Assembly: GCA_022710975.1 (NCBI GenBank)
Contig: JAKLGA010000009.1
Span: 181,547-245,546, forward strand
Reading direction: 5' to 3'
DNA length: 64,000 nucleotides
DNA from: Myxococcota bacterium
GTDB taxonomy: Bacteria; Myxococcota; B64-G9
Part shown: positions 1-64,000 of the stretch, one piece after another
How the letters are laid out: the number at the start of each line of letters is the position of its first letter
How positions within the stretch are numbered: position 1 is the first letter of the stretch
Translations under genes and position numbers: made by a program
Notes under the pieces: model-generated
What the model was told of the DNA's origin: nothing
Seen by the model: the letters and a program-made list of their open reading frames with translations, nothing else
Databases searched by the model: none

Positions 1-1269
1 GCGCGGCCGCTGCGCGAGCGGGTGATCCTGTGGAGGAAGCGGCTGCGGAGCGCGGCGGACGGCTACGGGCTGGTCGCCCAGTACCAGGCCGTGCGGGCCG
101 CTTGCGAGATCCCGGACTGGCGCGCCGAGGCCACCTTCCTGCGGGTGCTGGAGCGGGGCGTGCGCACCGAGGGTGACGTGGCCGTGGTGCTGCACGCCTT
201 CGACGGGCAGCCCGAGGTGCAGCAGTACCTGGCCCGGCTCATCCTGCGCCGGGCGGCCGAGCCGCGCCTGGTGGCGGCCGTCGAGCGGGTGCTGTTCAAG
301 GACCGCATCCAGTGGACCAGCGTGGATCTGGAGCTGGCCGGCCTGAAGGACGCCGGGGCCCGCATCGAGCGGCTGCGCCAGGTGCTGGCGCGCTCGCCCG
401 ACGATCCGGACGGCGTCCTGCGGCTGGTGCACCTGCTGGTGGAGGCGAACCAGGTCCAGGAGGCGCTCATCCTGGGCCGGCGGCTGCGCGACACGGGTCT
501 CGCCACCCCGTTCCTGTCCCGGGAGCTGGGCGACGTGCTGGCCCGCAACCAGATGTCGGATGAGGCCGTGCGCACCTACTCGGAGATCGTGGAGTTCGCG
601 CCCGACAGCCAGCCCTCGCGGAAGCTCCTGGGCGACATCTACCTGGCGCACGGCTGGTTCGATCCGGCCTACCGGCAGTTCCGCGCGCTGACCGAGCTGG
701 CGCCCGAGGAGCCCCAGTTCCAGCTCCGGCTGGCCGGCGCGGCGGCCGGGGCGGGCCGGGTGGACGAGGCGCTGCGCATCGAGCGCCAGGTGGCCCGGGC
801 CACCGGCCGGCCGGGGCCCGCGGACCCGCGCCTGTGGGCCCGGCTGTGGTCGGCCGCCCGCCTCGCGCGCATGCTGCACGAGCCGCCGGCGGTGCCCGGC
901 CTGGATCCGGCCCGCGTGCGCGAGGGGCTCAAGTCGAAGCTCAAGGAGCTGCAGCTCTTCCGCGGGGCGGGCACCCTGGTGGTGCTTTCCTGGGAGGACC
1001 TGACCGCGGATCTGGCGTTGCTGACCTTGCGCGGGGACACGGCCGCCGCGTTCGGCGAGGCCACCGACGCGGCCCCGGTGGGGCTGTCCGCGGTGCTGCT
1101 GTCGCCGGCCGACCTCGAGCAGGCCTCCCTGCGGGCGCAGCTCAGGAGCACCGTCTCCCGCAACCCCATCGCGCTCCGGCGCCAGGACATCACTTGGGAC
1201 GGCAAGGAGTTCCAAGTGAAGGTGACCTCGCTGACCCTGCCCCCGGGCGGCTCCCGGCTCGACCTGTGA
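1..1269 (+). CDS. TPR-like repeat protein, hypothetical; 5' end lies outside the window because the frame is open from nt 1
   Basis: Frame-1 ORF is open from position 1 with strong GC3 bias. Helical repeat-like composition (LGDIYLAHGWFDPAYRQFRALTELAPEEPQFQLRLAG...). No recognisable catalytic motif. Confidence 0.55.
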   Translation, partial: ARPLRERVILWRKRLRSAADGYGLVAQYQAVRAACEIPDWRAEATFLRVLERGVRTEGDVAVVLHAFDGQPEVQQYLARLILRRAAEPRLVAAVERVLFKDRIQWTSVDLELAGLKDAGARIERLRQVLARSPDDPDGVLRLVHLLVEANQVQEALILGRRLRDTGLATPFLSRELGDVLARNQMSDEAVRTYSEIVEFAPDSQPSRKLLGDIYLAHGWFDPAYRQFRALTELAPEEPQFQLRLAGAAAGAGRVDEALRIERQVARATGRPGPADPRLWARLWSAARLARMLHEPPAVPGLDPARVREGLKSKLKELQLFRGAGTLVVLSWEDLTADLALLTLRGDTAAAFGEATDAAPVGLSAVLLSPADLEQASLRAQLRSTVSRNPIALRRQDITWDGKEFQVKVTSLTLPPGGSRLDL

Positions 1270-1378
1270 GCCCGGCCCACCCCCCTGGCCGCCCTCCCCG
1301 GGGGAGGGTGGGCGCTCCGCCCCGTTTCTGCTAGAATCCTCTCGACTCTCCGGTGGACCCGGACCCTTGGAGGTGACC

Positions 1379-4300
1379 ATGTCCCTGCGCAGGAACGCAG
1401 ACCGGTCGGCGCGCTTCCGTCCCCTGGCCCTGGCGCTGCTGTGCGCGGCGTTCGCCCTGGGCAGCCTCGGCTGCAGCGACTCGGGCGGGCTGCCCGAGTG
1501 CATGAACGGGCTGGACTGCGACGACGGCGATCCATGCAACCTCGATCGCTGCGATCCCGTCGAGGGTTGCGTGCACCGCCCCGGTTCGCCGGAGGAGGTC
1601 TGCGACGACCAGGACGCCTGCACCACGGACACCTGCGACCCGGTCACGGGCTGCGCCCACGCGGACACCTCGGCCGCCTGCGACGACGGCAACCCGTGCA
1701 CGGCCGACTCCTGCGACCCGGCCGCGGGCTGCCTGAGCGACGGCACGGATCTGGCCGGGCCGTGCGACGACGGCAACCCCTGCACCGCCGGGGACGCCTG
1801 CCAGGGCGACCGGGCCGGCACCTGCCGGGGGCACGAGTTCGTGGACGCGGACTGCGACGACGGCAACCCGTGCACCCGGGACCTGTGCGACCTCGAGCTC
1901 GGCTGCCGGCACGACGGCACGGGCGAGCGCGGGCCGTGCGACGACCTCAGCGTGTGCACCACCGACGACGTGTGCCAGGGCGACGCGGCCGGCACCTGCC
2001 GGGGCACGGACCTCGGCCTGGAGCGCTGCGACGACGGCGACCCCTGCACCGCGGACACCTGCGACCCGCTGCTGGACTGCCAGCACGCGAGCGAGGGGGT
2101 GACCGCGGCCTGCGACGACGGCGATCCCTGCACCAGCATGGACGCCTGCCAGGGCGATGCGGACGGCACCTGCCTGGGGACCGTGCCCACGAGCTGCGAC
2201 GACGCCAACACCTGCACCCTGGACAGCTGCGACCCGGTCGCGGGCTGCGTGCACGACGGCACCGGCGTGGTGGACGGCTGCGACGACAAGAACGTGTGCA
2301 CCAGCGGCGACGTGTGCCACGGCGACGCGGCCGGCACCTGCGCCGGCGTGTTCCAGCCGAGCTCGGCCTGCGACGACTCCAACGTGTGCACGGTCGACAC
2401 CTGCGATCCGGTCCAGGGCTGCGTGCACGACGGCACGGACATCTCGCGCGCCTGCAGCGACGGGGACCCCTGCACGACCGGCGAGCTGTGCCAGGGCGAC
2501 GCCGCGGGCACCTGCGGCGGCGGCGGCCCCACCGACTGCGCCGATCTCAACCCGTGCACCGCGGACGCCTGCGACCCGGCCGTGGGCTGCGTGCACGACG
2601 GCGCCGGCATCCTGACGGCCTGCGACGACCTGAGCCTTTGCACCCAGGACGACGCCTGCCAGGGCGACGCGGCCGGCACCTGCAGCGGCGCGCCGGTCTC
2701 CTGCGACGACGGGAACGCCTGCACCGAGGACATCTGCGAGCCGCTGGAGGGCTGCCGCAGCGATCTGATGGCCAACAAGGACTGCGTGCCCAACATCGAG
2801 GTGGACTACCCGCCGCGCGGCGCGACCCTCCAGGGCGCGCTCGGCGACCCGGTGGTGACCACCACCGGCCACGTGTGGAGCGGGGCGGGGCCGATCACCT
2901 CCTTCCGCATCAACGGCGCGGACGTGGCGGTGGCGGCGGACGGCAGCTTCAGCCAGCCGGTGCAGGCCATGACCGGCGGCAACACCCTGGTGTACGAGGC
3001 CGAGGACGCCCTCGGCACCTACCGCAAGCGCGTGCAGGCCTTCCTGTGGTCCGACCGCTACCTGAAGCCCGACATCCTGATCCTCAAGAGCGGCATGGTG
3101 GACCCGGGCATGGGCATCTGGCTCAGCCAGGAGATCCTGGACGACGGCGACCACAGCCTGCCCCCGGACGATCTGGCCACCATCTTCGAGCTGGTGCTGG
3201 CGGACCTGGACATCGGCTCGTTCATCGATCCGTCCACCCCCATCGCCAGCGAGGCCGGCTTCGACATCTACGTCACCGGGCTGACCTACGCCTCCGCCAC
3301 CGCCAACCTGACGGCCATCAACGGAGGCATGCGCATCGACGCCGCGCTCAACACCATCCACGGCGATCTCTACTTCGACTGCACCGAGTGGTACTGCGAG
3401 CTGGCCGGCGGCGACGGCGGCGGCGACATCGCCATCGACTCGATCACCATCAGCGCCGACGTGCTGCTGTCCGTGGCCGCGGACCACACCCTGGTGGTGA
3501 CCGTGGCGAACCCGGTCACCTCCATCAACAACCTGGACGTGAGCGCGGACGACGGCTGGACGAACTTCCTGCTCAGCATCGTGGAGACCTTCATCCGCGA
3601 CTCCCTGGTGGCCGATCTCGAGGCCGAGCTGAACAGCCAGCTCACCGGGCAGCTCGCGCCCATGCTGCAGGACGCGCTCTCGGCGCTGGCCTTCAACGAG
3701 TCGTTCGACCTGCCCCGGCTGGACGGCTCGGGCGAGGTGATCTCGGTGAACCTGGTGACCGACTTCTCCTACACCAGCTTCCACCCGGGCGGCGGGGCCA
3801 TCGGGTTGCGGGCCGTGGGCTACACGGTCGACGCGGTGCCCTACGACAACCTGGGCGTGCCGGGCCGGGCCGGCTGCGGCTCGGGCGTCCAGACCCTGGT
3901 GGTCCCGGGCGCCTTCCCCTTCGAGTTGTCGCTCGCGGACGACACGCTCAACTCCCTGTTCTTCGCCGCCTGGAACGGCGGGCTGATGGAGTTCCCGGTG
4001 CCGCCCGAGCTGCTGGGCGACATCGACTTCGCCCAGTACGGCATCACCAACATGAGCATGTCGCTCTCGGCCATGCTGGCGCCGACCGCCACCGACTGCT
4101 GGCCGGACGGGCAGCTGCGCATCTTCATCGGCGACCTCAGCCTGCGGGCCTCGTTCCAGTTCGCCGGCCTGCCGGTCGACCTGGTGCTGTGGGCCACGGC
4201 CACCATGGGCCTGCAGGTGACCGCCGAGAACGGCGAGATCGCCATCGCCATCACCCAGATCGACGCAATCGAGACCCAGCTCGAGGTGCAGCAGGACAGC

Positions 4301-4522
4301 CTGATCGGGCTCATCGACCTCATCGGCGACGGGCTCGAGGTGCTGCTGACCGACACGCTCATGGAGATGCTGGGGGGCGGCGCGCTGGCCACCATCCCGC
4401 TGCCGGAGATCGATCTCAGCGCGGCGCTGCCCACGCTGCCGCCGGGCACGGTCATCGCGCTCGATCCGCAGCAGGTCACCCGGCAGGGTGGCAACACCAT
4501 CATCAGCGGCGATCTGCGCTAG
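1379..4522 (+). CDS. Secreted or lipoprotein cysteine-rich repeat protein. About 25 repeats of the [18 protein letters not shown] Myxococcus-type repeat, followed by a roughly 580-aa C-terminal domain.
   Basis: GGAGG lies 5 nt before the ATG at 1379; the ORF tool started at a TTG at 1367. Signal peptide LALALLCAAFALGSLGC (lipobox-like). Repeat consensus DGNxCTxDxC....GC recurs through roughly residues 50-470. GC3-rich. Confidence 0.8.
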   Translation: MSLRRNADRSARFRPLALALLCAAFALGSLGCSDSGGLPECMNGLDCDDGDPCNLDRCDPVEGCVHRPGSPEEVCDDQDACTTDTCDPVTGCAHADTSAACDDGNPCTADSCDPAAGCLSDGTDLAGPCDDGNPCTAGDACQGDRAGTCRGHEFVDADCDDGNPCTRDLCDLELGCRHDGTGERGPCDDLSVCTTDDVCQGDAAGTCRGTDLGLERCDDGDPCTADTCDPLLDCQHASEGVTAACDDGDPCTSMDACQGDADGTCLGTVPTSCDDANTCTLDSCDPVAGCVHDGTGVVDGCDDKNVCTSGDVCHGDAAGTCAGVFQPSSACDDSNVCTVDTCDPVQGCVHDGTDISRACSDGDPCTTGELCQGDAAGTCGGGGPTDCADLNPCTADACDPAVGCVHDGAGILTACDDLSLCTQDDACQGDAAGTCSGAPVSCDDGNACTEDICEPLEGCRSDLMANKDCVPNIEVDYPPRGATLQGALGDPVVTTTGHVWSGAGPITSFRINGADVAVAADGSFSQPVQAMTGGNTLVYEAEDALGTYRKRVQAFLWSDRYLKPDILILKSGMVDPGMGIWLSQEILDDGDHSLPPDDLATIFELVLADLDIGSFIDPSTPIASEAGFDIYVTGLTYASATANLTAINGGMRIDAALNTIHGDLYFDCTEWYCELAGGDGGGDIAIDSITISADVLLSVAADHTLVVTVANPVTSINNLDVSADDGWTNFLLSIVETFIRDSLVADLEAELNSQLTGQLAPMLQDALSALAFNESFDLPRLDGSGEVISVNLVTDFSYTSFHPGGGAIGLRAVGYTVDAVPYDNLGVPGRAGCGSGVQTLVVPGAFPFELSLADDTLNSLFFAAWNGGLMEFPVPPELLGDIDFAQYGITNMSMSLSAMLAPTATDCWPDGQLRIFIGDLSLRASFQFAGLPVDLVLWATATMGLQVTAENGEIAIAITQIDAIETQLEVQQDSLIGLIDLIGDGLEVLLTDTLMEMLGGGALATIPLPEIDLSAALPTLPPGTVIALDPQQVTRQGGNTIISGDLR

Positions 4523-4550
4523 TCCGCGGCGCCTGGAGCGGGAGGAGAAC

Positions 4551-6833
4551 ATGCACACGGCTCACATTCGTCCCTGGCGCCCGATCGCGGCGGCCGCGCT
4601 GCTGCTCGGCTCGCTGGCCTGCGGCGGCACCCAGTGCGACTGCGTCCAGCCGCTCGGCGGGCCCGTCCCGGCCGAGGAGCAGGTCCTCGACGCGGTCCAG
4701 CTCCGCCTGACCCCGCAGGCCTTCGACTTCCTCGAACAGAACCTGCCCGGCCTGCTGGCGAGCATGCTGCCCGGCGGGCTCGCCTTCCCGGTGCCGCCCA
4801 TGCACCAGGAGTTCGACGCCTGGATCTTCTCCCTGTCGCTCGACATCTGCGAGGCCGGCTGCGAGCTGCAGGCGGACATCGCCGGCGCCACGCTCGCGCG
4901 GGTGGAGCCCGATCGGCTGCACCTGACCGCGCTCGCCAACCTGACGGGCCTGCTCACCCTGGGCGGCGACGTGGAGTGCAAGGTGCCCATCGCCATCCAG
5001 CAGAAGCCCGTGGAGGCGGACGTCATCCTGCGCGTCGATCCGCGCGACGGCCTGCTGTCCTTCGGGGTGCAGGGCCTGACCGTCGCCATCACCGACGAGG
5101 ACTACGAGCTCGAGTGCTACGGGATGCTGGGGGCGCTGGTCGAGTCCCTCAAGGGCTTCCTCACCCAGATGATGAACGAGCAGATCAGCGGCCAGCTCGA
5201 CAGCGCCCTCGGCGGCATGCTGGACCAGGCCACCTGCCTGGCCTGCGGCTTCTACACCGGCGGCTGCCCGGGCGGCTCGGCCTGCGACGGGGAGTACTGC
5301 CTGGACGGCGCGGACGTGTGCCTGACCAACCCGCTGGGGCTGGCGGGCAGCCTGGACGTCGGCGCGCTGCTGGCCTCGGTGGTGCCCGGGCTGTCGGCCG
5401 AGCTCGAGGTGTTCCTGGCCGCCGGCCAGCAGGCGGAGCCGGCCGTGGACCCGCTGGTGGTGGCCGACGGCCTGGAGCTGCGCATGATCGGCGCGTTCGA
5501 CGCCGAGCGGAACCGCTGCGTGCCCGAGCCCGACCCGGCCGAGCTGCCGCCGGTCGCGCCGGCGCCGCGGCTGCCCTTCGCCGCGGACAACCTGGTGCCG
5601 GGCAGCGCCGTGCCGTTCATGCTGGGTGTGGGGGTGTCGGACGCGTTCCTCGACCGGGCGCTCCTCAAGGCCTACCTGGGCGGGGCGCTGTGCCTGTCGC
5701 TCGACTCGGGCCTGTCCGACATGCTCTCCTCGGGCACGCTGGCGATGCTCATGGGCTCGCTGGACACCCTCACCCGCGGCCAGAACGCCCCGGTGCGCAT
5801 CGCGCTCCGGCCCCAGGGCGTGCCCGGCCTGATCGTGGGCCTGGGCACCTTCACCGTGGACAACCTCGGAAACAAGATCATCGACGATCCGCTGCTGACC
5901 ATCGAGCTGCCGGACGTGGCGCTCGACTTCTACGTGCGGGTGGACGAGCGCTGGGCGCGGGTGGTGACTCTCACCCAGGATCTCCGCCTGCTCCTGGGCA
6001 TGGACTTCCTGCCGGACAACCGGGTGCTGCCGGTGTTCGACGCGAACTCCATCGAGATCGGCGAGGTGGTGGCGTCGAACTACGAGCTCCTGGCCGAGGA
6101 CCCAGCCGCGCTCGAGCAGCTCCTGCCCACCCTGCTGGGGCTCGCGCTGCCCATGCTGACGGAGTCCCTGGGGGTGATCGACATCCCCGAGATCCAGGGC
6201 TTCCTGCTCGAGATCCTGGCGGTGCGAGGGGAGCTGGCGAAGCTCGACGGCTCGGCCGGCTTCGAGCACCTGGCGCTGTACGCCAACCTGGGCCTGGTCT
6301 CCGCACCCCCGCCCGCCCCGCGCGAGACCCGCGCCTGGGTGCGCGAGGTGCGCACCCCGGCCTGGAGCGCCATGTCCATCCACGCCCCGGGCGGGCCGGC
6401 CTACCCCGAGGTGGCGCTGGACGTCGGCGCGGACCGGGCCGGCCCGGCCGAGTACTCCTGGCGCCTGGACGGCGGGGGCTGGAGCGTGTTCCAGCCCGGG
6501 CCGCGCCTGGTGGTGAGGAGCCCGGTGCTGGCGCTGCGGGGCGAGCACCGCATCGAGGTGCGCGCGCGCACCGCGGGCGCCTACCGCTCGCTCGATCCCA
6601 GCCCCGCGCTCGTGCGGGTGGACATCGCGCCCCCGCGCGACCTGCCCGTGGCCGCGGACCGGCCAGCCGGGCCGTCGCTGGACCGGCTGGGCCAGCCCGG
6701 GGGCGAGCTGCGGGTGGGCGAGGACGCCGCCGCGCCCGGGGAGCCCCAGGCCGGCTGCGCGACCGGCCCGGGCTCTGGCCTGGCGCTCGGCCTGCTCGCC
6801 CTCGCGCTCCTCGGGCTGCGGCGCAGGGCCTGA
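4551..6833 (+). CDS. Secreted or lipoprotein with a C-terminal MYXO-CTERM sorting signal. Its middle domain is paralogous to the C-terminal domain of the upstream gene.
   Basis: GGGAGGAG RBS before the ATG at 4551. Signal peptide IAAAALLLGSLACGG. C-terminus GCATGPGSGLALGLLALALLGLRRRA matches the MYXO-CTERM pattern. It starts 28 nt after the upstream gene, so the two are a likely operon. Confidence 0.75.
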   Translation: MHTAHIRPWRPIAAAALLLGSLACGGTQCDCVQPLGGPVPAEEQVLDAVQLRLTPQAFDFLEQNLPGLLASMLPGGLAFPVPPMHQEFDAWIFSLSLDICEAGCELQADIAGATLARVEPDRLHLTALANLTGLLTLGGDVECKVPIAIQQKPVEADVILRVDPRDGLLSFGVQGLTVAITDEDYELECYGMLGALVESLKGFLTQMMNEQISGQLDSALGGMLDQATCLACGFYTGGCPGGSACDGEYCLDGADVCLTNPLGLAGSLDVGALLASVVPGLSAELEVFLAAGQQAEPAVDPLVVADGLELRMIGAFDAERNRCVPEPDPAELPPVAPAPRLPFAADNLVPGSAVPFMLGVGVSDAFLDRALLKAYLGGALCLSLDSGLSDMLSSGTLAMLMGSLDTLTRGQNAPVRIALRPQGVPGLIVGLGTFTVDNLGNKIIDDPLLTIELPDVALDFYVRVDERWARVVTLTQDLRLLLGMDFLPDNRVLPVFDANSIEIGEVVASNYELLAEDPAALEQLLPTLLGLALPMLTESLGVIDIPEIQGFLLEILAVRGELAKLDGSAGFEHLALYANLGLVSAPPPAPRETRAWVREVRTPAWSAMSIHAPGGPAYPEVALDVGADRAGPAEYSWRLDGGGWSVFQPGPRLVVRSPVLALRGEHRIEVRARTAGAYRSLDPSPALVRVDIAPPRDLPVAADRPAGPSLDRLGQPGGELRVGEDAAAPGEPQAGCATGPGSGLALGLLALALLGLRRRA

Positions 6834-6917
6834 CCTCCCTGCGAGGCACCATCCAACTACCATCCAGGCGTTGGCTGACCTTCCCCTGAGAGAATGCCCT
6901 GAGCGAATCACACACGC

Positions 6918-7147
6918 AGGGTCTGCCAACGTCAGGACGAGGACCCCATCTCGGAAGAGCCCTTCGCGGGAGTCTCCCTTCCGGTCCTCGAAACTCGCGG
7001 ATCGGTCCCGCGCAGGCTTCGGCGTCCAGTGCTCAGGCTGCTCACTCCCTCACCTGCGCGGTCGGCTGTGGAGGCTCAGACATCTCGGACCGTCAGGGAG
7101 ACCCCCGCTCGGGCACACCCGGAGGGTCTGCCAACGTCAGGACGTGG
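6918..7147. repeat. Pair of about 24-nt direct repeats (GGGTCTGCCAACGTCAGGACG) at 6918-6941 and 7121-7147, in a convergent intergenic region
   Basis: 25 of 27 identical over the two copies. Both are flanked by the CATCTCGG motif. The region lies between the ends of the convergent genes 4551..6833(+) and 7166..7576(-). Confidence 0.5.
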
Positions 7148-7165
7148 TCGGGCTTCGGGGGGCGG

Positions 7166-7576
7166 TCAGGATTTCGCGGTCGAGGCGCCGGCGGACCCGC
7201 CAGGGTTCAGCTCCTGGGCCAGCCACTTCCCCAGGATCTTGCTCTTCAGCACGTAGCCGTCCGCGCCGCAGGTCCTGGCCAGCTCCTTGAGCTCGGTCTC
7301 GTCCATGCCGGAGCAGAGCACCACCTTGATGCCCTTGAAGATGTCGTTGCCCTTGAGGAAACGGCAGTAGCTCTGGCCGTCCACGTCGGGCATCATCACG
7401 TCCAGCAGGACGAGATCCGGCCGGGTGGCCTTGTTCAGGATGGTCCGGGTGGCCTCGTCCACGGCCGCGGCCGTGTGGACCTCGAAGTTCTGCTCGCTGA
7501 GCTCGCCCCGGATCAGCATGGCGGTGGTCAGGCTGTCGTCCACCACCAGCACCCGCCACTTCTTCTCTTCCACCAC
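7166..7576 (-). CDS. Single-domain CheY-like response regulator (receiver domain only)
   Basis: WRVLVVDDS...LLDVMMPDVDG...KVVLCSG...GADGYVLKS carries the receiver acidic pocket, phospho-Asp and conserved Lys. GGGAGG RBS lies before tandem GTG codons at 7576/7573. An upstream ATG at 7618 lacks an RBS. Confidence 0.75.
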   Translation of the reverse strand: MVEEKKWRVLVVDDSLTTAMLIRGELSEQNFEVHTAAAVDEATRTILNKATRPDLVLLDVMMPDVDGQSYCRFLKGNDIFKGIKVVLCSGMDETELKELARTCGADGYVLKSKILGKWLAQELNPGGSAGASTAKS

Positions 7577-7864
7577 CGCTCCGCCTCCCTCCCATCCCCT
7601 GGCCCCGACCTGCAGCATCGCACTACCTCCGACGGAGTAGGAACCAGCCTGGTTCTGTCTTTTTATGTACTGGTTCCGGACCCGCTGCCAAGGGAAAAGA
7701 TGTCCCCAGGTGGGGGTGCCGGTGTGACCGGAAAAATCGGACACGGTGGGCGCTCCGGAGGGGAGTCGAGCGCCTAACGCTTTGATCTTCAAGAGGATGC
7801 ATTTTGGCCCTGGCTTTGCTAGCGCCAGAGGCGGCGGGCATCCAGCCCGCCGGGGAGGAGGGCC

Positions 7865-9397
7865 ATGCTCGCCAGGGTGTTTTCCGGTGCCATTCTCGGG
7901 GTGGATGCCTTCCAGGTCGAGGTCGAGGTGGACATGGCCCGGGGGCTGCCCAACTTCGCCACGGTCGGGCTGGCCGAAGGGGCGGTGCGGGAGAGCCGGG
8001 TGCGGGTCGAGTCGGCCCTCAAGAACTCCGGCCTGGAGTTCCCCCAGAAGAGGATCACGGTGAACCTCGCCCCGGCCGACGTGCGCAAGTCCGGCTCGGC
8101 CTTCGATCTGCCCATCGCCCTCGGGCTGGTGGCCGCGGGGGAGGGCATCCCGGACGAGCGCCTGGCCCGCACCCTGGTGCTCGGCGAGCTGGGGCTGGCC
8201 GGAGAGGTCCGGCGGGTGCCCGGGGCCCTGGCCATGGCGCTGCTGGCCCAGCAGCAGGCGCTGGAGGAGGTGATCTGCCCGGTCGAGTGCGCCGCGGAGG
8301 CGGCCGTGGTGGAGAGCCTGCGGGTGATCCCGGTGCGCACCTTCCGGGAGGTGGTCGACCACCTGACCGGCGCGCTGCCCCTGCAGCCCTGCCCGCCGCC
8401 GGCTGCGCCCCTCCAGGGCGGGGGGCTCATGCCGCTGGACTTCTGCCACGTGCGTGGGCAGGCGAGCGCCAAGCGCGCCCTCGAGGTGGCGGCCGCGGGG
8501 GGCCACAACCTCCTGATGGTGGGCCCGCCCGGCTCGGGCAAGACCATGCTGGCCAGGCGGCTGCCGACCATCCTGCCGCCGATGACCTTCGCCGAGTCGG
8601 TCGAGGTGAGCAAGATCCACTCCATCGCCGGGCTGCTGCGCGCGGGCGCCGGCCTGCTCGCGGCCCGCCCGTTCCGGGCTCCCCACCACACGGTCTCGGA
8701 CGCCGGCCTGGTGGGCGGGGGGGGGATCCCCAGGCCCGGGGAGGTCACCCTCGCGCACCGGGGGGTGCTGTTCCTCGACGAACTGCCCGAGTTCCGGAAA
8801 CACGTGCTCGAGGTGCTCCGCCAGCCCCTCGAGGATCACCTGGTGACCATCGCCCGGGCCCAGACCACCATCACCTTCCCGGCCAGCTTCATGCTGGTGG
8901 CGGCCATGAACCCGTGCCCGTGCGGGAACCTGGGCGATCCGCGGCACGCCTGCACCTGCTCCTCTGGCGCCATCCTGCGCTACCGGGAGCGCCTGTCCGG
9001 GCCGCTCCTGGACCGGATCGACATCCAGGTGGAGGTCCCGGCCGTGGCCTGCGGCGAGCTGGTGAAGGCCGGGCCGTGCGAGGGCTCGGAGGAGATCCGC
9101 GCGCGGGTTTTACGGGCGCGCGAGCGGCAGCGCGGCCGGTTCGAGCCCACCGCCGCCTCGGCCTGCAACGCGCACCTCGGCCCGGCCCAGGTGGAGCGCT
9201 GCTGCAAGCTGGGCGCGCCCGAGCAGGCCCTGCTGGAGATGGCCGTGCGCCGGCTGGGCTTCTCGGCCCGCGGCTTCGACCGCATCCTGAAGGTCGCCCG
9301 CACCGCGGCCGATCTCGAGGGCGCCCCGGACATCCGGGCCGAGCACCTGGCCGAGGCCATCCAGTACCGCTCCCTGGACCGCCCGATTCAAGCCTAG
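7865..9397 (+). CDS. comM: YifB/ComM family Mg-chelatase-like AAA+ ATPase
   Basis: N-terminal Lon-like domain (FSGAILGVDAFQVEVEVD...GLPNFATVGL), Walker A GPPGSGKTML, and a Cys cluster CPCGNLGDPRHACTC. Full-length 510 aa. Confidence 0.9.
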   Translation: MLARVFSGAILGVDAFQVEVEVDMARGLPNFATVGLAEGAVRESRVRVESALKNSGLEFPQKRITVNLAPADVRKSGSAFDLPIALGLVAAGEGIPDERLARTLVLGELGLAGEVRRVPGALAMALLAQQQALEEVICPVECAAEAAVVESLRVIPVRTFREVVDHLTGALPLQPCPPPAAPLQGGGLMPLDFCHVRGQASAKRALEVAAAGGHNLLMVGPPGSGKTMLARRLPTILPPMTFAESVEVSKIHSIAGLLRAGAGLLAARPFRAPHHTVSDAGLVGGGGIPRPGEVTLAHRGVLFLDELPEFRKHVLEVLRQPLEDHLVTIARAQTTITFPASFMLVAAMNPCPCGNLGDPRHACTCSSGAILRYRERLSGPLLDRIDIQVEVPAVACGELVKAGPCEGSEEIRARVLRARERQRGRFEPTAASACNAHLGPAQVERCCKLGAPEQALLEMAVRRLGFSARGFDRILKVARTAADLEGAPDIRAEHLAEAIQYRSLDRPIQA

Positions 9398-9423
9398 CGG
9401 CGGGCTGGTGTAGGATTGGACGC

Positions 9424-11319
9424 ATGGTTGCCTCGCCGCTCGCCGCGTCTGCTGGAGGCTCCAGGCTGCTGGCTCGTCCCTGGCTGCCCGCCCTGATCGT
9501 CGTGGGCCTGGCGCTGGCGGTGCGGCTGGTGATCCTGTGGCAGTCCCAGGCCAGCCCGACCTTCGCGGCGCCGATCATCGACTCGGCCCGCTACGACCAC
9601 CTGGCCAGGGCGCTGGCCGCGGGTGAGGACCCGGGCGCCGAGCTCTACTGGCAGCCGCCCGCCTACCCGCTGCTGCTGGCCGGGCTGTACGCGTCGAGCG
9701 GCGGCTCGATCCTCCTGGCGAAGCTGGTGCAGGCCCTGGCCGGCGCCTGCACGGCCCTGCTCGCCTGGCGGCTCGGCCGGCGGCTGGTCGGCGCCGCGGG
9801 CGGGTGGCTGGCCGGGCTGTGCGTCGCGCTGTACGGGCCGCTGGTCTACTTCGAGGGGGAGCTCCTGGCGGAGGGCTGGGCGGCGCTCCTGGCCCCGGCG
9901 CTGGTGCTCGCGCTGCTCCACGTCGCGGAGCGCGGTGGGAAGCTGGCCGGGCTGGGCGCCGGGCTGCTGCTGGGGCTCTGCTGGCTCACCCGGCCGACCT
10001 TCGCGCCGGTCTGCCTGGCCGGCCTGGCCTGGCTGGCGTGGAGGCGCTGGCGGCTGACCCCGCGCCTGGCGGCGCTGGCCCCAGTCGGGCTGGCCGCGCT
10101 CGCGCTCGGGGTGACGCTGGGCGCGCTCGGGCTGGCCTCGGCCCACGCGCTCGGGCGGCCCGCCCTGTTGCCCCTGTCCGGGGGCCTGAACCTGCACCTC
10201 GGCAACCAGCCCGAGCTGTGCCGCGGGCTGACGCTCCGGCCCGGGGCGGGCTGGGACGAGCTGGTCCACGAGGCCGAGGCGGCGGGCGCGGGCCAGGATC
10301 CCTTCGCCCAGCAGGCCCACTTCGCGGGCCGGGCCTGGGGCTTCGCCGCGGCCGATCCCCTGGGCTTCGCCCGCGGGCTGGGCGCGAAGGCCCTGCGGCT
10401 GGTGAGCGGGCGGGAGCTGCCGCGGAACACCGACGTGTACACCGCGGCCGGGTACGCGCCACTGCTGCGGGTGCTGGTGTGGAAGGCGGGCGGCTTCGGC
10501 TTCCCCTTCGGCCTGCTGCTGCCGCTGGCCGCGCTCGGGCTCGTCTTCTTCCGGCCGAGCTTCCCCGGGCCGGTCTGGCTGCTGCTCGGGCTGTGGTCGG
10601 CCTCGCTGGTGTGGGTGCTGGTGGCCGACCGCTACCGCGTGGTGCTCGTGCCGGTGCTGGCCGCGCCGGCCGCGGCCGGCGCCCTGCTGCTGGTCGAGCG
10701 CGCGCGGCGCAGGCGCTGGCGCGAGCTCTTGGCGCCGGTCGCGCTCCTCCTGGGCGTGGGCGCCCTGGCCTGGGCGCCGGGGCCGTTCTGCGAGGAGCAG
10801 GGGCCCTTCGAGGCCGAGCTCCACCTGGGGGCGGGCGCGTACCACCAGTCCCACGGCCGCCCCCGGGAGGCCCTGGCCGCCTACCGGCGCGCCCTGGCCC
10901 TGCAGCCCGGGTTCCGCGAGGCGCGGGCCAACCTGGCCGGGCTGGACAGCCAGCTCGGGCGGCTCGCGCTCCAGCGCCGGGACCCGGCCGCGGCCGAGGC
11001 GCACCTCGCGGAGGCTGTGGACCTGGGCCAGGCGGATCCGGCCACACTGAACGATCTGGCCTGGCTGCTGGCGGGCGGGGAGGGGAAGCGCTCCTCGCCC
11101 GTGGACTGCGCGCGGGCGGTCGAGCTCGGCGAGCGGGCGGTGGCGCTCACCTCGCGCCAGGACCCGGCCATGCTGGACACGCTGTCGCTGGCGCTGCTCT
11201 GCGGGGGGGAGCGGGCGCGGGCGGCGCAGGTGGCCCGCGAGGCCCTGGCGCTCGCCGAGCAGCGCGGCCTGACCGAGCTCGTCCACTCGCTCCGCGCCCG
11301 GCTCGAGCCCGGCCCGTGA
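9424..11319 (+). CDS. Polytopic membrane glycosyltransferase (GT39/ArnT/PMT_2-like) fused to C-terminal TPR repeats
   Basis: ATG at 9424 is 26 nt after the comM stop. More than 10 predicted TM helices are rich in L/A/G/W. The C-terminal roughly 180 aa has TPR-like repeats (AYHQSHGRPREALAAYRRALALQPGFREARANLAG...). Strong GC3. Confidence 0.65.
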   Translation: MVASPLAASAGGSRLLARPWLPALIVVGLALAVRLVILWQSQASPTFAAPIIDSARYDHLARALAAGEDPGAELYWQPPAYPLLLAGLYASSGGSILLAKLVQALAGACTALLAWRLGRRLVGAAGGWLAGLCVALYGPLVYFEGELLAEGWAALLAPALVLALLHVAERGGKLAGLGAGLLLGLCWLTRPTFAPVCLAGLAWLAWRRWRLTPRLAALAPVGLAALALGVTLGALGLASAHALGRPALLPLSGGLNLHLGNQPELCRGLTLRPGAGWDELVHEAEAAGAGQDPFAQQAHFAGRAWGFAAADPLGFARGLGAKALRLVSGRELPRNTDVYTAAGYAPLLRVLVWKAGGFGFPFGLLLPLAALGLVFFRPSFPGPVWLLLGLWSASLVWVLVADRYRVVLVPVLAAPAAAGALLLVERARRRRWRELLAPVALLLGVGALAWAPGPFCEEQGPFEAELHLGAGAYHQSHGRPREALAAYRRALALQPGFREARANLAGLDSQLGRLALQRRDPAAAEAHLAEAVDLGQADPATLNDLAWLLAGGEGKRSSPVDCARAVELGERAVALTSRQDPAMLDTLSLALLCGGERARAAQVAREALALAEQRGLTELVHSLRARLEPGP

Positions 11320-11405
11320 CCGATTTACGGACACCCCTGCGGACACCTCGCTCCCCCGCCGCCGCGTAACTGCCTGTTTTCCCTGGCCCGGGTCGCTGGC
11401 CCGAG

Positions 11406-11420
11406 GCTTGCAAGGCAAGC
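11406..11420. promoter_or_regulatory. Inverted repeat GCTTGC-AAG-GCAAGC about 50 nt upstream of recA; candidate operator
   Basis: Perfect 6-bp arms with a 3-bp spacer seen directly in the sequence. It does not match the Myxococcus LexA box (CTRHAMRYBYGTTCAGS) that I know. Confidence 0.3.
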
Positions 11421-11469
11421 TGGCACCCCGGCGCGGGGCCGGGGCTGGCGCGACCAAGGGAGGTGAGGG

Positions 11470-12476
<1,007 letters not shown>

Positions 12477-12477
<1 letters not shown>

Positions 12478-13377
12478 TGGACGGGGCCGAGGGCACCGCC
12501 CGGGTGCTGGCGGAGCGCAACCCGCCCACCCGGCGGGTGCCGTGCCTGGTGGTGCTCACGGGCCGGGAGGCCGGGCGGGTGCTGGCCATCGCGCGCGGCG
12601 AGCACATCCTCGGCCGGGGGCCGGGCGCCAGTCTGCGCCTGGAGGATCCGGCCATCTCCCGGCGGCACGCCCGGTTGATCGCCCGCGCCAGCCGGCTCGA
12701 GGCCGAGGATCTGGGCAGCACCAACGGGCTGTGGTGGAACGGGCAGCGGGTGCCGCGGGCCGCGCTGCTGGACGGAGACCGGCTGCAGCTCGGGGACTGC
12801 CGGCTGGCCGTGCGCTGGAGCGGCGCGGACGAGGGCCGCCTGTGGCGGCAGCTCTACCTGCGCGCCACGCGGGACGCCCTGACCGGCCTGCACAACCGCC
12901 CCAGCCTCGAGGAGCGCCTGGCCCGCGAGCTGGAGCGCCACGGGCGCTACCGGCGCGGGCTGGCGCTGCTGGTGCTCGACCTCGATCGCTTCAAGAGCCT
13001 GAACGACGCGCACGGCCACGCGGCCGGAGACGCCGTGCTGCGGGCGACGGGTCAGGTGCTGCGCGCGCAGCTGCGCGCCTCCGATCTGGCCGCGCGGGTG
13101 GGGGGCGAGGAGTTCGTGGTGCTGCTACCGGAGTGCGATCCGGCCCAGGCCCGCGAGGCGGCCGAGAAGCTGCGCCGGGAGCTGGCCGGCCTGGAGGTGG
13201 CCGGTCCGGGGGGAGCGCGCCTGAGGGTGACCGCCTCCGTGGGGGTGGCGCTGGCCGGCCCGGCCGCGGACAGCCCCGCCGCCCTGCTGGCCAGGGCGGA
13301 CGCGGCCTGCTACCGGGCCAAGCAGGGCGGCCGGGATCGGGTCTGCTGCGCCCCGCCCGCGGGCGGCGGGGAGCCGG

Positions 13378-13388
<11 letters not shown>
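12477..13388 (+). CDS. FHA domain-GGDEF diguanylate cyclase, with the active site GGEEF and the RxxD I-site intact
   Basis: Its ATG shares 1 nt with the recA TGA (TGATG). N-terminal FHA-like region (VLAIARGEHILGRGPGASLRLEDPAISRRHARL...STNGLWWNG). GGDEF domain with RASD-LAAR-V-GGEEF. Confidence 0.85.
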
Positions 13389-15099
<1,711 letters not shown>

Positions 15100-15215
15100 G
15101 CGCGCTCACCTCGCGGGAGGGCGACCCTGCCGGCCTGCCCACCCAGCCATGGGATGGTGCGGATTATCGGGTCCTGGACCGGGGGTGTCAACCCGGGCGG
15201 TCCGCCCGGCCGACC

Positions 15216-17648
15216 TCAGGAGCGACGGGCGCAGGCCGGGACGTAGGAGACGAAGCCGGGCCGCACGTCCACGCGGATGGCCTGGCAGGAGTAGGTGTCG
15301 GCGGGCTCGCAGTCGGCGTCGGTGGCGCAGGACTGGGAGCAGTACTCCATACCCGCGCCGCCGCCGCCCTCGATCAGGCACAGGCCCGTCCAGCAGACCT
15401 CCGCGCCCAGCTGGCAATCCGCCCCGAGCTGGCCGGAGCCCGGCCCGCCGACGTCGCACAGGTACAGGGCCGCGGTGCCGGTCTGGTTGTAGTCCATCTC
15501 GCAGGCCTCCCCGGAGCGGCAGTCCGAGTTGACCGTGCAGGGGCGCTTCTCCGGCTTGCACAGGTTGGTCGTGTCGTACACCGGCTGCCCGGAGTTGTCG
15601 TCGCCCAGGTAGAAAACCTGCGTCCAGCAGGTGAACTCCCGCTTGCAGAGGTTGTCCTCGCACAGGTAGCCGAGCTGGCAGGTCTCGTCGTTGGCGCAGC
15701 TCGTGGCGGTCTCGAAGGTGGGGCAGTCGGCGTCCGAGACGCACACGCCCAGGCAGTAGCCCCAGTTGCCGCACCAGACCGAGAAGCAGTTGGTCGGGTT
15801 GGAGCAGGGCGCGCCCGTGTTGTCGTAGCCGGGGCCGGAGCCGTACTGGCACTCGGTGATGAGCGACAGCCCGTCCGCGTTGAGGAACACCTGGCAGGAG
15901 CGGCCGGCGGGGCAGTCCGCGTTCCGCCCGCAGGAGTTGGGATCGCGCGTGCAGGCGTAGACCAGGTGATCCGTGCCGCCCATATCCGGGATGTAGACCC
16001 CTCCGCACACGGTGCCCTGCACGCAGTCCGAGTTCGTCACGCACATGTCGGAGCAGGTGCCGGTGGCGGCGCCGTCGCACAGGCGGTCACCGCACACGCA
16101 CAGGTTGTTCTCGCAGTCGGAGTTGGAGGTGCAGGTCCCGCCGGCCTGCTGCCCGCCGGCGTTGGGCGAGCGGCACAGGGTGAGCACGTCGGTGTTGGTC
16201 TGGCGGAAGGAGCACACCCGCGACATGGAGCAGTCCGGCGAGCGGCGGCAGATGGTCTCCCCGCTGACCTCCGGCATGCAGCTCTGGATGTTGCCGGTCA
16301 CCTCGGCCAGGGTGTAGGACACCGTCTGGCACGTCGTCCCCTCGTAGTCCGCGCAGTGCAGGTCGTCCTCGCAGATCGCGCCGCAGGAGCGGGAGATGCA
16401 CAGGGAGTTGACGCACAGGATGCCCGCGTTCTCGTCGCAGTAGTAGCCCGGCTGGCGGTTGCCGGGGATGGTCTCGATGCACTCGGTCACCAGCTGGGTG
16501 GAGGTCTCGTCCACGACCACGCCGCACAGCTGCCCGGCCGTGGTGCAGTCCGGATCCTGGTGGAAGGTGCAGGCGGTGCCCTCGTCCTGGCGCTCCAGGA
16601 TGAACGAGCACTGCGGCGAGCAGACGATGGTGAAGGCCGAGGTCAGGCTGGCCTTGGCGCTGCAGGGGAACCCCAGCCCGCCGCACTCGACGTAGAAGTT
16701 CATCTGCGAGTCGATGTGGCCCGTGCAGTAGATGGCGTCGATGCTGAAGGTCAGCGTGCAGCCGGTCTGGGTGAACTCGACGTTCTGGGCGTTGGAGATC
16801 TGCAGGCAGTAGGAGGTGATGTTGTATAGCCCGCTGAGATCCGGGCAGGTCGGGGTCTGCTCCGGGTTGACCGTGTCGTTGGTCTGCTGGCACTCCGGGA
16901 TCTCGTCGATCTGCCCGTCGCAGTCGTTGTCCATGTTGTCGCAGCGCTCGGCGACCTCGGGGTTCACGGCGGCGTTGCGGTCGTCGCAGTCATCGCCGCC
17001 CACGAACACCGCGTTGTGCAGGTCTCCGTCCACGTCCCCGTCGCGGGAGGTCGGGTCGCAGTCGTCGTCCAGGTTGTTGTAGATGACCTCGGAGGCCGCC
17101 GGGTTGACCTTGACGCTGTTGGCGTCGCCCTGCACGTCCAGGCAGTCGCAGCAGTCGCCCCAGCCATCCATGTCCCGATCGCGGCCCTGGTTCATCGTGC
17201 CCGCCGCGGAGCAGTCCGGGATGCAGCTGCCGGTGGCCACCTCGCACACGAAACCCTCCAGGATCGAGGCGTCTCCCGAGCAGTCCGCGTCCGTGGCGCA
17301 GGCGCCGGCCGTCGGCTGCTGGGGCTCGCAGCCCGGAGGCGGCGGCCGGTCCGCGTTGTCGTTCTCGTTGTGGTCCTGATCGTTGCCGCCGAACAGCTCG
17401 TAGCAGCGGCCGAGGGCCTGGTCGCAGCGCTGCATGACCGTGTCGCAGTCCAGGTCGGTGGTGCACTGCCCCAGGACCATGCGGCTGTAGCGAGAATCCA
17501 CCACGCAGCGGTTCGTGGTGGTGTCGCACACGTAGCCGGTCTGCGGGCAGTCGGTGTCGTAGCGGCATTCGCCGCTGCTGCCCGTGCAGGCCGGGAGGGC
17601 CAGGGCGGCAGCCATCAGCGCGCACACCACAAGCGTCAGGCGCTTCAT
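15216..17648 (-). CDS. Cysteine-rich secreted lipoprotein with MopE-like putative metal-binding motifs (DxDxDGxxxxDCDDxN...CDGxDNDCDG)
   Basis: AGGAGG RBS 6 nt before the ATG at 17648. Signal MKRLTLVVCALMAAALALPAC. More than 90 Cys residues, and acidic DNDCDG repeats. GC3-rich. Confidence 0.75.
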   Translation of the reverse strand: MKRLTLVVCALMAAALALPACTGSSGECRYDTDCPQTGYVCDTTTNRCVVDSRYSRMVLGQCTTDLDCDTVMQRCDQALGRCYELFGGNDQDHNENDNADRPPPPGCEPQQPTAGACATDADCSGDASILEGFVCEVATGSCIPDCSAAGTMNQGRDRDMDGWGDCCDCLDVQGDANSVKVNPAASEVIYNNLDDDCDPTSRDGDVDGDLHNAVFVGGDDCDDRNAAVNPEVAERCDNMDNDCDGQIDEIPECQQTNDTVNPEQTPTCPDLSGLYNITSYCLQISNAQNVEFTQTGCTLTFSIDAIYCTGHIDSQMNFYVECGGLGFPCSAKASLTSAFTIVCSPQCSFILERQDEGTACTFHQDPDCTTAGQLCGVVVDETSTQLVTECIETIPGNRQPGYYCDENAGILCVNSLCISRSCGAICEDDLHCADYEGTTCQTVSYTLAEVTGNIQSCMPEVSGETICRRSPDCSMSRVCSFRQTNTDVLTLCRSPNAGGQQAGGTCTSNSDCENNLCVCGDRLCDGAATGTCSDMCVTNSDCVQGTVCGGVYIPDMGGTDHLVYACTRDPNSCGRNADCPAGRSCQVFLNADGLSLITECQYGSGPGYDNTGAPCSNPTNCFSVWCGNWGYCLGVCVSDADCPTFETATSCANDETCQLGYLCEDNLCKREFTCWTQVFYLGDDNSGQPVYDTTNLCKPEKRPCTVNSDCRSGEACEMDYNQTGTAALYLCDVGGPGSGQLGADCQLGAEVCWTGLCLIEGGGGAGMEYCSQSCATDADCEPADTYSCQAIRVDVRPGFVSYVPACARRS

Positions 17649-17783
17649 CGTGGACCTCCTGGAAAGCCGACTCATCCCTGGCTACAAGTTAGAACAAAAA
17701 CCGCGCTGGGTCAATGTGGTAGCGTGTGCGGGCCCGGGGCCGGGCCGGACGGCGGTCAGGGCGGAGCGGGGGGGCGGACCGGG

Positions 17784-19451
17784 TCAGTAGTCGTCGACGG
17801 GCATCGGGGCCGACGGGCGGCGGCCCTGACGAATGGCCTGCGGATCGACGTCGGTGAGCAGGCTCTCGTTCGTCTCGACGCGGGCCTGCGCCAGGCGATC
17901 GGACAGCCAGGTGCGCAGCTGCGCCGCGCGGCGGCCGCGCAGGATCTCCAGGCGCAGATCCTCCTTGGCCTGGGCGAACATGCCCATGTCGGGCTCGGCC
18001 CTGTCGGCCAGGCGGAAGACCACGTACTCCTTGCCGCCCAGAGGGTTGTCCACCTCGAACACCTGCTCCGGGTAGGGCTGCTCCTTGGTCAGCGCGAAGG
18101 CCGCGCGCGCGAGCGCCTTGTCCAGGCCGAGCTGGGGCAGGTAGCCCATCATGCGCGCCACCAGGCCCGTCTTGCGGGCCTGGGGCTTGGGCGCGGGCGG
18201 CGCCTTGGGCGCGTCCGCCGGCTGGGCCGGGTCCGCCGTCTCGGCGGGTTTGGGCAGGAGCTCCTCGAGGGTCTTGCCGGCCTTCATCTCGGCGAACAGC
18301 CGCTCGGCCTCGGCCTTGGCCTTGGCCCCCGCCCGCTCCTCCAGCAGCAACCCGCGGGCCAGCTCCTGCTCGACCTTCTCCAGCGGGGTGATCTCCGCCT
18401 CGACCACCTTCAGCACCTTGAACACGTGGAAGCCCTTGTCCGACTTGACCACGCCGCTCAGCTCCCCCTCCTTGAGGGCGAAGGCGGCCTCGGCCAGGGG
18501 CGCGCCCCAGCGCGCGGTCAGCTCGTCGCGGCCCATGAGCGGCAGCTCGCCGCCCTTCTCGCGGGTGGCGTCGTCCTGGGAGTACTCCTTGGCCTGCGCG
18601 GCGATCTCGGCCCCCTTGACCAGGTCCTCGTGGGTCAGCTCGGCCCGCTCCTTGCGGTCGGCGACCACGTCCTCGCTGGCGCCCTGCTCGGTCTCGAAGA
18701 ATACGTGGGCGACCTGCACCTTCTTGGGCTTGTTGTACTGCGCGTCGCGCTCCTTGTAGGCCGCCTCGACGCGGGCCCGGTTGGCTCCAAGGAACTCGGC
18801 CACCTCGGCGTCGGTGGCCTGCGCGTCCTGGCGGAACATGGCGCTCGAGAGGCGGACGTACTCCACGTCGACCTTGGACTCGTGCAGGCGGTAGCTCTGC
18901 TCCAGCTCCTCGTCGGTGACGCGGGCGGCCTCCTGGATGACCCCGGACATGCGCTGGGCCAGCATCTGCTGGCGCCACATCTCCTCGAACACGGTCGGGG
19001 AGGTCTCGAAGTAGCGCTGGATGATCAGCTTGTACTTGCTGAAGTCGAAGCGCTTGTTGTCGTCCAGGAACATGGGCGACTTGCGGATGTCGGCGTTGCG
19101 CTCCTCGTCGCTCACCCGCAGGCCCACCTCGCGGGCCGCCTGGATGAGCAGCGTCTGCTCGATCAGGCTCTCGATCACCCGCTGGCGCATGGCCAGCTTC
19201 TCCTCGCGCTTCAGGCCCCGCTCCTTGCGGTTGGCGAGCGTGTTGCGCAGATCGGTCCGGAAGGCGAACAGGAAGGTGTCCTCGGTGATCGGCTCGCCGT
19301 TGACCATGGCGGCCACCGGCATACCGCTGCAGCCCCCCGAACGGAAGCCGGCGGAGCCTGCGCCGAACGAGAAGACGAACACGAAGATGATGAACCCGAA
19401 CAGCAGGATGACGATGGCCGACTGGGCCTGGGTGCGCATCTTGTCGAGCAT
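17784..19451 (-). CDS. PpiD/SurA-like periplasmic chaperone with a parvulin-type PPIase domain and an N-terminal membrane anchor
   Basis: GGAGAGG RBS before the ATG at 19451. N-terminal TM helix (IVILLFGFIIFVFVFSFG). SurA_N-like region, then parvulin motif GELSGVVKSDKGFHVFKVL. Confidence 0.8.
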   Translation of the reverse strand: MLDKMRTQAQSAIVILLFGFIIFVFVFSFGAGSAGFRSGGCSGMPVAAMVNGEPITEDTFLFAFRTDLRNTLANRKERGLKREEKLAMRQRVIESLIEQTLLIQAAREVGLRVSDEERNADIRKSPMFLDDNKRFDFSKYKLIIQRYFETSPTVFEEMWRQQMLAQRMSGVIQEAARVTDEELEQSYRLHESKVDVEYVRLSSAMFRQDAQATDAEVAEFLGANRARVEAAYKERDAQYNKPKKVQVAHVFFETEQGASEDVVADRKERAELTHEDLVKGAEIAAQAKEYSQDDATREKGGELPLMGRDELTARWGAPLAEAAFALKEGELSGVVKSDKGFHVFKVLKVVEAEITPLEKVEQELARGLLLEERAGAKAKAEAERLFAEMKAGKTLEELLPKPAETADPAQPADAPKAPPAPKPQARKTGLVARMMGYLPQLGLDKALARAAFALTKEQPYPEQVFEVDNPLGGKEYVVFRLADRAEPDMGMFAQAKEDLRLEILRGRRAAQLRTWLSDRLAQARVETNESLLTDVDPQAIRQGRRPSAPMPVDDY

Positions 19452-19565
19452 TTCCGCCTCTCCTCGCGCCCGCCGCCCTGGGGGGCGCTCGATGGAGCGT
19501 AGATGATACCCGGGCAAGCCGCCGTTTCAAGAGAATTCTCACCTTCGGGGCGGGCCGCATTTTAC

Positions 19566-19593
19566 TTGCTAACCCCCTGGGTTTTTTGTAAAT
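19566..19593 (+). promoter_or_regulatory. Candidate sigma70-type promoter for mreB: TTGCTA, 16 nt, (TG)TAAAT
   Basis: The only AT-rich patch in the 220-nt divergent region between the ppiD-like gene and mreB. About 80 nt upstream of the mreB ATG. A weak AACCC/GGGTT hairpin overlaps it. Confidence 0.3.
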
Positions 19594-19668
19594 CACGGGG
19601 GGCTGCCAGGTGGCAGCTGGGTCGCATGACACGCGGGTGGGCTCGCGGGCCTCGCCCGGTGGAGATAG

Positions 19669-20714
<1,046 letters not shown>

Positions 20715-20715
<1 letters not shown>

Positions 20716-21587
20716 TGTCCAACCCGCCCCGCAACCGGCGCTGGCTGGCCGCCCTGGGGCTGAGCCTGTTCGCCCTGCTGCTGCTCGCGGCCCAGCTGCG
20801 GGCGCCGCACGAGCAGAACTGGATCGATCGGGTGGTGCTGTGGCTGACCGCCCCGCTGCAGAAGGCGGTCGGCTGGAGCCTCGAGGGCGGGGCCTCGCTG
20901 TGGCGCTCCTACGTCTGGCTGGTCGACGTCGAGGAGGAGAACGCCCGCCTGCGGACCGAGCTGGCCGCGCTGCGCAACACGCTCACGGACCAGCGCACCC
21001 TGCTGGCCGAGAACGAGCGGCTGCGCGAGCTCACCCGCATGCGCAGCCAGCTCGGCGCGCTGCCCGTGACCGGCGCGCGGGTGATCGGGCTGGGCACCTC
21101 GCCCGTCTCGCGCGTCGTGCGCATCGACGCGGGCGCCAGCGAGGGGGTGCAGGTCGGCGACGCGGTGGTGGCCGGTGGTGGCCTGGTGGGCAGGGTCTCC
21201 GGGGTGAGCGGTGGCTGGGCGGAGGTGCTGCTGCTGGTGGACAGCCGGGCCGCGGTGGACGTGGTGGTGGAGCGCTCCCGGGCCAGGGGAATCGTGCGGG
21301 GACGGGGCGATCTGCGCGGCGTGGATGTGGATCATCTGGTGCGCACCGCGGATGTCCAGGTCGGCGACGAGCTGGTCACCTCGGGCCTGGGCGGGACCTA
21401 CCCGTCCGGGCTGCGCGTCGGCACGGTGCTCTCGGTCACCACCCCCATGGTGGGGGTGTTCCGCGACGCCGAGCTGACCCCGGCGGTGGACTTCGCCCTG
21501 CTCGAGGAGCTCCTGGTCGTGCGCGCGCCCGTGCCCGCGCCGCGCCCCGGCGAGGGCGGCGGAGCGGGCGAGGGGAGGGCGCCGTGA
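20715..21587 (+). CDS. mreC: Rod shape-determining protein MreC
   Basis: Start overlaps the mreB stop (TGATG). N-terminal TM helix, coiled-coil (ENARLRTELAALRN...ENERLREL), then a beta-rich domain (GDAVVAGGGLVGRV...GDELVTSGLGGTYPSGLRVG). Confidence 0.85.
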
Positions 21588-22087
21588 GGAGCCTGCTGCT
21601 GCTGCCGCTGGCCGGGCTGCTCCTGGCCGTGGAGGGCGCGCTGCTCGCGGTCTGGCGGATCGACATGGTCAAGCCCGATCCGGTCCTGGTGCTGGTGGTG
21701 GTGCTGGCGTTCCAGCCCGACGCGCTGGCCGTCTGGAGCGTGTTCGCCCTGGGGTGCCTGGCCGACGCCATGTCGGGCTCGCCGGTCGGCCTGGGCGCCT
21801 GCCTCTACCTGCCGCTCTACGGCCTGGTGCGGGTGGCCCTGCGTTTCCTGGTGCCCGGGCGCCGGTCGGTCCAGGCCGGGGCCGTATTCTTCGCCAGCCT
21901 GGCGGCCGCCGTGCTGCTGGCGCTGCTGGCGCGCCTGCTCCAGGCGGGCGACGCGCTGCTCACCGATCTCGGCCTGTGGGCCATCCCGGTGGGCCTGTGG
22001 AACGGGTTGCTGGCCCTGCTGCTGTGGCCGGCGGTCCGCCGCCTGCTCGGCCAGGCCGAGGCGACTGGCCGGCTGGGCACGGCCTAG
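21584..22087 (+). CDS. mreD: Rod shape-determining protein MreD
   Basis: GTG overlaps the mreC stop (GTGA). 167-aa polytopic hydrophobic protein in the conserved mreBCD position. Confidence 0.7.
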   Translation: MRSLLLLPLAGLLLAVEGALLAVWRIDMVKPDPVLVLVVVLAFQPDALAVWSVFALGCLADAMSGSPVGLGACLYLPLYGLVRVALRFLVPGRRSVQAGAVFFASLAAAVLLALLARLLQAGDALLTDLGLWAIPVGLWNGLLALLLWPAVRRLLGQAEATGRLGTA

Positions 22088-22103
22088 CCAGAGGAGGCGC
22101 GGG

Positions 22104-24134
22104 GTGCCGCTGTTCGCGCCGGAGCAGGCCGACCTGGGGCGCTTCAAGACCCGTTTCGTGTGGGTCCTGCTGCTCATGGCGCTGGCCTTCCTGATCCTCG
22201 CCTTCCGCCTCTACAAGGTGCAGCTCGTCGACGGGCCAGGCTACCTGGAGCTCAGCTGGGCCAACTTCGTGTCCATCCGCCGCGAGGTGGCGCTGCGCGG
22301 GATGATCTACGACCGCACCGGCCGCCTGCTGGCCGACAACCGGCCGTCCTTCAACCTGTACTTCACCCCGGCCTTCTGCCGGGCGGAGGCCTTCGAGCCG
22401 ACGATCAAGCGCCTGACCGAGTACCTCGGGCTGAGCGACGAGGAGATCGGCCGCGTGCGGGAGGTGTTCTCCAGCACCCGCCGGCTGGATCGCTTCCTGC
22501 CGCTGTCCGTGCGGCGCGGCATATCCTGGACGGAGCTCGCCATGGTCGAGCAGCACCGCGATCTCCTGGACGGCGTCGAGGTGCGGCCCGAGACCCAGCG
22601 CGGCTACCCGGAGGGCAACCTGGCCGCGCACCTGCTGGGCTACGTGGGCGAGGTCTCGCCGGGCGAGCTCGCGCTGCTCAAGGACCAGGGCTACCTGCAG
22701 GGGGACGTGGTCGGCAAGGCCGGGGTGGAGAAGGCCTTCGAGGAGCCGCTGCGCGGGCGCAACGGCAAGCTGCGGGTGGTCGTGGACGCGCGCGGTCAGC
22801 GGGTGCCCGACGCGCAGGCGAGGGAGATCCTGCACACCCAGCCCGAGGTGGCGCCCGCCGAGCCGGGGCTCAACCTGGTGCTGTCCCTCGACGCCCGCCT
22901 GCAGGCGTTGGCCGAGGCGCGTTTCCCCGGCCTGGAGGGCGCCGTGGTGGCGCTCGACGCCCGCAACGGCTTCGTGCTGGCGCTCATGTCGAAGCCGGCC
23001 TTCGATCCCAACCTGGTGGCAGGCCGGGCCGACGCGCGCGCCTGGAAGGCCCTGGTCGAGGACCTGGATCGGCCGCTGTCCAACCGCGCCACCCAGCAGC
23101 ACTTCCCGCCCGGCTCCACCTTCAAGCCCTTCACCGGGCTGGCCGCCCTGGGGGCCGAGGACTTCACCCCCGCCACGCGCGAGCTGTGCACGGGCGGCAT
23201 GCGTTTCGGCGATCACGTCTTCCGCTGCTTCCGGGCCAGCGGCCACGGGAAGATCGAGCTGCACCGGGCGGTGGTGCAGTCCTGCGACGTGTACTTCTAC
23301 CGGGCCGGGATCCGGGCCGGCATGGATCGCCTGGCCCAGATGGCCTGGAGCTTCGGTTTCGGCTCCCTGACCGGGCTGGACGCGTGCCAGGAGGTGCCCG
23401 GCATCATGCCCGACCGCGCCTGGTACGAGAAGAACACCCGCACGGGCTTCTTGCCGGGCTTCGTGGTGTCCGACTCGATCGGCCAGGGCGACGTCAACGT
23501 GACTCCGCTGCAGCTCGCGCTCGCCTACGCCGCCCTCGGCAACGGGGGCTCGCTCTGGCGGCCCCAGGTGGTGCTGCGCAGCGAGCGGCCCGACGGCAGC
23601 CTGGCGCGGGCCTACCAGCCCGAGCTGCGGCGCAAGGTCCTGGCGCCGCCCGAGCACCTCGCGCTGATGGCCGCGGCGCTGACCGGCGTGGTCAACGAGC
23701 CCGGCGGGACGGCCTACTGGCGCCGCCCGCAGAAGGTGGACTTCAAGGTGGCCGGCAAGACCGGCACCGCCCAGGTGGTCAAGCAGGGCGCCGATCGGGG
23801 CCGCTCTCTGCCCTACGAGTTCAAGGACCACGCCTGGTTCGTGGCCTGGGCCCCGGCCGAGGATCCGCGGATCGCCGTCGCCGTGCTGGTCGAGCACGGA
23901 GGCTTCGGCGGCAGCGCCGCGGCGCCGCTGGTGATGGAGCTCATCACCTACTACCTGGAGCACCTGGGCCAGGTGCCCGAGGCCGGGAGCCCGCTCCAGG
24001 CGCAGCTCCCGGAGCCGGGCCCCGCGCCCAGCCAGGAGGTCCTGCCGGACGAGGAGGTGCCCGTGGACGTGCTGCCCGGCGCCCTGCCGCCCGAGGAGGC
24101 GGCCGCCGGCCGGCCCGAAGGGCCCAGCCCGTGA
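22104..24134 (+). CDS. mrdA: Penicillin-binding protein 2 (elongasome transpeptidase)
   Basis: GAGGAGG RBS before the GTG. N-terminal TM helix and dimerisation domain. Transpeptidase motifs STFKP, SxD (VSDSIGQGD) and KTGTAQV. Confidence 0.9.
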   Translation: MPLFAPEQADLGRFKTRFVWVLLLMALAFLILAFRLYKVQLVDGPGYLELSWANFVSIRREVALRGMIYDRTGRLLADNRPSFNLYFTPAFCRAEAFEPTIKRLTEYLGLSDEEIGRVREVFSSTRRLDRFLPLSVRRGISWTELAMVEQHRDLLDGVEVRPETQRGYPEGNLAAHLLGYVGEVSPGELALLKDQGYLQGDVVGKAGVEKAFEEPLRGRNGKLRVVVDARGQRVPDAQAREILHTQPEVAPAEPGLNLVLSLDARLQALAEARFPGLEGAVVALDARNGFVLALMSKPAFDPNLVAGRADARAWKALVEDLDRPLSNRATQQHFPPGSTFKPFTGLAALGAEDFTPATRELCTGGMRFGDHVFRCFRASGHGKIELHRAVVQSCDVYFYRAGIRAGMDRLAQMAWSFGFGSLTGLDACQEVPGIMPDRAWYEKNTRTGFLPGFVVSDSIGQGDVNVTPLQLALAYAALGNGGSLWRPQVVLRSERPDGSLARAYQPELRRKVLAPPEHLALMAAALTGVVNEPGGTAYWRRPQKVDFKVAGKTGTAQVVKQGADRGRSLPYEFKDHAWFVAWAPAEDPRIAVAVLVEHGGFGGSAAAPLVMELITYYLEHLGQVPEAGSPLQAQLPEPGPAPSQEVLPDEEVPVDVLPGALPPEEAAAGRPEGPSP

Positions 24135-25417
24135 ACCAGCTCGCCTCCCCGACCCGGTCCCCCTTCCAGTGGTGGCTGCTGGGCACGGTGCTCCTGCTGG
24201 CCGGGCTGGGGCTGCTCAACCTGTCCTCGGCCGCGCGCGACCTGGAGCGCAACCTGGCCATCGTGCAGGCGATCTACCTCGGCGTCGGCACCCTGCTGGC
24301 GCTCGTGCTGGCGGCCTTCGACTACCGCTGGTTCGAGAAGCTGGCCTACCCGCTGTTCGTGCTCACGCTGGTGATGCTGCTGTCCGTGCTGGTCTTCGGC
24401 CGGGTGGTGTCCGGCGCCCGGCGCTGGTTCCACCTGGGCTTCTTCAACTTCCAGCCCTCGGAGCTCGCCAAGATCGCGCTGATCCTGGCGCTGGCCAAGT
24501 ACTTCAGCGACGAGAGCGAGGTGCCCGAGCGGGGCTACAGCCTGTGGCAGCTGGTGAAGCCGGCCACGCCGCTCTACCCCCTGGGCGCCCTGGGCGCCCT
24601 GGTGCTCTACTGGGAGAAGGAGCCCCTGGCGGCCCTGGGGGGCCTGCGCATCGCCCTCATCGGCATCTGCCTGGCCTGGGCCGCGCTGTCGGTGCTGTGG
24701 GCCTTCCGCAGGGGGCACACGACCTGGCACGACCTGCTGAGCCCCGTCATCCTGATCATCCTGCCGGCCCTGCTGGTCATGCGCCAGCCCGACCTCGGCA
24801 CGGCGCTGTCGCTGTTCGCCATCGGCGGCACCATGATTCTGTTCATGAAGGTCCGCCCGCGCTCCTTCCTCATCGCCGTGGCGGGCCTGACCGCCGCGTC
24901 CATCGCCTCCTGGTACCTGGTGCTCAAGCCCTACCAGAAGGACCGCATCCTGTCGTTCCTCTCGCCCGGCAGCGACAACATGGGCACCGGCTACCACGCC
25001 CTGCAGTCGCTCATCGCGGTCGGCTCGGGCCAGGCCTGGGGCAAGGGTTACGGCCAGTCTACCCAGACGGCCTTCCACTTCCTGCCGGAGCAGCACACCG
25101 ACTTCGTCTTCTCGGTGTGGGCCGAGGAGCGCGGTTTCGTCGGCTGCCTGGTGGTGGTGGCGCTGTTCCTGGCGCTGCTGGTGCAGGTGATCAACCTGGC
25201 ATCCAGCGCCCGGGACCGGTTCGGCGCGCTGGTGGGCGTGGGCATGGCCGGGCTGATCTTCTGGCAGGCCTTCATCAACATCGGCATGGTGATCGGGGCC
25301 CTGCCGGTGGTGGGCATCACCCTGCCGCTGTGGTCCTACGGTGGCTCCTCGGTGCTGGCCGTCATGCTGGGCGTGGGCCTGCTGCTCAGCATCTCCATGC
25401 GCCGCAGCGCGAGGTGA
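24131..25417 (+). CDS. rodA: SEDS-family peptidoglycan polymerase RodA
   Basis: GTG overlaps the mrdA stop (GTGA). Ten TM segments with SEDS motifs (FQPSELAKIALIL, GQSTQTAFHFLPEQHTDFVFS). Confidence 0.9.
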   Translation: MNQLASPTRSPFQWWLLGTVLLLAGLGLLNLSSAARDLERNLAIVQAIYLGVGTLLALVLAAFDYRWFEKLAYPLFVLTLVMLLSVLVFGRVVSGARRWFHLGFFNFQPSELAKIALILALAKYFSDESEVPERGYSLWQLVKPATPLYPLGALGALVLYWEKEPLAALGGLRIALIGICLAWAALSVLWAFRRGHTTWHDLLSPVILIILPALLVMRQPDLGTALSLFAIGGTMILFMKVRPRSFLIAVAGLTAASIASWYLVLKPYQKDRILSFLSPGSDNMGTGYHALQSLIAVGSGQAWGKGYGQSTQTAFHFLPEQHTDFVFSVWAEERGFVGCLVVVALFLALLVQVINLASSARDRFGALVGVGMAGLIFWQAFINIGMVIGALPVVGITLPLWSYGGSSVLAVMLGVGLLLSISMRRSAR

Positions 25418-25426
25418 CCGGAGCCC

Positions 25427-25744
25427 TCACAGGGCGCGCTGGACGAACTTCTCCAGCGCCTGCGGGGAGGGCGCGCCGCTGTACTGGTCGAGCACCTTGC
25501 CGCCCTTGATCAGGATCAGGGTGGGCAGCGAGAAGACGTGGAAGCGCAGCGCCGTGTTCGGGCTCTGGTTCACGTTCACCTTGGCCACGCGCAGGCGGCC
25601 CTGGTGGCTCGCGGCCAGGCGCTCGAGCATGGGCTCCATGGCCTTGCACGGGCCGCAGTTCGGGCCCCAGAAGTCCACCAGGGTGGGCAGGTCGGAGCCG
25701 AGCACCTCGGACTCGAAGTTGTGGTCGCCGCACTCGATCAGCAT
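25427..25744 (-). CDS. trxA: Thioredoxin
   Basis: WGPNCGPCK active site; 105 aa. AGGGAGG RBS 7 nt before the second in-frame ATG, which I chose over the upstream ATG at 25765. Confidence 0.85.
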   Translation of the reverse strand: MLIECGDHNFESEVLGSDLPTLVDFWGPNCGPCKAMEPMLERLAASHQGRLRVAKVNVNQSPNTALRFHVFSLPTLILIKGGKVLDQYSGAPSPQALEKFVQRAL

Positions 25745-25871
25745 GCCGACGTCCTCCCTTGCCATGCGCTCGGCGGGAGGATAGGGCATCGCGGGGGCGG
25801 GATCAACCGGAATGGTTCCTTGACAGATCCGGGCCGGTGATGCACGGTTAATAAAGGCAGGTTGGGGGGTT

Positions 25872-26621
25872 ATGGCGTTTCTCGGGCGGTGCGGCATGGC
25901 CCGGCAGTTGTTCATCTCCCAGGATACCCTGGTGGCCTGGCAGGACCAGGACAAGGTGGCCTTCGACGGCCACGTGATGACGATCAAGGCCGACGGGCGG
26001 CGCTTCAACCTGCTCGAGGCCGTGCGCTTCATCCGCCTGGAGGGCGAGGGGCAGGACACGGCTGGCATGGTCGGCAAGGTCAAGACCGACGAGCAGATCG
26101 TGGCCGCGGGCGGGGAGCGGTACCGCGACTCGGTCATCCTGGGCGAGGCGGCCTACAAGGTCCAGGAGGGCTTCATCGGCGAGGTCTTCGTCCGCAGCGG
26201 GGCGCTGGACACCGGGCAGACCCCGATCGCCCCGATGACCACGCTCAGCGGCATGGCGGCCGTGCCAGCCGCGCCGGCGCCGCCAGCGGCCCCCGAACCG
26301 CCCGTGGACACCGGCTCGGCCCTGGAGGAGACCGTGCGCCAGGCGGCCGTGCGCCGGGCCGCGGCAGCCACGGCGCAGGCCTCCGACCAGCCTGGCAGGG
26401 CCGCGGTGCTGCGCATCCCCGTGCAGCGCCGGGACCTCTCCGCGGCCCGCACCCAGCCCTCCCTGCCCGTGGTGGCGGTGGACGGCCCGGCCGCGCCCGC
26501 GAGGGCGCCCGCGACGCCAGCGGCCACGGCCGCGGAGCCTGGCGCGAAGCCCACCGCGGGCAAGCCCGACGCGTCCTCGGACGAGGATCTGCTCACCAAG
26601 TTCCTGCTCGAGAACCTGTGA
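25872..26621 (+). CDS. Hypothetical protein: a roughly 110-aa N-terminal globular domain followed by a long Ala/Pro-rich disordered tail ending LLTKFLLENL
   Basis: GC3-biased codon usage over the first roughly 120 codons. Preceded by the only TTGACA hexamer in the region and an AT-rich TAATAAAGG stretch. No recognisable domain. An alternative start exists at 25896. Confidence 0.5.
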   Translation: MAFLGRCGMARQLFISQDTLVAWQDQDKVAFDGHVMTIKADGRRFNLLEAVRFIRLEGEGQDTAGMVGKVKTDEQIVAAGGERYRDSVILGEAAYKVQEGFIGEVFVRSGALDTGQTPIAPMTTLSGMAAVPAAPAPPAAPEPPVDTGSALEETVRQAAVRRAAAATAQASDQPGRAAVLRIPVQRRDLSAARTQPSLPVVAVDGPAAPARAPATPAATAAEPGAKPTAGKPDASSDEDLLTKFLLENL

Positions 26622-26622
26622 T

Positions 26623-27828
26623 TCAGTTGGAAGGATCCAGCTTGGACAGGTCCCCCGCGGGGACCGCGGGCGGCGGCGTGGCCGCGGGCGGGCCTGGCGG
26701 CGGAGAGGACCGCGGGCGCCGCCGTCCCCACAGGCCGGTCACCTTGGTCCCGTAGTGCCGCAGATCCATGCGCAGCAGCACGAAGATGGCGAGCACCAGC
26801 CCGAGGAAGACGCCCCAGACCAGGAACATGTTGTAGCCCATGGCCGCGTACACGTCGCCCGTGCCCACCCGCAGCGGCGCGCCGGCCTTGGCCAGGCCGT
26901 AGGTCTTGGCGATCTTCTCCACGAACACCAGGTGGATGACCGGCACACCGTTGCGGGACATGCGGGTGATGACGGAGTCCCGGATGCGCTCCGAGGTCGG
27001 CAGCTCCTTGTTCACGCCCGGCAGGAACATCTTCTTGATCATGGACGAGCCCACCGAGCCCGCCCCGCCGCCGACGTTCACGTAGGCCGCGATGGGCTGG
27101 CCGCCGGCCTCCTCGCGGTAGATGTTCATGCGCAGATCGAAGGACGAGCTCAGGTCGGGCGGGTCGATCAGCTCGACCCCGTTGCGCTTGATGGCCTCGC
27201 GCAGCATGCGCACGCCCTCGGCCGGCAGGCCCACCCCGCGGTCCTGCTCGCCGCCCAGGGAGGCGGCCACCGTGCGGTTGTGGATCACGCCGTTCTCGAA
27301 CAGCAGCCGCTCCATGTCGAGCCAGGTCAGCTCCGGATCGTTGGCGCCCCAGTTGGAGCCCGAGGTGGAGGTGATGATCACCGGCCGGAGTTTCAGCGTC
27401 TCGGCCGCCACCAGGGCGGCCAGGTTGAGCGAGGGGAAGGAGCCGCTGAAGGCCATCGCCACCACGTCGCCTTCCTTGAGCTTGGCGCGCTTGTACATCT
27501 GCACCAGGACCGCGGCGAAGTTGGGGTTGGCGGCGGTCTGCTTGGCGGCCAGGATGCCGGTGTTGGAGGTGATCGGGGTGAGGCCGGTGCCGATCATCCC
27601 GGTGGCCAGGGGGTCGTGCTCGGTGTCGATGCGGCCGAAGATGGAGATGCGCGCCCGCTTGATCACCTCGATGCCGCGGGCCATCAGCTTGGCCGCCTGC
27701 ACCTTCTCCTTGTAGTAGGGCTTGCGCGTCTTCTGCGGCAGGCCCTCCACCAGCATGTAGCCGATGATGGACAGCAGCGCCACGAGGGCCAGGACCGGAC
27801 GCGAGGCCTTGCCAGGCCGCCACATCAT
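26623..27828 (-). CDS. Putative poly-gamma-glutamate system membrane protein, of the third-component family found in place of PgsA/CapA. Two TM anchors flank a periplasmic domain.
   Basis: Start ATG overlaps the pgsC stop as ATGA; an alternative ATG lies 6 nt upstream. N-terminal TM (VLALVALLSIIGYMLV) and C-terminal TM (MFLVWGVFLGLVLAIFVLL). No similarity to B. subtilis PgsA. Identity as a TIGR04332-like protein is inferred from memory plus gene context. Confidence 0.5.
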   Translation of the reverse strand: MMWRPGKASRPVLALVALLSIIGYMLVEGLPQKTRKPYYKEKVQAAKLMARGIEVIKRARISIFGRIDTEHDPLATGMIGTGLTPITSNTGILAAKQTAANPNFAAVLVQMYKRAKLKEGDVVAMAFSGSFPSLNLAALVAAETLKLRPVIITSTSGSNWGANDPELTWLDMERLLFENGVIHNRTVAASLGGEQDRGVGLPAEGVRMLREAIKRNGVELIDPPDLSSSFDLRMNIYREEAGGQPIAAYVNVGGGAGSVGSSMIKKMFLPGVNKELPTSERIRDSVITRMSRNGVPVIHLVFVEKIAKTYGLAKAGAPLRVGTGDVYAAMGYNMFLVWGVFLGLVLAIFVLLRMDLRHYGTKVTGLWGRRRPRSSPPPGPPAATPPPAVPAGDLSKLDPSN

Positions 27829-28289
27829 AGCCATTCGTACATCTCCCCGCCGTAGATCATGATGAGCAGCAGCTTGACCAGCACGCCCGAGGTCAGCAGG
27901 GTGGCGGAGGTCTCCACCACGCCCTGGCGGTCGAGCCACATCGCCACCAGGCCCGGGATGATGTAGCCGATGGCGTGGAGCTGGTAGGTCTGCCCGCCGA
28001 GGTCGATCTGCATGAAACCGCGGAACAGCATACCCAGCATGAAGCCCACCAGGATGATCACCACCGTGCGACGCCGGCCGAAGAGGATCATGAACGTGCT
28101 CATGACCCGCACGATCAGGTAGGCCACCACCCCGAGCACGAGCGTCATCAGCACGGCCACCGGGTTGGTCAGGTTGAGCGCGATGTAGCCTGGCACCACC
28201 ATGCCGCCCGCGGCCAGCCCGAGGGTCTCCGAGAAGACCAGGCTGACCACCAGGCCGATGCCGATGGCGTTGGGGATGAGGTCTTCCAA
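27825..28289 (-). CDS. pgsC: Poly-gamma-glutamate synthesis protein PgsC/CapC
   Basis: TTG start preceded by an AAGGAG RBS 9 nt upstream. Aligns along its length with B. subtilis PgsC (DLIPNAIGIGLVVSLVF...GGMVVPGYIALNL...FMILFGRRR...GYIIPGLVAMW). Confidence 0.75.
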   Translation of the reverse strand: MEDLIPNAIGIGLVVSLVFSETLGLAAGGMVVPGYIALNLTNPVAVLMTLVLGVVAYLIVRVMSTFMILFGRRRTVVIILVGFMLGMLFRGFMQIDLGGQTYQLHAIGYIIPGLVAMWLDRQGVVETSATLLTSGVLVKLLLIMIYGGEMYEWL

Positions 28290-28305
28290 GGGGTTCTGCT
28301 CCTTG

Positions 28306-29505
28306 TCAGGCTGCCTGCTCGGGCGTGGCCGCCCGATTCTCGAAGTACTCGATGATCTCGTTGCCGCCCGCACCGATGTTGCCCATGCCGAACACCAGAC
28401 CGCGCTTGCCGATCTGCGCGATGGCGCGCTCGAACACCCGCGCCGGGTCGGCCCGCTCCATGTCGATCAGCCGCTCCGGGTCCAGGCCGGCCTTGAGCGC
28501 CGCCTCGAGCGCCAGGCGGGTGCCGGTGCCGGTGAACAGCGAGCAGTCGACCCCCTGCATGCGGTGAATCATCTCGCCGAGCTGCAGGGAGCGGTGGGGC
28601 CTGTCGGCGCGGCAGTTGAGCATGACCACCCGGCGCAGCTCGCCCGGGAAGAGCTTCAGGATGCGGCCCTGCCAGATGGCGAGCGTGGAGTCCGGATCGT
28701 TGGCCGCCAGGGCGTTGATGAAGCTGATGTCCTTGGCGTAGAAGGCCAGGCGGATGATGCGCAGCACGCCGATGTCCGGCGCGCAGCGCCACATGCCCTC
28801 CAGGGCCACCCGCGGATCGATGCCGAACTGCTTGCAGGTGCACAGGGCCACCGCCACGTTGTCCGGGTGCTCGACGTAGGAGAAGCCGCGCAGCATCTCC
28901 TCGGTGACCCCCTCGGACTCCGGGGTGGCGACGTGCAGGCGCGAACCCTCCCGCTCGCACACCTGGCGCATGATGCCGGTCAGCTCCGGATCGGTCTCGC
29001 CGGTGACCAGGTCGGCCTTGCGCGGCACCGTGCCGCACAGCGCCAGCGTCAGGTGCCGGACGGTCGGCCCCATCACGTCCAGGTGGTCCGCCCGGGCGTT
29101 GGTGATCACCCCCACCCGGGAGCGCAGCATGGTGTGCTCGCACAGGTGCTGGTAGCGCGGGTTCAGCGCCATGCACTCGGCCACCAGGGCCTGGGCCTCC
29201 CGGCGGGCGGTGACCGCCAGGGCGCGCACCTGCTCGATGATGTTGGCGCGCCCCTGGCGTTGGATGCTGTACTCGCTGCCGTCCTCGAGGATCATGCGCG
29301 GCCGGGAGCCGGTCGTCTTGGCGCAGGTGCGGATGCCACCCGCGCGCATGCCCGCGGCGATCAGCCGGGTGACCGAGGACTTGCCCCGGGTGCCGTTGAC
29401 GTGCACCCGGATGGGCACCCTGGCCTGCGAGCGCCGGAGCCCGAGGTACTCCCAGCTGAAGGCGAGCACCAGCAGCCCGAGGATGACCACCAGCACGATG
29501 AGCAC
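28306..29505 (-). CDS. pgsB: Poly-gamma-glutamate synthase PgsB/CapB (Mur-ligase-like amide ligase)
   Basis: N-terminal TM helix then RVHVNGTRGKSSVTRL (P-loop), AECMALNP, VITNARADHLDVMGP, FINALAANDPDST and MLNCRADR. These are close matches to conserved blocks of B. subtilis PgsB. Confidence 0.85.
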   Translation of the reverse strand: MLIVLVVILGLLVLAFSWEYLGLRRSQARVPIRVHVNGTRGKSSVTRLIAAGMRAGGIRTCAKTTGSRPRMILEDGSEYSIQRQGRANIIEQVRALAVTARREAQALVAECMALNPRYQHLCEHTMLRSRVGVITNARADHLDVMGPTVRHLTLALCGTVPRKADLVTGETDPELTGIMRQVCEREGSRLHVATPESEGVTEEMLRGFSYVEHPDNVAVALCTCKQFGIDPRVALEGMWRCAPDIGVLRIIRLAFYAKDISFINALAANDPDSTLAIWQGRILKLFPGELRRVVMLNCRADRPHRSLQLGEMIHRMQGVDCSLFTGTGTRLALEAALKAGLDPERLIDMERADPARVFERAIAQIGKRGLVFGMGNIGAGGNEIIEYFENRAATPEQAA

Positions 29506-29536
29506 GTCGGCCTCCAGGCAAGCGCGGAGAATGGGG

Positions 29537-29977
29537 CTAGGCGAAGGCCAGCAAGCCCTCGCCGGTCTGGACCCGCTTGCCCACCGCGGTCAGGATGCTC
29601 TCGATCCGGCCCGCGCGGCTGGCGCGGATCTCGTTCTCCATCTTCATCGCCTCGAGCAACAGCAGCACCTCGCCCGGCTTCACCTCCTGGCCGACCTTCA
29701 CCAGGATGCGGGTGACCACGCCGGGCATCACCGCGGTGAGCACGTTCGAGCCCGCCGCCGCCGGGGCGGACGCGGGCGCCGCCGCCGGCCGGGGCGCGGG
29801 GGCCTGTGGCCGCGGCCCGGACGGAGCGGCCTGCGGCTGGACCGCCGGCGACTCCCGCCGGATGGCCACCTCGAGCCGCTCGCCGTCCACGTCCACCACG
29901 GCGGCCTCGGCGCCCAGGCTCTCGACGCGCACCCGGAAGGTCTTACCCCGCACGGTCAACTCGAGCTCGTTCGCCAT
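29537..29977 (-). CDS. Biotin/lipoyl-attachment domain protein (BCCP-like, with biotinylation motif EAMKM)
   Basis: GGAGGAG RBS before the ATG. C-terminal MPGVVTRILVKVGQEVKPGEVLLLLEAMKMENEIRASRAGRI is a typical biotinyl domain. A Pro/Ala linker precedes it. The gene is 31 nt upstream of pgsB, with no carboxylase or transcarboxylase partner in the window. Confidence 0.7.
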   Translation of the reverse strand: MANELELTVRGKTFRVRVESLGAEAAVVDVDGERLEVAIRRESPAVQPQAAPSGPRPQAPAPRPAAAPASAPAAAGSNVLTAVMPGVVTRILVKVGQEVKPGEVLLLLEAMKMENEIRASRAGRIESILTAVGKRVQTGEGLLAFA

Positions 29978-30054
29978 GCCTTCTCGCTCCTCCGTCCGCG
30001 ACCCAGGGCCGGATGGTACCTGTTTGGGGGCGGAAATCAACACCTGCCGAGGGC

Positions 30055-30897
30055 TCAGGGCCGCTCGCCGCCAGGCTTCTGCTTGGCCTTCTTGAGCATC
30101 TCGTCGAGGGGCAGCCTGGTGACGCCGTCCGCGGGCGGCTCGGGGGGCGGCGCGGGCTCCGCGGGCTCCACGCCCGGGTCGTCCCCGCCGAACAGCCAGG
30201 CCCGCAGGGCGCGGTCTCCCACGCGCAGCGCCAGCGGGTCCCGGAGCCCAACCAGCCCGGGCAGGGCCTGCAGCAGGGGCTGCTCGCCCGCGGCCTGGAG
30301 GACCTTCGCCACCGCCGCGTGACTCGCCAGGTACAGGGCCGGGTCGGGGATGTTCCCCTGGGCGCGCCAGCGCAGCTCGATGGCCTGCAGGCTGGCCTCG
30401 TCCGGGGGCGGGGCCGCGCGCACGCGCTCGCCGCCGAAGTGCTCGGCCAGCCCTTCGTTGAGCCAGGTGGGGCAGTGGCCCCGGGACACCTGGAACACCA
30501 GGTAGTGGGTCAGCTCGTGGGCCAGCATGCCCGGCAGCAGGCGCTGCTTCCACATGCGGCGCACGATCTTGGTGGCCTGGGTGACGATGCCGTGGCGCGA
30601 GGAGTACACCGCGCCGGTCGACAGCGTGCGCCCGGTGCGCTCGTGGAAGGCGCGCGGATCGTCCGCGATCAGGATCTGCACCATCTCCTGGCCATCGAGC
30701 GCGAGCCCGAAGCGCGGCGCCAGGTCGGCCAGCTTCTGGCAGGCGATCTCGGCCAGCTTGGGCCCGACCTCGCCGTGCGGATCGACGGGATCCTCGAGCA
30801 GCACCGCCACCTCGGGGCAGGCGCTCAGGCGGAAGGGCTCGGCCCCGACCGCGCCGGAGGCGAGCAGGACGGCCAGGGCGAGGCCGACGCGCTGCAT
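30055..30897 (-). CDS. Secreted zinc metallopeptidase, Peptidase_MA_2-like (HExxH ... NEGLAE)
   Basis: Signal peptide MQRVGLALAVLLASGAVGA. HELTH motif followed 18 aa later by NEGLAEHF, the gluzincin third-ligand arrangement. The gene starts 25 nt after the MVP stop. Confidence 0.6.
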   Translation of the reverse strand: MQRVGLALAVLLASGAVGAEPFRLSACPEVAVLLEDPVDPHGEVGPKLAEIACQKLADLAPRFGLALDGQEMVQILIADDPRAFHERTGRTLSTGAVYSSRHGIVTQATKIVRRMWKQRLLPGMLAHELTHYLVFQVSRGHCPTWLNEGLAEHFGGERVRAAPPPDEASLQAIELRWRAQGNIPDPALYLASHAAVAKVLQAAGEQPLLQALPGLVGLRDPLALRVGDRALRAWLFGGDDPGVEPAEPAPPPEPPADGVTRLPLDEMLKKAKQKPGGERP

Positions 30898-30922
30898 GGC
30901 GGGTGCGGGCACGGGCGCCGGC

Positions 30923-39700: not shown

Positions 39701-42700
39701 TCAGCTGCAGTAGCCGTACTCCCAGGTGTTGTAGTATTCCCAGCAGCCGTACACGTACGAGTAGCACTCCGTGCCGCAGACGTACTGGCCGGAGCTCGTG
39801 TCGCACTCGCAGATCTGGTCGTAGTCGCAGTCCGCCAGGCCAGCGGGGCACTGGCACACCCCGCCCACGCAGATCTGGTTGTAGGAGCACAGCGGGCTGC
39901 CGGTGCAGCCGCCCACGGAGCAGTGGTCGCTTATCGTGCAGGCGTCGCCGTCGTCGCAGGGGGAGGCGTTGGGGGGGTTGGCGCAGCCGCCGCCGGCCGG
40001 CCAGCACTCGTCGTCGGTGCAGGGGTTGCCGTCGTCGCAGCTCAGCTTCGAGCCGCTCTGGCAGCAGGCCTCGCCCGCGGCGCCGTTGCAGGTGTCGCCC
40101 GCGGTGCAGGCGTCGCCGTCGGAGCAGGCGGCGGTGCTGGGCACGTAGCTGCAGCCCGAGCCGTCGTTGCAGTAGTCGTCCGAGCAGGGGTTGCCGTCGT
40201 CGCAGCTCGCGAGCAGGGCGCCGCCGCTGCAGGAGGTGCCCTGGCAGGTCTGCGCGTACCAGGCCAGACCGCTGCAGTAGGTCGAGCCGCACGGGAGGCC
40301 GTCGCCCGCCGCCGGGTAGCTGCAGCCGGCGCCCCCGTCGCAGCTGTCCGCGGTGCAGGGGTTGGGGTCGCCGCAGACCTGGATGATCTCGCTCCCGCCG
40401 CACTGCCCGCTCTGGCAGGTCTGGCGGCGCCACTCCAGCCCGCTGCAGGAGCGCGCTCCGCACTCCATCCCGTCGCTCACCGGGGGATGGACACAGCCTG
40501 AGCCCGGGTCGCACACGTCGCTGGTGCAGGGGTTCCAGTCCTCGCAGTCCGGCGCCACGCCGGCGACGCAGCTCGGGCTCTCGCACCGCTCCGGCCCGTT
40601 GCAGGCGTTGCCGTCGTCGCATTGCCAGTCCGAGGTGCAGGACTGGCAGACGGTGTCCGCACCATCGACGGCCCCGTCGCAGTCGTTGTCCAGCCCGTCC
40701 GCGCAGGTGGCCGAGCCCAGCGGTCCCTCGGTCGCTCCCGGGTGGATGGTGTTGTTCTGGTCATCGCAGTCCTGGCCGCAGGGCGGCGGGGCGTGGCCGT
40801 CGGAGTCGGCGTCGATGGCCTGGCCGGCGCAGGTCCCGCCGGCGCAGGCGTCGCCGCTGGTGCAGGCGTCGAGGTCGTCGCACGGCGCCGTGTTGTGGCT
40901 GTGCGTGCAGCCGTTCGCGTCGCAGCCGTCGTCGGTGCAGGGATCGCCGTCGTCGCAGGCGCTCGCATCCGGGCTGAAGACGCAGCCCGCGCCCTGGTCG
41001 CAGGTGTCGAGGGTGCAGGGGTCGCCGTCGTCGCAGGTCCGCGGCGTGCCCTGGCAGCTCGCGCCGACGCAGGTGTCGCCCTCGGTGCAGGCGTTGCCGT
41101 CGTCGCAGCCCCCGCCGGTGGAGACGTGGGAGCAGCCCTGCTGGGGATCGCAGAGATCGTCGGTGCAGGGGTTGCCGTCGTCGCAGCGCTCCAGGCACGA
41201 GCGGCAGGCCTGCGGGGAGCCCAGCGCGGTTTCGCAGCCCGGGCTGGCGTCGCAGTCGCCCTAGCCGGGCTCGCAGGCGCAGGCGCTGAGCTGGCAGGTC
41301 GCGCGCGAGCCGCAGACCCGCTCGCAGGAGCCGCAGTGCTGCGGGTCGTTGCTCAGATCGACGCAGGCGGTGCCGCAGCAGAAGCTGGCCTGGGTCCCGG
41401 GGCAGTCCGGCCCCGTGCCGCCGCAGGCGCAGGTCGCTCCGGTGCAGAGCTCGCCGCTGTCGCAGGTGGTGCCGTTGCAGGCCTGGCCGTTGCAGAGGCC
41501 GCCCTCGCAGCCGTAGGGGCAGTCCTCGGGGACCTCCGTGTACTGGCAGACGCCGTCCGCGCACTGGCCGGGGACCTCGAAGCGGACGCGCGCGTCGCCG
41601 CGGCACTCGGCCGGCGGCGGCTGGTCGCAGCCCTGGAGCTGTCCGTGGCACTCCTCGGCCTGGCAGACATCGCCCTGGGTGCAGGCGTCCCCGTCCGTGC
41701 AATCCTGGCCCCCGGGCGCCCAGGCGGGCTGCAGCGCGGCCGGATCGAACAGGCAGCGGAAGGTGCCCCAGGCGCACTGACGCGCCTGGCACTGGAGGGC
41801 CTCGGTGCAGATTTCACGCGGGCAGCACAGGCCATCCTCGCAGCGCTGCCAGTCCGCGCACTCCACACCCACGCAGAGCCTGGGCGCGCACACCCCCCCG
41901 GCGCACACCTCGCCCGCGCCGCAGGGCGTCGCCCCGCAGGCCAGCGGGTAGCAGGCGCCGGCCGCGCACTCCTCGCCCGAGGCGCAGGTCACCTGGGCGC
42001 ACGAACGCGGGACGCAGGCGCCCTCGAAACAGACCTCGAGGCCTTCGACGCAGTCCAGCTCCGGGCAGTCCGCCTCCAGGCACCAGCCGTTGGCGCATTC
42101 GAGGGCGCCGCAGTCGACCTGGCCGCAGCTGCGCTGGACGCAGGCGCCGTCCACGCAGATCTCGTCGTGGCCGCTGCAGAGCTCCTCGGTGCACTCGCTC
42201 GGGTAGCAGCGACCGCCGCTGCAGACCTGGCCGGTCGGGCAGACCACCTCAGCGCACGAGCGATCGCGGCACTCGTCCTCGATGCACACCTCGCCGTAGC
42301 CGGCGCACAGCCTGGTGGGGCAGTCCCTGGGGTAGCACCTGCCCGCGGCGCAGACCTGGCCGGTCGGGCACTGGACCGCGAGGCAGGAGGCCGGGGTGCA
42401 ATCCTCCTGCACGCACACCTCGCCCAGCCCGGGGCAGTTGCGCCAGTCGCAGGCCGACGGGTAGCAGTGCCCGTTGGCGCAGCCCTCGCCCGGGGGGCAC
42501 TCCACCCACAGGCAGGCCACCTCCTGGCAGGTCTCTCCGAGGCAGACGTGGCCGGGCGGGCAGCTCCGATCCGTGCAGCTCGTGGGCAGGCACTCGCCCC
42601 GGACCACGATCCCGTCCGGGCAGCTCCCGATCTCGCCGGAGTCGCAGCCGGCCGGACCCAGCACCAGGGACAGGCACGCGACCGCGAGCATGACGCGCAG

Positions 42701-42706
42701 TGCCAT
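39701..42706 (-). pseudogene. Cysteine-rich repeat lipoprotein, paralog of 42829..47589. It is interrupted by an in-frame amber codon at 41261-41263 and is otherwise a continuous frame of about 1000 codons.
   Basis: The same frame (coordinates congruent mod 3) runs on both sides of the TAG. ...CACEPG*GDCDASPGCETALGS aligns to the paralog's ...GCQPGFGDCTLDPGCETTLGS, with the TAG at the F position. There are no ATG/GTG/TTG codons between the TAG and 40558, which is why the ORF table splits the gene. GAGGAG RBS before the second ATG (MALRVMLAVACLSLVLGPAGC signal). Confidence 0.6.
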
Positions 42707-42828
42707 CGCTCCGCTCCTCGTCTGCATGACGACGGGGTCATTCTAGCCCAGATCGGCGGAATCCGCGATGCGAGGGCAGGAGCCAGGCCCGGAGCCAGGC
42801 CCGGCGGCGGTCCCGGGCGAACCGCGCC

Positions 42829-45800
42829 TCAGTAGTAGCAGGTGATGTAGCCGCTGCAGCCCGGGTAGTAGTACTCGTCGTAGCAGCAGTAGTAGTAGTT
42901 CGTGTCGCACTCGCAGATCTGGTCGTAGTCGCAGTCCTCGAGGCCGGCCGGGCACTGGCACACCCCGCCCACGCAGATCTGGTTGTAGGAGCACAGCGGG
43001 CTGCCGGTGCAGTTGCCCCCGGAGCAGTAGTCGCCGGTGGTGCAAGGGTCGCCGTCGTCGCACGGACCGGGCTTGGCGGGGTAGGCGCAGCCGGTGGCCG
43101 GGTAGCAGTCGTCGTAGGTGCAGATGTTCCCGTCGTTGCAGGGCGGCGTCACGTTGGGGTCGAACTGCGGGTGGCAGCAGGCCTCGCCCTGGGCGCCATT
43201 GCAGTAGTCGTTGGCCCCGGTGCAGGCGTCGCCGTCGGAACAGGGGTTGGTGTTGGGCACGTAGCTGCAGCCCGAGCCGCCGTTGCAGTAGTCGGTGGAG
43301 CACACGTTGGCGTCGTTGCAGTTCTGGATGAGCGCGCTCGACGAGCAGGCGCCCGACGTGCAGGTCTGGCGGCGCCACTCCAGGCCGCTGCAGTAGCGCG
43401 AGCCGCACTCGGTGCCGTTGGCGACGTTCGCGTTCGTGCAGCCGCTGGCGGCCGCGCAGGAGTCGTTGGTGCACTGCTGGCTGTCGTTACAGTTCTGGAT
43501 GAGCGCGCTCGACGAGCAGGCGCCCGACGTGCAGGTCTGGCGGCGCCACTCCAGGGCGTTGCAGTAGCGCGAGCCGCACTCGGTGCCGTTGGCGACGTTC
43601 GCGTTCGTGCAGCCGCTGGCGGCCGCGCAGGAGTCGCTGGTGCACTCGATGCCGTCGTTGCAGTTCTGCAGCCCCATGTCGCCGGAGCAGGTGCCGCTCT
43701 GGCAGGTGTGGGCGTACCACGCCAGGCCGATGCAGTAGCGCGCGCCGCACTCGGTACCGTTGGCGACGTTCGCGTTCGTGCAGCCGCTGGCGGCCGCGCA
43801 GGAGTCGTTGGTGCACTGCTGGCCGTCGTTGCAGTTCTGCACCAGGGCGTTGCCGCTGCAGGCGCCGCTCACGCAGGACTGCATGCGCCACTCCAGGCCG
43901 TTGCAGTAGCGCGAGCCGCACTCGGTGCCGTTGGAGGCGTTGGGGTTGGAGCAGCCGCTGGCGGCGGCGCACGAGTCGGTGGTGCACTGGTTGGCGTCGT
44001 TGCAGTTCTGCTGCAGCGCGCTCGACGAGCAGGCGCCGGACAGGCAGGTCTGGCGGCGCCACTCGAGGCCGTTGCAGAAGCGCGCGCCGCACTCGATGCC
44101 GTTGGCCACCGCGACGTTGGAACAGCCGCTGGCCGCGTTGCAGGTGTCGCTGGTGCACTCCTGGCCGTCGTTGCAGTTCTGCTGCAGCGCGGAGCCCGAG
44201 CAGGAGCCGGACTGGCAGGTCTGGCGGCGCCACTCGAGCGAGCTGCAGAAACGCGCGCCGCACTCGATGCCGTTGGCCACCGCGACGTTGGAGCAGCCGC
44301 TGGCCGCGTTGCAGGTGTCGCTGGTGCACTCCTGGCCGTCGTTGCAGTTCTGCTGCAGCGCGGAGCCCGAGCAGGAGCCGGACTGGCAGGTGTGGCGGCG
44401 CCACTCGAGGGAGCTGCAGTAGCGCGCGCCGCACTCGATGCCGTTGGCCACCGCGACGTTGGTGCAGCCGCTGGCGGCGTTGCAGGAGTCGCTGGTGCAG
44501 TCCTCGATGTCGTTGCAGTTCTGTTGGAGCGCGTTGCCCGTGCAGGCGCCGGACTGGCAGGTCTGCCGGCGCCACTCCAGGCCGTTGCAGTAACGCGCGC
44601 CGCACTCGGTGCCGTTGGCGACCGCCGAGTTGGTGCAGCCGCTGGCGGCCGCGCAGGCGTCGCTGGTGCACGCCTGGCCGTCGTTGCAGTCCTGGGCGAC
44701 GGCGGTGCCCGAGCAGGTGCCCGACTGGCAGGTCTGCATGCGCCACTCCAGGCCGTTGCAGGAGCGCGAGCCGCACTCGGTGCCGTTGGGGAAGCTCGGG
44801 TGGCTGCAGCCCGTGGCGGCCGAGCAGGCGTCGTTGGTGCACTGGTTGGCGTCCGCGCAGTTCTCGAGCAGGCTGTTGCCGGTGCACTGACCCGCCTGGC
44901 AGGTCGGCACCCGCCACTCGAGCGCGTTGCATACCCGCGCGCCGCACTCGGTGCCGTTGGCCAGGTTCACGTGCTGGCAGCCCAGGGCCTGATCGCAGGA
45001 GTCCGTGGTGCAAGGGTTGCCGTCGTCGCAGTCGAGCGCTGTGCCCGAGGTGCAGTTGGGCGGGTTGCAGCCCTCGACGCCGTTGCAGGCGTTGCCGTCG
45101 TCGCACTGCTCGGGCAGGGTGCAGCTCTGGCAGGTCGAGTCCGCGCCGTCGGTGGTGCCGTCGCAGTCGTTGTCCAGGCCGTCCGAGCAGACCTGCGCGC
45201 CGAGCGGGCCCTCTGGCATGCCGGGGTTCACGTTCGGGTTGTCGTCCAGGCAGTCGCCGCCGCAGGGCGGCGGCTGGTGGTCGTCGCCGTCGGCGTCGAT
45301 GAGGGTGCCCGCGCAGGCGCCGCCCGCGCAGGTGTCCCCCGCGGTGCAGGCGTCGCCGTCGTTGCAGGGGGCGGTGTTGTTGGCGTGGGTGCAGCCGCTG
45401 GCCGAATTGCAGCCGTCCGTGGTGCAGGGGTTGCCGTCGTCGCAGTTCCTGGGCGCGCCGCTGCAGGCGGCGCCGGAGCACGCGTCGTTGATGGTGCACT
45501 CGTCGGCGTCGTCGCAGGCGTCGGCGTTCGGGTTGTAGGTGCAGCCCGTGGCCGGGTCGCAGCCGTCGTCGGTGCAGTCGTTGCCGTCCGTGCAGGTCCG
45601 GGGCGCCCCGGCCTGGCACGCGCCGCCGGAGCAGGCGTCGCCCTGGGTGCACTCGTTGCTGTCGCTGCACGGACCCGTGTTGTTCGCGTGGGTGCACTCG
45701 CCGGTGCCCGGCTCGCAGCCGTCGTCGGTGCACGGGTTGCCGTCGTCGCAGCTCGAGCCGCCGGTGAACACGCACACGCCGCCCTGGCAGTGGTCGCCCG

Positions 45801-47589
45801 TGGTGCAGCCGTCGTTGTCGCTGCAGGCGGCCGCGTCGTCGTTCACGTGCTGGCACTGGCCGCTGGCCGGGTTGCAGTCGTCCTGGGTGCAGGCGTTGAG
45901 ATCGTTGCAGTCCTTGGGAACTCCCTGGCAGGTGCCGCCCGAGCACGTGTCGCTGTCGGTGCAGGCGCTGGCGTCGTCGCAGGCCCCGGTGTTGGGGGCG
46001 TGCTGGCAGCCCAGCTGCGCGTCGCAGCTGTCGTCGGTGCAGGGGTTGTTGTCCTCGCAGCTCTCCTGGCAATCGCGGCAGAAGGTCAGGCTGCCGAGCG
46101 TGGTCTCGCAGCCCGGGTCGAGGGTGCAGTCGCCGAAGCCGGGCTGGCACCCGCAGATCTGGCCAGCGCAGCTCCCGTTCGGGCCGCACAGGTTGTCGCA
46201 GCCGCCGCAGTTCTGGCTGTCCTGGGTCAGGTCAACGCAGACCGCGCCGCAGCAGAAGCTGGAGGTGTCGCCGGCGCAGTCCGGGCCGGTGCCGCCGCAG
46301 CGGCACTCCGTCCCCACGCACTGCTCGTTGGGAGAGCACTGGATCCCGTTGCACATCGCGCCGATGCACTGCCCGTCGGTGCAACCCTCGGGGCAGTCCT
46401 CGACCACCTCGGCGTACTGGCAGCTCCCGTCCACGCACGTCCCCGGGGAGCGGAAGCTCACGCGCTGGTCGCCCCGGCACTCGGGCTGCGGCGGCTGGTT
46501 GCAGGCCAGCGGCGTCCCCCGGCACTCATCCTGGGCGCACACGTCTCCCTGGGTGCAGCCGTCGCTGTCGGTGCAGTCCTCCCCCTCGGTCGCCCACACG
46601 GTCTGCTGCGTGGCCGGGTCGTACTGGCAGCGGAAGTTCCCCCAGCCGCAGGCGCTCGTGCTGCACTGCAACCCCGGGGTGCAGGTCTCAGGTGGGCAGC
46701 AGGCGCCGGCCTCGCATCGCTGCCAGGTGGCGCAGTCCACCCCCACGCACAGGCGCAGCTCGCAGGCTCCGCCGGCGCAGACCTCGCCCGACGGGCAGGG
46801 GGTGTCTCCGCAGGTGAGCGGGTAGCAGGCACCAGCCGCGCACGCCTCGTCGGCGCCGCAGGTCACGTGGGCGCACGAGCGGGGGACACACGTCCCCTCG
46901 AAGCAGATCTCCAGCCCGTCCAGGCAGTCCTGGCCGGACTCGGTACAGTCCGCCGGGAAGCACCAGCCGTTGGCGCACTGCAGGTCGCCGCAGTCGACGT
47001 TGGCGCAGGTGCGCTCGGAGCACACGCCGTCGACGCACACCTCGTTGTAGCCGTGGCAGTTCTCCAGGCCGCACTCGGTCGGGTAGCAGCGCCCGCCGGA
47101 GCAGGTCTGCCCGGCGGGGCAGGTCACCCCGGCGCAGGAGCGTTCCTGGCACTCGTCCTCGATGCACACCTCGCCGTAGCCGGCGCACACCTTGGTGGGG
47201 CAGTCCTTGGGGTAGCATCGGCCCGCGGCGCAGACCTGGCCGGCCGGGCACTGGACCGCGATGCAGGAGGCCGGGGTGCACTCCTCCTCCACGCACACCT
47301 CGCCCAGGCCGGGGCAGTTGCGCCAGTTGCAGGCCGAGGGGTAGCAGACCCCATTGGCGCAGCCCTCTCCCGGGGGACACTCCACCCACAGGCAGGCCAC
47401 TTCCTGGCAGATCCCGCCCAGGCAGACCGAGCCTGGCGGGCAGGTCCGATCCTCGCACGTCGTGGGCAGGCACTGCCCGTTGACCACCACGCCGTCAGGG
47501 CACTGGGACGAGATGGTGCCGGGATCGCAGCTGCCCAGCCCGAGGCACGGCGCGAGGAACATGAGGTAGCGAAGGCGGGACTGGCTCAT
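42829..47589 (-). CDS. Giant cysteine-rich repeat lipoprotein (1586 aa): a Cys-rich N-terminal domain, TIGR02232-type DGNxCT repeats, about ten 56-aa tandem repeats, and a Tyr-rich C-terminus
   Basis: GAGGAG RBS before the ATG. Signal MFLAPCLGLGSC. Repeat unit NGTECGSRYCNGLEWRRQTCQSGACSGNALQQNCNDGQQCTNDSCAAASGCTNANVA. C-terminus CECDTNYYYCCYDEYYYPGCSGYITCYY. Confidence 0.8.
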   Translation of the reverse strand: MSQSRLRYLMFLAPCLGLGSCDPGTISSQCPDGVVVNGQCLPTTCEDRTCPPGSVCLGGICQEVACLWVECPPGEGCANGVCYPSACNWRNCPGLGEVCVEEECTPASCIAVQCPAGQVCAAGRCYPKDCPTKVCAGYGEVCIEDECQERSCAGVTCPAGQTCSGGRCYPTECGLENCHGYNEVCVDGVCSERTCANVDCGDLQCANGWCFPADCTESGQDCLDGLEICFEGTCVPRSCAHVTCGADEACAAGACYPLTCGDTPCPSGEVCAGGACELRLCVGVDCATWQRCEAGACCPPETCTPGLQCSTSACGWGNFRCQYDPATQQTVWATEGEDCTDSDGCTQGDVCAQDECRGTPLACNQPPQPECRGDQRVSFRSPGTCVDGSCQYAEVVEDCPEGCTDGQCIGAMCNGIQCSPNEQCVGTECRCGGTGPDCAGDTSSFCCGAVCVDLTQDSQNCGGCDNLCGPNGSCAGQICGCQPGFGDCTLDPGCETTLGSLTFCRDCQESCEDNNPCTDDSCDAQLGCQHAPNTGACDDASACTDSDTCSGGTCQGVPKDCNDLNACTQDDCNPASGQCQHVNDDAAACSDNDGCTTGDHCQGGVCVFTGGSSCDDGNPCTDDGCEPGTGECTHANNTGPCSDSNECTQGDACSGGACQAGAPRTCTDGNDCTDDGCDPATGCTYNPNADACDDADECTINDACSGAACSGAPRNCDDGNPCTTDGCNSASGCTHANNTAPCNDGDACTAGDTCAGGACAGTLIDADGDDHQPPPCGGDCLDDNPNVNPGMPEGPLGAQVCSDGLDNDCDGTTDGADSTCQSCTLPEQCDDGNACNGVEGCNPPNCTSGTALDCDDGNPCTTDSCDQALGCQHVNLANGTECGARVCNALEWRVPTCQAGQCTGNSLLENCADANQCTNDACSAATGCSHPSFPNGTECGSRSCNGLEWRMQTCQSGTCSGTAVAQDCNDGQACTSDACAAASGCTNSAVANGTECGARYCNGLEWRRQTCQSGACTGNALQQNCNDIEDCTSDSCNAASGCTNVAVANGIECGARYCSSLEWRRHTCQSGSCSGSALQQNCNDGQECTSDTCNAASGCSNVAVANGIECGARFCSSLEWRRQTCQSGSCSGSALQQNCNDGQECTSDTCNAASGCSNVAVANGIECGARFCNGLEWRRQTCLSGACSSSALQQNCNDANQCTTDSCAAASGCSNPNASNGTECGSRYCNGLEWRMQSCVSGACSGNALVQNCNDGQQCTNDSCAAASGCTNANVANGTECGARYCIGLAWYAHTCQSGTCSGDMGLQNCNDGIECTSDSCAAASGCTNANVANGTECGSRYCNALEWRRQTCTSGACSSSALIQNCNDSQQCTNDSCAAASGCTNANVANGTECGSRYCSGLEWRRQTCTSGACSSSALIQNCNDANVCSTDYCNGGSGCSYVPNTNPCSDGDACTGANDYCNGAQGEACCHPQFDPNVTPPCNDGNICTYDDCYPATGCAYPAKPGPCDDGDPCTTGDYCSGGNCTGSPLCSYNQICVGGVCQCPAGLEDCDYDQICECDTNYYYCCYDEYYYPGCSGYITCYY
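43250..44950. repeat. Tandem array of about ten 168-bp near-identical repeats inside the CDS 42829..47589
   Basis: Blocks such as GCACTCGGTGCCGTTGGCGACGTTCGCGTTCGTGCAGCCGCTGGCGGCCGCGCAGGAGTCGTTGGTGCACTGCTGGC recur with few substitutions. Each encodes a 56-aa Cys-rich module. Confidence 0.8.
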
Positions 47590-47757
47590 GTCCGGTCTCC
47601 TCTCGGCATACCGATCTGCTGGGGAGATTCTAACCTGTTTACGAGCATTTGAACAGCGCGGCCGGGCAGCTCGGCCGGGGAGCGCGCGCGCCGCCTTCGC
47701 CCTTGAACCAGCCTGGGGCTCGGGCTATCCTCAGAGGCCGATTCCCTGGAGGTCTGC

Positions 47758-48762
47758 ATGCCGGGCATCGGCGTGATCTCGAACCGCAATGCGCGCCTGA
47801 ACAAGCTCTACCCCAAGCTCAAGGACCGCATGGCCTTCGTGGTCGGCAGGGGTGGAGAGGTGGCCTCGACCGGCTCGCTGGACGACGCGCAGCAGGCCAT
47901 CGAGGAGTTCAAGCGGGTGGGCATCGACATGCTGGCCATCTCGGGCGGGGACGGCACCGCCCACCGCACCATCGAATTGCTGATCAAGACCTACGGCCAG
48001 GACCCGCTGCCGCCGGTGCTGCTCCTGCCGACCGGGACCCAGAACATGGTGCCCGGCTCCTTCGGCATCCGCGACAGCGGCGTGGCCACGCTGCTGCTCG
48101 CCCAGGCGCGCTACCGCCACAACCTGCCCATGCGCTGCCTGCGGCGCAACGTGCTCAAGGTCAACGAGCACCACTCCTTCATGTTCGGCCTGGGGATCGG
48201 TCCACGCTTCCTGCAGGAGTACTACCGCCGGGGCAAGACCACCCCGGCCGGGGCCGCCTCGTTGCTGTGGGAGTACGGGGTGGACGCGGCCCGCGGCGGC
48301 GTGGTGGCCCGCGGCCTGACCGCGACCATCGGCATCCGCGCCCGGCTGGACGACGGCGCCGAGATCGAGATGCAACCCCACTCCGTCTTCGCCTCCTTCA
48401 TCGAGGAGCTCAGCCTGCGCTTCAAGCTGTTCCCGCGGGCCGGCTGGGACGAGAAGCTGTTCGAGGTGCTGATCGTGGAGGGCCACCCGGCCCTGGTGGT
48501 CAAGGCGCTGCCCTTCCTGTGGGTGGGCTCCATCCGGCCGCTGCAGGGGATCAAGCGGCACATGGTGCGCCGGCTGGAGCTCGTCCTCGACCACCCGGAG
48601 CCCTACACCCTGGACGGCGAGGTGTACGAGCCGACCGACCGCCTGGTGATCAGCGCGGGGCCGGAGCTGCGTTTCGTGGTGCCCGGGTTGCGGCTGCGGC
48701 CGGCCGACAAGCACCTGCGCCACGATCGCGTCGGCCCCTGGGAGCTGCGGTTCCTGGTCTGA
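47758..48762 (+). CDS. Diacylglycerol-kinase catalytic-domain (DAGK_cat/YegS-like) lipid kinase family protein
   Basis: GGAGG RBS. Motifs GRGGEVASTGS...AISGGDGTAHRT and LPTGTQNMV are typical of the DAGK_cat/NAD-kinase fold. Confidence 0.75.
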   Translation: MPGIGVISNRNARLNKLYPKLKDRMAFVVGRGGEVASTGSLDDAQQAIEEFKRVGIDMLAISGGDGTAHRTIELLIKTYGQDPLPPVLLLPTGTQNMVPGSFGIRDSGVATLLLAQARYRHNLPMRCLRRNVLKVNEHHSFMFGLGIGPRFLQEYYRRGKTTPAGAASLLWEYGVDAARGGVVARGLTATIGIRARLDDGAEIEMQPHSVFASFIEELSLRFKLFPRAGWDEKLFEVLIVEGHPALVVKALPFLWVGSIRPLQGIKRHMVRRLELVLDHPEPYTLDGEVYEPTDRLVISAGPELRFVVPGLRLRPADKHLRHDRVGPWELRFLV

Positions 48763-48788
48763 GCGCCCCACCCGACGAGGAGCCCCCC

Positions 48789-50831
48789 ATGCCTGTACAC
48801 AAGCCGAGCCCGAACCCGACGCCGTCTCCGGAACTCGGCGATCGGCAGATCCTGCGCGCGCTGCTGGAGGCCGCCGTGCCGCTCGAGGAGGGGCCGGCCT
48901 GGGACGTGCGCTTCCGCCACCTGGCCTTCGACCCGGAGCGTCTGACCGCGCGGCTGCTGGAGCTGGCCCGGGAGGCGGGCGTGCGGACCACGCGCCGGCT
49001 GGTGCAGCGCTTCGCCGCGGACTTCGCCGGGCGGGTGCGGCTGCGCGTGTCGCGGACGGATCCCGTGCCCGTGCGCTGGATGCACGGGGAGGTCAAGGTG
49101 CCGCGCTGGTTCCTGGCCGAGCTCCTGGGGGTGGTGGGCACGGAGCTGCTGCCCACCCGGCGCCAGGCCCGCCAGGCGGCGTTCGACGCAGCCAGGGAGG
49201 TGGCCTACTTCGGCGCGGGTGGGATCGGCGAGCAGATCCTGCCGCACCCGGTCGCGCTGGTGCGGGCCGCCCTGGCCGGCGAGGAGGCGCTGCGCCTGGA
49301 GCCGGTGCTGCTCGAGGAGGAGAGCCCGCCCCGGCGCTGGACGGTCTACGATCTGCTGCGCCTGGACGAGGACTTCCACCGCCAGGCGGACGGGGAGGCA
49401 GAGCTGGGCCGCTTCCAGACCCGGCTGCGCGAGGATCCCCTGGACGGCACCACGGTGGGCAAGCTGAGGGCCTTCTTCGACAAGCGGGCCACCGTGGGGC
49501 TGCGGGACACCGCCCGCTGGGCGCTCGGCTCGCGCCACCCCTGGTTCGGTTGGAAGCGGGCCCGGGAGCAGATCGCGGCCTGCTTCGAGCGCCACGGGGA
49601 TGCGAGCTTCCTCTCGCCGCGCGTGAGCCTGTACCTGCCCGACCTGGAGCTCGAGGCGCAGGAGCTCGCCGCCATGCAGGCCGACTGCCAGCGGGCCGCC
49701 GAGCTGTTCGCCGCGCGGGTGGCCGAGCAGCTGCCGCCGGAGCTGGCGACGGCGCTCGGCCAGGATCGGCTGGTGCGCCTGGCGCTGGCCGCCCTGGACT
49801 GCCACCACGACAACCCCGACTTCGACCTGGAGGTGCCCGAGCTGCCAAGCGGGCAGACCACCCTGTCGTTCCTCGGGCACGCCCTGGGGGTGCTGGTGCG
49901 CTCCGCCCGCGGCCAGGAGCAGGCCCCGCGGCGGAACACCAACCTGCGCGGCCACCTGAGCGCCATGGGCGTCACCCAGGCGGTGCTGGGCGACCTGGCC
50001 GAGGCCGAGCAGGAGGTCGTGCTCGCCGCCATGCAGGGGGTGCTGCACGACTACACCTCGCGCACCGGGCTGCAGGACGCGACCGGCCGGCCGCAGATCT
50101 ACCGTCGGCCGCCCCACATCCTGTACACCTTCTACGCCACCCCGGAGGCCCAGCCGAGGGACGGCGAGGAGCTCCTGGACTCGTTCAGCCTGGCCGAGCT
50201 CCAGGAGCCGCAGCACGCCCAGCACCTGCGCCAGCAGCCCGAGGTGTTCGAGCGGCTGGTCGTGTTCTTCACCCTGGTGCTGCGCCACTACCTGGACACC
50301 GCCCACGCCCCCGATCTCATGCCCGAGCGCCTGGGCCGCGACTTCGTGCTGCTCGGCCTGTGGGGCACCGGCACGCCCAACGTGCGGGTGCACCTGTTCC
50401 GCCACAGGAAGAGCGGCAAGGTGCGCAGCGAGGTGGTCTACCAGGGTCGCAGCCAGGTCCAGGCGCTGCGGCCCCACCGCGATCGGCGCCACGAGGCCGC
50501 CTTCGCCCGGCTGCTGGTGAACCAGCTCGGGCCGCTGGTGGAGCCGAGCATGTTGCGCGCCATCGGGGCCTACCTGATGGCCTCCGAGCAGCACCGCGAG
50601 GGCACCCACTTCCAGAAGGTCGGGGCGCTGGCATTCGCCCGCCAGTCGCTGGAGGTCTTCCGCGAGGCGGCCCGCACCGGCATCCAGGGCGCGCTGGTGG
50701 ACACGGCCACGACCGCCGAGATGCTGGTGGACAACGCAGTCGACTACGCGCTCAAGGGCCTGGATCGCGCGGCGCGCCTGGGCGACCACCTGCCTGGCAA
50801 GTCCACCGACCGCGAGCCGTCCAGCACCTGA
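48789..50831 (+). CDS. Hypothetical protein, 680 aa, probably in an operon with the upstream lipid kinase
   Basis: GAGGAG RBS; 27 nt after the kinase stop; strong GC3 bias. No domain recognised. The upstream in-frame extension in the ORF table (47649..) is a shadow. Confidence 0.55.
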   Translation: MPVHKPSPNPTPSPELGDRQILRALLEAAVPLEEGPAWDVRFRHLAFDPERLTARLLELAREAGVRTTRRLVQRFAADFAGRVRLRVSRTDPVPVRWMHGEVKVPRWFLAELLGVVGTELLPTRRQARQAAFDAAREVAYFGAGGIGEQILPHPVALVRAALAGEEALRLEPVLLEEESPPRRWTVYDLLRLDEDFHRQADGEAELGRFQTRLREDPLDGTTVGKLRAFFDKRATVGLRDTARWALGSRHPWFGWKRAREQIAACFERHGDASFLSPRVSLYLPDLELEAQELAAMQADCQRAAELFAARVAEQLPPELATALGQDRLVRLALAALDCHHDNPDFDLEVPELPSGQTTLSFLGHALGVLVRSARGQEQAPRRNTNLRGHLSAMGVTQAVLGDLAEAEQEVVLAAMQGVLHDYTSRTGLQDATGRPQIYRRPPHILYTFYATPEAQPRDGEELLDSFSLAELQEPQHAQHLRQQPEVFERLVVFFTLVLRHYLDTAHAPDLMPERLGRDFVLLGLWGTGTPNVRVHLFRHRKSGKVRSEVVYQGRSQVQALRPHRDRRHEAAFARLLVNQLGPLVEPSMLRAIGAYLMASEQHREGTHFQKVGALAFARQSLEVFREAARTGIQGALVDTATTAEMLVDNAVDYALKGLDRAARLGDHLPGKSTDREPSST

Positions 50832-51090
50832 CCCCGTCCACCTCCGTTCCTCCGCCGTGGCCAGGCTGACACGCTGCTCGTCCTCCCCGGTCCTCCTCCG
50901 ACTCGAGTCGCCCACGCCGCGCAACGAGCGCAACGCCCATCCACCGGCACCTGCCTCTGGCCTTCACCCTCGAAGAAATCCTTTCCTTCAAGGAGTTGGG
51001 TTCCCAGGGGAATGCGCAGGAGGAGAGATCGTCGCACGCGCCTGTGCGAGGCACGGAGCTTGCTGTCTGGCAGCCTGGAGGACACGCGCC

Positions 51091-52023
51091 ATGAGTCCCA
51101 CGCTGTCGGCCAGGATCCTCGCGGGCGCGACGGAACGGTTGGAACGGCGGGTGGGGGCGCCCCCGAGGCGGGCGCGCCGCGGCCCCTCCGGGCGGGCCTG
51201 GGCCCTCGGGGCGCTGGGCGCGACCTTCGGGCTGGGGGCGCTGGGTGTCGGCTGGGGGCTCGTCTCGGAGCGCGCCGCGGCCACCCCGCCGGCCGGCCCG
51301 GGCATGGGCGACCTGTGGCAGCTCGGCGTGCCGCTGCTCGTCGCGGGCGCGCTGGCGGTGGCGGGCCTGGTGGTCTGGCGCCTGGCCGGCTGGCTGGCCG
51401 CCGGCCAGGGCGATCGCTGGCTGCACGCCCAGCCCCGTCGCCGGATCCGCTGGCGCTGGCTGGCAGCCGGGCTGGTGATCGGGGCGACCTGGTTCGGGGG
51501 ACACAGCCTGCTGGTGGCCGCGCTCGGCCTGGCGGACGACGTGCGCGCCGCCGACGTGGCCGTGGTGCTGGGCAACGAGGTGCTGCCAGACGGTACGCCC
51601 CACGCCCGGCTGAAGAGCCGCCTCGATCGCGCCGCCGGCTTGCTGCGCGCCGGGCTGGTGCGCATGCTGCTGGTCACCGGCGGACAGGGGCGCACGGGCC
51701 ACGAGGAGGCGGACGTGATGCGCGACTACCTGCTGGCCCGCGGGGTGCCCGCGGACCGCATCCTGGTCGACCGCCAGGGGTACACCACCTACGACTCGGC
51801 CGTGCAGGCCCGCGCGCTCCTGGGCCCGCTCGGGCTCAGGACGGTGGTGCTGTGCTCGCAGTACTACCACCTGCCGCGGGCGCGGCTGGCCTTCACCCGC
51901 GCCGGTCTGGGGCCGGTCTCGACCGCTCACGCCCCGGTGAGGCCCGAGTGGCACGAGCCCTGGAGCCTGCTCCGGGAGTGGGTGGGTTACTACGTCTACC
52001 TGCTCCGTCCGTACCCGGGCTGA
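51091..52023 (+). CDS. YdcF/SanA (DUF218) family membrane-associated protein
   Basis: N-terminal hydrophobic segments, then the DUF218 core AADVAVVLGNEVLPDGTPHARLKSRLDRAAGLLRAGLVRMLLVTGGQG...DYL...ILVDRQGYTTYDSA. Confidence 0.7.
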   Translation: MSPTLSARILAGATERLERRVGAPPRRARRGPSGRAWALGALGATFGLGALGVGWGLVSERAAATPPAGPGMGDLWQLGVPLLVAGALAVAGLVVWRLAGWLAAGQGDRWLHAQPRRRIRWRWLAAGLVIGATWFGGHSLLVAALGLADDVRAADVAVVLGNEVLPDGTPHARLKSRLDRAAGLLRAGLVRMLLVTGGQGRTGHEEADVMRDYLLARGVPADRILVDRQGYTTYDSAVQARALLGPLGLRTVVLCSQYYHLPRARLAFTRAGLGPVSTAHAPVRPEWHEPWSLLREWVGYYVYLLRPYPG

Positions 52024-52038
52024 GCGGGCGCCCGGGGG

Positions 52039-55000
52039 TCAGCGCGCCCTGCGCCGGAGCACCAGCGCCAGGGCCAGCCCCAGGCCGAGCAGGCCGGCCT
52101 CCAGGGGCGAGCTCGAGGCTCCGCACACGCAGCCGCCGCCGCTCACGTGTGTCAGGTCCGGATCGCTGGCGCCGCCGTCGCCCCCGTCCTGTCCGGGCTG
52201 GCACACCCCGGCCTGGCATGTCCCGTCCGGACAGGCCGTCCCCTCCGGGAGCGCTGCGTGCCGGCAGGCGCCGTCGGCCGCTTCGCAGCCGTCCTCGGTG
52301 CACGGGTTGCCGTCGTCGCAGGCGAGCGGGGTCCCGGCGCACACGCCGGCCAGGCAGGCGTCGGCCGAGGTGCAGCCGTCGCCGTCGTCGCAGGGGGTGG
52401 CGTCGGGCCGGTCCACCAGGGAGCAGGCGCCCGTCGCCGGGTCGCAGGCCGCCTGGCGGCAGTCCGTGTCGGCGGTGGGATCGCACACCACCACGGTCGC
52501 GGGATCCACCACGCAGGCGGGGCTCTGGCAGACCAGGGTGCCGTTGCACAGGTCCGCGTCCTCGAAGGGCGCGCAGTCCGCGTCCGCGCTGCACTGGCAG
52601 GTGTTGGCTCCGGGCTGGCAGGCGCCGGCCGCGCAGGTGTCGCCCCCGGTGCAGGGGTTGCCGTCGTCGCAGGGGGCGCTGTTCGGGGAGAAGGCGCAGC
52701 CCGCGGCGGGCTCGCAGCCGTCGTCGGTGCAGGGGTTGGCGTCGTCGCAGACGAGCGGGGCACCCACCTGGCAGCCGAGGAGCGGATCGCAGCTCTCCAC
52801 GCCGTTGCAGGTGTCGCCATCGTCGCAGGCGAGCGGGGTGCCGGTGCACACGCCGGCCAGGCAGGCGTCGGCCGAGGTGCAGCCGTCGCCGTCGTCGCAG
52901 GGGGTGGCGTCGGGCCGGTCCACCAGGGAGCAGGCGCCCGTCGCCGGGTCGCAGGCCGCCTGGCGGCAGTCCGTGTCGGCGGTGGGATCGCACACCACCA
53001 CGGTCGCGGGATCCACCACGCAGGCGGGGCTCTGGCAGACCAGGGTGCCGTTGCACAGGTCCGCGTCCTCGAAGGGCGCGCAGTCCGCGTCCGCGCTGCA
53101 CTGGCAGGTGTTGGCTCCGGGCTGGCAGGCGCCGGCCGCGCAGGTGTCGCCCCCGGTGCAGGGGTTGCCGTCGTCGCAGGGGGCGCTGTTCGGGGAGAAG
53201 GCGCAGCCCGCGGCGGGCTCGCAGCCGTCGTCGGTGCAGGGGTTGGCGTCGTCGCAGACGAGCGGGGTGCCCACCTGGCAGCCGAGGAGCGGGTCGCAGC
53301 TCTCGGCGCCGGTGCAGGCGTCGCCGTCGTCGCAGGCGAGCGGGGTGCCGGCCACGCAGCCCGAGGCCGGATCGCAGCCCTCGAGGCCGTCGCAGACGTC
53401 GCCGTCGTCGCAGATGAGCGGGGTGCCCGGGACGCAGCCCGAGGCCGGGTCGCAGCCCTCGAGGCCGTCGCAGGCGTCGCCGTCGTCGCAGACGAGCGGG
53501 GTGCCCGGCTGGCAGGCGCCGCCGGCGCACGCCTCGTCGCCGTTGCACGTGTCGCCGTCCGGGCAGGGGAGCGTGTTGGGCTCGAAGGCGCAGCCCGTGG
53601 CCGGGACGCAGGAGTCCGTGGTGCAGACGTTGCCGTCGTCGCAGGAGAGCGGCGTGCCGGCCTGGCAGCTCCCGGCGGCGCAGGTCTCGTCGCCGTTGCA
53701 GGCGTTGCCGTCGTCGCAGTCCAGGTCCTGCGCGCACACCGAGCACGAGGGCTGCTCCGCGTCCACGTTCCCGTCGCAGTCGTTGTCCAGGCCGTCGCTG
53801 CAGGTCGGATCGCCCAGGCCGCCCTCGAACATCCCGGGGTTGACGCTGACGTTGCCGTCGTCGCAGTCCACGCCGCCGCAGGCGAAGGGCGCGTAGCCGT
53901 CGTCGTCCGCGTCCAGCGGCGCGCCCTGGCAGGCGCCGAGCGCGCAGGTGTCGCCCTCGGAGCAGGGGTCGCCGTCGTCGCATGGATCGGCGTTGCCGGT
54001 GTAAGCGCAGCCCGTGGCCGGGGCGCACGAGTCCGTGGTGCAGGCGTTGCCGTCGTCGCAGGCGAGCGGCGTGCCCGGCTGGCAGCTCCCGCCGGCGCAG
54101 ACCTCGGCGCCGTTGCAGAGGTCGCCGTCCGCGCAGGAGAGGGTGTTGTCCACTAGCACGCAGCCCGTGAACGGGTCGCACGAGTCCGTGGTGCAGAGGT
54201 TGCCGTCGTCGCAGGCGAGCGGTGTGCCGGCCTGGCAGGTGCCGGCGGAGCAGGCCTCGTCCCCGTTGCAGAGATCGCCGTCCGCGCAGGAGAGGGTGTT
54301 GGGGGCATAGCTGCAGCCCGTGGCCGGGGCGCAGGAGTCCGTGGTGCAGGAGTTGCCGTCGTCGCAGACGAGCGGGGTGCCGGCCTGGCAGGTGCCGGCC
54401 GCGCAGGCCTCGCTGCCGTTGCACTGATCGCCGTCCGAGCAGGAGACCGTGTTGGGGACATTGCTGCAGCCCGTGGCCGGGGCGCAGGAGTCCGAGGTGC
54501 AGACGTTGCCGTCATTGCAGCTCAGCGGTGTGCCGGCCTGGCAGGTGCCGGCGGAGCAGGCCTCGTCCCCGTTGCAGAGATCGCCGTCCGCGCAGGAGAG
54601 GGTGTTGGGGGCATAGCTGCAGCCCGTGGCCGGGGCGCAGGAGTCCGTGGTGCAGGAGTTGCCGTCGTCGCAGACCAGCGGGGCGCCGGCCTGGCACGAG
54701 CCCGCGGAGCAGGCCTCGTTGCCGTTGCAGAGGTCGCCGTCCGAGCAGGGCAGCGCGTTGTTGGCGAAGGCGCAGCCTGTGGCCGGGACGCAGGAGTCGG
54801 TGGTGCAGACGTTGCCGTCGTTGCAGGTGAGCGGCGTGCCGGCCTGGCAGGTGCCGCCGGAGCAGACCTCGGCGCCATCGCAGAGGTCGCCGTCCGCGCA
54901 GGAGGCCGTGTTGGGGACGAAGCTGCAGCCCGTGGCCGGGACGCAGGAGTCCGAGGTGCAGACGTTGCCGTCGTTGCAGGTCAGGGGGGTGCCGGCCTGG

Positions 55001-58000
55001 CAGGCGCCGCCGGCGCAGACCTCGCTGCCGTTGCACAAGTTGCCATCCGCGCAGGAGGCCGTGTTGGGGACGAAGCTGCAGCCCGTGGCCGGGACGCAGG
55101 AGTCGGTGGTGCAGACGTTGCCGTCGCTGCAGGTCAGGGGGGTGCCGGCCTGGCAGGCGCCGCCGGCGCAGACCTCGCTGCCGTTGCACAAGTTGCCGTC
55201 CGCGCACGAGGCCGTGTTGGGGACGAAGCTGCAGCCCGTGGCCGGGACGCAGGAGTCCGTGGTGCAGACGTTGCCGTCGTTGCAGACGAGCGGGGTGCCA
55301 GACTGGCAGGTGCCGCCGGAGCAGACCTCGTCGCCGTCGCAGAGGTCGGCGTCCGCGCAGGAGGCCGTGTTGGGGACGAAGCTGCAGCCCGTGGCCGGGA
55401 CGCAGGAGTCCGTGGTGCAGACGTTGCCGTCGTTGCAGGTGAGCGGCGTGCCGACCTGGCAGGTGCCGCCGGAGCAGACCTCGGCGCCATCGCAGAGGTC
55501 GCCGTCCGCGCAGGAGGCCGTGTTGGGGGCAAAGCTGCAGCCCGTGGCCGGGACGCAGGAGTCGGTGGTGCAGACGTTCCCATCGTTGCAGGTCAGGGGA
55601 GTGCCGGCCTGGCACGCGCCCGCGGCGCAGACCTCGCTGCCGTTGCACAGGTTGCCGTCGGGGCAGGGCAGGGTGTTGTTGGCGTAGGCGCAGCCCGTGG
55701 CCGGGTTGCAGGAGTCGGTGGTGCAGAGGTTGCCGTCGTCGCAGGTGAGCGGGGTGCCGGCCTCGCACGAGCCGGCGGCGCAGATCTCGTCGCCGTTGCA
55801 GGCGTTGCCGTCCGAGCAGTCGCCGTTGCCCGAGCAGACCGAGCACGACGGCTGCTCCAGGTCGGTGTTGCCGTCGCAGTCGTTGTCCAGCCCGTCGGCG
55901 CACGTGGGATCGCCCAGCCCACCCTCGAAGGCGCCGGGGTTGACGGCGGGGTCGGTGTCGTCGCAGTCCGTGCCGAGGCAGGCCAGCGGCACGTAGGTGT
56001 CGCCGTCCGCGTCCAGCGGGTCGCCCTGGCAGGTGCCGGCCGCGCAGGCGTCGGCCATGGTGCAATCGTCGGCGTCGTCGCAGGGGCCGGTGTTGGCGGG
56101 GTAGGCGCAGCCCGTGGCCGGGACGCAGGAGTCCATGGTGCAGACGTTGCCGTCGTTGCAGACGAGCGGGGTGCCGGCCTGGCACGAGCCGCCGGAGCAT
56201 GCCTCAGCGCCGTCGCAGAGGTCGCCGTCCGGGCAGGGCAGGGTGTTGTTGGCGTAGCTGCAGCCCGTGGCCGGGACGCAGGAGTCCGTGGTGCAGACGT
56301 TGCCGTCGTTGCAGACGAGCGGGGTGCCGGCCTGGCACGAGCCCGCGGAGCAGGCCTCGTTCCCGTTGCACAGGTCGCCGTCCGGGCAGGGCAGGGTGTT
56401 GTTCGCGTTGCTGCAGCCCGTGGCCGGGACGCAGGAGTCCGTGGTGCAGAGGTTGCCGTCGTTGCAGACGAGCGGGGTGCCGGCCTGGCAGGAGCCCGCG
56501 GCGCAGACCTCGTTCCCGTTGCACAGGTTCCCGTCTGGGCAGGGGACGGTGTTGTTGACGTTGCTGCAGCCCGTGGCCGGGACGCAGGAGTCCGTGGTGC
56601 AGAGGTTGCCGTCGTTGCAGGTGAGCGGCGTGCCGGCCTGGCACGAGCCCGCGGAGCAGGCCTCGTTGCCGTTGCAGAGGTCGCCGTCCGGGCAGGGCAG
56701 CGCGTTGTTGGCGTAGGCGCAGCCCGTGGCCGGGACGCAGGAGTCCGTGGTGCAGAGGTTGCCGTCGTTGCAGGTGAGCGGCGTGCCGGCCTGGCAGGAG
56801 CCCGCGGAGCAGACCTCGTTCCCGTTGCACAGGTTCCCGTCTGGGCAGGGGACGGTGTTGTTGACGTTGCTGCAGCCCGTGGCCGGGACGCAGGAGTCCG
56901 TGGTGCAGACGTTCCCGTCGTTGCAGACGAGCGGGGTGCCGGCCTGGCAGGAGCCCGCGGAGCAGACCTCGTTGCCGTTGCAGAGGTTGCCGTCCGGGCA
57001 GGGCAGGGTGTTGTTCGCGGTGCTGCAGCCCGTGGCCGGGACGCAGGAGTCCGTGGTGCAGAGGTTGCCGTCGTCGCAGACCAGCGGGGTGCCGGCCTGG
57101 CAGGAGCCCGCGGCGCAGACCTCGTTCCCGTTGCACAGGTTGCCGTCTGGGCAGGGGACGGTGTTGTTGACGTTGCTGCAGCCCGTGGCCGGGACGCAGG
57201 AGTCCGTGGTGCAGACGTTGCCGTCGTTGCAGACGAGCGGGGTGCCGGCCTGGCAGGAGCCCGCGGAGCAGACCTCGTTCCCGTTGCAGAGGTTGCCGTC
57301 CGGGCAGGGCAGGGTGTTGTTCGCGGTGCTGCAGCCCGTGGCCGGGACGCAGGAGTCCGTGGTGCAGAGGTTGCCGTCGTTGCAGACCAGCGGGGTGCCG
57401 GCCTGGCAGGAGCCCGCGGAGCAGACCTCGTTCCCGTTGCACAGGTTGCCGTCCGGGCAGGGCAGGGTGTTGTTCGCGGTGCTGCAGCCCGTGGCCGGGA
57501 CGCAGGAGTCCGTGGTGCAGAGGTTGCCGTCGTCGCAGACCAGCGGGGTGCCGGCCTGGCAGGAGCCCGCGGCGCAGACCTCGTTCCCGTTGCACAGGTT
57601 GCCGTCTGGGCAGGGGACGGTGTTGTTGACGTTGCTGCAGCCCGTGGCCGGGACGCAGGAGTCCGTGGTGCAGACGTTGCCGTCGTTGCAGACGAGCGGG
57701 GTGCCGGCCTGGCAGGAGCCCGCGGAGCAGACCTCGTTCCCGTTGCAGAGGTTGCCGTCCGGGCAGGGCAGGGTGTTGTTCGCGGTGCTGCAGCCCGTGG
57801 CCGGGACGCAGGAGTCCGTGGTGCAGACGTTCCCGTCGTTGCAGACCAGCGGGGTGCCGGCCTGGCAGGAGCCCGCGGCGCAGACCTCGTTCCCGTTGCA
57901 CAGGTTCCCGTCCGGGCAGGGCAGGGTGTTGGTGACGTTGCTGCAGCCCGTGGCCGGGACGCAGGAGTCCGTGGTGCAGAGGTTGCCGTCGTCGCAGACC

Positions 58001-60759
58001 AGCGGGGTGCCGGGCAGGCAGCTGCCTGTGGCGACCACGCAGGTCTCCGCACCGTTGCAGGCGTCCCCGTCGTCGCAGTCCGGATCGCCGGTACAGGTGG
58101 CCGGCTCCTTGATCCAGATCTGGAGGTTGTCCAGCCGGCAGCCGGCCTGGTTGACGGTGTAGTCGGTGTACGAGCGGAAGCGGAAGTAGACGGTGTCGTA
58201 GCCGATCAGCGGGGTGAGGTTCACCTCCTGCGCGCCGCTGGCGGTGCCGGTGAAGCCGGTGATGATCCGCCACTGGACGTTGTCCAGGCTGTACTCCCAG
58301 ATCAACCAGTCATAGTTCTGCTCGTAGGCGCAGGACACCAGGTCGAAGCTGATCGAGGCGGACACCGCGTCGCTCAGATCGACCCCGGCCGAGAAGGTGG
58401 CCGAGGAGCGGTTGTTGTCTCGGTAGTTGGCCCCCGGGCTGTCGTCCAGCACCCCGCCCTGCACGGCCCAGGTGGGGGTCAGGGTCCAGTTGGTCGCGTT
58501 GCCGAAGGTCTCGTCGACGACCAGCGTGTCGGGCGCGTCGCCGGCCGCGGTGACGAGGATGTCGTCGAGGTACCACCCGTCCCGGCGGGTGCTGGCGTTC
58601 GACGACAGCCAGAAACGGAGCTGGACCCGCTGGCCGGTCGCGAGGATCGTGCCGGCCCACTCGTGCCAGGTGGTGTTGGTGCCGGTGACCTGATCCACGC
58701 TGGTCCAGGCCGACCAGGTGGCGCCGTCGTAGGTGCGGATCTGGATCCTGCCGTAGTCCGCGTTGGCCTGCAGATCGTAGCGCTGCCAGAAACTGAGCCG
58801 GATCAGCTGATCGTTCGCCACGATCTCGGGCGAGACCAGGTAGAGGTTGGCGTTGTTCGGATAGTTGCCCCCGGGGCTGTCCGTCCAGCTGTGGGTCGGG
58901 CTGTGGCTCTGAGCGGTGACCTGGCCCCAGTCTCCGGTCCAGCCGTTGAGCCCCCCCTCGACGTCGTCGTCGAGCAGGACGGTCTCGGCGGGTGTGGTGA
59001 TGACCACCACGTTCGACAGGGCGCTCCGGTTGCCGGCGTTGTCCACCACCTCGAGGCCGAAGCGGTAGGTCGTCCCCGGCGAGAGGCCGCCGATGGTGAA
59101 GTTGTCCACCTGCCCGACCGGGGACGGGGTCCACAGCCCGAGGATCGGCTCGGCCGTGGCGTAGTCGAAGGTGGCGCCCTCGGCCACCCGCAGGTCGTAG
59201 TAGTTGGCCTGCCCCGCGTTGCCGTCGTCGCCCGTGGCGGTCGTGCGCAGGAGCACCCGCCGGCTCTGGGTGAGGTGCACGCCGAGGGTGGGCGTGGCCG
59301 GGGCGGTCGCGTCTTCCTCGACCAGGTTGAAGACGTTGAGGTGCCCACCGGTGACCGACAGGCCGGCCAGCGAGGCCCAGCGCTGGCTGCGATCCATGAG
59401 CCGCTGGCGGATGGCGCTCACCCGCTGGACCTGGGTCATGCCCGCCCAGCCGGTGATCAGGTTCGGCGCCAGGCCGTACACGATGGCCGCCGCGCCCGAG
59501 GCGTGGGGCGCGGCCATCGAGGTCCCGCTCCACGACAGCCAGACGCTGTTGGCGGTGTCCCACATGCAGATCTGGTAGAGGCTCTCGGGGTAGCCGGTCA
59601 GGATGTTCGGGGTGGTGGAGACGATCTCCTCGCCCGGGGCGTAGAGGTGGACCGTGTTCAGGCCGTAGTTGGAGAACAGCGAGCCGTCGCCCCAGGCGCT
59701 GGAGGCGCCGACCGAGATGACGTTCTCGTAGGGGTAGTTGCCCGGGTAGGAGGGCGTGGTGTCGTTGTCGGTGCCGTCGTTGCCCGACGCGACCACGAAG
59801 ACCACACCCTGGTCACGCGCCGCGGCGATCGCCGCGGCCAGGCTCGCGTCGTAGGCGCCGCCACCCCAGCTGTTGTTGAGCACCTTGGCGCCGTTGGTGA
59901 CGCCGTAGTTGATCGCCGCGATGGCGTTGGCGGTGCTGCCGCCGGTCGGCCCGATGAACCGCAGCGCCATGATCTGGACGTTGGTCGTGGTGCCGTAGAC
60001 GCCGATCGAGTTGTGGATCGCGGCGATGGCCCCGGCCACGTGGGTGCCGTGGCTGTCCTCGTCCATCGGGTTCGTGTCGTTCGAGTAGAAGTCGTAGCCG
60101 AGGCCCGGCCACATCACCGCGGCCAGGTCCGGGTGGGTGTAGTCCACGCCGGAGTCGATGACCCCGACGATGATCGTGCTCGGGGTGAAGCCGCGCCGGG
60201 CGATCTCGTCGTTGGCCTCCGGGGTGTCCATGTCCATGTCGGCCACGCGCGGATCCGGGTTGTACAGGCCGGCGTTCCCCTGGAAGGGCGCGTTGCCGCC
60301 CAGGTTCCGGTGGGCCCAGGCCATGTTGAAGTAGGGATCGCTGGGGACCTCGCTGGGGAAGTAGAGGTAGTTGGGCTGGGCGGCCTCCACCCCGGGTTGC
60401 TTGGTCAGCTCCGCGATGGCCTGCTCGACGTCCACGCCGCTGGTCAGGCGCAGCAGGTAGGTGCGGTTGAGCGTGGATTCCGGCGCGGACTCGAACCGCA
60501 GACGTCGCTCGACGCGGTGGCCCAGCGCCCCGGCCATGGCCTGCGCGGCACCCTCCTCCTGCCCTGCTCGCAGGGTGACCAGGACCTCGTCCACCACCCA
60601 GGCCGCCTTCGTTCCGGCGCGCCGCGGCGAGGGCTTCTGGACGGCCAGCTCCTCCGTGGAGACGCCGGGGCCCGGCTCCCCCGCGCCGTCGCACGACGGG
60701 CCGACCAGGGCGAGCAGGACGAGGGCCGCGGACGGGATCGCGATGGCTTTCGAGGGCAT
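52039..60759 (-). CDS. Giant (2906 aa) secreted subtilisin-like S8 peptidase, then an FN3-like domain, two jelly-roll-like domains, about 50 tandem 36-aa cysteine-rich repeats, and a MYXO-CTERM tail
   Basis: GGAGG RBS 6 nt before the ATG at 60759. Signal [18 protein letters not shown]8 catalytic blocks [13 protein letters not shown] (Asp), DSHGTHVAG (His), NNSWGG (oxyanion Asn) and [11 protein letters not shown] (Ser). Repeats are of the [51 protein letters not shown] type. C-terminus [33 protein letters not shown]. Confidence 0.85.
52150..58040. repeat. Tandem array of about 50 repeats of 108 bp (36 aa) inside the S8 giant gene; many adjacent copies are identical at the nucleotide level
   Basis: The unit ...GGTGCAGACGTTGCCGTCGTTGCAGACGAGCGGGGTGCCGGCCTGGCAGGAGCCCGCGGAGCAGACCTCGTTCCCGTTGCAGAGGTTGCCGTCCGGGCAGGGCAGGGTGTTGTTCGCGGTGCTGCAGCCCGTGGCCGGGACGCAGGAGTCCGT recurs almost exactly between about 56.2 and 58.0 kb. 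More diverged copies run down to about 52.2 kb. Confidence 0.85.
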
Positions 60760-60879
60760 GCAGAACCTCCGGCGCTCGAGGCATTCCACCCGACGACCCC
60801 CTGAGGCTAACCCATGGCGATCTTTGTCACCAGGGGGAAGGGTGTGCAGCGGTATCGGGCTGTGGTAGGTCTGGTGTCC

Positions 60880-62055
60880 ATGGACGCGCCGCGCCTGAAT
60901 GCGTACCAGAGGGACGCCCACCTGACCTCGCTGCGCGCCCGCGCGGTCGCCTGCGCGCCCGCGCAGGGCGGCTTCCTGGTCGAGCTCGAGGACACGCTCT
61001 TCTACCCCGAGGGCGGGGGTCAGCCCGCCGACGCCGGCACCCTCGACGGGCAGGCGCTGCTCGGCCTGCAGAAGACGGCCGACGGGCGGGTGCTGCACCT
61101 CCTGGCCGAGGCCGTCGAGGTCGGGCGGGAGGTGGCGCTGGAGCTCGACTGGGCGCGGCGCCTCGATCACATGCAGCAGCACTCCGCCCAGCACATCCTG
61201 ACCGCGCTGGCGCTGGCCGAGTTCGGCTGGCCCACCACGGCCTTCCACCTGGGGCCGGACCGCTCCGACCTCGAGCTGGGTCAGGACGGGCTCGACCTGG
61301 CGGCGCTGGCCGGCCTCCAGGCGCGGGCGAACGAGATCGTCCGCCAGGCCCGCCCGGTGCGCACCCGCTGGGTGAGCGCGGAGGAGTTCCAGACCCTGCC
61401 GGTGCGCTCCCGCATCCTGCCCGAGGGATTCGCCGGCCCCTACCGGCTGGTGGAGATCGAGGGCGTGGATCTCAACACCTGCGGCGGGACCCACGTGGCC
61501 TCCACCGCCGAGCTGCAGGCCGTCGCCCTCACGGGCACCGAGCGGCTGAGGGGGGGCACGCGGGTGTTCTTCCTGGCCGGTGGGCGGGTGCTGCGCGAGC
61601 TCGGCCAGGCGGTCGCGCACCAGCGCGCGCTCGGGGAGCTGCTGTCCTGCCCGCCGGCGGATCACCCGGCGGCCGTCTCGCGCCTGCAGGCCGAGCTCCG
61701 CGAGGCGGGCGTCCAGCGCCGCCAGCTCCAGTCCGAGCTGGCCCTGCACCTGGCGCGGGAGCTGTCCCGCGGCCCGCAGCCGGCCAGCCTGCACCGGCCC
61801 GAGGCCGACATGGCCTGCCTGCAGGCCGTGGCCCGGGCCTTCCTGGAGCTGTGTCCGCAGGGGCTCGCCCTGCTGACGGGCAAGGGCCTGTTCGTGCTGG
61901 CCGGCCCGGCGGACAGGCTGAAGGCCCTCGGTCCCCAGGTGGCCGCGGCGCTCGGCGGCCGGGGCGGGGGCGGGGCGGGGCTCTACCAGGGCAAGGCCGC
62001 GGAGCTCTCCCCGGCCGCCCGCGAGCGCGCGCTGGCGACGCTCAGGTCGAGCTGA
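60880..62055 (+). CDS. AlaX-L type alanyl-tRNA editing protein (tRNA_SAD domain)
   Basis: FYPEGGGQPADAG at the N-terminus, then HSAQHIL and CGGTHV zinc-binding motifs. Start is chosen at MDAPRLNAYQRD by family alignment. The ORF table begins at 60814 with no RBS, so the start is uncertain. Confidence 0.7.
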   Translation: MDAPRLNAYQRDAHLTSLRARAVACAPAQGGFLVELEDTLFYPEGGGQPADAGTLDGQALLGLQKTADGRVLHLLAEAVEVGREVALELDWARRLDHMQQHSAQHILTALALAEFGWPTTAFHLGPDRSDLELGQDGLDLAALAGLQARANEIVRQARPVRTRWVSAEEFQTLPVRSRILPEGFAGPYRLVEIEGVDLNTCGGTHVASTAELQAVALTGTERLRGGTRVFFLAGGRVLRELGQAVAHQRALGELLSCPPADHPAAVSRLQAELREAGVQRRQLQSELALHLARELSRGPQPASLHRPEADMACLQAVARAFLELCPQGLALLTGKGLFVLAGPADRLKALGPQVAAALGGRGGGGAGLYQGKAAELSPAARERALATLRSS

Positions 62056-62062
62056 AGCTCGG

Positions 62063-63589
62063 CTAGTAGAACACCTGCGTGGACCAGGTGGCCAGCACCG
62101 CCAGCGGCTGCCAGAACACGCCCAGCGCCAGGACGGCCACGGCGGTCACCACGGCCACCAGCCCGGCCGTGTTGCCCGCGGGCACGGCCGGGGCGCCCTC
62201 GGGGCCGGCCTCCAGGTACATGGCCTTCAGCACCCGGGCGTAGTAGGCCAGCGAGATGACCGCGTTCACCACCCCCACCACGGCCAGCAGCACGTACCAG
62301 AAGCCGCCCTTCCACAGCACCGCGGCGAACAGGTAGAGCTTGCCGACGAAGCCGGCCGTGGGCGGCAGGCCGATCAGCGAGATGAGCAGCACCGCCAGGG
62401 CGAGCGCCAGGAGCGGCGAGCGCCGCCCCAGCCCGCGGAAGGCCCCGAGCTGCTCGCCGGCCACCGGGTCGGGGTGGGCTCGGCTGACCGCGGACACGGC
62501 CGCGAAGGCCCCCAGGTTCATCAGCGCGTACACGATCAGGTACAGGCTGACCGACTCGAAACCGTCCTGGCCGCCCGCCAGGACGCCCAGCAGGATGTAC
62601 CCCGCGTGGGCGATGGAGGAGTAGGCCAGCATGCGCTTCACGCTGTCCTGGACGAGCGCGGTCAGGTTGCCGAGCGTCATGCTGAGCGCGCTCAGGCCCC
62701 CCACCAGGGCCAGCCAGGGCACGGGCATGTCCAGCGCCGGGCCCAGGCTGCCGGGCGGAGAGAACAGGCCCCACAGCACCCGCAGGAGCACGGCGAAGGC
62801 CGCCGCCTTGGGGGCCACCGACAGCAGCCCGGCGAAGGGCGTGGGCGCGCCCTCGTAGGCGTCCGGGGCCCACATGTGGAAGGGCACCGCGGCCACCTTG
62901 AAGCCCAGGCCCGCCAGCAGGCACACCAGCCCGGCCCAGGCGGCCCACTGCCCGGCCGGGGAGGCCAGCGCGGTCCCCTCCACCAGGGCGGTGTGCAGCC
63001 CCTGCAGGCTGAGGTCGCCCAGCAGCCCGTACAGCAGGCTCATGCCGAACAGGCCGACGGCCGAGGCCACCCCGCCGTACAGCGCGTACTTGAGGGCCGC
63101 CTCCAGGCTGCGCCCGCGCGCCTTGTCCCAGCCGGTGAGCAGGTAGGACAGCAGGCTGACCGACTCGATCGCCACGTACAGCATGAGCAGGTGGTTCACG
63201 CAGGCCAGCAGCCCGAGGGCCGCGGTGAGCGCCAGCACCAGCCCGTGGTACTCCCCGCGCCGCGCGGGCGCGAGCGTCGGGCTCCCGGCGGACAGCACCA
63301 GGGCCAGGGCCGCGGCCGCCAGCACCAGCCCGCGGAAGACGAGCCCCAGCCGGTCGCAGGCCAGCAGCCCGCCGAACAGCAGGCCCAGGCAGCCGCCGGC
63401 CAGGCCGAACCACACCAGCCAGGCGAGCGCGCCCAGCAGCGCCGCCAAGCTCAGCAGGGGGAACAGCCAGCGGCCGGCCGGGCCGCGCACGAAGGCCGAG
63501 AGCAGCAACACCACCACCGCCGCGCCGCCCACCAGGAGCTCGGGCGTCACGTAGGGCAGGCTGGCCAGGCTGCTGAGCGGTCCTTGCAT
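62063..63589 (-). CDS. nuoN: NADH-quinone oxidoreductase subunit N
   Basis: 14-TM antiporter-like subunit. Conserved WAPDAYEGAPTPFAGLLSVAPKAAAFAVLLR and MLAYSSIAHAGY blocks. Confidence 0.9.
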   Translation of the reverse strand: MQGPLSSLASLPYVTPELLVGGAAVVVLLLSAFVRGPAGRWLFPLLSLAALLGALAWLVWFGLAGGCLGLLFGGLLACDRLGLVFRGLVLAAAALALVLSAGSPTLAPARRGEYHGLVLALTAALGLLACVNHLLMLYVAIESVSLLSYLLTGWDKARGRSLEAALKYALYGGVASAVGLFGMSLLYGLLGDLSLQGLHTALVEGTALASPAGQWAAWAGLVCLLAGLGFKVAAVPFHMWAPDAYEGAPTPFAGLLSVAPKAAAFAVLLRVLWGLFSPPGSLGPALDMPVPWLALVGGLSALSMTLGNLTALVQDSVKRMLAYSSIAHAGYILLGVLAGGQDGFESVSLYLIVYALMNLGAFAAVSAVSRAHPDPVAGEQLGAFRGLGRRSPLLALALAVLLISLIGLPPTAGFVGKLYLFAAVLWKGGFWYVLLAVVGVVNAVISLAYYARVLKAMYLEAGPEGAPAVPAGNTAGLVAVVTAVAVLALGVFWQPLAVLATWSTQVFY

Positions 63590-63593
63590 GGCT

Positions 63594-64000
63594 TCAGAGT
63601 CCGATCGCCCGGGCCAGCGGCGCCACCAGCTCGTGCAGGCCGTGCTGCATGAGGTCCAGGATGGGCATGGGGTAGAAGCCGAGCAGCAGCATGAGCGCCG
63701 CCAGCGGGTAGAGCGTCAGGCGCTCGCGCCACAGCAGGTCCTTGAGCCCCTTGTACCTCTCGTTCAGCGGCCCGAGGAACATGCGCTGGATGGTCCACAG
63801 GTAGTAGGCCGCGGTGATGATCACCGCGCTGGCCGAGATGACGGTCAGCACGGTGAACACCGGGAACGCGCCCAGGAAGCACAGCGCCTCGCTGATGAAG
63901 CCGTTCAGCCCGGGCAGGCCCAGGGAGGCCATGAAGGTCAGGCCCATGATCGCGGTGTACTCCGGCATCACCTTGGCCAGGCCGCCGAAGCCCAGGATCT
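63594..64000 (-). CDS. nuoM: NADH-quinone oxidoreductase subunit M, C-terminal part only (gene continues beyond the window end)
   Basis: The C-terminal NuoM-like hydrophobic sequence ends 4 nt upstream of nuoN. The frame is open to position 64000. Confidence 0.8.
   Translation of the reverse strand, partial: ILGFGGLAKVMPEYTAIMGLTFMASLGLPGLNGFISEALCFLGAFPVFTVLTVISASAVIITAAYYLWTIQRMFLGPLNERYKGLKDLLWRERLTLYPLAALMLLLGFYPMPILDLMQHGLHELVAPLARAIGL

Follow-up and report, generated by a model that had tools for sequence, protein, structure and literature searches.

A PgsB-PgsC-TIGR04332 cassette beside a conserved biotin carrier gene in an uncultured Myxococcota genome

Introduction

The poly-gamma-glutamate (PGA) synthetases of Bacillus, PgsBCA(E)/CapBCA(E), are encoded by pgsB and then pgsC, with a membrane-anchored third subunit, PgsA/CapA (PF09587), following them. 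In B. subtilis pgsBC alone makes PGA, and subunits of the PgsA type can therefore be considered accessory (PMC6029982). A second type of system, occurring in bacteria other than Bacillus, combines PgsB and PgsC with a protein of the family TIGR04332, whose members among the close relatives of the protein studied here already carry the name "poly-gamma-glutamate system protein" in their source records. The capBCA locus of Francisella probably belongs to this group, a membership that follows from the RefSeq product name of capA quoted in PMC5362203 and not from sequence comparison, and this virulence locus appears to be the sole genetically studied example of the cassette type. In the literature searched we found no mention of TIGR04332 and no paper linking pgsB or capB with Myxococcota.

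Here we analyzed a locus in a 64 kb stretch of DNA (the window) from a Myxococcota genome, which the original prediction had described as an atypical PGA operon with a possible biotin-dependent step. The locus is like the Bacillus systems in that PgsB and PgsC are recognized at equivalog level and in the same order, followed by a membrane-anchored third subunit, here with a predicted extracytoplasmic domain. Unlike the Bacillus loci, it contains neither PgsA/CapA nor PgsE; its third protein is predicted to be Rossmann-like alpha/beta with a second transmembrane (TM) helix at the C-terminus, which differs from PgsA; and the host is a diderm, in which a gamma-polyglutamate product is putative. 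With the PgsB-PgsC-TIGR04332 systems of other non-Bacillus bacteria it shares all three families, their order and their tight spacing, and the cassette itself is no different from theirs, whereas only in the clade of this genome does the cassette sit downstream of an orphan biotin carrier gene beside mre/rodA.

Layout of the locus

The locus (26623-29977, minus strand) consists of four co-directional genes, coding for a 146-aa biotinyl-domain protein (hereafter the carrier), PgsB, PgsC and a two-TM protein of about 400 aa. These genes and the convergent gene next to them are as follows.

29537..29977, minus strand: carrier, biotinyl protein of 146 aa (PF00364)
28306..29505, minus strand: pgsB, 399 aa, by homology a membrane-anchored amide ligase of the Mur-ligase type, catalytic subunit (TIGR04012)
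27825..28289, minus strand: pgsC, 154 aa (JGI gene call), by homology a small polytopic membrane subunit (TIGR04011 and PF14102)
26623..27825/27828, minus strand: third gene, 400-401 aa, TIGR04332 "poly-gamma-glutamate system protein"
25872..26621, plus strand: p249, conserved gene convergent with the cassette, forming the other edge of the slot in which the cassette lies

The GTG start codon of pgsB lies 31 nt after the stop codon of the carrier gene and is preceded by a GGAGG ribosome-binding site 7 nt upstream; pgsB and pgsC are separated by 16 nt, and the stop codon of pgsC overlaps the start of the third gene. This spacing of the four genes is compatible with a single transcript. Scanning of positions 26300-31200 found neither terminators nor promoters, although such a scan is uninformative at about 70% GC and with promoters that depart from the sigma-70 consensus. 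Since the gap between the carrier gene and pgsB is only 31 nt and no terminator was found, co-expression is likely, and the carrier gene and the pgs cassette are probably co-transcribed. The cassette is adjoined by the cell-wall elongation genes rodA-pbp2-mreBCD, and p249 gave no match in Pfam or NCBIfam.

The PgsB-PgsC-TIGR04332 cassette

PgsB matched the equivalog model TIGR04012 over profile positions 2-380 of 380 with 409.8 bits (cut-off 222.7), and it was also matched by PF08245 (Mur_ligase_M); a hydrophobic N-terminus and a P-loop, NGTRGKSS, were recognized. PgsC scored 125.9 bits against TIGR04011 (cut-off 96.45) and 118.8 bits against PF14102 (Caps_synth_CapC). The identification of pgsB and pgsC as real members of their families was thus borne out by both NCBIfam equivalog cut-offs.

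The third protein had been described as unrelated to PgsA and as sitting where an alternative "poly-gamma-glutamate system protein" family is found. In the HMM search proposed at that time, it matched TIGR04332 over profile positions 3-302 of 307 with 327.1 bits (cut-off 100), while it showed no Pfam match and no PGA_cap/PgsA or CapA signal. PGA_cap/PgsA matches were likewise absent from every scanned open reading frame (ORF) of the 64 kb window, in agreement with the predicted lack of pgsA. With scores this far above the curated thresholds, the family matches of the cassette are not chance.

Modelled with AlphaFold2 (pLDDT 90, pTM 0.83), the third protein has an N-terminal (residues 10-29) and a C-terminal helix (residues 334-368), with a predicted Rossmann-like alpha/beta domain between them, a picture that agrees with the earlier two-TM description. 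The C-terminal helix is followed by a strongly basic tail, and the model together with this charge distribution suggests that the domain is extracytoplasmic. A fold search returned generic Rossmann matches only, with no close solved neighbour. Twelve polar residues were invariant (D72, K96, N101, N103, S130, S158, E173, D196, R233, N251, S258 and K265). From its position and topology, the third protein may take the place of PgsA, with which it shares no homology.

In order to place the locus among its relatives, which occur in at least 546 species genomes, 80 TIGR04332 loci were fetched for comparison. They came from Myxococcota, Planctomycetota, Verrucomicrobiota, Spirochaetales, Nitrospirales, Desulfobacteraceae and Victivallales, and in 75 of them pgsB, pgsC and the TIGR04332 gene were colinear on one strand (among the other five, two loci were cut by contig ends and one was an overlap artefact). 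The median gap between pgsC and the third gene was 18 nt, measured between HSP ends. A recurrent fourth gene beside the trio, such as an analogue of PgsA, PgsE, CapD or PgdS, was sought, and no candidate appeared in more than 10 of the 80 loci outside the close clade. PgsB-PgsC-TIGR04332 is a known, widespread module, of which the present locus is an ordinary new example; to call the operon atypical was an overstatement, as this is the usual arrangement in hundreds of non-Bacillus genomes and already bears a name, and the locus adds one uncultured Myxococcota genome to that number.

The wider gap concerns the cassette type as a whole, which is common in diderm phyla and has a third subunit whose fold is confidently predicted and lacks a solved neighbour. 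We considered whether its product might be something other than free or capsular PGA, for instance gamma-glutamyl chains of short length that are carried by a component of the envelope, in which case the TIGR04332 protein would be an enzyme outside the cytoplasm instead of a partner in export. No TIGR04332-type system is known to have a chemically demonstrated product, and in Francisella, where capA bears the TIGR04332 product name (PMC5362203), capBCA matters for virulence while the known capsule does not depend on capB and capC (PMC4688374). The many invariant polar residues, the fold without a close solved neighbour and the adjoining rodA-pbp2-mreBCD genes would also fit such an enzyme. On the other hand, the models that PgsB and PgsC match at equivalog level derive from synthetases proven to make PGA, B. 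subtilis needs no more than pgsBC for PGA (PMC6029982), and the mre/rodA neighbourhood is specific to one clade, the neighbours being different in the other 70 loci. We regard a different product as possible, though rather unlikely.

The biotin carrier

The carrier scored 61.2 bits against PF00364, the biotinyl/lipoyl barrel-sandwich domain (cut-off 22.1), and is built of a short beta region at the N-terminus, a linker rich in Ala and Pro and an EAMKM-bearing biotinyl domain. Its biotinylation motif, LEAMKMEN, was unchanged in all of 11 aligned orthologues and in 6 further ones, so that the motif can be taken as genuine, as originally proposed. The best NCBIfam match was PRK05641 (106 bits, below the cut-off of 199), and the score against the MmdC model was 78.5 bits (cut-off 200). 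The best sequence matches in the PDB, down to 6e-15, were 2d5d (OadA biotinyl domain), 5ks8_C and 1dcz. With PycB (5ks8_C) the alignment extended over residues 4-144 of the carrier, whose N-terminal 40 residues aligned with the PycB region that precedes the biotinyl domain.

These matches place the carrier close to the free-standing biotin carriers, namely the gamma subunit of P. horikoshii MMCoA decarboxylase (2d5d), the 1.3S subunit of P. shermanii (1dcz) and MmdC/GcdC, as well as to the C-termini of OadA and PycB. It shares with them the EAMKM biotinyl domain, the Ala/Pro-rich linker and the short N-terminal beta region, and it does not show the features of the AccB model. Unlike the known members, it stays under every equivalog cut-off and has no partner subunit nearby: biotin carboxylase or carboxyltransferase domains were found neither in any cassette protein (Pfam, NCBIfam) nor in any sizeable ORF of the window, in accordance with the earlier remark that no carboxylase partner is near, and none of about 17 orthologous loci had a carboxylase partner within 5-10 kb of the carrier gene.

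As the original prediction had itself considered, a lone carrier gene could in principle be an accB that was moved away from its accC, the latter lying a short way beyond the window, and the lack of a partner inside the window would fit such a displacement. However, the carrier reached only 45 bits against the AccB equivalog TIGR00531 (cut-off 115.2), and its best matches were PRK05641, MmdC, the OadA/PycB C-termini and the 1.3S subunit. Moreover, the carboxylase-free surroundings recur in the orthologous loci, and the window edges are 26-34 kb distant, so that any partner would not be immediately adjacent. A displaced accB was accordingly rejected as hardly credible. Judged from its sequence, the carrier is an orphan biotin carboxyl carrier of the OadA/MmdC/1.3S type and not an AccB.

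Carrier and cassette across genomes

The comparative analysis of carrier-pgsB adjacency that had been proposed was carried out from both sides. Among the 80 TIGR04332 loci the carrier gene preceded pgsB in seven, all of one Myxococcota clade, and was missing from the other 73. For the carrier side, a homologue search with the single sequence was swamped by double-domain proteins of Bacteroidales, and a profile of orthologues (A3) was used instead. All six carrier loci sampled in this way shared the site beside p249-trx-rodA; pgs genes were present in four of them (L088, L091, L092 and L093) and absent in two (L089 and L090). Having pgs next door is the majority state in the clade, seen in about 13 of the 15 carrier loci examined.

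L089 and L090 carry intact carrier orthologues with no pgs genes within 12 kb around them, at a site between GGDEF/phosphonate-binding or CLC genes and the block p249-trx-rodA-pbp2-mreDCB. Whereas the p249 homologue directly follows the third gene in pgs-bearing relatives, in these two loci it directly follows the biotinyl gene, with 9-14 nt between. The cassette edges of L001 and L089 were compared by eye for repeats or scars, and nothing obvious was seen. In the loci without pgs, both the N-terminal domain of the carrier and LEAMKMENEIRS are intact, and the identity of these carriers to the carrier in the window was 48-50% as against 43-47% for the others, showing no extra divergence. In a RodA+PBP2 tree, the pgs-less L089 fell within the lineages that carry pgs, as sister to the pgs-bearing L001 (80% identity), indicating that carrier and pgs are separable. 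Conversely, in L005 of the same clade the pgs trio is present and the carrier is not. The occurrence of the carrier at the same site without pgs (L089 and L090) and of pgs without the carrier (L005) indicates that the carrier belongs to the chromosomal backbone and that the trio is a cassette which a lineage may or may not have.

The notion that biotin and polyglutamate are joined in one pathway is tempting. In this one clade the carrier might assist the pgs operon as a functional accessory, with co-transcription as its tie to polymer synthesis, either by a biotin-dependent carboxylation or decarboxylation feeding the supply of glutamate or 2-oxoglutarate, or by a link to glutamate fermentation of the glutaconyl-CoA type. 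The shared strand, the 31-nt gap and the lack of a terminator in the window would agree with it, as would the persistence of the adjacency over loci that span 53-72% GC and 60-100% identity of the third protein, with changing genes upstream of the carrier and a constant carrier-pgsB junction. Yet the great majority of TIGR04332 loci do without a carrier, L005 has the trio alone, and both the operon and the window are devoid of biotin carboxylase and carboxyltransferase domains. Under such coupling, loss or decay of the carrier would be expected where pgs is absent, while the carriers of L089 and L090, which are nested in the clade, are equally conserved at the same site. In addition, the adjacent trx and p249 are equally syntenic, so that the carrier-pgs adjacency is to be attributed to synteny throughout the clade and not to selection acting on the two together. 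We therefore consider an accessory role improbable. A biotin-dependent step tied to PgsBC, as originally suggested, is unsupported by this comparison, which confined the co-occurrence to a single clade and removed the idea; because relatives keep the carrier at the same spot without the cassette, the proposed biotin link most likely comes down to chance placement.

Glutaconyl-CoA and oxaloacetate-type decarboxylases elsewhere drive ion pumping or glutamate fermentation, and the carrier of a candidate decarboxylase of one of these types might have been recruited into the pgs transcript in this Myxococcota clade, coupling a biotin-dependent reaction to the synthesis or turnover of a glutamate polymer, with the lineages that lost pgs keeping the carrier for an older job. 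We find such a recruitment very doubtful.

The reading that we prefer, to which we assign a probability of roughly 75%, is that of a self-contained pgs cassette beside a backbone carrier gene, with read-through and without a shared pathway. The cassette, pgsB, pgsC and the TIGR04332 gene, would then represent the common non-Bacillus version of the PGA synthetase. By homology, PgsB would be an ATP-dependent amide ligase, anchored in the membrane and facing the cytoplasm, that attaches glutamate by gamma-amide bonds, with PgsC as its polytopic membrane partner; the TIGR04332 protein may be a membrane-anchored extracytoplasmic subunit that takes over the growing chain, hands it on or sets it free, as PgsA does in Bacillus. 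The 146-aa carrier, of the decarboxylase/transcarboxylase kind, would belong to the conserved chromosomal backbone of the clade together with p249, trx, rodA, pbp2 and mreDCB, and the enzyme that it serves is most likely a carboxyltransferase or decarboxylase whose gene lies in another part of the genome. Between the carrier gene and p249 there would be a slot that the pgs trio fills in some lineages and not in others; transcription of a trio in this slot probably runs on from the carrier promoter, a case of transcriptional hitch-hiking.

A motif scan for biotinyl ORFs over the 80 loci returned the seven loci of the clade and one further locus, L077, in which an unrelated biotin carrier of 75 aa lies 3.5 kb away on the opposite strand.

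A pgsB-pgsC-TIGR04332 cassette behind a biotin-carrier gene

Four closely packed genes occupy the minus strand at 26623-29977 of the window (GC content about 70%), and the JGI calls on the identical metagenome contig Ga0116154_10000048 agree with them.

Genes of the carrier-pgs region
29977..29537 (-): carrier gene, 146 aa; PF00364, 61.2 bits; LEAMKMEN motif
29505..28306 (-): pgsB, GTG start; TIGR04012, 409.8 bits (cut-off 222.7)
28289..27825 (-): pgsC; TIGR04011, 125.9 (cut-off 96.45)
27825/27828..26623 (-): third gene, 400-401 aa; TIGR04332 "poly-gamma-glutamate system protein", 327.1 bits (cut-off 100)

The start of the third gene overlaps the pgsC stop, and its product gave no Pfam domain match and no PgsA/CapA signal in Pfam or NCBIfam. 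The original prediction had described a poly-gamma-glutamate operon with pgsB and pgsC and without pgsA, in which a biotinylation motif protein came first and a two-TM protein, guessed to be of the alternative "poly-gamma-glutamate system protein" family, came last; these family scores and the modelled helices described below bear it out on each of these points.

The third protein was modelled by AlphaFold2 on 56 homologues with high confidence (pLDDT 90, pTM 0.83), giving a helix at 10-29, a long helix at 39-64, a Rossmann-like alpha/beta domain and a long C-terminal helix at 334-368. Since the tail past the last helix is strongly basic, the globular domain is predicted to lie outside the cytoplasm. 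Operon position and topology suggest that the protein is an extracytoplasmic, membrane-anchored partner of PgsBC and an analogue of PgsA. Bacillus PgsBCA(E) has the same B and C subunits as the window cassette, whereas its third subunit is non-homologous. In B. subtilis, polyglutamate is still made by pgsBC alone and PgsA alters the D/L ratio (PMC6029982), which fits a third subunit acting as an exchangeable accessory.

The cassette is a widespread module

A homologue search gave 1274 clusters (E <= 1e-5), many of which JGI or NCBI already call "poly-gamma-glutamate system protein", and scanning a single genome for each species confirmed at least 546 relatives. The best 80 of these were compared, covering Myxococcota, Planctomycetota, Verrucomicrobiota, Spirochaetales, Nitrospirales, Desulfobacteraceae and Victivallales. 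pgsB, pgsC and the third gene were colinear on one strand in 75 of the 80; two loci were cut by contig ends, one was an overlap artefact and two had no pgsB at that place. The last two, from Myxococcales MAGs (L007, 6453-8182; L008, 6453-8128), carry pgsC and the TIGR04332 gene with an opposite-strand 743-aa gene, free of Pfam matches, where pgsB would be expected. Clustering of every ORF lying up to 3.5 kb from the trio showed no further gene family in more than 10 of the 80 loci. The trio is a self-contained module, and one already recognised.

The window locus is a plain member of the PgsB-PgsC-TIGR04332 systems, of which Francisella capBCA appears to be the only genetically studied example. 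The RefSeq product name of F. tularensis "capA" (YP_169814.2) is that of TIGR04332 (PMC5362203, Table 3), suggesting that this virulence locus is TIGR04332-type and not true PgsA-type. capBCA is needed for virulence, and capB and capC are dispensable for the known capsule (PMC4688374). Our literature search found no mention of TIGR04332 and no link between pgsB and Myxococcota; that polyglutamate is missing from the known myxobacterial products, as the original prediction remarked, is a gap in the literature and no genome-level surprise.

In one Mariniblastus MAG (L036; trio at 1638-4634), an upstream ORF at ~340 (+) carries AEAMKMAYADRSQYLGDPDF, which we take to be a gamma-glutamyltranspeptidase-like motif; by this resemblance the putative product could be a CapD analogue.

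The biotin carrier is separable from the cassette

The carrier opens with a short conserved N-terminal region and ends in a biotinyl domain, with an Ala/Pro-rich linker between them. Its best matches were the gamma chain of P. horikoshii methylmalonyl-CoA decarboxylase, the OadA biotinyl domain, the 1.3S transcarboxylase subunit and, over residues 4-144, the C-terminal 145 residues of the two-subunit pyruvate carboxylase PycB (5ks8_C). Across 11 orthologues of 43-76% overall identity, LEAMKMEN and the N-terminal region were invariant. Judged by sequence, it is of a genuine biotin-carrier type. It falls short of the AccB equivalog (45 bits; cut-off 115.2). As predicted, no carboxylase partner lies nearby: no biotin carboxylase or carboxyltransferase domain was found among the sizeable ORFs of the 64 kb window.

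Of the best 80 loci, only 7 have the carrier ahead of pgsB, all of them from the clade closest to the window (third-protein identity 60-71%). An E[AS]MK[ML] motif scan of all 80 found no other candidate carrier, save an unrelated 75-aa one on the other strand in L077. The clade shares one syntenic order: carrier, pgsB, pgsC, third gene, the convergent gene p249, trx, rodA, pbp2, mreD, mreC and mreB; adjacency alone therefore favours the carrier no more than thioredoxin.

25872-26621 (+): p249, 249 aa; no Pfam or NCBIfam family match; conserved N-terminal half, low-complexity Ala/Pro region, conserved LLxxFLLxNL end

In every clade locus, with pgs present or absent, p249 is strictly conserved as the convergent neighbour.

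Searching with a profile of carrier orthologues and looking up six contexts, we found the trio in four (L088, L091, L092, L093) and none in two. One pgs-less context (L089) reads GGDEF, phosphonate-binding protein, carrier, p249-like, trx, rodA, pbp2, mreD, mreC, and the other (L090) CLC channel, carrier, p249-like, trx, rodA through mreB, with only 9-14 nt between the carrier and p249 stops. Both carriers are full-length with intact motifs, and are 48-50% identical to the window protein, on par with those of pgs-bearing loci. In a neighbour-joining RodA+PBP2 tree (518 ungapped columns), L089 was sister to the pgs-bearing L001 (80% identity) and L090 grouped with the pgs-bearing L088, so at least two losses or gains of the cassette left the carrier in place. 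L005 shows the reverse case, with the trio, p249 and trx present and the carrier missing. The cassette was thus correctly identified in the original prediction, but its proposed biotin step tied to PgsBC is not supported: BCCP-pgsB adjacency is confined to one clade and breaks both ways, the pgs-less contexts being the decisive line against counting the carrier as part of the pgs system.

The carrier is instead probably a backbone gene serving an enzyme encoded elsewhere, and the trio a cassette in the slot between carrier and p249. Recruitment of the carrier to the pgs system within this clade is very unlikely; carrier and pgsB are neighbours in the majority of its loci, and their junction is retained where the genes before the carrier differ, but such recruitment has no mechanistic basis because no pgs protein has a domain acting on biotin. 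Under the backbone-and-cassette reading, transcription of the window cassette probably starts at the promoter of the carrier gene and reads through, because the carrier-pgsB gap is 31 nt (with a GGAGG site ahead of the GTG start) and no terminator-like site was found in the cassette/carrier region, the latter a weak negative.

Other genes in the window

30923-33187 (-): 718-754-aa protein, Major Vault Protein shoulder domain (PF11978, 106.7 bits) and Vault_3 repeat
30055-30897 (-): 280-aa protein, HExxH motif (HELTHYLV), hydrophobic N-terminus; no Pfam or NCBIfam family match
52039-62145 (-), 42829-47724 (-), 39701-41260 (-), 1235-4522 (+): very large Dicty_CTDC cysteine-rich repeat proteins

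The bacterial MVP-like gene lies two genes upstream of the carrier and is absent from the 81%-related L082 and other relatives; the HExxH protein of the window is shared with L082 and L083 only. One Dicty_CTDC-repeat ORF of 3369 aa also bears a subtilase (Peptidase_S8) domain and a fervidolysin-like prodomain. The 1631-aa minus-strand ORF is overlapped at 43910-46825 by plus-strand ORFs of equally high GC3, and Pfam supports the minus-strand ORF only.

Follow-up and report, generated by a model that had tools for sequence, protein, structure and literature searches.

The window analyzed here, a 64-kb stretch of DNA, belongs to an uncultured Myxococcota bacterium (72% G+C) from wastewater or digester metagenomes. 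Among the sample accessions, SRR4244739 was found by literature search to be listed among US wastewater samples. The minus strand of the window carries two related genes arranged in tandem, of which the second, here called gene A, is interrupted by an in-frame amber codon, while the first, paralog B, is intact. All features described below lie on the minus strand unless stated otherwise. The gene A frame comprises 1008 codons if counted from the ATG at 42727 and 1001 codons if counted from the ATG at 42706, which is the likely and better-supported start; it closes with a TGA (39703..39701). The only internal stop is the TAG at 41261..41263, corresponding to codon 489 from the first of these starts and to codon 482 from the second. 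The other two minus-strand frames contain five and three stops. The codons around the amber read GAG CCC GGC TAG GGC GAC TGC (E P G stop G D C). Together with the preceding C, the TAG forms the tetranucleotide CTAG, which occurs only 11 times in the entire window. The first canonical start codon (ATG, GTG or TTG) that follows the amber in frame is the GTG at 40556..40558, 705 nt downstream, from which gene callers have annotated a 285-residue fragment. The initial annotation had described a frame of about 1000 codons running from 42706 to 39701, uninterrupted except for a single TAG and devoid of starts for some 700 nt after it, and both the frame count and the survey of start codons agree with that description. 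A frame-aware scan of the window revealed no further in-frame stop within any real coding frame; three other matches produced by the scan were dismissed, as they represent antisense frames of real genes.

Paralog B (42829..47589) codes for 1586 residues and is present in the public record as 'hypothetical protein [Myxococcota bacterium]'. It aligns over the full length of gene A, with an amino acid identity of 66% in the part preceding the stop and of 64% in the part following it. The codon aligned with the amber is TTC, so that the phenylalanine (QPGFGDC) initially noted at this position is indeed there. Paralog B also contains a tandem array (43285..44961) of 171-nt (57-aa) units in 9.8 copies, with one copy fewer in one assembly. 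Upstream of gene A we found putative expression signals (42714..42745), namely, a -10-like TAGAAT (42745..42740) and a Shine-Dalgarno AGGAG (42718..42714) located 7 nt before the ATG at 42706. Both elements are intact and match the layout upstream of paralog B (TAGAAT at 47632..47627 and AGGAG at 47601..47597). In both genes these assignments are based on sequence matches only, and a consensus promoter scan found nothing. On the opposite side, a convergent gene for a short-chain dehydrogenase (38902..39693, plus strand) lies 8 nt past the gene A terminus. Gene A therefore closes its transcript and, being the last gene in it, can carry a nonsense codon without a polar effect on downstream genes.

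The proximal ORF (41264..42706, 481 codons) corresponds to the predicted truncated product. It opens with a putative lipoprotein-type signal, MALRVMLAVACLSLVLGPAG/C, which is followed by approximately 12 hairpin repeats that are rich in disulfides and built around a CPxGxxC core and, at the very end, by a broken cysteine module. The lipobox was assigned simply by reading the sequences (LVLGPAG/C in gene A, CLGLGS/C in paralog B and VLTSPG/C in the gene of a sister species discussed below), and the proline at position -3 in gene A is atypical. In the AlphaFold model of the 481-residue product, pLDDT values are about 90 for residues 30–420 and fall below 50 for residues 429–481. The N-terminal 420-residue hairpin-repeat stalk matched neither a Pfam family nor a PDB fold; the best hit in the fold search with the 481-residue model against PDB had an E-value of 1.7 and was thus not significant. 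Homologs consisting of the stalk alone occur in nature as complete proteins: P0121 (555 aa, encoded entirely within its contig), P0194 and P0129. Since such homologs exist and the model is confident for residues 30–420, a front-half-only product is plausible. The parity of cysteines in the truncated product was considered as an additional indicator and set aside as uninformative, because their number is odd whether or not the distal half is included.

The amber falls within a STIG1/MXAN_6577-like cysteine module (41183..41422) with the pattern CC..C.DL..D..HCG.C...C ... C.C..G[FWY].DC ... GCE, which it interrupts just ahead of the next cysteine. With the corresponding modules of Myxococcota the cut module shares the elements CC..C.D...D..CG.C...C, C.C..G[FWY].DC and GCE. 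However, the match to the NCBIfam family NF041328 (MXAN_6577-like) is partial (residues 436–488) and its score of 24.7 bits is far below the cut-off of 100, so that gene A resembles MXAN_6577-like proteins at the level of the module only and is not a member of that family.

The distal part of gene A (39701..41260) consists of 519 sense codons and the terminal TGA. It encodes Dicty_CTDC repeats, a pair of units of the GLEWR/GLAWY type and a tail rich in Tyr, Trp and Cys. Pfam family PF00526 matches it in six stretches with 107 bits against a gathering cut-off of 27, which identifies the distal half as a Dicty_CTDC repeat protein, whereas the proximal 488 residues have no PF00526 match. What sets gene A apart from both Dicty_CTDC and MXAN_6577-like proteins is its N-terminal stalk. 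Cysteines make up 16% of the gene A protein, and GC3 in the distal half is 0.96. Neither another stop nor a frameshift has arisen in the 519 distal codons, and 75 of the 75 distal cysteines aligned to paralog residues are retained, the divergent last ~25 residues being excluded from this count. Because a start codon is absent for 705 nt, the distal 1.5 kb is expected to be silent apart from basal read-through, and these codons are probably untranslated.

A stop codon inside a long open frame may simply reflect an error, a possibility that the initial annotation had included among its explanations. The TAG, however, recurs on four metagenome contigs that were assembled separately and match at 100% DNA identity, three from JGI (Ga0116155_10028642, Ga0116153_10000034 and Ga0209507_1000032) and one from ENA (ERZ27257455 k141_835062). 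The four contigs are of very different sizes (2.9, 223, 304 and 319 kb). The amber sequence is identical in L007, L014, L015 and L018–L021, and the exact 481-residue truncated product is annotated on eight public contigs. As to strain variation at this site, the window allele is the only one seen across the assemblies of the species. That the ENA assembly is distinct is clear from its copy of paralog B, which has one repeat unit less. The JGI samples might come from one and the same site, and Ga0209507 could be one of them assembled anew; truly independent read sets could thus number as few as two. A 33-mer around the TAG occurs once in the window, even if three mismatches are allowed, and nucleotide identity between gene A and paralog B near the amber is only 63–72%, which places the amber outside any high-identity repeat; the longest identical stretch of the two genes (63 nt) is located away from it. 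The amber is genuine and not a one-off assembly error. An artefact of sequencing or assembly, with a sense codon at this position in the true genome, might still be argued for because the G+C content of the region reaches 75%, because the gene family is rich in repeats and because the base was judged from assembled contigs. We consider it hardly credible given one and the same base in the four contigs and the local uniqueness of the sequence. Moreover, errors in consensus sequences are more commonly indels than clean stop-creating substitutions.

If the TAG is real, it might be decoded rather than obeyed. An altered genetic code was rejected, since TAG closes other genes at their normal ends: among the 24 other genes of the window, 4 end in TAG, one of them a ComM-like gene with a complete Pfam C-terminal domain. 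Within the window TAG is thus not avoided as a terminator, nor are there many in-frame TAGs. Gene A does share with pyrrolysine recoding and with amber suppressor tRNA systems an in-frame UAG inside a long conserved frame. In contrast to such systems, Pfam scans of the window detected no pyl genes, a search of the 64 kb detected no tRNA gene, neighboring genes end normally in TAG and the stop itself is not conserved, paralog B having TTC and homologs an aromatic residue instead. The programmed read-through of phage Q-beta, which yields the A1 protein as a minor extended product, is in principle similar in that a short major and a long minor product would be made. Known cases of programmed read-through rely on UGA or on a specific context, with relatives retaining the stop. 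By comparison, the RNA fold around the gene A TAG is no better than that of shuffled sequence (z = +0.99), an Rfam search gave no meaningful match, and neither a conserved downstream motif nor a stimulatory structure was found. Programmed read-through, which the initial annotation had listed as an option, therefore has gained no positive support. A-to-I editing of UAG to UGG by TadA was rejected as well: the site is CUAGG without a special fold, whereas the known bacterial TadA editing target is UACG in a tRNA-like loop.

A weaker version of the same idea is that read-through by a near-cognate tRNA or a lineage-specific suppressor is tolerated or regulatory, so that mostly the short lipoprotein and little of the full-length protein would be made, with the distal half still under selection. 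The distal halves of both known amber genes, the one in the window and the one in the sister species, are free of lesions and have kept their cysteines, as this explanation would predict. In addition, it has been argued that many in-frame stops in bacteria are under purifying selection and may lower rather than abolish expression (PMC7918605). We nonetheless regard tolerated read-through as improbable. The stop lacks conservation: paralog B has TTC, and the sister gene is missing the segment and carries a TAG at another codon. The two TAG sites have no downstream context in common, the window searches returned no RNA structure, Rfam element or tRNA, and ordinary genes of the window end in TAG. 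Furthermore, TAG accounts for 40–50% of the one-step nonsense mutations expected in these genes, and the intact state of the distal half is accounted for just as well by a short time elapsed since the mutation. More speculatively, the ambers may not be accidental at all. An in-frame UAG would then be kept to allow low-frequency or suppressor-mediated read-through that yields mostly the short stalk and occasionally the full adhesin, a translational bet-hedging switch with separate origins in the two sister species, where it would involve different codons. We consider such a switch very improbable.

The origin of the amber can be approached through its homologs. A motif survey showed that homologs with the same cysteine module have W, F or Y at the amber position. 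Since the family carries these residues and the change from TTC to TAG requires two substitutions, TGG or TAC is favored, and the most likely one-step precursor, as judged from the sequences, would be a codon for Trp (TGG) or Tyr (TAC). A comparison of orthologs at the exact site could not be used, as there is no close ortholog with the module and the best non-self homologs are 46–58% identical. P0131, P0188 and P0189 were rejected as ortholog comparators because their genomic contexts are not syntenic.

The mutation is young, because the distal half has no new stop or frameshift and has retained all 75 aligned cysteines. Neutral divergence since the mutation has a 95% upper bound of ~1.5%, whereas dS relative to either paralog B or the gene of the sister species is ~0.4. 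However, a clean distal half would be equally expected under continued selection on a read-through product. The initial annotation had favored a very recent nonsense mutation in a decaying paralog. Of this proposal, a recent nonsense mutation in one tandem copy is the best supported part; decay is not yet visible, as there is no second lesion and the structural cysteines are all in place. Between gene A and paralog B, dN/dS is 0.58 before the stop and 0.80 after it, values rendered uninformative by strong heterogeneity between bins and a GC3 of 96%. Between gene A and the sister gene the respective values are 0.41 and 0.78, their reading being hampered by the same GC3 and by the mosaic history of the genes; the distal half of gene A was already the fast-evolving part. 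A relative-rate test with the sister gene as the outgroup assigned 81 lineage-specific changes to gene A and 27 to paralog B in the distal part, and 11 and 26, respectively, in the proximal part. We dropped this test as evidence of decay, since the sister gene is a mosaic, resembling gene A at either end and paralog B in between, and since gene A has lost no cysteine for all its additional changes.

The sister species has only one gene at the syntenic locus (L029/L030), and this gene bears its own in-frame TAG at codon 805 of 1392, a codon different from that of the window amber. The sister TAG was observed in two samples and is common to two slightly different strains. The part of the gene beyond it is undamaged, with the cysteines kept, and the gene is devoid of the segment corresponding to the window amber site. 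The sequences that follow the two stops differ (TAG-GGC-GAC in the window and TAG-TGG-CGC in the sister). That both stops happen to be TAG carries no signal, because of the expected share of TAG given above. Yet two fresh nonsense alleles at one locus are mildly more than a simple accident model would predict, and the independent sister amber suggests recurrent truncation, either tolerated or selected.

A selected truncation would involve the same molecular event as a neutral one, except that the loss of the distal, adhesin-like half would be advantageous, the allele would have risen to high frequency under selection and the functional form would be the 481-residue stalk. The gain might be an escape from phages or predators that bind the distal half, or the saved cost of a 1000-residue disulfide-rich protein. 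Consistent with this are the independent amber of the sister species, shared by its two strains, the lack of any other allele in assemblies of the window species, the occurrence of stalk-only homologs as complete genes and the general makeup of the family, in which a conserved N-terminal stalk is combined with very variable C-terminal parts. We nevertheless consider selection for truncation unlikely, if worth keeping in mind. Just two events are known. All assemblies that represent the window species are practically clonal, and what looks 'fixed' may thus reflect one sampled lineage. The stop lies inside the cysteine module and not at a domain boundary, leaving about 50 residues that are predicted to be unfolded. 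Finally, the sister stop is located much further along its gene, and therefore the two truncated products are not equivalent.

Taken together, gene A is most likely an ordinary nonsense allele of recent origin, and its amber not a signal for recoding. We put the probability at roughly 80% that gene A is such an allele of a tandem lipoprotein copy, giving a 481-residue product, with the distal half silent and the loss tolerated beside the intact 1586-residue paralog. Three observations characterize it as a nonsense-truncated gene: homology to an intact gene extends both upstream and downstream of the TAG, separately assembled contigs reproduce it and the distal part has no independent start. 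According to the proposed scenario, gene A would be the promoter-distal member of two tandem genes for giant, cysteine-rich lipoproteins. A one-base substitution would have turned an aromatic codon, presumably TGG or TAC, into TAG within the C-x-C-x-x-G-[FWY]-x-D-C module, and translation would now stop after 481 residues. The predicted product would retain the signal peptide, the lipobox cysteine and the entire N-terminal hairpin-repeat stalk, end in a broken and probably unfolded module, and lack the Dicty_CTDC repeats as well as the aromatic C-terminal tail. The truncated protein may well be made and anchored, with the distal part presumably left untranslated. The loss should be tolerated because paralog B is intact and there is no gene downstream on that strand.

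According to Belinky et al. (2021, PMC7918605), bacterial genes often contain in-frame stops, most of which do not persist for long. Gene A resembles the young pseudogenes and nonsense alleles described there in having a lone stop in an otherwise intact homologous frame, confined to one lineage and without a second lesion, and in being a non-essential, duplicated surface-protein gene. Unlike typical young pseudogenes, it is represented by a single allele in several assemblies, and the sister species has a separate amber. The locus illustrates the shedding of domains in a tandemly duplicated, fast-evolving family of surface proteins, and the sister amber makes it a candidate for recurrent loss of surface structures in digester populations. 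Confirmed read-through would represent a rare case of dual products from an amber codon in bacteria, an outcome that the evidence does not favor. The value of the observation is mainly in annotation: the public entries of 481 aa and of 285 or 255 aa, together with an antisense 246-aa public gene call, are either parts of a single interrupted gene or artefacts surrounding it.

Sequence evidence supports the view that the in-frame amber codon of the putative cysteine-rich lipoprotein gene (gene A; 42706..39701, minus strand) is probably an ordinary, young nonsense mutation that truncates one copy of a duplicated gene. The minus-strand sequence at the site is GAG CCC GGC TAG GGC GAC TGC, in which the TAG occupies 41263..41261. 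When 42727..39701 is translated, the 1008 codons include a sole internal stop, codon 489, while the remaining two frames of this strand contain 5 and 3 stops. The tandem paralog B (47589..42829, minus strand, 1586 aa), the upstream same-strand neighbor, can be aligned with gene A end to end, with 66% identity ahead of the amber and 64% beyond it. The codon of B aligned to the amber is TTC (Phe), in QPGFGDC versus EPG(stop)GDC of gene A. Past the amber, the earliest in-frame ATG, GTG or TTG is GTG 40558, located 705 nt downstream. The initial annotation, which had reported an in-frame TAG at 41261-41263, Phe at the aligned paralog codon and ~700 nt without a start codon past the TAG, was thus correct in all its factual statements.

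The start of gene A is likely ATG 42706. Upstream of it lie AGGAG, at 7-nt spacing, and a TAGAAT element, a layout common to B. Public gene callers also pick this codon, and numbering from it makes the amber codon 482 of 1001. In both genes the minus-strand order is TAGAAT (42740-42745 in A, 47627-47632 in B), AGGAG (42714-42718 and 47597-47601), 7 nt and ATG; the corresponding elements of the sister-species gene are TAGGAT and GGGAG. The identical layout in both paralogs indicates that the duplication took in the expression signals and that those of gene A are intact.

The TAG recurs in other assemblies. A protein-guided scan of JGI metagenomes revealed a 2.9 kb contig (Ga0116155_10028642) that matches the window with 100% identity, TAG included. 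Through exact-product look-ups we obtained three longer contigs with the locus, Ga0209507_1000032 (319 kb), Ga0116153_10000034 (223 kb) and k141_835062 of ENA ERZ27257455 (304 kb), all having the TAG and identity throughout gene A. The ENA assembly is clearly separate, because its B copy is one 57-aa repeat unit shorter. The exact 481-residue product is called as a gene on 8 contigs of the collection; recurrence was judged on assembled contigs rather than reads, and some JGI samples may be related. With the same TAG present across contigs, including the separate ENA assembly, a one-off assembly error is effectively excluded. Confusion between the paralogs during assembly also seems implausible, as the amber-site sequence is single-copy within the window even with 3 mismatches tolerated, and the stretch holding the site has just 63-72% identity between A and B.

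The 519 codons past the amber contain neither a second stop nor a frameshift, and their GC3 (0.96) equals that of the rest of gene A. With the last ~25 residues left out, all 75 distal cysteines aligned to a paralog residue are still cysteine. The about 200 non-synonymous sites in these 75 codons are all unchanged, so neutral divergence since loss of constraint has a 95% upper bound of about 1.5%; A is at a synonymous distance of about 0.4 from either B or the sister-species gene. The amber may therefore be recent, or the distal part may be under continuing selection, and the data fit both equally. Observed bacterial pseudogenes are mostly young. In-frame stops persist mostly only on the timescale of population polymorphism (PMC7918605). 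Together, these two considerations make a young allele the default expectation.

Continuing selection on the distal part might be envisaged if the amber were read through. Read-through is a possible but unsupported explanation of the locus, and its maintenance as a two-product switch appears highly improbable. Gene A differs from programmed UAG recoding in the features that could be tested: its stop lacks conservation, TAG serves as a normal terminator in the window and a stimulatory context was not found. TAG terminates 4 of the 24 confident genes in the window, one of them a ComM-like gene with its C-terminal Pfam domain complete. A window scan for further stops between strongly coding-like flanks (GC3 > 0.9) in a real coding frame returned none except the amber of gene A, and no tRNA gene was found in the 64-kb window. 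For the 101 nt around the amber, folding was not better than in shuffled sequence (z = +0.99), and an Rfam search gave nothing relevant. TAG is expected to account for 40-50% of single-step nonsense mutations in these genes, because TGA is fed by Cys TGC and TAG by Gln, Glu, Trp and Tyr codons. In the features tested, gene A resembles young nonsense alleles, in support of the reading preferred in the initial annotation, a very recent nonsense mutation in a tandem paralog.

The protein is a cysteine-rich repeat protein of the Dicty_CTDC type, a putative lipoprotein, whose N-terminal stalk is undescribed; B is named only 'hypothetical protein [Myxococcota bacterium]' in NCBI MAG records. The cysteine content of A and B is 16%. 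The N-terminal ~420 residues comprise roughly twelve hairpin units built around a CPxGxxC core and match no Pfam family. In the AlphaFold model (19 homologs) the stalk is a confident elongated beta-hairpin array (pLDDT about 90), for which no significant match was found in the PDB. Complete natural proteins made of the stalk only (homologs P0121, 555 aa and wholly inside its contig, P0194 and P0129) indicate that it is a self-standing unit. Among homologs, the stalk (within 41264-42706, minus strand, of the window) is joined to many different C-terminal parts. Next after the stalk comes a STIG1/MXAN_6577-like cysteine module (NF041328 partial match, 24.7 bits, well below the cut-off). The amber lies within this module, at the aromatic position of the C-x-C-x-x-G-[FWY]-x-D-C motif. 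In homologs that contain the module this residue is W, F or Y, and TTC to TAG takes two steps, so TGG>TAG or TAC>TAG would be the most economical origin. The part beyond the amber comprises six Dicty_CTDC repeats (107 bits) as well as two GLEWR/GLAWY-type units and a Tyr/Trp/Cys-rich tail. The truncated product is modeled with pLDDT below 50 over its last 53 residues, which would fit a cysteine module unable to close its disulfides.

The closest homolog of both gene A halves (P0001) is encoded on a sister-species contig, Ga0116237_10013431 (L029), which is syntenic with the window (DAGK, Cys-rich gene, SDR and SpeA, in this order) and shows 84-85% nucleotide identity to it in the flanks. The L029 locus has one gene (1677..5855, 1392 codons), which resembles A at both ends and B in between, without the 150-190-residue segment that holds the amber site in A. 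A single in-frame TAG of its own interrupts this gene at codon 805 of 1392 (4089-4091), in place of Glu in a CNGLEWRRQTC repeat (GAG>TAG), and a start codon is lacking over the next 690 nt. Ga0116143_10008832 (L030), from a second JGI sample, has the same TAG (context at 2294) and differs from L029 by 3 SNPs and one compensating indel pair. The pair comprises 1-nt indels about 20 nt apart in the Cys-rich gene (2655-2674 in L029, 872-891 in L030), alters ~6 codons and reflects strain variation or else a local difference in assembly. In the distal part of the L029 gene 84 of 86 aligned cysteines are kept, and its 587 codons are otherwise intact. Downstream of the A and L029 ambers there is no common context. 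The occurrence of two fresh nonsense alleles at the same locus in two species is mildly more than chance, and points to recurrent tolerated or selected truncation of a putative surface protein. Both ambers create CTAG, a tetranucleotide about 15-fold under-represented in the 64-kb window (11 observed versus 164 expected from base composition).

The next downstream gene, SDR (38902..39693), is convergent with gene A, so that a polar effect of the premature stop does not arise. With paralog B intact and carrying its own copy of the upstream signals, redundancy would make the loss in gene A tolerable. Gene callers fill the post-amber gap with an antisense ORF of 246 aa and with fragments, 285 or 255 aa long, that begin at internal starts. 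The JGI calls on Ga0116153 include the 255-aa fragment and the antisense gene (4443-5183 on contig L020, ~40524-41264 of the window, plus strand); other records call the 285-aa fragment. All of these are artifacts of the interruption.

Nucleotide identity between A (39701-42706) and B (42829-47589) is mosaic, at 90-94% in two stretches of A (codons 68-157 and 939-968) and 61-72% in the remainder, which suggests patchy gene conversion or uneven constraint. B contains a tandem array (43285-44961) of 171-nt (57-aa) units, present in 9.8 copies that are 83% identical. In the ENA assembly the array is short of exactly one unit (B of 1529 versus 1586 aa), either through copy-number variation or assembly collapse, and an NCBI MAG copy of B differs by 2 aa within the array. 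Elsewhere, the window encodes a bacterial MVP-like protein (754-aa ORF, 30923-33187, minus strand) with the shoulder and repeat domains of major vault protein (PF11978, PF17795). In an intact 3251-aa ORF (52039-61794, minus strand), a fervidolysin-like prodomain and a subtilase S8 domain occur together with many Dicty_CTDC repeats, and a further intact CTDC protein is encoded at 1367-4522 on the plus strand.

Follow-up and report, generated by a model that had tools for sequence, protein, structure and literature searches.

Tandem genes for extremely cysteine-rich predicted lipoproteins with converted tracts and diverged payloads in an uncultured bacterium

Two adjoining genes, here called A and B, are probably tandem paralogues of an undescribed, modular and extremely cysteine-rich family of predicted lipoproteins, in which tracts have been converted while the payloads have diverged and whose products are probably adhesin-like or matrix-like rods. 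They lie in a window of 64,000 nucleotides, the whole stretch of DNA that was analysed, from an uncultured high-GC bacterium. Both encode very cysteine-rich repeat proteins that are probably surface-anchored. A and B diverged first, and conversion then homogenised two segments, one of about 290 nt towards the 5' end and the other of about 150 nt towards the 3' end. Within the genes, the 171-nt array changes through duplication and loss of units, and in related organisms the same chromosomal slot holds one gene with the same ends and another payload. The proteins would be exported, lipid-anchored and stabilised by disulfides, extending on or around the cell, and the repeat array may set the length and valency of the rod. 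The locus is a clean, statistically supported case of inter-paralogue conversion and repeat-array turnover in an uncultured lineage. The evolutionary mechanism is standard and well documented for surface-protein families, and current understanding is not overturned.

The locus and the modules of gene A

A first-pass annotation of the DNA had described two adjoining reading frames on the minus strand at 39701..47589, which the ORF list bore out. All genes and modules given below are on this strand. Gene A (42829..47589) is intact and encodes a cysteine-rich modular predicted lipoprotein of 1586 residues with 245 cysteines (15%; both genes lie at about 15-16%). The Shine-Dalgarno (SD) motif GGAGA is found 6 nt before its ATG. 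The whole frame of gene B, including the part past an in-frame TAG, spans 39701..42727 in the ORF list. The spacer between the two genes (42728..42828, assigned to neither strand) contains the -10-like hexamer TAGAAT and a 12-nt repeat in 2.2 copies, and a scan of the spacer for promoters and terminators found nothing matching the consensus. A conserved RNA element was ruled out, since Rfam gave 0 matches and the synonymous sites of the conserved 5' block are not kept in the homologues C and D described below.

The gene order is SpeA-SDR-[B-A]-DAGK in the window and SpeA-SDR-[D]-GHMP kinase-DAGK in L006, where the single gene D occupies the slot that is held here by A and B. The flanks of the locus are syntenic with L006 and with L004. 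From 39701 to 47589, the window was base-for-base identical to L001 and L002, which are assemblies of different samples, and an exactly identical protein A was found on 6 metagenome contigs. Since A and B are invariant across the available assemblies, there is no sign of rapid switching, and no strain-level diversification was observed. The annotation had proposed to compare the repeat content across strains; A and B were identical in all assemblies seen, and the differences lay between related organisms. The adjacent subtilase gene varies between assemblies inside its repeats.

Read from the sequence, the module order in each gene is a signal peptide, a C-x4-C hairpin rod, a second Cys-rich module, Dicty_CTDC repeats, a MopE-like motif, an array of 57-aa units and a C-terminal module with an aromatic tail. 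A lipoprotein was defined by a short positive n-region, a hydrophobic h-region and a lipobox [LVI][ASTVI][GAS]-C about 15-35 residues from the start. Protein A falls into this class by direct reading: its signal peptide (47527..47589) has the lipobox MSQSRLRYLMFLAPCLGLGS followed by C21, which fits the PROSITE pattern PS51257. The lipobox of B, LVLGPAG-C, is atypical because of the proline at -3. In the homologues, the lipobox reads LALGC, LALAC, LASCS, LLSCS or LSACS, with LxxCS as the consensus of the alignment, and the cysteine after the hydrophobic stretch is conserved. Such a stretch followed by a cysteine opens P0001, P0004, P0006, P0009, P0010, P0012, P0020, P0062 and P0063.

The N-terminal module (aa 30-300 of A, 46690..47502), a C-x4-C repeat array with a 43-aa super-repeat, is confidently modelled as a string of beta-hairpins with a cysteine every five residues. 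Exactly 5 residues separate the cysteines in 36 of the 50 intervals, and the AF2 model of the N-terminus (mean pLDDT 81.5, about 88-95 over aa 30-300) has regular hairpins, one per about 21 aa. This predicted stalk gave no match above threshold in Pfam, no fold match in the PDB and 0 matches in a PDB sequence search, so that it stands without a Pfam model or a solved structural relative. The neighbours found with Foldseek were weak and were all disulfide-rich extracellular proteins. In the second Cys-rich module (aa 301-485, 46135..46689), the unit at aa 335-420 recurred in other large proteins, with up to 35 matching stretches per protein in a representative search, and AF2 modelled the module with a pLDDT of about 90 as far as aa 410. 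Its end is weakly MXAN_6577-like; the corresponding NCBIfam model NF041328 scored 24.7 bits in B, which is below the cutoff.

The Dicty_CTDC region of A (aa 510-765, 45295..46062) was identified from its sequence and with Pfam PF00526 (177.5 bits, 12 stretches, E 3e-53). The distal part of B gave 107 bits in 6 stretches, and both scores are above the gathering threshold, which is 27 bits for PF00526 and for PF11617. The putative metal-binding motif that follows in A (45148..45255) is MopE-like by resemblance only, as the 87-aa segment, taken in isolation, reached 24.8 bits with PF11617 (E = 2.5e-5), under the cutoff of that model. Ten 57-aa (171-nt) units are located at 43315..45024 according to TRF, which reported 9.8 copies of period 171 at 43285-44961, and to a matrix of unit identities. 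Units A4, A5 and A6 are 92-94% identical and A9 and A10 are 95% identical, so that the unit matrix shows lineage-specific duplications, and the A units form orthologous pairs with units of C. Gene B has two units (40199-40540), neither of which exceeds 72% identity with an A unit. When four units were modelled with AF2, the pLDDT was low (42). Gene A ends with the C-terminal module (aa 1513-1563, 42901..43053) and the tail NYYYCCYDEYYYPGCSGYITCYY (42832..42900). The tail of A is derived: it is 0.55-0.61 identical in nucleotides to the tails of B, C and D, against 0.70-0.76 among these three. The C-termini of A and B are aromatic and Cys-rich and have no hydrophobic helix.

The in-frame stop of gene B

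The first-pass annotation had described two giant genes. However, gene B is not intact, since it has an in-frame TAG at codon 489 (41261..41263), where A has the Phe codon TTC and D also encodes Phe. The TAG was identical in three assemblies (the window, L001 and L002). The open frame upstream of it (41261..42727, 488 codons to the TAG) encodes the N-terminal modules only. Translation probably starts at Met8 (42706), which gives 481 codons; Met8 is preceded by the SD motif GAGGAG, and the JGI gene call for B is a 481-aa product. Only a B product of 481-488 aa is certain, and this short form is the maximum unless the stop is read through. The TAG falls precisely where the N-terminal modules end, and P0010 (532 aa), a naturally short family member, ends at the same module boundary.

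Past the TAG, 519 stop-free codons (39701..41260) encode CTDC repeats, the MopE-like motif, the two 57-aa units, the C-terminal module and a tail of the ancestral type. The frame and the cysteine pattern of this distal part are intact. Downstream of the TAG, the dN/dS ratio was 0.57-1.16 for pairs with B versus 0.39-0.50 for A and C. A pseudogene is recognised by a broken frame together with relaxed constraint past the break; the reproducible TAG and these ratios would fit one, but the frame and cysteine pattern kept over 519 codons and the match of the 5' product to the short architecture of P0010 speak against it. TAG also terminates several other genes in the window, with GC3 collapsing after it. 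Since TAG ends these genes, it is not reassigned, and with no tRNA found within the 64-kb window, a reassignment or the use of pyrrolysine was ruled out.

Conversion tracts between A and B

The N-terminal region of about 480 residues that had been described as common to both proteins was found at aa 1-485 with 67% amino acid and 76% nucleotide identity. Within it, a core block of about 90% identity had been claimed, and when 47160-47460 of A was aligned with 42280-42580 of B (offset 4880 nt), the identity was 89.7%. The block had been placed correctly in A; in B its coordinates were about 20 nt off, since the literal offset of 4860 gives 32% identity. The nucleotide identity of the block is indeed above that of the rest of the alignment (91% versus 72%). 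Outside the block, the protein identity is 62% and not about 70%. Divergent payloads had been described as differing in number and type of repeats. Only the copy number differs, with 10 of the 57-aa units in A versus 2 in B; the two genes agree in the types of module and in the sequence in which these follow one another. Both also carry the C-terminal module SPLCSYNQICVGGVCQCPAGLxDCDYDQICECDT, whereas the Tyr-rich tail, taken to be another common feature, consists of different sequences (nucleotide identity 0.55).

Segments of at least 90% identity between A and B were found at 47125-47418 / 42245-42538 and at 42895-43036 / 39791-39932. The first is tract 1 (47125..47418 in A, aa 58-155; 42245..42538 in B; 91% identity). 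In sliding windows, the nucleotide identity was 0.87-0.94 and the third-position identity 0.85-0.97 in this block, versus 0.6-0.8 elsewhere. The overall range at third positions was 0.83-0.97 versus 0.55-0.8. When codon columns were permuted, a maximal segment as observed was reached in 0/5000 cases; a maximal-segment scan of synonymous sites only, with A and B alone, was not significant. The homologues C (L004) and D (L006), from two related organisms of metagenomes, were added as the third and fourth taxon, both being metagenome-contig sequences without a settled phylogenetic position. The L004 contig breaks off at aa 37 of A. The informative sites supporting AB, AC and BC were 40:11:11 in the block versus 65:60:69 outside (Fisher p = 2.6e-5), and 25:1:8 at third positions in the block. 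A scan permutation reached the observed value in 7/20000 cases, and the quartets in the block favoured AB|CD (11:1:2). The dS between A and B was 0.19-0.21 in the block versus 0.48 elsewhere; A-C and B-C gave 0.45-0.70 in the block. Mutagenesis by a diversity-generating retroelement (DGR, TR/VR), which would confine mismatches to the adenines of one copy and have a reverse transcriptase nearby, was ruled out, because the 27 mismatches of the block are not A-specific: they comprise 11 of the 12 possible base changes, with the A base in gene A in 9 and in gene B in 6.

Tract 2 covers the C-terminal module (42901..43053 in A, 39791..39949 in B) and is the stronger of the two. Here A and B are 0.90-0.91 identical, and A-C, A-D, B-C and B-D are all 0.65-0.67. 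C and D are likewise 0.65-0.67 identical to each other, so that the module is not strongly constrained. The informative sites were 47:7:5 versus 17:26:19 outside (p = 8e-9), the scan permutation gave 0/20000 and the quartets were 15:2:2. Sites supporting AB dominate only inside the two tracts (permutation p <= 0.003). Elsewhere in the genes, A, B and C are left as an unresolved trichotomy, with quartets that weakly favour AD|BC (26:16:12). C is itself a mosaic with an A-like body and a B-like tail; the body of A is C-like and its tail unique. We conclude from the raised identity, which includes synonymous sites, and from the local phylogenetic incongruence with C and D as outgroup sequences that gene conversion between A and B, as suggested in the first-pass annotation, is supported. 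Since the tracts are about 91% and not 100% identical, the events are old.

Much stronger purifying selection on the block and the C-terminal module, combined with codon bias, could in principle produce the same identity with no conversion at all. Nowhere is the family more conserved than in the block, where distant homologues are 0.59 identical to A (0.39 elsewhere), and purifying selection therefore contributes to its amino acid identity. The Cys codons are almost invariably TGC, and the synonymous-only test of two sequences was not significant. However, the amino acids of the block are retained in C and D although their third positions match those of A and B at only about 0.60-0.67, the site patterns shift towards AB inside it, and in the C-terminal tract C and D differ from A, B and each other where A and B agree. 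We regard selection alone as very improbable and already largely refuted. Alternatively, the tracts might be what is left of a recent duplication, if the remainder of A or B was later overwritten through recombination with more distant members of the family at other sites in the genome. Relatives do have several dispersed copies (at least 5 members in the JXR96 metagenome-assembled genome, MAG), and both the trichotomy outside the tracts and the C-like body and unique tail of A would fit. Yet no donor paralogue was found elsewhere in the 64-kb window, and the P0012-type gene, 68-78% identical in nucleotides, was ruled out as a recent donor. This explanation is unlikely, and recombination between paralogues would still be involved, with only its direction and timing changed.

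Conversion of two old tracts may be contrasted with a cassette system in the manner of pilE/pilS or vlsE, where B would be a partly silent donor or acceptor and the end-blocks would anchor payload swaps into the expressed A. Two tracts do flank a divergent payload, the distal part of B keeps its frame and cysteine pattern although untranslated, and the slot holds different payloads in related organisms. Silent-cassette loci are recognised by promoterless, 5'-truncated donors and frequent recombinants in the population, whereas B has its own SD motif, -10-like hexamer and signal peptide, there is one partner copy only, and A and B do not vary among assemblies. Moreover, the tracts are not identical and the payload between them was not exchanged, as the low identity of the B units to those of A indicates. 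Such a system is very unlikely. We give equally little credence to the broader idea that the end-blocks are maintained recombination anchors for whole-payload exchange between family members, which might be a gene that is expressed and a neighbour silenced at translation, or else paralogues that lie dispersed. If it were true, this would be bacterial cassette-swapping of eukaryote-like adhesion modules (CTDC, disintegrin-like, 57-aa units) on a structurally new C-x4-C hairpin stalk. An artefact of the metagenome assembler, in the form of a chimera or a duplication, has next to no probability: the locus is repeat-rich and the neighbouring subtilase gene differs between assemblies in its repeats, but A and B are the same in assemblies of different samples, the paralogous tracts are not 100% identical and the flanks are syntenic in L004 and L006. 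Finally, the cysteines could bind metal instead of forming disulfides, which would make the products periplasmic or extracellular metal-binding or redox proteins. The regular cysteine at every fifth residue and the sub-threshold MopE-like motif would agree with this. Against it, the AF2 hairpin modules are of the EGF or TNFR cysteine-rich-domain class with disulfide-rich extracellular Foldseek neighbours, and in the eukaryotic proteins from which they were defined, the CTDC and disintegrin modules are extracellular and disulfide-bonded. We consider metal binding quite unlikely.

Relatives and comparison with known systems

The family of A and B is undescribed and comprises about 800 relatives at E <= 1e-3 and 65 at E <= 1e-30, the nearest named ones being labelled 'Deltaproteobacteria' or Myxococcota. 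A scan of the genome contigs found only one distant relative (30% identical). When the C-terminal 139 aa of B were searched, the only matches were to CTDC repeats and covered about half of the query; in this search, the C-terminal module and tail had no detectable relatives beyond the present small group. In other MAGs, family members have the same N-terminus and unrelated C-terminal domains (Beta_helix, RCC1, DUF2341, Ig_7, EGF). Together with the other payload in the same slot and the unit duplications, this supports the diversifying surface family that had been proposed, for which surface location and adhesion are predicted from the protein sequences. Provided that these proteins do act as surface adhesins, they would be candidate mediators of contact between cells, or between cell and matrix, in a lineage whose relatives include social bacteria.

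Two kinds of module in the family, CTDC repeats and disintegrin-like loops, are otherwise known from matrix and adhesion proteins of eukaryotes. The CTDC repeats are a mark of matrix proteins that Dictyostelium secretes (PMC4931340), such as EcmA, EcmB and PsiA, and A and B pass the PF00526 gathering score with many repeats. Both groups are large, variable families of Cys-rich repeat proteins, secreted in Dictyostelium (PMC4931340) and predicted to be so for A and B. However, A and B are bacterial and predicted to be lipoprotein-anchored, CTDC is one module among several, and the Dictyostelium proteins have neither the N-terminal C-x4-C rod nor the 57-aa units.

TraA of Myxococcus xanthus is a polymorphic cell-surface protein with a Cys-rich repeat stalk beside a variable part (PMC13184517). 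It consists of a variable domain, cysteine-rich repeats and MYXO-CTERM, and resembles A and B in the Cys-rich repeats that form a stalk-like part. The MYXO-CTERM class is defined by a C-terminal Cys followed by a transmembrane helix, plus Cys-rich repeats of the TIGR02232 type. NCBIfam at E <= 0.01 gave nothing for A and B but the weak MXAN_6577-like match, which places them outside the MYXO-CTERM/TraA-like group. They have neither the MYXO-CTERM tag nor a match to TIGR02232-type repeats, their predicted anchor is the N-terminal lipobox, and their variable part is the repeat array and not a PA14-like domain.

Conversion between paralogues is general in tandem surface-protein genes, for example in bacterial adhesin or outer-membrane protein families. 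Protocadherin clusters are an example cited in PMC13184517 (its reference 48). A and B share with such systems the short homogenised tracts in otherwise diverged genes and the change in repeat number through unequal recombination, but they have only two old tracts (about 9% diverged) and no strain-level variation.

Gene D of L006 has the same ends as A and B and a disintegrin-like payload. It matches the disintegrin loop region (PF00200, disintegrin/ADAM cysteine-rich loops) in 14 stretches (E = 7e-30), whereas A and B have no disintegrin match. In its repeats, SAG or AAG takes the place of the RGD of venom disintegrins. The matches of D point to payloads in the family that would be adhesive and bind ligands.

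Architecture of the two genes and the stop codon in gene B

Gene A (42829..47589, minus strand) has a frame of 1586 codons without interruption, and directly downstream lies the frame of gene B (39701..42727, minus strand), which has 1008 codons and one in-frame TAG at 41261..41263 (minus strand). The cysteine content is 15-16% in both, and the G+C content of the window is about 71%. Protein A starts with a signal peptide and lipobox (…CLGLGS-C21), followed by a Cys array at aa 30-300, where 36 of the 50 Cys-Cys intervals have a length of exactly five residues, and a second Cys-rich module at aa 301-485. Behind a GDCxxxPGCET linker lie the Dicty_CTDC repeats, which score 177.5 bits with PF00526, and a MopE-like motif that stays below the threshold (24.8 versus 27 bits). 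They are followed by ten 57-aa (171-nt) units (TRF 43285-44961, 9.8 copies), further CTDC repeats, the C-terminal module SPLCSYNQICVGGVCQCPAGLEDCDYDQICECDT and finally a Tyr/Cys tail. In gene B the modules and their order are unchanged, with fewer CTDC repeats and just two 57-aa units, which are highly diverged. The repeat types, which the first-pass annotation had described as different, are common to both genes and only the numbers differ. The genes had also been said to reconverge on a shared C-terminal module and Tyr-rich tail; the module is shared, whereas the tail sequences differ.

Gene B had been regarded as an intact giant gene, but it is cut short by the TAG. The same position is TTC (Phe) in gene A (QPGFGDC versus EPG*GDC) and also Phe in the orthologue D. 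Contigs of about 319 kb from the JGI metagenomes 3300025706 and 3300010429 match the window, and 39701..47589 including the TAG is base for base the same in the window, L001 and L002, the latter two being assemblies of the locus from other samples. Since TAG is a genuine terminator for other genes of the window and no tRNA gene is present in the window, a nonsense mutation is the plain reading. The certain product of gene B has 488 aa; 481 aa from Met8 at 42706 is more likely, where a GAGGAG precedes the codon and which is the call of JGI. The TAG sits precisely where the N-terminal modules end. Because there are natural family members, e.g. P0010 with 532 aa, that stop at the equivalent position, a functional short form of B is possible. 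Downstream of the TAG, dN/dS was 0.57-1.16 in pairs involving B versus 0.39-0.50 for A-C, and a relaxed constraint on this part of B is suggested. As its frame and Cys pattern are still intact past the TAG, the stop is probably young.

In both A (47620..47640, minus strand) and B (42740..42750, minus strand), a TAGAAT hexamer precedes the start codon by about 40 nt, and both have a Shine-Dalgarno of the GGAG type. A consensus scan for promoters gave nothing. Long open frames lie opposite A and B on the plus strand, e.g. 43171..47652 with 1493 aa; they result from the high G+C and the codon phase, and all homology and Pfam signal at A/B is on the minus strand.

Conversion and constraint at the gene ends

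A core block of about 90% nucleotide identity had been proposed to reflect gene conversion. When A and B were codon-aligned, the block (A aa 48-147) had 91% nucleotide and 87% amino-acid identity, higher than the 72.5% and 62% over the remaining shared N-terminus (aa 148-485). At third positions the identity was 0.85-0.97 for the block versus 0.55-0.8 elsewhere, and the Nei-Gojobori values of the block were dS 0.19 and dN 0.07 versus 0.48 and 0.32 outside. Windows of at least 90% identity delimit tract 1 to A 47125-47418 / B 42245-42538 and a second tract, which the annotation had missed, to A 42895-43036 / B 39791-39932; no further copies of either were found within the window. All relatives share the conservation of an additional 80-nt stretch (A 43215-43294), which is therefore uninformative on conversion. 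The all-site maximal segment was reached in 0 of 5000 codon-column permutations. Since the synonymous-only test with the two sequences was not significant and the block is the best-conserved stretch across the whole family, the A-B pair alone cannot separate conversion from constraint.

Two homologues were added to the comparison. Gene C is on an 8.2-kb metagenome contig (L004), the end of which cuts its 5' end, and the flanking SpeA and SDR genes are about 80-84% identical in nucleotides to the window. Gene D (1543 aa, intact) is on the 218-kb contig L006, where SpeA has 90% protein identity. Informative sites A+B : A+C : B+C were 40:11:11 in the block (third positions 25:1:8) versus 65:60:69 outside (29:33:26; Fisher p = 2.6e-5). 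The AB segment was placed at A aa 85-148 by an unbiased scan and was reached by 7 of 20000 permutations (56 of 20000 with third positions). C kept the amino acids of the block, whereas its third-position identity to either A or B was only 0.60-0.67, and the three-way dS was 0.21 for A-B, 0.70 for A-C and 0.45 for B-C. With D added, the block quartets were 11:1:2 for AB|CD. The C-terminal module (A aa 1513-1563) had sites of 47:7:5, compared with 17:26:19 for the flanking sequence upstream and 7:11:19 for the tail (p = 8e-9; segment reached by 0 of 20000 permutations), quartets of 15:2:2, and an identity of 0.90 for A-B and 0.65-0.67 for each other pair. These A+B site patterns and quartets within both tracts support gene conversion between A and B, with one tract near each gene end. 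The original observation was thus real and its interpretation essentially right, with the stop codon of B, the second tract and the shared module types as corrections.

Both tracts are about 9% diverged between A and B, so that the conversion events are not recent. Outside the tracts, the N-terminal sequences of A, B and C do not resolve beyond a trichotomy, with quartets weakly for AD|BC (26:16:12), and the genes are therefore read as mosaics with more recombination history than is resolvable here. It is rather improbable that a younger duplication left these tracts as remnants, with the remaining sequence overwritten from other paralogues. The invariance of A and B across every assembly, B's own translation signals and the age of the conversion tracts speak against a fast-switching contingency or cassette system. 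A DGR-like process was excluded, as the block mismatches between A and B are not adenine-specific.

Locus history and repeat turnover

The gene order in the window is ExbD-like, SpeA, SDR, B, A, DAGK-like, a 680-aa gene and DUF218, and in L006 ExbD-like, SpeA, SDR, D, GHMP kinase, DAGK-like, a 689-aa gene and DUF218. The syntenic slot holds one gene in this related organism (D, L006 12730..17361, minus strand) versus two in the window. The GHMP-kinase gene between D and the DAGK-like gene is missing from the window. D has the lipobox, the N-terminal modules, CTDC and MopE-like parts and the C-terminal module in common with A/B, keeps one remnant 57-aa unit and has an aromatic tail of the B/C type. 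Its payload is a long array, in which 14 stretches match the disintegrin loop (PF00200, E = 7e-30), with a unit of about 29 aa, ECRAxAGxCDLAExCxGxxxxCPTDxFRP. C is collinear with the body of A without a gap (C318-1221 = A554-1457, 80-97% nt), lacks A aa 350-553, has a tail of the B/D type and adjoins SDR like B. It has its own single in-frame TAG (L004 2306..2308), a GAG to TAG change inside a 57-aa unit ('CNGL*WRR'). TAG interrupts two of the four genes A-D, a number too small for more than coincidence, and it is a normal stop in the window.

The 57-aa units of A, B and C were compared one by one in a nucleotide identity matrix. Orthologous pairs were A1-C1 (87%), A2-C2 (84%), A3-C5 (91%), A7-C7/C9 (93%) and A8-C6 (88%), and lineage-specific duplications were A4/5/6 (92-94%), A9/10 (95%), C7/C9 (94%) and C5/C8/C10 (89-92%). 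No unit of B exceeds 72% identity to any other unit. As judged from the sequences, our analysis shows that the 171-nt array evolves by unequal recombination and the gene ends by inter-paralogue conversion. Such conversion and repeat turnover is a standard mode of surface-protein gene evolution.

Protein family, proposed function and other genes of the window

No Pfam family and no PDB sequence relative was found for the N-terminal 500 aa, which match 808 representative proteins at E <= 1e-3, 65 of them at E <= 1e-30. The best matches are unnamed proteins of 'Deltaproteobacteria bacterium' MAGs, and the JXR96 MAG has at least five paralogues. Family members join the same lipobox and C-x4-C array to unrelated C-terminal parts (CTDC, Beta_helix, RCC1, DUF2341, Ig_7, EGF-like), and other giant proteins have as many as 35 copies of the unit of A aa 335-420. 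A dispersed 722-aa member, P0012, is encoded at an unrelated locus (L010 8001..10169) and has 57-aa units like those of A, with a nucleotide identity of only 68-78%. Relatives of the C-terminal module plus tail were not detectable beyond B, C and D. The family is undescribed and structurally unusual.

We infer that A/B-type proteins would be exported through Sec, lipidated at the lipobox Cys and folded as long disulfide-stapled rods; the rods would present the repeat arrays, with the repeat number setting reach and valency. As such they would be adhesin-like or matrix-like surface proteins. The conserved lipobox, the CTDC and (in D) disintegrin-like modules and the analogy to TraA support this reading. 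CTDC repeats are a hallmark of Dictyostelium matrix proteins (PMC4931340). TraA is a myxobacterial surface receptor with Cys-rich repeats (PMC13184517), a feature that A/B share; when tested, A/B fell outside the TraA / MYXO-CTERM class.

A giant ORF at 52039..61794 (minus strand, 3251 codons) combines a prodomain of the Fervidolysin type and a Peptidase_S8 domain with 29 Dicty_CTDC stretches, and a gene at 1367..4522 (plus strand, 1051 aa) has nine CTDC stretches (E = 5e-48); together with A and B there are four CTDC-repeat genes in 64 kb. The window differs from L001/L002 only inside the repeats of the giant subtilase gene, with substitutions clustered at 52476-53116 and 57127-57589, which are either real repeat polymorphism or repeat mis-assembly. 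The gene at 30926..33079 (minus strand, 718 aa) is a predicted bacterial MVP-like gene with the shoulder domain of the major vault protein (PF11978, E = 9e-31) and a Vault_3 repeat that scores below the threshold.

Follow-up and report, generated by a model that had tools for sequence, protein, structure and literature searches.

The 64,000-nucleotide stretch of Myxococcota DNA that we analysed, hereafter the window, carries on its minus strand a complete gene for a cysteine-rich protein in which ten 57-aa modules follow each other head to tail. A tandem paralogue lies beside it. The features on which the analysis bears are the following.

42829..47589, minus strand: complete gene, 1,586 aa with 245 Cys (15.4%), stop TGA; the identical protein is recorded in Myxococcota MAGs as 'hypothetical protein'
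47527..47589, minus strand: signal peptide with lipobox-like L-G-S-C, Cys21 and Asp at +2, read by eye
46030..47502, minus strand: N-terminal ~500 aa, Cys-rich beta-hairpins of ~21 residues in series, no Pfam annotation
44959..46029, minus strand: ordinary Dicty_CTDC-type repeats and a D-x-D/'DGLDNDCDG' stretch
43249..44958, minus strand: tandem array of ten in-frame 171-bp / 57-aa units (module register and Tandem Repeats Finder)
44958-44788, minus strand: unit 1
44787-44617, minus strand: unit 2
44616-44446, minus strand: unit 3
44445-44275, minus strand: unit 4
44274-44104, minus strand: unit 5
44103-43933, minus strand: unit 6
43932-43762, minus strand: unit 7
43761-43591, minus strand: unit 8
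43590-43420, minus strand: unit 9
43419-43249, minus strand: unit 10
44104..44445, minus strand: units 4 and 5, the youngest pair of duplicates (97% nt identity, 98-nt exact run)
43249..43590, minus strand: units 9 and 10, site of all variation between assemblies (N1344S/A1345G allele, one-unit loss in L001, hybrid unit in L006)
42832..43248, minus strand: C-terminal 139 aa, CTDC-like repeats then a Tyr/Cys-rich tail (…NYYYCCYDEYYYPGCSGYITCYY), the end distal from the putative lipid anchor
39701..42727, minus strand: tandem paralogue, one frame of ~1,008 codons with an in-frame TAG at 41261-41263
40474-40133, minus strand: the only two 57-aa modules of the paralogue, starting D-G-M and D-G-L
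about 9424..11319, plus strand: PMT_2 (GT-C, 'GT39-type') membrane protein with C-terminal TPR repeats (PF13231)

Position and divergence of the array

The array consists of exactly ten units and covers residues 878-1447, in the C-terminal half of the protein (minus-strand ORF, window 44958..43249). Tandem Repeats Finder reported it at 43285..44961, with 9.8 copies, a score of 1765 and 83% matches. A first-pass annotation had described a long tandem array of about ten copies here, and both approaches confirmed it; the consensus peptide given at the time was essentially right as well. The period of 168 bp or 56 aa was in fact 171 bp and 57 aa, and the annotation's own consensus string counts 57 residues. 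The copies had also been called near-perfect, differing by a few substitutions. Pairwise identity between the ten units ranged from 67 to 97% for DNA (mean 78%) and from 49 to 96% for protein (mean 68%), and the description held only for units 4 and 5, the sole pair that is ~97% alike (5/171 nt differ). Eight Cys are invariant in each unit, all 80 being present in an intact reading frame.

The coding strand, which the annotation had left unstated, is minus. On the plus strand, an ORF of 1,493 codons (43171..47652) was rejected as a gene: it is an Ala/Gly/Val/Arg-rich, low-complexity mirror ORF of a sequence with 71% GC, and it matched no family.

The 1,586-aa protein matched Pfam PF00526 (Dicty_CTDC) with 177.5 bits and E = 3.3e-53 over 15 stretches, the gathering threshold being 27 bits. 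At its N terminus, the lipobox region reads MSQSRLRYLMFLAPCLGLGS-C21-D, wherein L-G-S-C comes near the consensus [LVI][ASTVI][GAS]C by eye. The Cys-Asp end of the signal is common to the paralogue (P-A-G-C-D) and to the orthologue of a related species (S-P-G-C-D), both of which are less canonical. Judging from these residues, an N-terminal lipid anchor is probable, and the location of the protein would be the surface. The following ~500 residues showed 77.6% nt identity with the paralogue and were also found in about a dozen metagenomic proteins, at 36-52% aa identity and mostly without Pfam match; their predicted structure had a pLDDT of 79 and no match in the PDB. The Dicty_CTDC-type repeats that separate this region from the array align with the 57-aa module at positions 18-56 only. 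Pfam reported no MopE-type metal-binding motif in the protein at E <= 0.1, Pfam, NCBIfam and a structure search of the N-terminal part recognised no functional head at either end, and a promoter and terminator scan of 39.5-48 kb found nothing.

A composite module with a confidently predicted fold

Each module joins a three-stranded antiparallel sheet, G-x-E-C-G-x-R-x-C-x-G-L-E-W-R-x-x-T-C-x-x-G-x-C, in which the Cys are spaced as C-x4-C-x9-C-x4-C, to a single Dicty_CTDC hairpin that follows it, C-N-D-x-x-x-C-T-x-D-x-C-x-x-x-x-G-C. Within the family pattern C-x5-C-T-x-D-x-C-x4-G-C, residues C34, D36, C40, D43, C45, G50 and C51 are invariant in 10/10 units and T41 is found in 9/10. On its sequence, the 57-aa unit reads as a recurring composite variant of the Dicty_CTDC repeat, the first half of which lies outside Pfam and NCBIfam. 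The conserved aromatic/charged face L-E-W-R-R of that half could be a ligand-binding surface instead of scaffold.

A profile of the ten units retrieved 1,357 proteins among 1.84 billion, and in about 60 of the proteins retrieved, from metagenomes, complete modules follow one another every 53-61 aa. AlphaFold2, run on units 3-5 with a 31-row alignment, returned an all-beta model with five strands per unit and a pLDDT of 97. Neither the protein nor the unit profile found a relative of solved structure by sequence, and comparison of the module model with solved structures (Foldseek) gave nothing clearly similar. The best match, a weak one, was the Cys-rich region of the Entamoeba histolytica Gal/GalNAc lectin (PDB 9gjb, E = 8.6e-3, probability 0.87).

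A stalk or a set of binding units

We propose, with a probability of about 0.6, that the array forms a stiff stalk of adjustable length in a secreted myxobacterial protein, made of ten disulfide-rich 57-aa modules with a turn at their junctions and a probable N-terminal anchor. Four disulfides per module would lock the hairpins, and ten modules in series would give an extended structure, the length of which would decide how far the distal, Cys/Tyr-rich C terminus reaches out from membrane or matrix. The Dicty_CTDC repeat class is fused to many extracellular domains (NHL, LamG, Kelch, M4 and S8 peptidases, deacetylases), and such attachment to many unrelated enzymatic or binding domains is the behaviour of a generic scaffold. 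Non-Cys positions mostly vary freely between units and between orthologous units. Between array units dN was about equal to dS, and dN/dS was high, from 0.26 to 1, values that we used only qualitatively since the units are short and GC3 is 96%. A dN close to dS fits a scaffold with free surface positions, and it fits relaxed selection too. Against a stalk, no functional head was recognised for it to present, the L-E-W-R-R face could bind a ligand, and the paralogue and the orthologue have in-frame TAGs, as described below.

A possibility was that the modules are themselves binding units whose ligand is a polysaccharide, another matrix protein or a metal, and that copy number tunes avidity, not reach. 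The protein would then resemble a multivalent adhesin, or a matrix protein cross-linked by disulfides, of which the spore-coat and slime-sheath proteins of Dictyostelium are examples. Indeed, about 75% of family modules have an aromatic residue at position 15, and within the array E14, W15 and R16 are invariant or nearly so. The borderline structural match is to a lectin, Dictyostelium proteins with Dicty_CTDC repeats are extracellular matrix and coat proteins (PMC3068167), and the protein has no other obvious functional domain. However, most non-Cys positions are free to vary and the repeat class is distributed like a scaffold, as described above, and the protein matched no lectin or CBM family. 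We regard binding units as a tentative and rather unlikely alternative.

The N-G-T motif at module junctions

N-G-T had been described as invariant in every unit. It was found in 7/10 units, with N-G-I in units 4-6, and in the AlphaFold2 model of units 3-5 this N-G-[T/I] sits in the linker between modules. Among 194 modules of 57 other proteins, position 1 is D in 88 and N in 69, and Thr is the commonest residue at position 3 (94/194). Since D is commoner than N at this junction across the family, [D/N]-G-T is probably a structural turn, not a sequon, and N-G-T would be the local form of a family-wide Asx-Gly turn joining the modules.

The first-pass annotation had raised another reading, namely, that N-G-T is a glycosylation sequon and that the repeats are glycosylated with the help of a GT39-type enzyme. 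The gene that it invoked does exist in the genome: the ORF with TPR repeats on the plus strand of the window matched PF13231 (PMT_2) with 35.2 bits for a cut-off of 26.1, and PF02366, the classical PMT family, was not matched. In addition, N-G-T is present in 9/10 units of the related-species orthologue, and the frequent Thr at position 3 could be a target of O-mannosylation. Against glycosylation, the motif is missing from three array units and from both paralogue units, and N-x-S/T occupies the junction in only 33/194 family modules (17%). The whole protein contains 17 sequons, and 16.8 +/- 3.8 are expected from composition, that is, the count is at chance level. PglB-type transferases prefer D/E at sequon -2, and none of the 11 array sequons has this arrangement (D/E-x-N-x-S/T), the -2 residue being V, A, F, L or S; the sole extended sequon of the protein, DPNVT at aa 1479, lies outside the array. 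Among about 40 window ORFs scanned with Pfam, none was recognised as STT3/PglB or HMW1C-like. The PMT_2 gene and the array are separated by 32 kb, no operon or other link between them was found, and GT39 enzymes attach O-mannose to Ser/Thr, not N-glycans to Asn sequons (PMC11727336). Collectively, these data do not support glycosylated repeats, which we consider very unlikely.

Turnover of units in the gene family

Units have turned over both between the paralogue and the target and between species. The paralogue has 2 units and the target 10. The orthologue of a related species also has 10, each distinct in sequence, with a reshuffled interior and its own recent duplicate pair. On comparison with the target, the edge units and unit 7 were kept by position (80-92% nt identity), whereas interior units were turned over. 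Two scans of GTDB representative genomes found no orthologue, and a JGI metagenome scan with the C-terminal region gave one true relative (L006) and 79 distant ones, with generic Cys-rich patterns dominating.

Whole modules are gained or lost by unequal recombination or slippage between in-register units, and neighbouring ones are homogenised by gene conversion. The outcome is the 2 versus 10 units of paralogue and target, the interiors reshuffled between species and, possibly, 9 versus 10 units between populations. Because the unit is 57 codons long, gain or loss of whole modules keeps the frame; indeed, the 9-unit forms described below stay in frame and only their length changes. An on/off, phase-variable contingency locus does not agree with this 171-bp unit and these in-frame forms.

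The in-frame TAG of the paralogue has a counterpart inside unit 3 of the related-species orthologue, seen in two samples. Genes of the family may thus be dispensable or decaying, and the array might be a relic without current function in a family that is being switched off, a view that the high dN/dS would also fit. However, the target gene itself keeps an uninterrupted frame of 1,586 codons and all of its scaffold Cys, and scaffolds are still perfect downstream of both TAGs, which indicates that both lesions are recent. A functionless relic is, in our view, highly improbable. Recoding or suppression of TAG was rejected: TAG ends 5/23 ordinary genes of the window, the in-frame TAGs align to F and E, and the window contains no tRNA. 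Recent nonsense mutations are the simpler reading.

Copy number in other assemblies

Ten units were counted in the window, L002, L003 and P0121, and nine in L001 and L006. Two JGI assemblies with ten units each were 100% identical to the window over 10.7 kb. P0121, an independently assembled NCBI MAG protein, differs by two substitutions; its two-codon allele N1344S/A1345G ('SG'), known only at the protein level, makes unit 9 resemble unit 10. The 9-unit assemblies are otherwise near-identical and show two different junctions, L001 having lost exactly one unit and L006 having a hybrid unit. In one MAG, the gene is split over two contig ends inside the array, and the L006 contig, of low coverage (3.8x), starts inside it.

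Both 9-unit forms arise where an exact repeat exceeds the probable k of the assembler (147 nt versus 141, and 66 nt versus an assumed default of 55), and assembler collapse would be expected to give either of them as well. Strain-level length polymorphism was therefore seen, not proven. The first-pass annotation had anticipated recombination, copy-number change and an assembly hazard, together with length differences across isolates. In substance the former stood, as attested by the 2 versus 10 units, the reshuffled orthologue and the broken contigs; the latter is limited to the two 9-unit forms.

An assembly artefact, whether of the whole array or of its copy number, seems extremely unlikely. 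Assembly errors are known to arise at tandem repeats (PMC6868369), and the split gene, the contig beginning inside the array and the two 9-unit assemblies speak for it, but the units are diverged (longest exact run at the 171-nt offset, 98 nt in the window allele), frame and Cys are intact, the related species independently has ten distinct units, and the ten units of two independent JGI assemblies and of the NCBI MAG protein argue that the copy number of the window is not an artefact.

Comparison with known systems

The second half of every array unit fits the pattern of Dicty_CTDC proteins, which comprise Dictyostelium PsiA/DicA1 and matrix/coat proteins and many bacterial members, mostly from Myxococcota. 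These are likewise extracellular, cysteine-rich and tandemly repeated, with a variable repeat number. In contrast, the first 33 residues of the array unit, that is, the 4-Cys sub-module with G-L-E-W-R, lie outside the Pfam family, and the usual bacterial unit, such as that of the window's own subtilase gene, has about 51 aa and a C-x5-C-T-x-x-D-type first half, as compared with 57 aa here. Unlike Dictyostelium, the host of the array is a bacterium. We found no solved structure for either the array unit or the ~51-aa unit.

Rib/alpha-C and SasG/Aap are long surface stalks made of in-frame tandem repeats of variable number. As in the array, their long in-frame DNA units encode whole domains, and in-register recombination alters stalk length. 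Their repeats are typically near-identical in DNA, whereas the array units average 78%, and their folds are Ig-like or G5-E and lack disulfides. The Cys-rich region of the Entamoeba lectin heavy chain, the only borderline match among solved folds, likewise belongs to a surface protein and consists of disulfide-bonded beta-hairpins strung into an elongated chain.

Another close system is the surface receptor TraA of Myxococcus xanthus, also myxobacterial and secreted, with tandem Cys-rich repeats as a presumed stalk. These repeats were proposed to form a rigid stalk and, as their authors remarked, resemble PF00526 (PMC3325183), and two of them are dispensable (PMC6626042). Unlike TraA, the target has no PA14 head and matched neither the TraA-type repeat (TIGR04201) nor MYXO-CTERM (TIGR03901), nor any NCBIfam family at E <= 0.1; its C terminus, …GCSGYITCYY, has no hydrophobic helix. 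Its anchor would be the N-terminal lipobox-like signal instead of a C-terminal tag, and its unit is longer, with 8 Cys.

Significance

The array protein is an ordinary further example of a Dicty_CTDC-type Cys-rich repeat protein, and its biological significance is modest: it presents a 57-aa composite variant of this repeat, the structure of which is predicted with very high confidence and has no solved relative. It also carries a caution. At strain level, the only apparent length variants match exactly what collapse of a de Bruijn graph would yield, so that copy numbers claimed from short-read MAGs at loci of this kind need long reads before they can be trusted. The locus itself illustrates how an array is born and remodelled, from 2 to 10 units, with conserved edges and a turned-over interior, and it points to the 57-aa module as a tandem building block of large extracellular proteins in uncultured Myxococcota.

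The array and its units

Tandem Repeats Finder detected a single strong array at window positions 43285..44961 (period 171, 9.8 copies, 83% matches, 2% indels, score 1765), within a 1,586-codon minus-strand ORF at 42829..47589. In the protein register, the array resolves into precisely ten units of 57 residues, one directly after another (aa 878-1447, window 44958..43249). The first-pass annotation had located the repeats and their consensus peptide correctly, but the period of 168 bp/56 aa that it gave is in fact 171 bp/57 aa, the length of its own consensus string. It had also called the units near-perfect. Identity among the ten was 67-97% for DNA (mean 78%) and 49-96% for protein (mean 68%), units 4 and 5 being the only pair a few bases apart. 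Its invariant N-G-T was found in seven units, and units 4-6 have N-G-I; eight Cys are among the 19 invariant columns. A long ORF on the opposite (plus) strand was rejected as a gene, as it is an Ala/Gly/Val/Arg-rich mirror ORF of 71% GC sequence.

The target protein and its neighbourhood

The target protein contains 245 Cys (15.4% of residues), and its N-terminal signal peptide ends in a lipobox-like L-G-S-C-D. Its sole family match was Pfam Dicty_CTDC (PF00526; 177.5 bits, 15 stretches), and it belongs to the bacterial Dicty_CTDC Cys-rich repeat proteins, an already known kind. The NCBIfam search returned no match, neither the TraA-type TIGR04201 repeat nor MYXO-CTERM. The N-terminal ~500 aa (window 46030..47502, minus strand) form a conserved family of ~21-residue Cys-rich hairpin repeats at 36-52% identity, with relatives (P0033, P0247, P0028, P0056, P0074 and others) that mostly carry no Pfam annotation. 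AlphaFold predicted the N-terminal 520 aa as a string of ~21-residue hairpins (pLDDT 79), a model with no PDB neighbour. The identical target sequence is recorded in NCBI, JGI and GEM assemblies, and among the members of its 90% cluster is 'MAG TPA: hypothetical protein [Myxococcota bacterium]'. Beyond that cluster the best relative shows just 36% identity, and no orthologue turned up when GTDB representative genomes were scanned twice. The genes around the target are as follows.

36969-38882, plus strand, arginine decarboxylase, neighbour gene
38902-39693, plus strand, short-chain dehydrogenase, neighbour gene
39701-42727, minus strand, tandem paralogue, directly downstream of the target
47758-48762, plus strand, diacylglycerol-kinase-like gene, divergent from the target

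The 64 kb hold at least five Cys-rich genes, counting the target, the paralogue and a subtilase. The other two encode secreted-type proteins (1367..4522, plus; 15216..17675, minus), one with 9 Dicty_CTDC stretches and one with a MopE-type 'putative metal-binding motif'. Elsewhere, a 754-aa protein (30923..33187, minus) with MVP_shoulder (E = 1e-30) and Vault_3 domains resembles the major vault protein, here encoded by a bacterium. A CapC-family protein (27825..28373, minus) adjoins a Mur-ligase-like protein (28306..29505, minus), and together they resemble a CapB/CapC pair for poly-gamma-glutamate synthesis. A protein with a thioredoxin domain is encoded at 25427..26137 (minus). Large ORFs of 680-808 aa at 33220..35646 (minus), 48789..50831 (plus) and 4488..6833 (plus) had no Pfam match.

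A recurrent composite module

A profile built from the ten units and searched against 1.84 billion representative proteins retrieved 1,357 proteins (E <= 0.001). The majority cover profile positions 18-56 only, that is, a C-x-x-G-x-C strand plus the Dicty_CTDC hairpin. The full 57-aa module was found in ~60 of them, where it mostly forms tandem arrays spaced at 53-61 aa, and one protein of 4,637 aa reaches 24 copies. Within the window, only the target (10 copies) and the paralogue (2 copies) carry it. An AlphaFold2 model of units 3-5, from a 31-row alignment of tandem triplets, reached pLDDT 97.0 and pTM 0.71. The model shows five strands per unit, three in a sheet (residues 4-11, 14-21, 24-33) and two in the CTDC hairpin (41-46, 50-55), and places N-G-[T/I] within the short linker that joins successive units; the disulfide geometry and the rise per unit of the array we infer. 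The composite module is a recurrent one, with an unannotated first half and a predicted fold that is confident and has no solved relative.

The 3,251-aa subtilase (Peptidase_S8; 52039..61794, minus) is built on a commoner 51-aa unit and has 29 Dicty_CTDC stretches. Its arrays at 54003-55819 and 56107-58021 (11.9 copies at 86% matches and 12.5 copies at 92% matches) show a 153-bp period and a 459-bp super-period. Longer and more uniform than the target array, the subtilase array is the larger assembly and recombination hazard.

Copy number in the population

Two JGI assemblies (L002, L003) were 100% identical to the window across 10.7 kb, and the 10-unit count of the window is robust. The NCBI MAG protein P0121 differs by N1344S and A1345G only, so that unit 9 begins exactly as unit 10 does; this allele, shared with a second MAG fragment (P0123), looks like gene conversion. 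An ENA contig (L001, named k141_…) matches the window base for base but lacks exactly unit 9. In a low-coverage contig (L006, 3.8x), the array of nine units is joined differently, through a hybrid unit that runs from the head of unit 9 into the tail of unit 10, and one MAG has the gene broken between units 7 and 8, on the ends of two contigs (P0122, P0123). The 9-unit forms and the split are expected from in-register recombination and equally from de Bruijn-graph collapse. In the 'SG' allele, sequence is repeated exactly over 147 nt at an offset of 171 nt, which exceeds k = 141. The L006 crossover lies within a 66-nt exact run, longer than the largest metaSPAdes k-mer, presumably 55 as is usual under default settings. 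The assembly hazard that had been claimed is therefore demonstrated, by a gene split inside the array and by 9-unit forms where exact repeats exceed the likely k. Length polymorphism among strains is plausible, though not proven. The apparent copy-number variants coincide exactly with assembler k-mer limits, a methodological point that is the most useful result here; the general problem of tandem repeats in assembly has been reviewed (PMC6868369).

Turnover between paralogues and species

The paralogue resembles the target in overall plan, with 77.6% nt identity over the N-terminal 500 aa, but has two modules versus ten. A related species (JGI 3300010356 and 3300009690; L004, L005) has a single orthologue between the same flanking genes, also with ten units. 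Units 1, 2, 7 and 10 are positional orthologues (88, 80, 92 and 88% nt identity); the interior units of the window and L004 are not. Each species has a recent duplicate pair, units 4/5 in both (97% in the window, 95% in L004), and a distinctive 'L-A-W-Y-A-H' unit is at position eight in the window and six in L004. Array turnover on the evolutionary scale is clear. The repeat-number variation that had been proposed holds for the paralogue against the target, the interior is reshuffled between species, and the evidence for nine versus ten units among strains is ambiguous. Between units of the target array dN ~ dS, and between orthologous units dN/dS is 0.26-0.6, a pattern that fits a scaffold under constraint only at Cys, Gly and a handful of core sites.

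The paralogue (39701..42727, minus) is one frame of ~1,008 codons with a single in-frame TAG at 41261-41263. The TAG aligns to the F of the target's 'QPGFGDC', and the 519 codons beyond it keep a perfect Cys scaffold; it may have arisen as a recent nonsense mutation, or else mark the end of a truncated 488-aa lipoprotein. The L004 orthologue (1677..5855; Ga0116237_10013431; also in L005) has an in-frame TAG in unit 3 (GAG to TAG, 'CNGL*WRR'), present in two samples. Gene calling breaks the orthologue into ORFs of 650 and 357 aa and adds spurious antisense ORFs spaced 171 nt apart. TAG recoding is unlikely because TAG is the ordinary stop of 5 of the 23 window genes.

The junction motif and glycosylation

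The first-pass annotation had tentatively linked N-G-T to glycosylation through a GT39 enzyme. A GT39-type gene is indeed present, encoding a PMT_2 membrane protein with TPR (PF13231, 35.2 bits against a 26.1 cut-off; ~9424..11319, plus) 32 kb from the array. This GT-C protein, with its C-terminal TPR, has the domain plan of eukaryotic TMTC O-mannosyltransferases. The step from this gene to glycosylated repeats fails. GT39-type enzymes attach O-linked mannose to Ser/Thr and leave Asn sequons untouched (PMC11727336). O-mannosylation of the junction Thr is conceivable, though nothing here points to it. The motif is missing from three target units and from both paralogue units, which begin D-G-M and D-G-L. 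Among 194 full-length modules from 57 other proteins, D (88) is commoner than N (69) at position 1, G fills position 2 in 137 and T position 3 in 94; N-x-S/T occurs at the junction in 33, with D/E at -2 in 0. The whole target has 17 sequons, against 16.8 +/- 3.8 expected by composition. The excess of D over N and a sequon count at chance argue that the conserved feature would be an Asx-Gly-Thr turn between modules, with Asp serving as well as Asn.

Likely function

The array would not surprise a specialist, nor does it open a long-standing question. Pfam and NCBIfam searches found no enzymatic or known binding domain in the target, which consists almost wholly of disulfide-type hairpin modules. 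Elsewhere in Myxococcota, the Dicty_CTDC repeat class is fused to NHL, LamG, Kelch, peptidase, deacetylase and other extracellular domains, varied partners that suggest a generic extracellular scaffold. The Cys-rich repeats of the Myxococcus xanthus surface receptor TraA were proposed to form a rigid stalk, and their likeness to PF00526 was noted (PMC3325183); two of them are dispensable (PMC6626042). The main rival, that the modules themselves bind ligand or cross-link the matrix, appears rather improbable to us. The hairpin-only composition, the scaffold-like fusions and the TraA precedent suggest that the array serves as a stalk of adjustable length in a protein of the surface or matrix, a reading to which we give a probability of about 0.6.

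What the first reader, a model, noticed from the sequence alone, without database searches (positions are those of the whole stretch)
52039..60759. 2906-aa subtilisin fused to about 50 identical cysteine-rich repeats and a MYXO-CTERM sorting tail
A complete S8 catalytic domain with propeptide is followed by an FN3-like domain, two jelly-roll domains, and 5.9 kb of 108-bp tandem repeats. Many neighbouring repeats are identical at DNA level, including synonymous sites, which implies very recent expansion or concerted evolution. Most repeat units keep an N-N-T or N-x-T tripeptide ([20 protein letters not shown]). Giant repeat-bearing proteases are plausible matrix or prey-degrading or surface-layer components in predatory myxobacteria. 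The MYXO-CTERM signal implies processing by a myxosortase and surface attachment.
Basis: partly seen in the sequence, partly recalled or inferred. Interest (0 to 1): 0.65.

Follow-up and report, generated by a model that had tools for sequence, protein, structure and literature searches.

The report
Giant stalked surface protease, repeat count unresolved
An uncultured wastewater myxobacterium encodes a real, intact subtilisin-type protease carried on a very long cysteine-rich stalk with a membrane-anchoring tail, but the number and apparent identity of its repeats change from one short-read assembly to the next, so they cannot yet be trusted.

Summary
The ORF is real: 52039-60759 (-), 2,906 aa. 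It has a signal peptide, a fervidolysin-type propeptide and an intact S8 domain (D202/H237/N327/S414). An FN3-like domain and two MAM/CBM-like beta-sandwiches follow. Then comes a 1,979-aa stalk (15% Cys, very acidic) of Dicty_CTDC modules, ending in a GCxC-TM-RRR tail.

The repeat description is wrong in detail. The period is 153 bp (51 aa, two 25/26-aa half-modules), not 108 bp. There are 26 full units in two blocks separated by MopE-type metal-binding motifs. Only one pair of units is DNA-identical, and those two are not adjacent.

The only long exact repeats (385 bp and 422 bp) lie exactly where independent short-read assemblies of the same strain disagree. The gene comes out as 2,906, 2,753 or 1,476 aa, or the contig breaks inside the array. 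All 26 differences from another 2,906-aa assembly are paired across repeat copies, which points to assembly-graph collapse. Recent expansion or concerted evolution is therefore unproven.

The tail scores below the MYXO-CTERM cut-off (15.2 vs 20 bits), although the syntenic orthologue passes.

Best reading: a lipid-anchored surface subtilase on a rigid stalk, built like TraA and working like a cell-envelope proteinase. It is a new member of a known kind, of modest interest.

The parts
52039..60759 (-). Complete CDS, 2,906 aa plus stop codon (giant S8 peptidase)
   Evidence: ORF and translation. The same start is used in NCBI HRY96542.1 and in the JGI gene calls. GGAGG lies 8-12 nt upstream of the ATG.
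60691..60759 (-). N-terminal signal peptide, aa 1-23 ([23 protein letters not shown]); Cys23 is a possible lipobox cysteine
   Evidence: By inspection of the sequence only. No signal-peptide predictor was available. The lipobox is not canonical (GPS-C).
60370..60621 (-). Propeptide, Fervidolysin_NPro-like (aa 47-130)
   Evidence: Pfam PF22148, E = 3.6e-8, 34.1 bits against a cut-off of 21.
59392..60177 (-). Peptidase S8 catalytic domain (aa 195-456); D202, H237, oxyanion N327, S414
   Evidence: Pfam PF00082, 155.3 bits. Aligned to subtilisin BPN' and to deseasin MCP-01 (3vv3, E = 8e-44) with the catalytic residues matched. Residue numbers checked.
58984..59304 (-). FN3-like beta-sandwich (aa ~486-592)
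   Evidence: AlphaFold2 model with pLDDT 89. Foldseek finds FN3 hits. Pfam fn3 is sub-threshold at 17.8 bits. Homologues carry PF00041.
58525..58983 (-). Jelly-roll / MAM-like beta-sandwich 1 (aa ~593-745)
   Evidence: Model. Foldseek matches CBM22, reelin, and the MAM regions of enteropeptidase and meprin. InhA-like_MAM scores 22.6 bits against 26.9.
58102..58524 (-). Jelly-roll / MAM-like beta-sandwich 2 (aa ~746-886)
   Evidence: Model. The tandem-CBM22 Foldseek match covers both sandwiches. The alignment consensus shows the same [11 protein letters not shown]...DG.Y.DDI pattern twice.
52165..58101 (-). Cys-rich stalk as a whole (aa 887-2865): 300 Cys in 1,979 aa, 271 D+E against 5 K+R, 66 CxDx[DN]xC half-modules
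   Evidence: Pfam Dicty_CTDC, E = 2.3e-72 over 29 stretches. Composition and motif count. A four-unit AlphaFold2 model has pLDDT 96.7 and consists of paired beta-hairpins.
56023..58011 (-). Repeat block 1: 13 units of 153 bp / 51 aa (aa 917-1579); the last unit is degenerate
   Evidence: TRF gives period 153, 12.5 copies, 92% matches, score 3207. Unit table and mismatch matrix.
57443..57827 (-). 385-bp exact direct repeat, copy 1 (CDS nt 2933-3317). It flanks the 459-bp segment that is missing from the 2,753-aa assembly.
56984..57368 (-). 385-bp exact direct repeat, copy 2 (CDS nt 3392-3776)
   Evidence: Three paired substitutions relative to assembly L016 fall in both copies.
55870..56013 (-). 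MopE-type putative metal-binding motif 1 (aa 1583-1630), spacer between the two blocks
   Evidence: Pfam PF11617, 30.3 bits against a cut-off of 27. Regex match.
53923..55758 (-). Repeat block 2: 12 units of 153 bp / 51 aa (aa 1668-2279); more diverged than block 1
   Evidence: TRF gives period 153, 11.9 copies, 86% matches, score 2330..
53770..53913 (-). MopE-type motif 2 (aa 2283-2330)
   Evidence: Regex match and sequence similarity to motif 1.
53272..53658 (-). One further 51-aa unit followed by three 26-aa half-units (aa 2368-2496)
52846..53267 (-). 422-bp exact direct repeat, copy 1 (CDS nt 7493-7914), part of a 507-bp / 169-aa duplication
   Evidence: Ten substitutions relative to L014 and L016 recur at the same offsets in copy 2.
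52339..52760 (-). 422-bp exact direct repeat, copy 2 (CDS nt 8000-8421)
   Evidence: Contigs L017 and L019-L021 end inside or at this duplication.
52042..52140 (-). C-terminal MYXO-CTERM-like tail (aa 2874-2906): GGGCVCG - [20 protein letters not shown] - RRRAR
   Evidence: TIGR03901 aligns over model positions 1-34, but the score is only 14.7-15.2 bits against a cut-off of 20. The tail of orthologue P0001 scores 21.1 bits.

Best explanation
The gene encodes a secreted, catalytically competent subtilase (S8) made as a pre-pro-enzyme. Its 860-aa 'head' (propeptide, S8 domain, FN3-like domain, two MAM/CBM-like beta-sandwiches) is a module found on its own in many phyla.

In this Myxococcota lineage the head is fused to a roughly 2,000-aa stalk. 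The stalk is disulfide-rich (about 150 potential disulfides), extremely acidic, and probably rigidified by Ca2+ or another metal. It is built from Dicty_CTDC half-modules arranged as 51-aa units, with two MopE-type metal-binding motifs interrupting it. The protein ends in a MYXO-CTERM-type tail.

Inferred pathway, by analogy with TraA and MXAN_4924:
1. Sec export.
2. Temporary inner-membrane anchoring by the C-terminal helix.
3. Lipidation of the GCxC cysteine.
4. Removal of the helix by a myxosortase.
5. Type II secretion to the cell surface.

The end state would be an active protease held far from the outer membrane on a rod, where it degrades extracellular protein (nutrient, matrix or prey). 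Functionally it is a Gram-negative counterpart of the cell-envelope proteinases. Architecturally it is TraA with a protease in place of the PA14 lectin.

The unit number in the window (26) is the longest assembled version, not an established value.

Shown here: the domains, the catalytic residues, the folds, the repeat anatomy, the orthology and synteny, and the instability between assemblies. Inferred: the lipidation and secretion route, the rigid-spacer role, metal binding, and the substrates.
For: DOMAINS AND CATALYTIC RESIDUES
- S8 domain, propeptide and the full D/H/N/S set are present.
- The middle region is three confident beta-sandwiches matching CBM22, MAM, reelin and FN3.
- The head alone recurs as proteins of about 1,000 aa in Bradymonadales, Armatimonadota, Bacteroidota and other phyla.

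STALK
- Dicty_CTDC scores E = 2e-72.
- A four-unit model has pLDDT 96.7 and is a regular series of hairpin pairs.
- The stalk is 15% Cys and has 271 acidic against 5 basic residues.
- The MopE motif passes its cut-off.
- pN/pS among units is 0.3-0.6, so the units are under purifying selection.

TAIL
- The tail has an invariant-type Cys pair, a helix and RRRAR, and its best sorting-signal matches are the MYXO-CTERM models.
- The syntenic orthologue P0001 (74% identical head, same neighbours) passes TIGR03901 at 21.1 bits and is named a MYXO-CTERM protein by JGI.
- Another protein in the window (4350-6833) passes TIGR03382 at 20.5 bits.
- The organism is labelled Myxococcota by NCBI.

LITERATURE
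- The MYXO-CTERM pathway and the 'rigid stalk' idea for TraA come from PMC11980579 and PMC3325183.
Against: - The tail itself is below both curated MYXO-CTERM cut-offs. It carries a Pro and a Glu just before a rather short hydrophobic stretch.
- No myxosortase or type II secretion gene was seen in the window ORFs that were scanned. The rest of the genome could not be searched.
- Nothing tests activity, localisation, metal binding or rigidity.
- Stalk length is uncertain by a factor of up to about 3, because assemblies give 1,476-2,906 aa.
Confidence: 0.6

Rival explanations
1. The enzyme is secreted or shed rather than tethered. On this view the protein is mainly released, and the Cys-rich acidic region is a binding or adhesive module for matrix, mineral, metal or prey surfaces, not a spacer. 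The C-terminal helix would be only a transient export intermediate.
For: - TraA and MXAN_4924 are partly released extracellularly (PMC11980579).
- The tail scores below the MYXO-CTERM cut-offs.
- Cys-rich repeat proteins are typically associated with extracellular matrix (PMC3325183).
- The window encodes four other Dicty_CTDC or MopE-motif proteins that have no such tail.
Against: - The tripartite tail, including the Cys pair, is conserved in the orthologue, where it passes the cut-off.
- The very regular, confidently predicted hairpin-pair repeat looks like a rod rather than a set of binding pockets.
Confidence: 0.2
2. The array length is largely an assembly artefact. On this view the real gene is much shorter, close to the 1,476-aa version and to the orthologue's 1,568 aa, and the long versions are mis-threaded paths through a repeat graph.
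For: - The same strain (0 SNPs in about 11 kb of unique flank) yields 2,906, 2,753 and 1,476 aa, all in frame.
- Many contigs end inside the array.
- All assemblies found appear to be short-read assemblies. The runs SRR4244739 and SRR5007146 are wastewater metagenome samples (PMC7300365).
Against: - Assemblers do not invent diverged units. The 26 units carry unit-specific substitutions and match nothing else in the window.
- Three assemblies agree on the unit order of block 1: the window, JGI 3300010429 and NCBI HRY96542.1.
- Outside the 385-bp and 422-bp repeats, exact repeats are at most 152 bp.
- The junction in the 1,476-aa contig shares only about 33 nt between units 0 and 23. That looks like a collapse or a deletion rather than the original state.
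Confidence: 0.12
3. The stalk length is genuinely polymorphic and the repeats evolve in concert. Unequal recombination and gene conversion between in-frame units create co-existing alleles (2,906 / 2,753 / 1,476 aa), and they homogenise the long duplicates within each allele.
For: - All length differences are exact multiples of the repeat and stay in frame.
- The variant sites differ between assemblies, yet both copies within any one assembly are identical.
- recA lies in the window.
- The neighbouring Cys-rich gene also differs by exactly one 57-aa unit between assemblies.
Against: - There are zero SNPs anywhere else in 21 kb. That makes independent strains with doubly converted alleles less parsimonious than a collapsed graph node that is used twice.
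- The shorter versions come from particular assemblies and assemblers: both ERZ272574xx MEGAHIT k141 contigs (L015 and L017) carry the short 1,529-aa version of the neighbouring gene, and L015 also carries the 1,476-aa protease gene, whereas L017 ends inside the protease gene.
Confidence: 0.15
4. The stalk is an N-glycosylated surface layer or matrix component, with the N-x-T tripeptides acting as glycosylation sequons.
For: Block 1 units carry N-N-T in a loop.
Against: - The sequon is present in only 12 of 26 units; block 2 has P-N-T-A/L, which is not a sequon.
- The stalk holds 19 sequons against about 23 expected by composition.
- Only 3 D/E-x-N-x-S/T sites occur in the whole protein.
- In an alignment of 38 family members only the Asn is semi-conserved.
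Confidence: 0.03

Closest known systems
TraA / MXAN_4924 of Myxococcus xanthus (MYXO-CTERM surface receptors)
   Same: The overall plan is the same: signal peptide, functional N-terminal head, tandem Cys-rich repeat 'stalk', then a C-terminal MYXO-CTERM-type tag with a Cys pair, a helix and an Arg cluster. The rigid-stalk idea and the myxosortase / type II secretion route were proposed or shown for these proteins (PMC3325183, PMC11980579).
   Different: The head here is an S8 protease with FN3 and MAM-like domains, not a PA14 lectin. The repeats are PF00526 (Dicty_CTDC) in 51-aa units, not TIGR04201, which gave no NCBIfam hit. The stalk is about 2,000 aa, whereas TraA has nine repeat elements (PMC3325183). 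The tail is sub-threshold for TIGR03901.
Cell-envelope proteinases of Gram-positive bacteria (lactocepin PrtP, streptococcal C5a peptidase ScpA)
   Same: These are pre-pro-subtilases followed by Fn3-like beta-sandwich domains, a long spacer and a C-terminal sorting signal that fixes the enzyme to the cell surface (from established knowledge, not tested here). This is the closest functional analogue.
   Different: They are anchored to peptidoglycan by LPXTG and sortase, not by a Cys lipid anchor. Their spacers are helical or wall-spanning regions rather than disulfide-rich modules. No PA-domain insert was detected here. NF040553 (LPXTG-anchored serine peptidase) scores only 15 bits against a cut-off of 1400.
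The widespread S8-FN3-(InhA-like MAM)x2 peptidases of about 1,000 aa (e.g. P0002 from Bradymonadales, P0003-P0030)
   Same: They share the head architecture at 30-44% identity over 90% or more of the 900-aa head. P0002 also begins a Cys-rich region at the same junction.
   Different: They lack the giant stalk. Their C-terminal additions, where present, are PKD, FN3 or other domains. No member has been characterised.
Deseasin MCP-01 (PDB 3vv3) and subtilisin BPN'
   Same: These are the closest solved catalytic domains (E = 8e-44 and 7e-33), with all catalytic residues aligned.
   Different: The window protein has an insertion of about 18 aa before the catalytic Ser (aa ~386-405) and entirely different C-terminal domains.
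VesB of Vibrio cholerae (GlyGly-CTERM / rhombosortase)
   Same: It is a serine protease with a tripartite C-terminal tag. [quoted passage not shown]
   Different: It has a trypsin fold, no stalk, and a different tag and sorting enzyme.
Dictyostelium PF00526 proteins (PsiA, DicA1) and other Dicty_CTDC repeat proteins
   Same: They share the repeat family. Related stalk segments at 40-60% identity are common in uncultured Myxococcota, Planctomycetota and Omnitrophota. No solved structure exists: Foldseek against the PDB gives nothing at E < 1e-3, and PMC8078820 lists the family among those without a known structure.
   Different: Those are eukaryotic signalling or spore-coat proteins, none of which is fused to a protease.

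Membership tests
Peptidase family S8 (subtilases) | Match to the family profile above the curated threshold | tested here: met
   PF00082 scores 155.3 bits against a cut-off of 21.8, over aa 195-456.
Peptidase family S8 (subtilases) | Catalytic triad in the order Asp-His-Ser, plus the oxyanion-hole Asn | tested here: met
   D202, H237, N327 and S414 align to D32, H64, N155 and S221 of BPN'.
Peptidase family S8 (subtilases) | N-terminal propeptide (intramolecular chaperone / inhibitor) | tested here: met
   PF22148 Fervidolysin_NPro-like scores 34.1 bits against a cut-off of 21.
Peptidase family S8 (subtilases) | Proteolytic activity | not testable with these tools
   This needs an enzyme assay.
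MYXO-CTERM sorting domain (TIGR03901 / TIGR03382) | HMM score at or above the curated cut-off | tested here: not met
   TIGR03901 scores 14.7-15.2 bits against 20, and TIGR03382 scores 13.5 against 15.85, on the isolated tail. Neither model was among the matches listed at E <= 0.01 for the full protein. The model's authors state that the 34-aa model is hard to make accurate and that membership needs curatorial review (bioRxiv 10.1101/2023.06.07.544157).
MYXO-CTERM sorting domain (TIGR03901 / TIGR03382) | Tripartite layout at the extreme C-terminus: Cys-containing signature (often GCGC), a transmembrane helix, and an Arg-rich end | tested here: met
   The tail reads GGGCVCG...[17 protein letters not shown] and is the last 33 residues. 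One caveat: P and E lie just upstream of a short helix.
MYXO-CTERM sorting domain (TIGR03901 / TIGR03382) | Host belongs to Myxococcota (or Bradymonadales) and has other proteins with the tag | tested here: met
   An identical SpeA is labelled 'Myxococcota bacterium' by NCBI. The tail of window ORF 4350-6833 scores 20.5 bits against 15.85 for TIGR03382. The tail of the syntenic orthologue P0001 scores 21.1 against 20.
MYXO-CTERM sorting domain (TIGR03901 / TIGR03382) | Cognate myxosortase (MrtX/MrtC/MrtP, CPBP family) in the genome | not testable with these tools
   No CPBP (PF02517) hit appeared among the window ORFs that were scanned.
MYXO-CTERM sorting domain (TIGR03901 / TIGR03382) | N-terminal Sec signal peptide | tested here: inconclusive
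   Typical n- and h-regions are seen by eye. No predictor was run.
Dicty_CTDC repeat (PF00526) | Repeated profile matches above threshold | tested here: met
   The protein scores 238.8 bits over 29 stretches. There are 66 CxDx[DN]xC modules at 25/26-aa spacing.
Cu-binding_MopE putative metal-binding motif (PF11617) | Profile match above threshold | tested here: met
   Spacer 1 scores 30.3 bits against a cut-off of 27. Spacer 2 matches by sequence similarity. Metal binding itself was not tested.
TraA family (PA14 + TIGR04201 repeats + MYXO-CTERM) | PA14 head and TIGR04201 Cys-rich repeats | tested here: not met
   No PA14 or TIGR04201 hit appears in the Pfam or NCBIfam scans. The protein is an architectural analogue only.
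Gram-positive cell-envelope proteinases | LPXTG sortase signal and PA / A / B domains | tested here: not met
   The protein has no LPXTG motif. NF040553 scores 15 bits against a cut-off of 1400. It is a functional analogue only.
N-glycoprotein with conserved sequons | N-x-S/T conserved in the repeat and enriched in the stalk | tested here: not met
   The sequon is present in 12 of 26 units. The stalk has 19 sequons against about 23 expected.

The most novel reading that the evidence does not exclude
The stalk length may be genuinely variable within a near-clonal natural population. RecA-dependent unequal recombination between in-frame 153-bp units (and 459-bp or 507-bp super-units) would generate alleles of 1,476 to 2,906 aa or more. 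Gene conversion would keep the long duplicates identical within each allele. The result would be a surface protease whose reach from the cell, possibly on the order of 100 nm, can be tuned or phase-varied. The same would apply to the neighbouring Cys-rich lipoprotein.
Probability: 0.15. Interest if true: 0.55.

Novelty: new member of a known kind. Interest (0 to 1): 0.3.

Why it matters
If the model is right, this is an extreme example of 'enzyme on a stick' surface display in Myxococcota. A full subtilase head would be carried on about 66 disulfide-bonded modules and lipid-anchored through the recently characterised MYXO-CTERM / myxosortase pathway. That would extend the pathway's known clients from receptors such as TraA to very large hydrolases. 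It would also raise a concrete question: how does the type II secretion system handle a folded, roughly 2,000-aa rigid rod?

The stalk module has no solved structure but is predicted with very high confidence (pLDDT 96.7). It is therefore an attractive structural target and a candidate protein-engineering spacer.

The practical lesson is methodological. The features that looked most exciting from raw sequence were the perfectly identical repeats, which implied recent expansion. These are exactly the features that short-read metagenome assemblies produce artificially. The same strain gives three different in-frame gene lengths.

Tried and rejected
- **Exact-product look-up.** The look-up of the 2,906-aa protein found nothing. 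The explanation came later: the other 2,906-aa assembly (L016) differs at 26 repeat positions.
- **Genome-contig scan with the head.** It returned only two distant S8 genes (28-30% identity) and not the source genome. Taxonomy came instead from an exact look-up of the neighbouring SpeA.
- **Frame errors.** Two calls were wasted on out-of-frame coordinates and were redone. One search failed on a reference that contained stop codons.
- **N-glycosylation sequon idea.** Rejected.
- **Inactive protease or pure adhesin.** Rejected, because all catalytic residues are intact.
- **Membership of the TraA family or of the LPXTG cell-envelope proteinases.** Rejected on defining features.
- **Solved structure for the stalk.** Foldseek against the PDB found nothing significant. 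The best match was the Cys-rich region of the Entamoeba Gal/GalNAc lectin at E = 6.5e-3.
- **Dating the expansion with synonymous divergence.** This was inconclusive. With GC3 of about 0.95, pS between the orthologous heads is only 0.26. That is similar to pS between the two repeat blocks (0.23), while pS within block 1 is 0.10.
- **The idea that the 1,476-aa contig comes from a different strain.** Rejected. All of its apparent mismatches sit at the collapsed junctions, and its unique flanks are identical to the window.
- **Rfam scan of the window.** No RNA family reached its gathering score.
- **Literature search on the sample accessions.** It showed only that two SRA runs are wastewater samples.
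- **Rod length per unit.** This could not be computed, because model coordinates are not returned.


Full report
**1. What is at the coordinates**

The minus strand carries one long ORF ending at 52039. The longest reading (GTG at 61794) overlaps the divergent tRNA_SAD gene at 60814-62055. The first ATG is at 60759. It is preceded by GGAGG and gives 2,906 aa. NCBI (HRY96542.1) and JGI gene calls for the same locus start at the same Met. The window is 71.7% G+C and the frame has GC3 of 0.95.

**2. Domain anatomy**

- Pfam gives Fervidolysin_NPro-like at aa 47-130, Peptidase_S8 at aa 195-456, and Dicty_CTDC (E = 2e-72, 29 stretches).
- D202, H237, N327 and S414 align with the catalytic residues of subtilisin BPN'. 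The closest solved catalytic domain is the collagenolytic deseasin MCP-01, E = 8e-44.
- An AlphaFold2 model of aa 470-900, built on 32 homologues, reaches pLDDT 89 and is all-beta with three sandwiches.
- Foldseek against the PDB matches tandem CBM22, reelin subrepeats, the MAM-containing regions of enteropeptidase and meprin, and FN3 arrays.
- The Pfam hits on the isolated pieces are sub-threshold (fn3 17.8 bits, InhA-like_MAM 22.6 bits), but homologues carry PF00041 and PF20773.

**3. The repeats**

- Tandem Repeats Finder gives a period of 153 bp: 12.5 copies at 92% and 11.9 copies at 86%. It also finds a 459-bp super-period. It does not find a 108-bp period.
- At the protein level there are 26 units of 51 aa (consensus [51 protein letters not shown]). 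Each unit is two 25/26-aa half-modules with 8 Cys.
- The units form a block of 13 and a block of 12, each followed by a MopE-type 'putative metal-binding motif'. The first motif passes PF11617 at 30.3 bits against a cut-off of 27.
- After these come one more unit, three 26-aa half-units and a 169-aa duplication.
- By motif there are 66 CxDx[DN]xC modules. The stalk (aa 887-2865) has 300 Cys, 271 D+E and only 5 K+R.
- A four-unit AlphaFold2 model built on 38 homologues has pLDDT 96.7 and shows a regular series of beta-hairpin pairs. It has no significant match in the PDB.
- Related stalk segments at 40-60% identity are common in uncultured Myxococcota, Planctomycetota and Omnitrophota. The di-module of about 51 aa is the family norm.

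**4. Are the repeats identical?**

Mostly not.

- Only units 2 and 5 are identical in DNA, and they lie 459 bp apart. Units 0-7 differ by 2-13 of 153 nt. Units compared between the two blocks differ by up to about 43 nt.
- pN/pS among units is 0.3-0.6.
- The gene contains just two long exact direct repeats. One is 385 bp at a spacing of 459 bp. The other is 422 bp at a spacing of 507 bp. All other exact repeats are 152 bp or shorter.

**5. Independent assemblies of the same strain disagree exactly there**

Exact-protein look-ups with the flanking genes retrieved the locus from many metagenome assemblies. In unique sequence these are 100% identical to the window. The protease gene, however, differs between them:

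| Assembly | Result |
|---|---|
| Window; JGI 3300010429 (L016) | 2,906 aa |
| JGI 3300025706 (L009 = L014) | 2,753 aa |
| ENA ERZ27257455, MEGAHIT k141 (L015) | 1,476 aa |
| Logan contigs L010, L011 | end at aa 925, the first unit |
| NCBI HRY96542.1 | partial, ends at aa 1,843 |
| L018 | ends 1,070 aa from the C-terminus |
| L017, L019-L021 | end 109-182 aa from the C-terminus, inside or at the 507-bp duplication |

- The 2,753-aa version lacks exactly the 459 bp bracketed by the 385-bp exact repeat.
- The 1,476-aa version joins window-gene nt 2795 to nt 6546 (unit 0 to unit 23) and merges the 507-bp duplication. It stays in frame.
- L016 differs from the window at 26 positions in 20,933 bp. 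All 26 lie inside the two long repeats, and all are paired. Three sites occur at offset 459. Ten sites at nt 7644-7777 recur at nt 8151-8284. The same ten paired differences separate the window from L014.
- Each assembly therefore makes both copies identical, but the assemblies disagree on which variant that is, and they have no SNP anywhere else.
- The most economical explanation is that the true copies differ at these sites and the assemblers traverse one collapsed graph node twice. Real concerted evolution between co-existing alleles is possible but less parsimonious.
- Either way, 'identity including synonymous sites, hence very recent expansion' is not established, and the unit number (26 in the window) is only the longest assembled version.
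- The array as such is real. The units carry their own substitutions, match nothing else in the window, and three assemblies agree on the order of block 1.

**6. Orthologue and evolution**

- The best homologue, P0001 (JGI metagenome, 1,568 aa), is 74% identical over the head. It sits in the same gene neighbourhood: nuo genes, tRNA_SAD, protease, DUF218, a gene of 680-689 aa, DAGK, and a large Cys-rich protein.
- Its stalk is different. It has about eight 33-aa Cys-rich repeats, then a single 51-aa unit, one MopE-type motif and a MYXO-CTERM tail.
- The stalk is therefore the evolutionarily plastic part. P0001 is itself a metagenome assembly, so its length is also not guaranteed.
- The next homologues (44% identity or less) are proteins of about 1,000 aa that consist of the head alone, from many phyla.

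**7. The tail**

- The last 33 residues read [33 protein letters not shown].
- Among all NCBIfam sorting-signal models the best matches are the MYXO-CTERM models and the C-terminus of a myxosortase-dependent phytase. The scores are below the cut-offs: TIGR03901 14.7-15.2 against 20, TIGR03382 13.5 against 15.85.
- The orthologue's tail passes at 21.1 bits. Another protein in the window (4350-6833) passes TIGR03382 at 20.5 bits.
- The organism is labelled Myxococcota by NCBI.
- The model's authors stress that the 34-aa model is imperfect and that membership needs review.
- I therefore treat the tag as probable, not proven.
- The pathway itself is taken from PMC11980579 and PMC3325183. It runs: Sec export, helix anchoring, presumed Cys lipidation, cleavage by MrtX, type II secretion, then surface display with partial shedding.

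**8. N-x-T**

The loop sequon is present in 12 of 26 units. Block 2 has P-N-T-A/L, which is not a sequon. The stalk has 19 sequons against about 23 expected, and only three D/E-x-N-x-S/T sites exist in the whole protein. There is no case for glycosylation.

**9. Mechanism and comparison**

- The best-supported model is a pre-pro-subtilase displayed on a long, disulfide-rich, acidic and probably metal-stiffened stalk, anchored by a C-terminal lipidated Cys.
- It works like the Gram-positive cell-envelope proteinases (own knowledge) and is built like TraA. It fails the defining features of both families: no LPXTG or PA domain, and no PA14 or TIGR04201.
- It is a bona fide S8 peptidase and Dicty_CTDC protein.
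- The scale is unusual. None of the 120 best head homologues exceeds 1,568 aa. But every module and the sorting concept are already known, so I rate it a new member of a known kind.

**10. Context**

- The window encodes four further Cys-rich Dicty_CTDC or MopE-motif proteins, so this repeat is a common building block in this genome.
- Two of the source runs are wastewater metagenomes.
- No RNA family was detected in the window.

Noticed in passing
window 30923-33187 (-): A 754-aa ORF matches the Major Vault Protein shoulder domain (PF11978, E = 1e-30) and a vault repeat domain (PF17795). It is a bacterial MVP homologue, next to an 808-aa ORF (33220-35646, -) with no Pfam hit.
   Followed up: no
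window 42829-47724 (-): A large Cys-rich putative lipoprotein (called as 1,586 aa) with Dicty_CTDC modules, a MopE-type motif and about twelve 57-aa repeats. It ends in an odd Tyr/Cys-rich C-terminus (…CCYDEYYYPGCSGYITCYY). Its length also depends on the assembly: 1,586 aa in the JGI contigs and 1,529 aa in the two ERZ272574xx contigs, a difference of exactly one 57-aa unit.
   Followed up: partly
window 39701-42742 (-): A paralogue of the 1,586-aa protein is interrupted by an in-frame stop (…ACEPG*GDCD…). L016 is identical to the window across this stop, and the upstream part is called as a separate 481-aa gene. The downstream part is called as 255 or 285 aa in two other assemblies. This could be a pseudogene, a split gene or another assembly-unstable repeat gene.
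   Followed up: partly
window 4350-6833 (+): A protein of about 760 aa has no Pfam or NCBIfam family hit. Its C-terminus (…GEPQAGCATGPGSGLALGLLALALLGLRRRA) passes the MYXO-CTERM-type model TIGR03382 at 20.5 bits against 15.85. It follows directly after a 1,095-aa Dicty_CTDC protein at 1235-4522.
   Followed up: partly
window 15216-17681 (-): Another Cys-rich secreted protein (821 aa) has a strong MopE-type metal-binding motif (PF11617, E = 2e-11). Counting the protease, the 64-kb window holds five Cys-rich repeat proteins.
   Followed up: no
L001 10001-14707 (orthologue P0001): The syntenic orthologue has a different stalk. It uses about eight 33-aa repeats (CRASAGxCDxAExCTGSxxxCPxDAFxPSS, faint Disintegrin hit) and only one 51-aa Dicty_CTDC unit. 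Different Cys-rich repeat types have therefore been amplified behind the same protease head in sister lineages.
   Followed up: partly
window 52039-60759, and the window as a whole: With GC3 of about 0.95, synonymous divergence is strongly compressed. pS is only 0.26 between orthologous heads that are 74% identical in protein. Identity at synonymous sites is therefore weak evidence of recency in this genome.
   Followed up: yes
window 12366-13388 (+), next to recA at 11467-12477 (+): An FHA-GGDEF diguanylate cyclase lies immediately downstream of recA. This is ordinary and is noted only for context.
   Followed up: no
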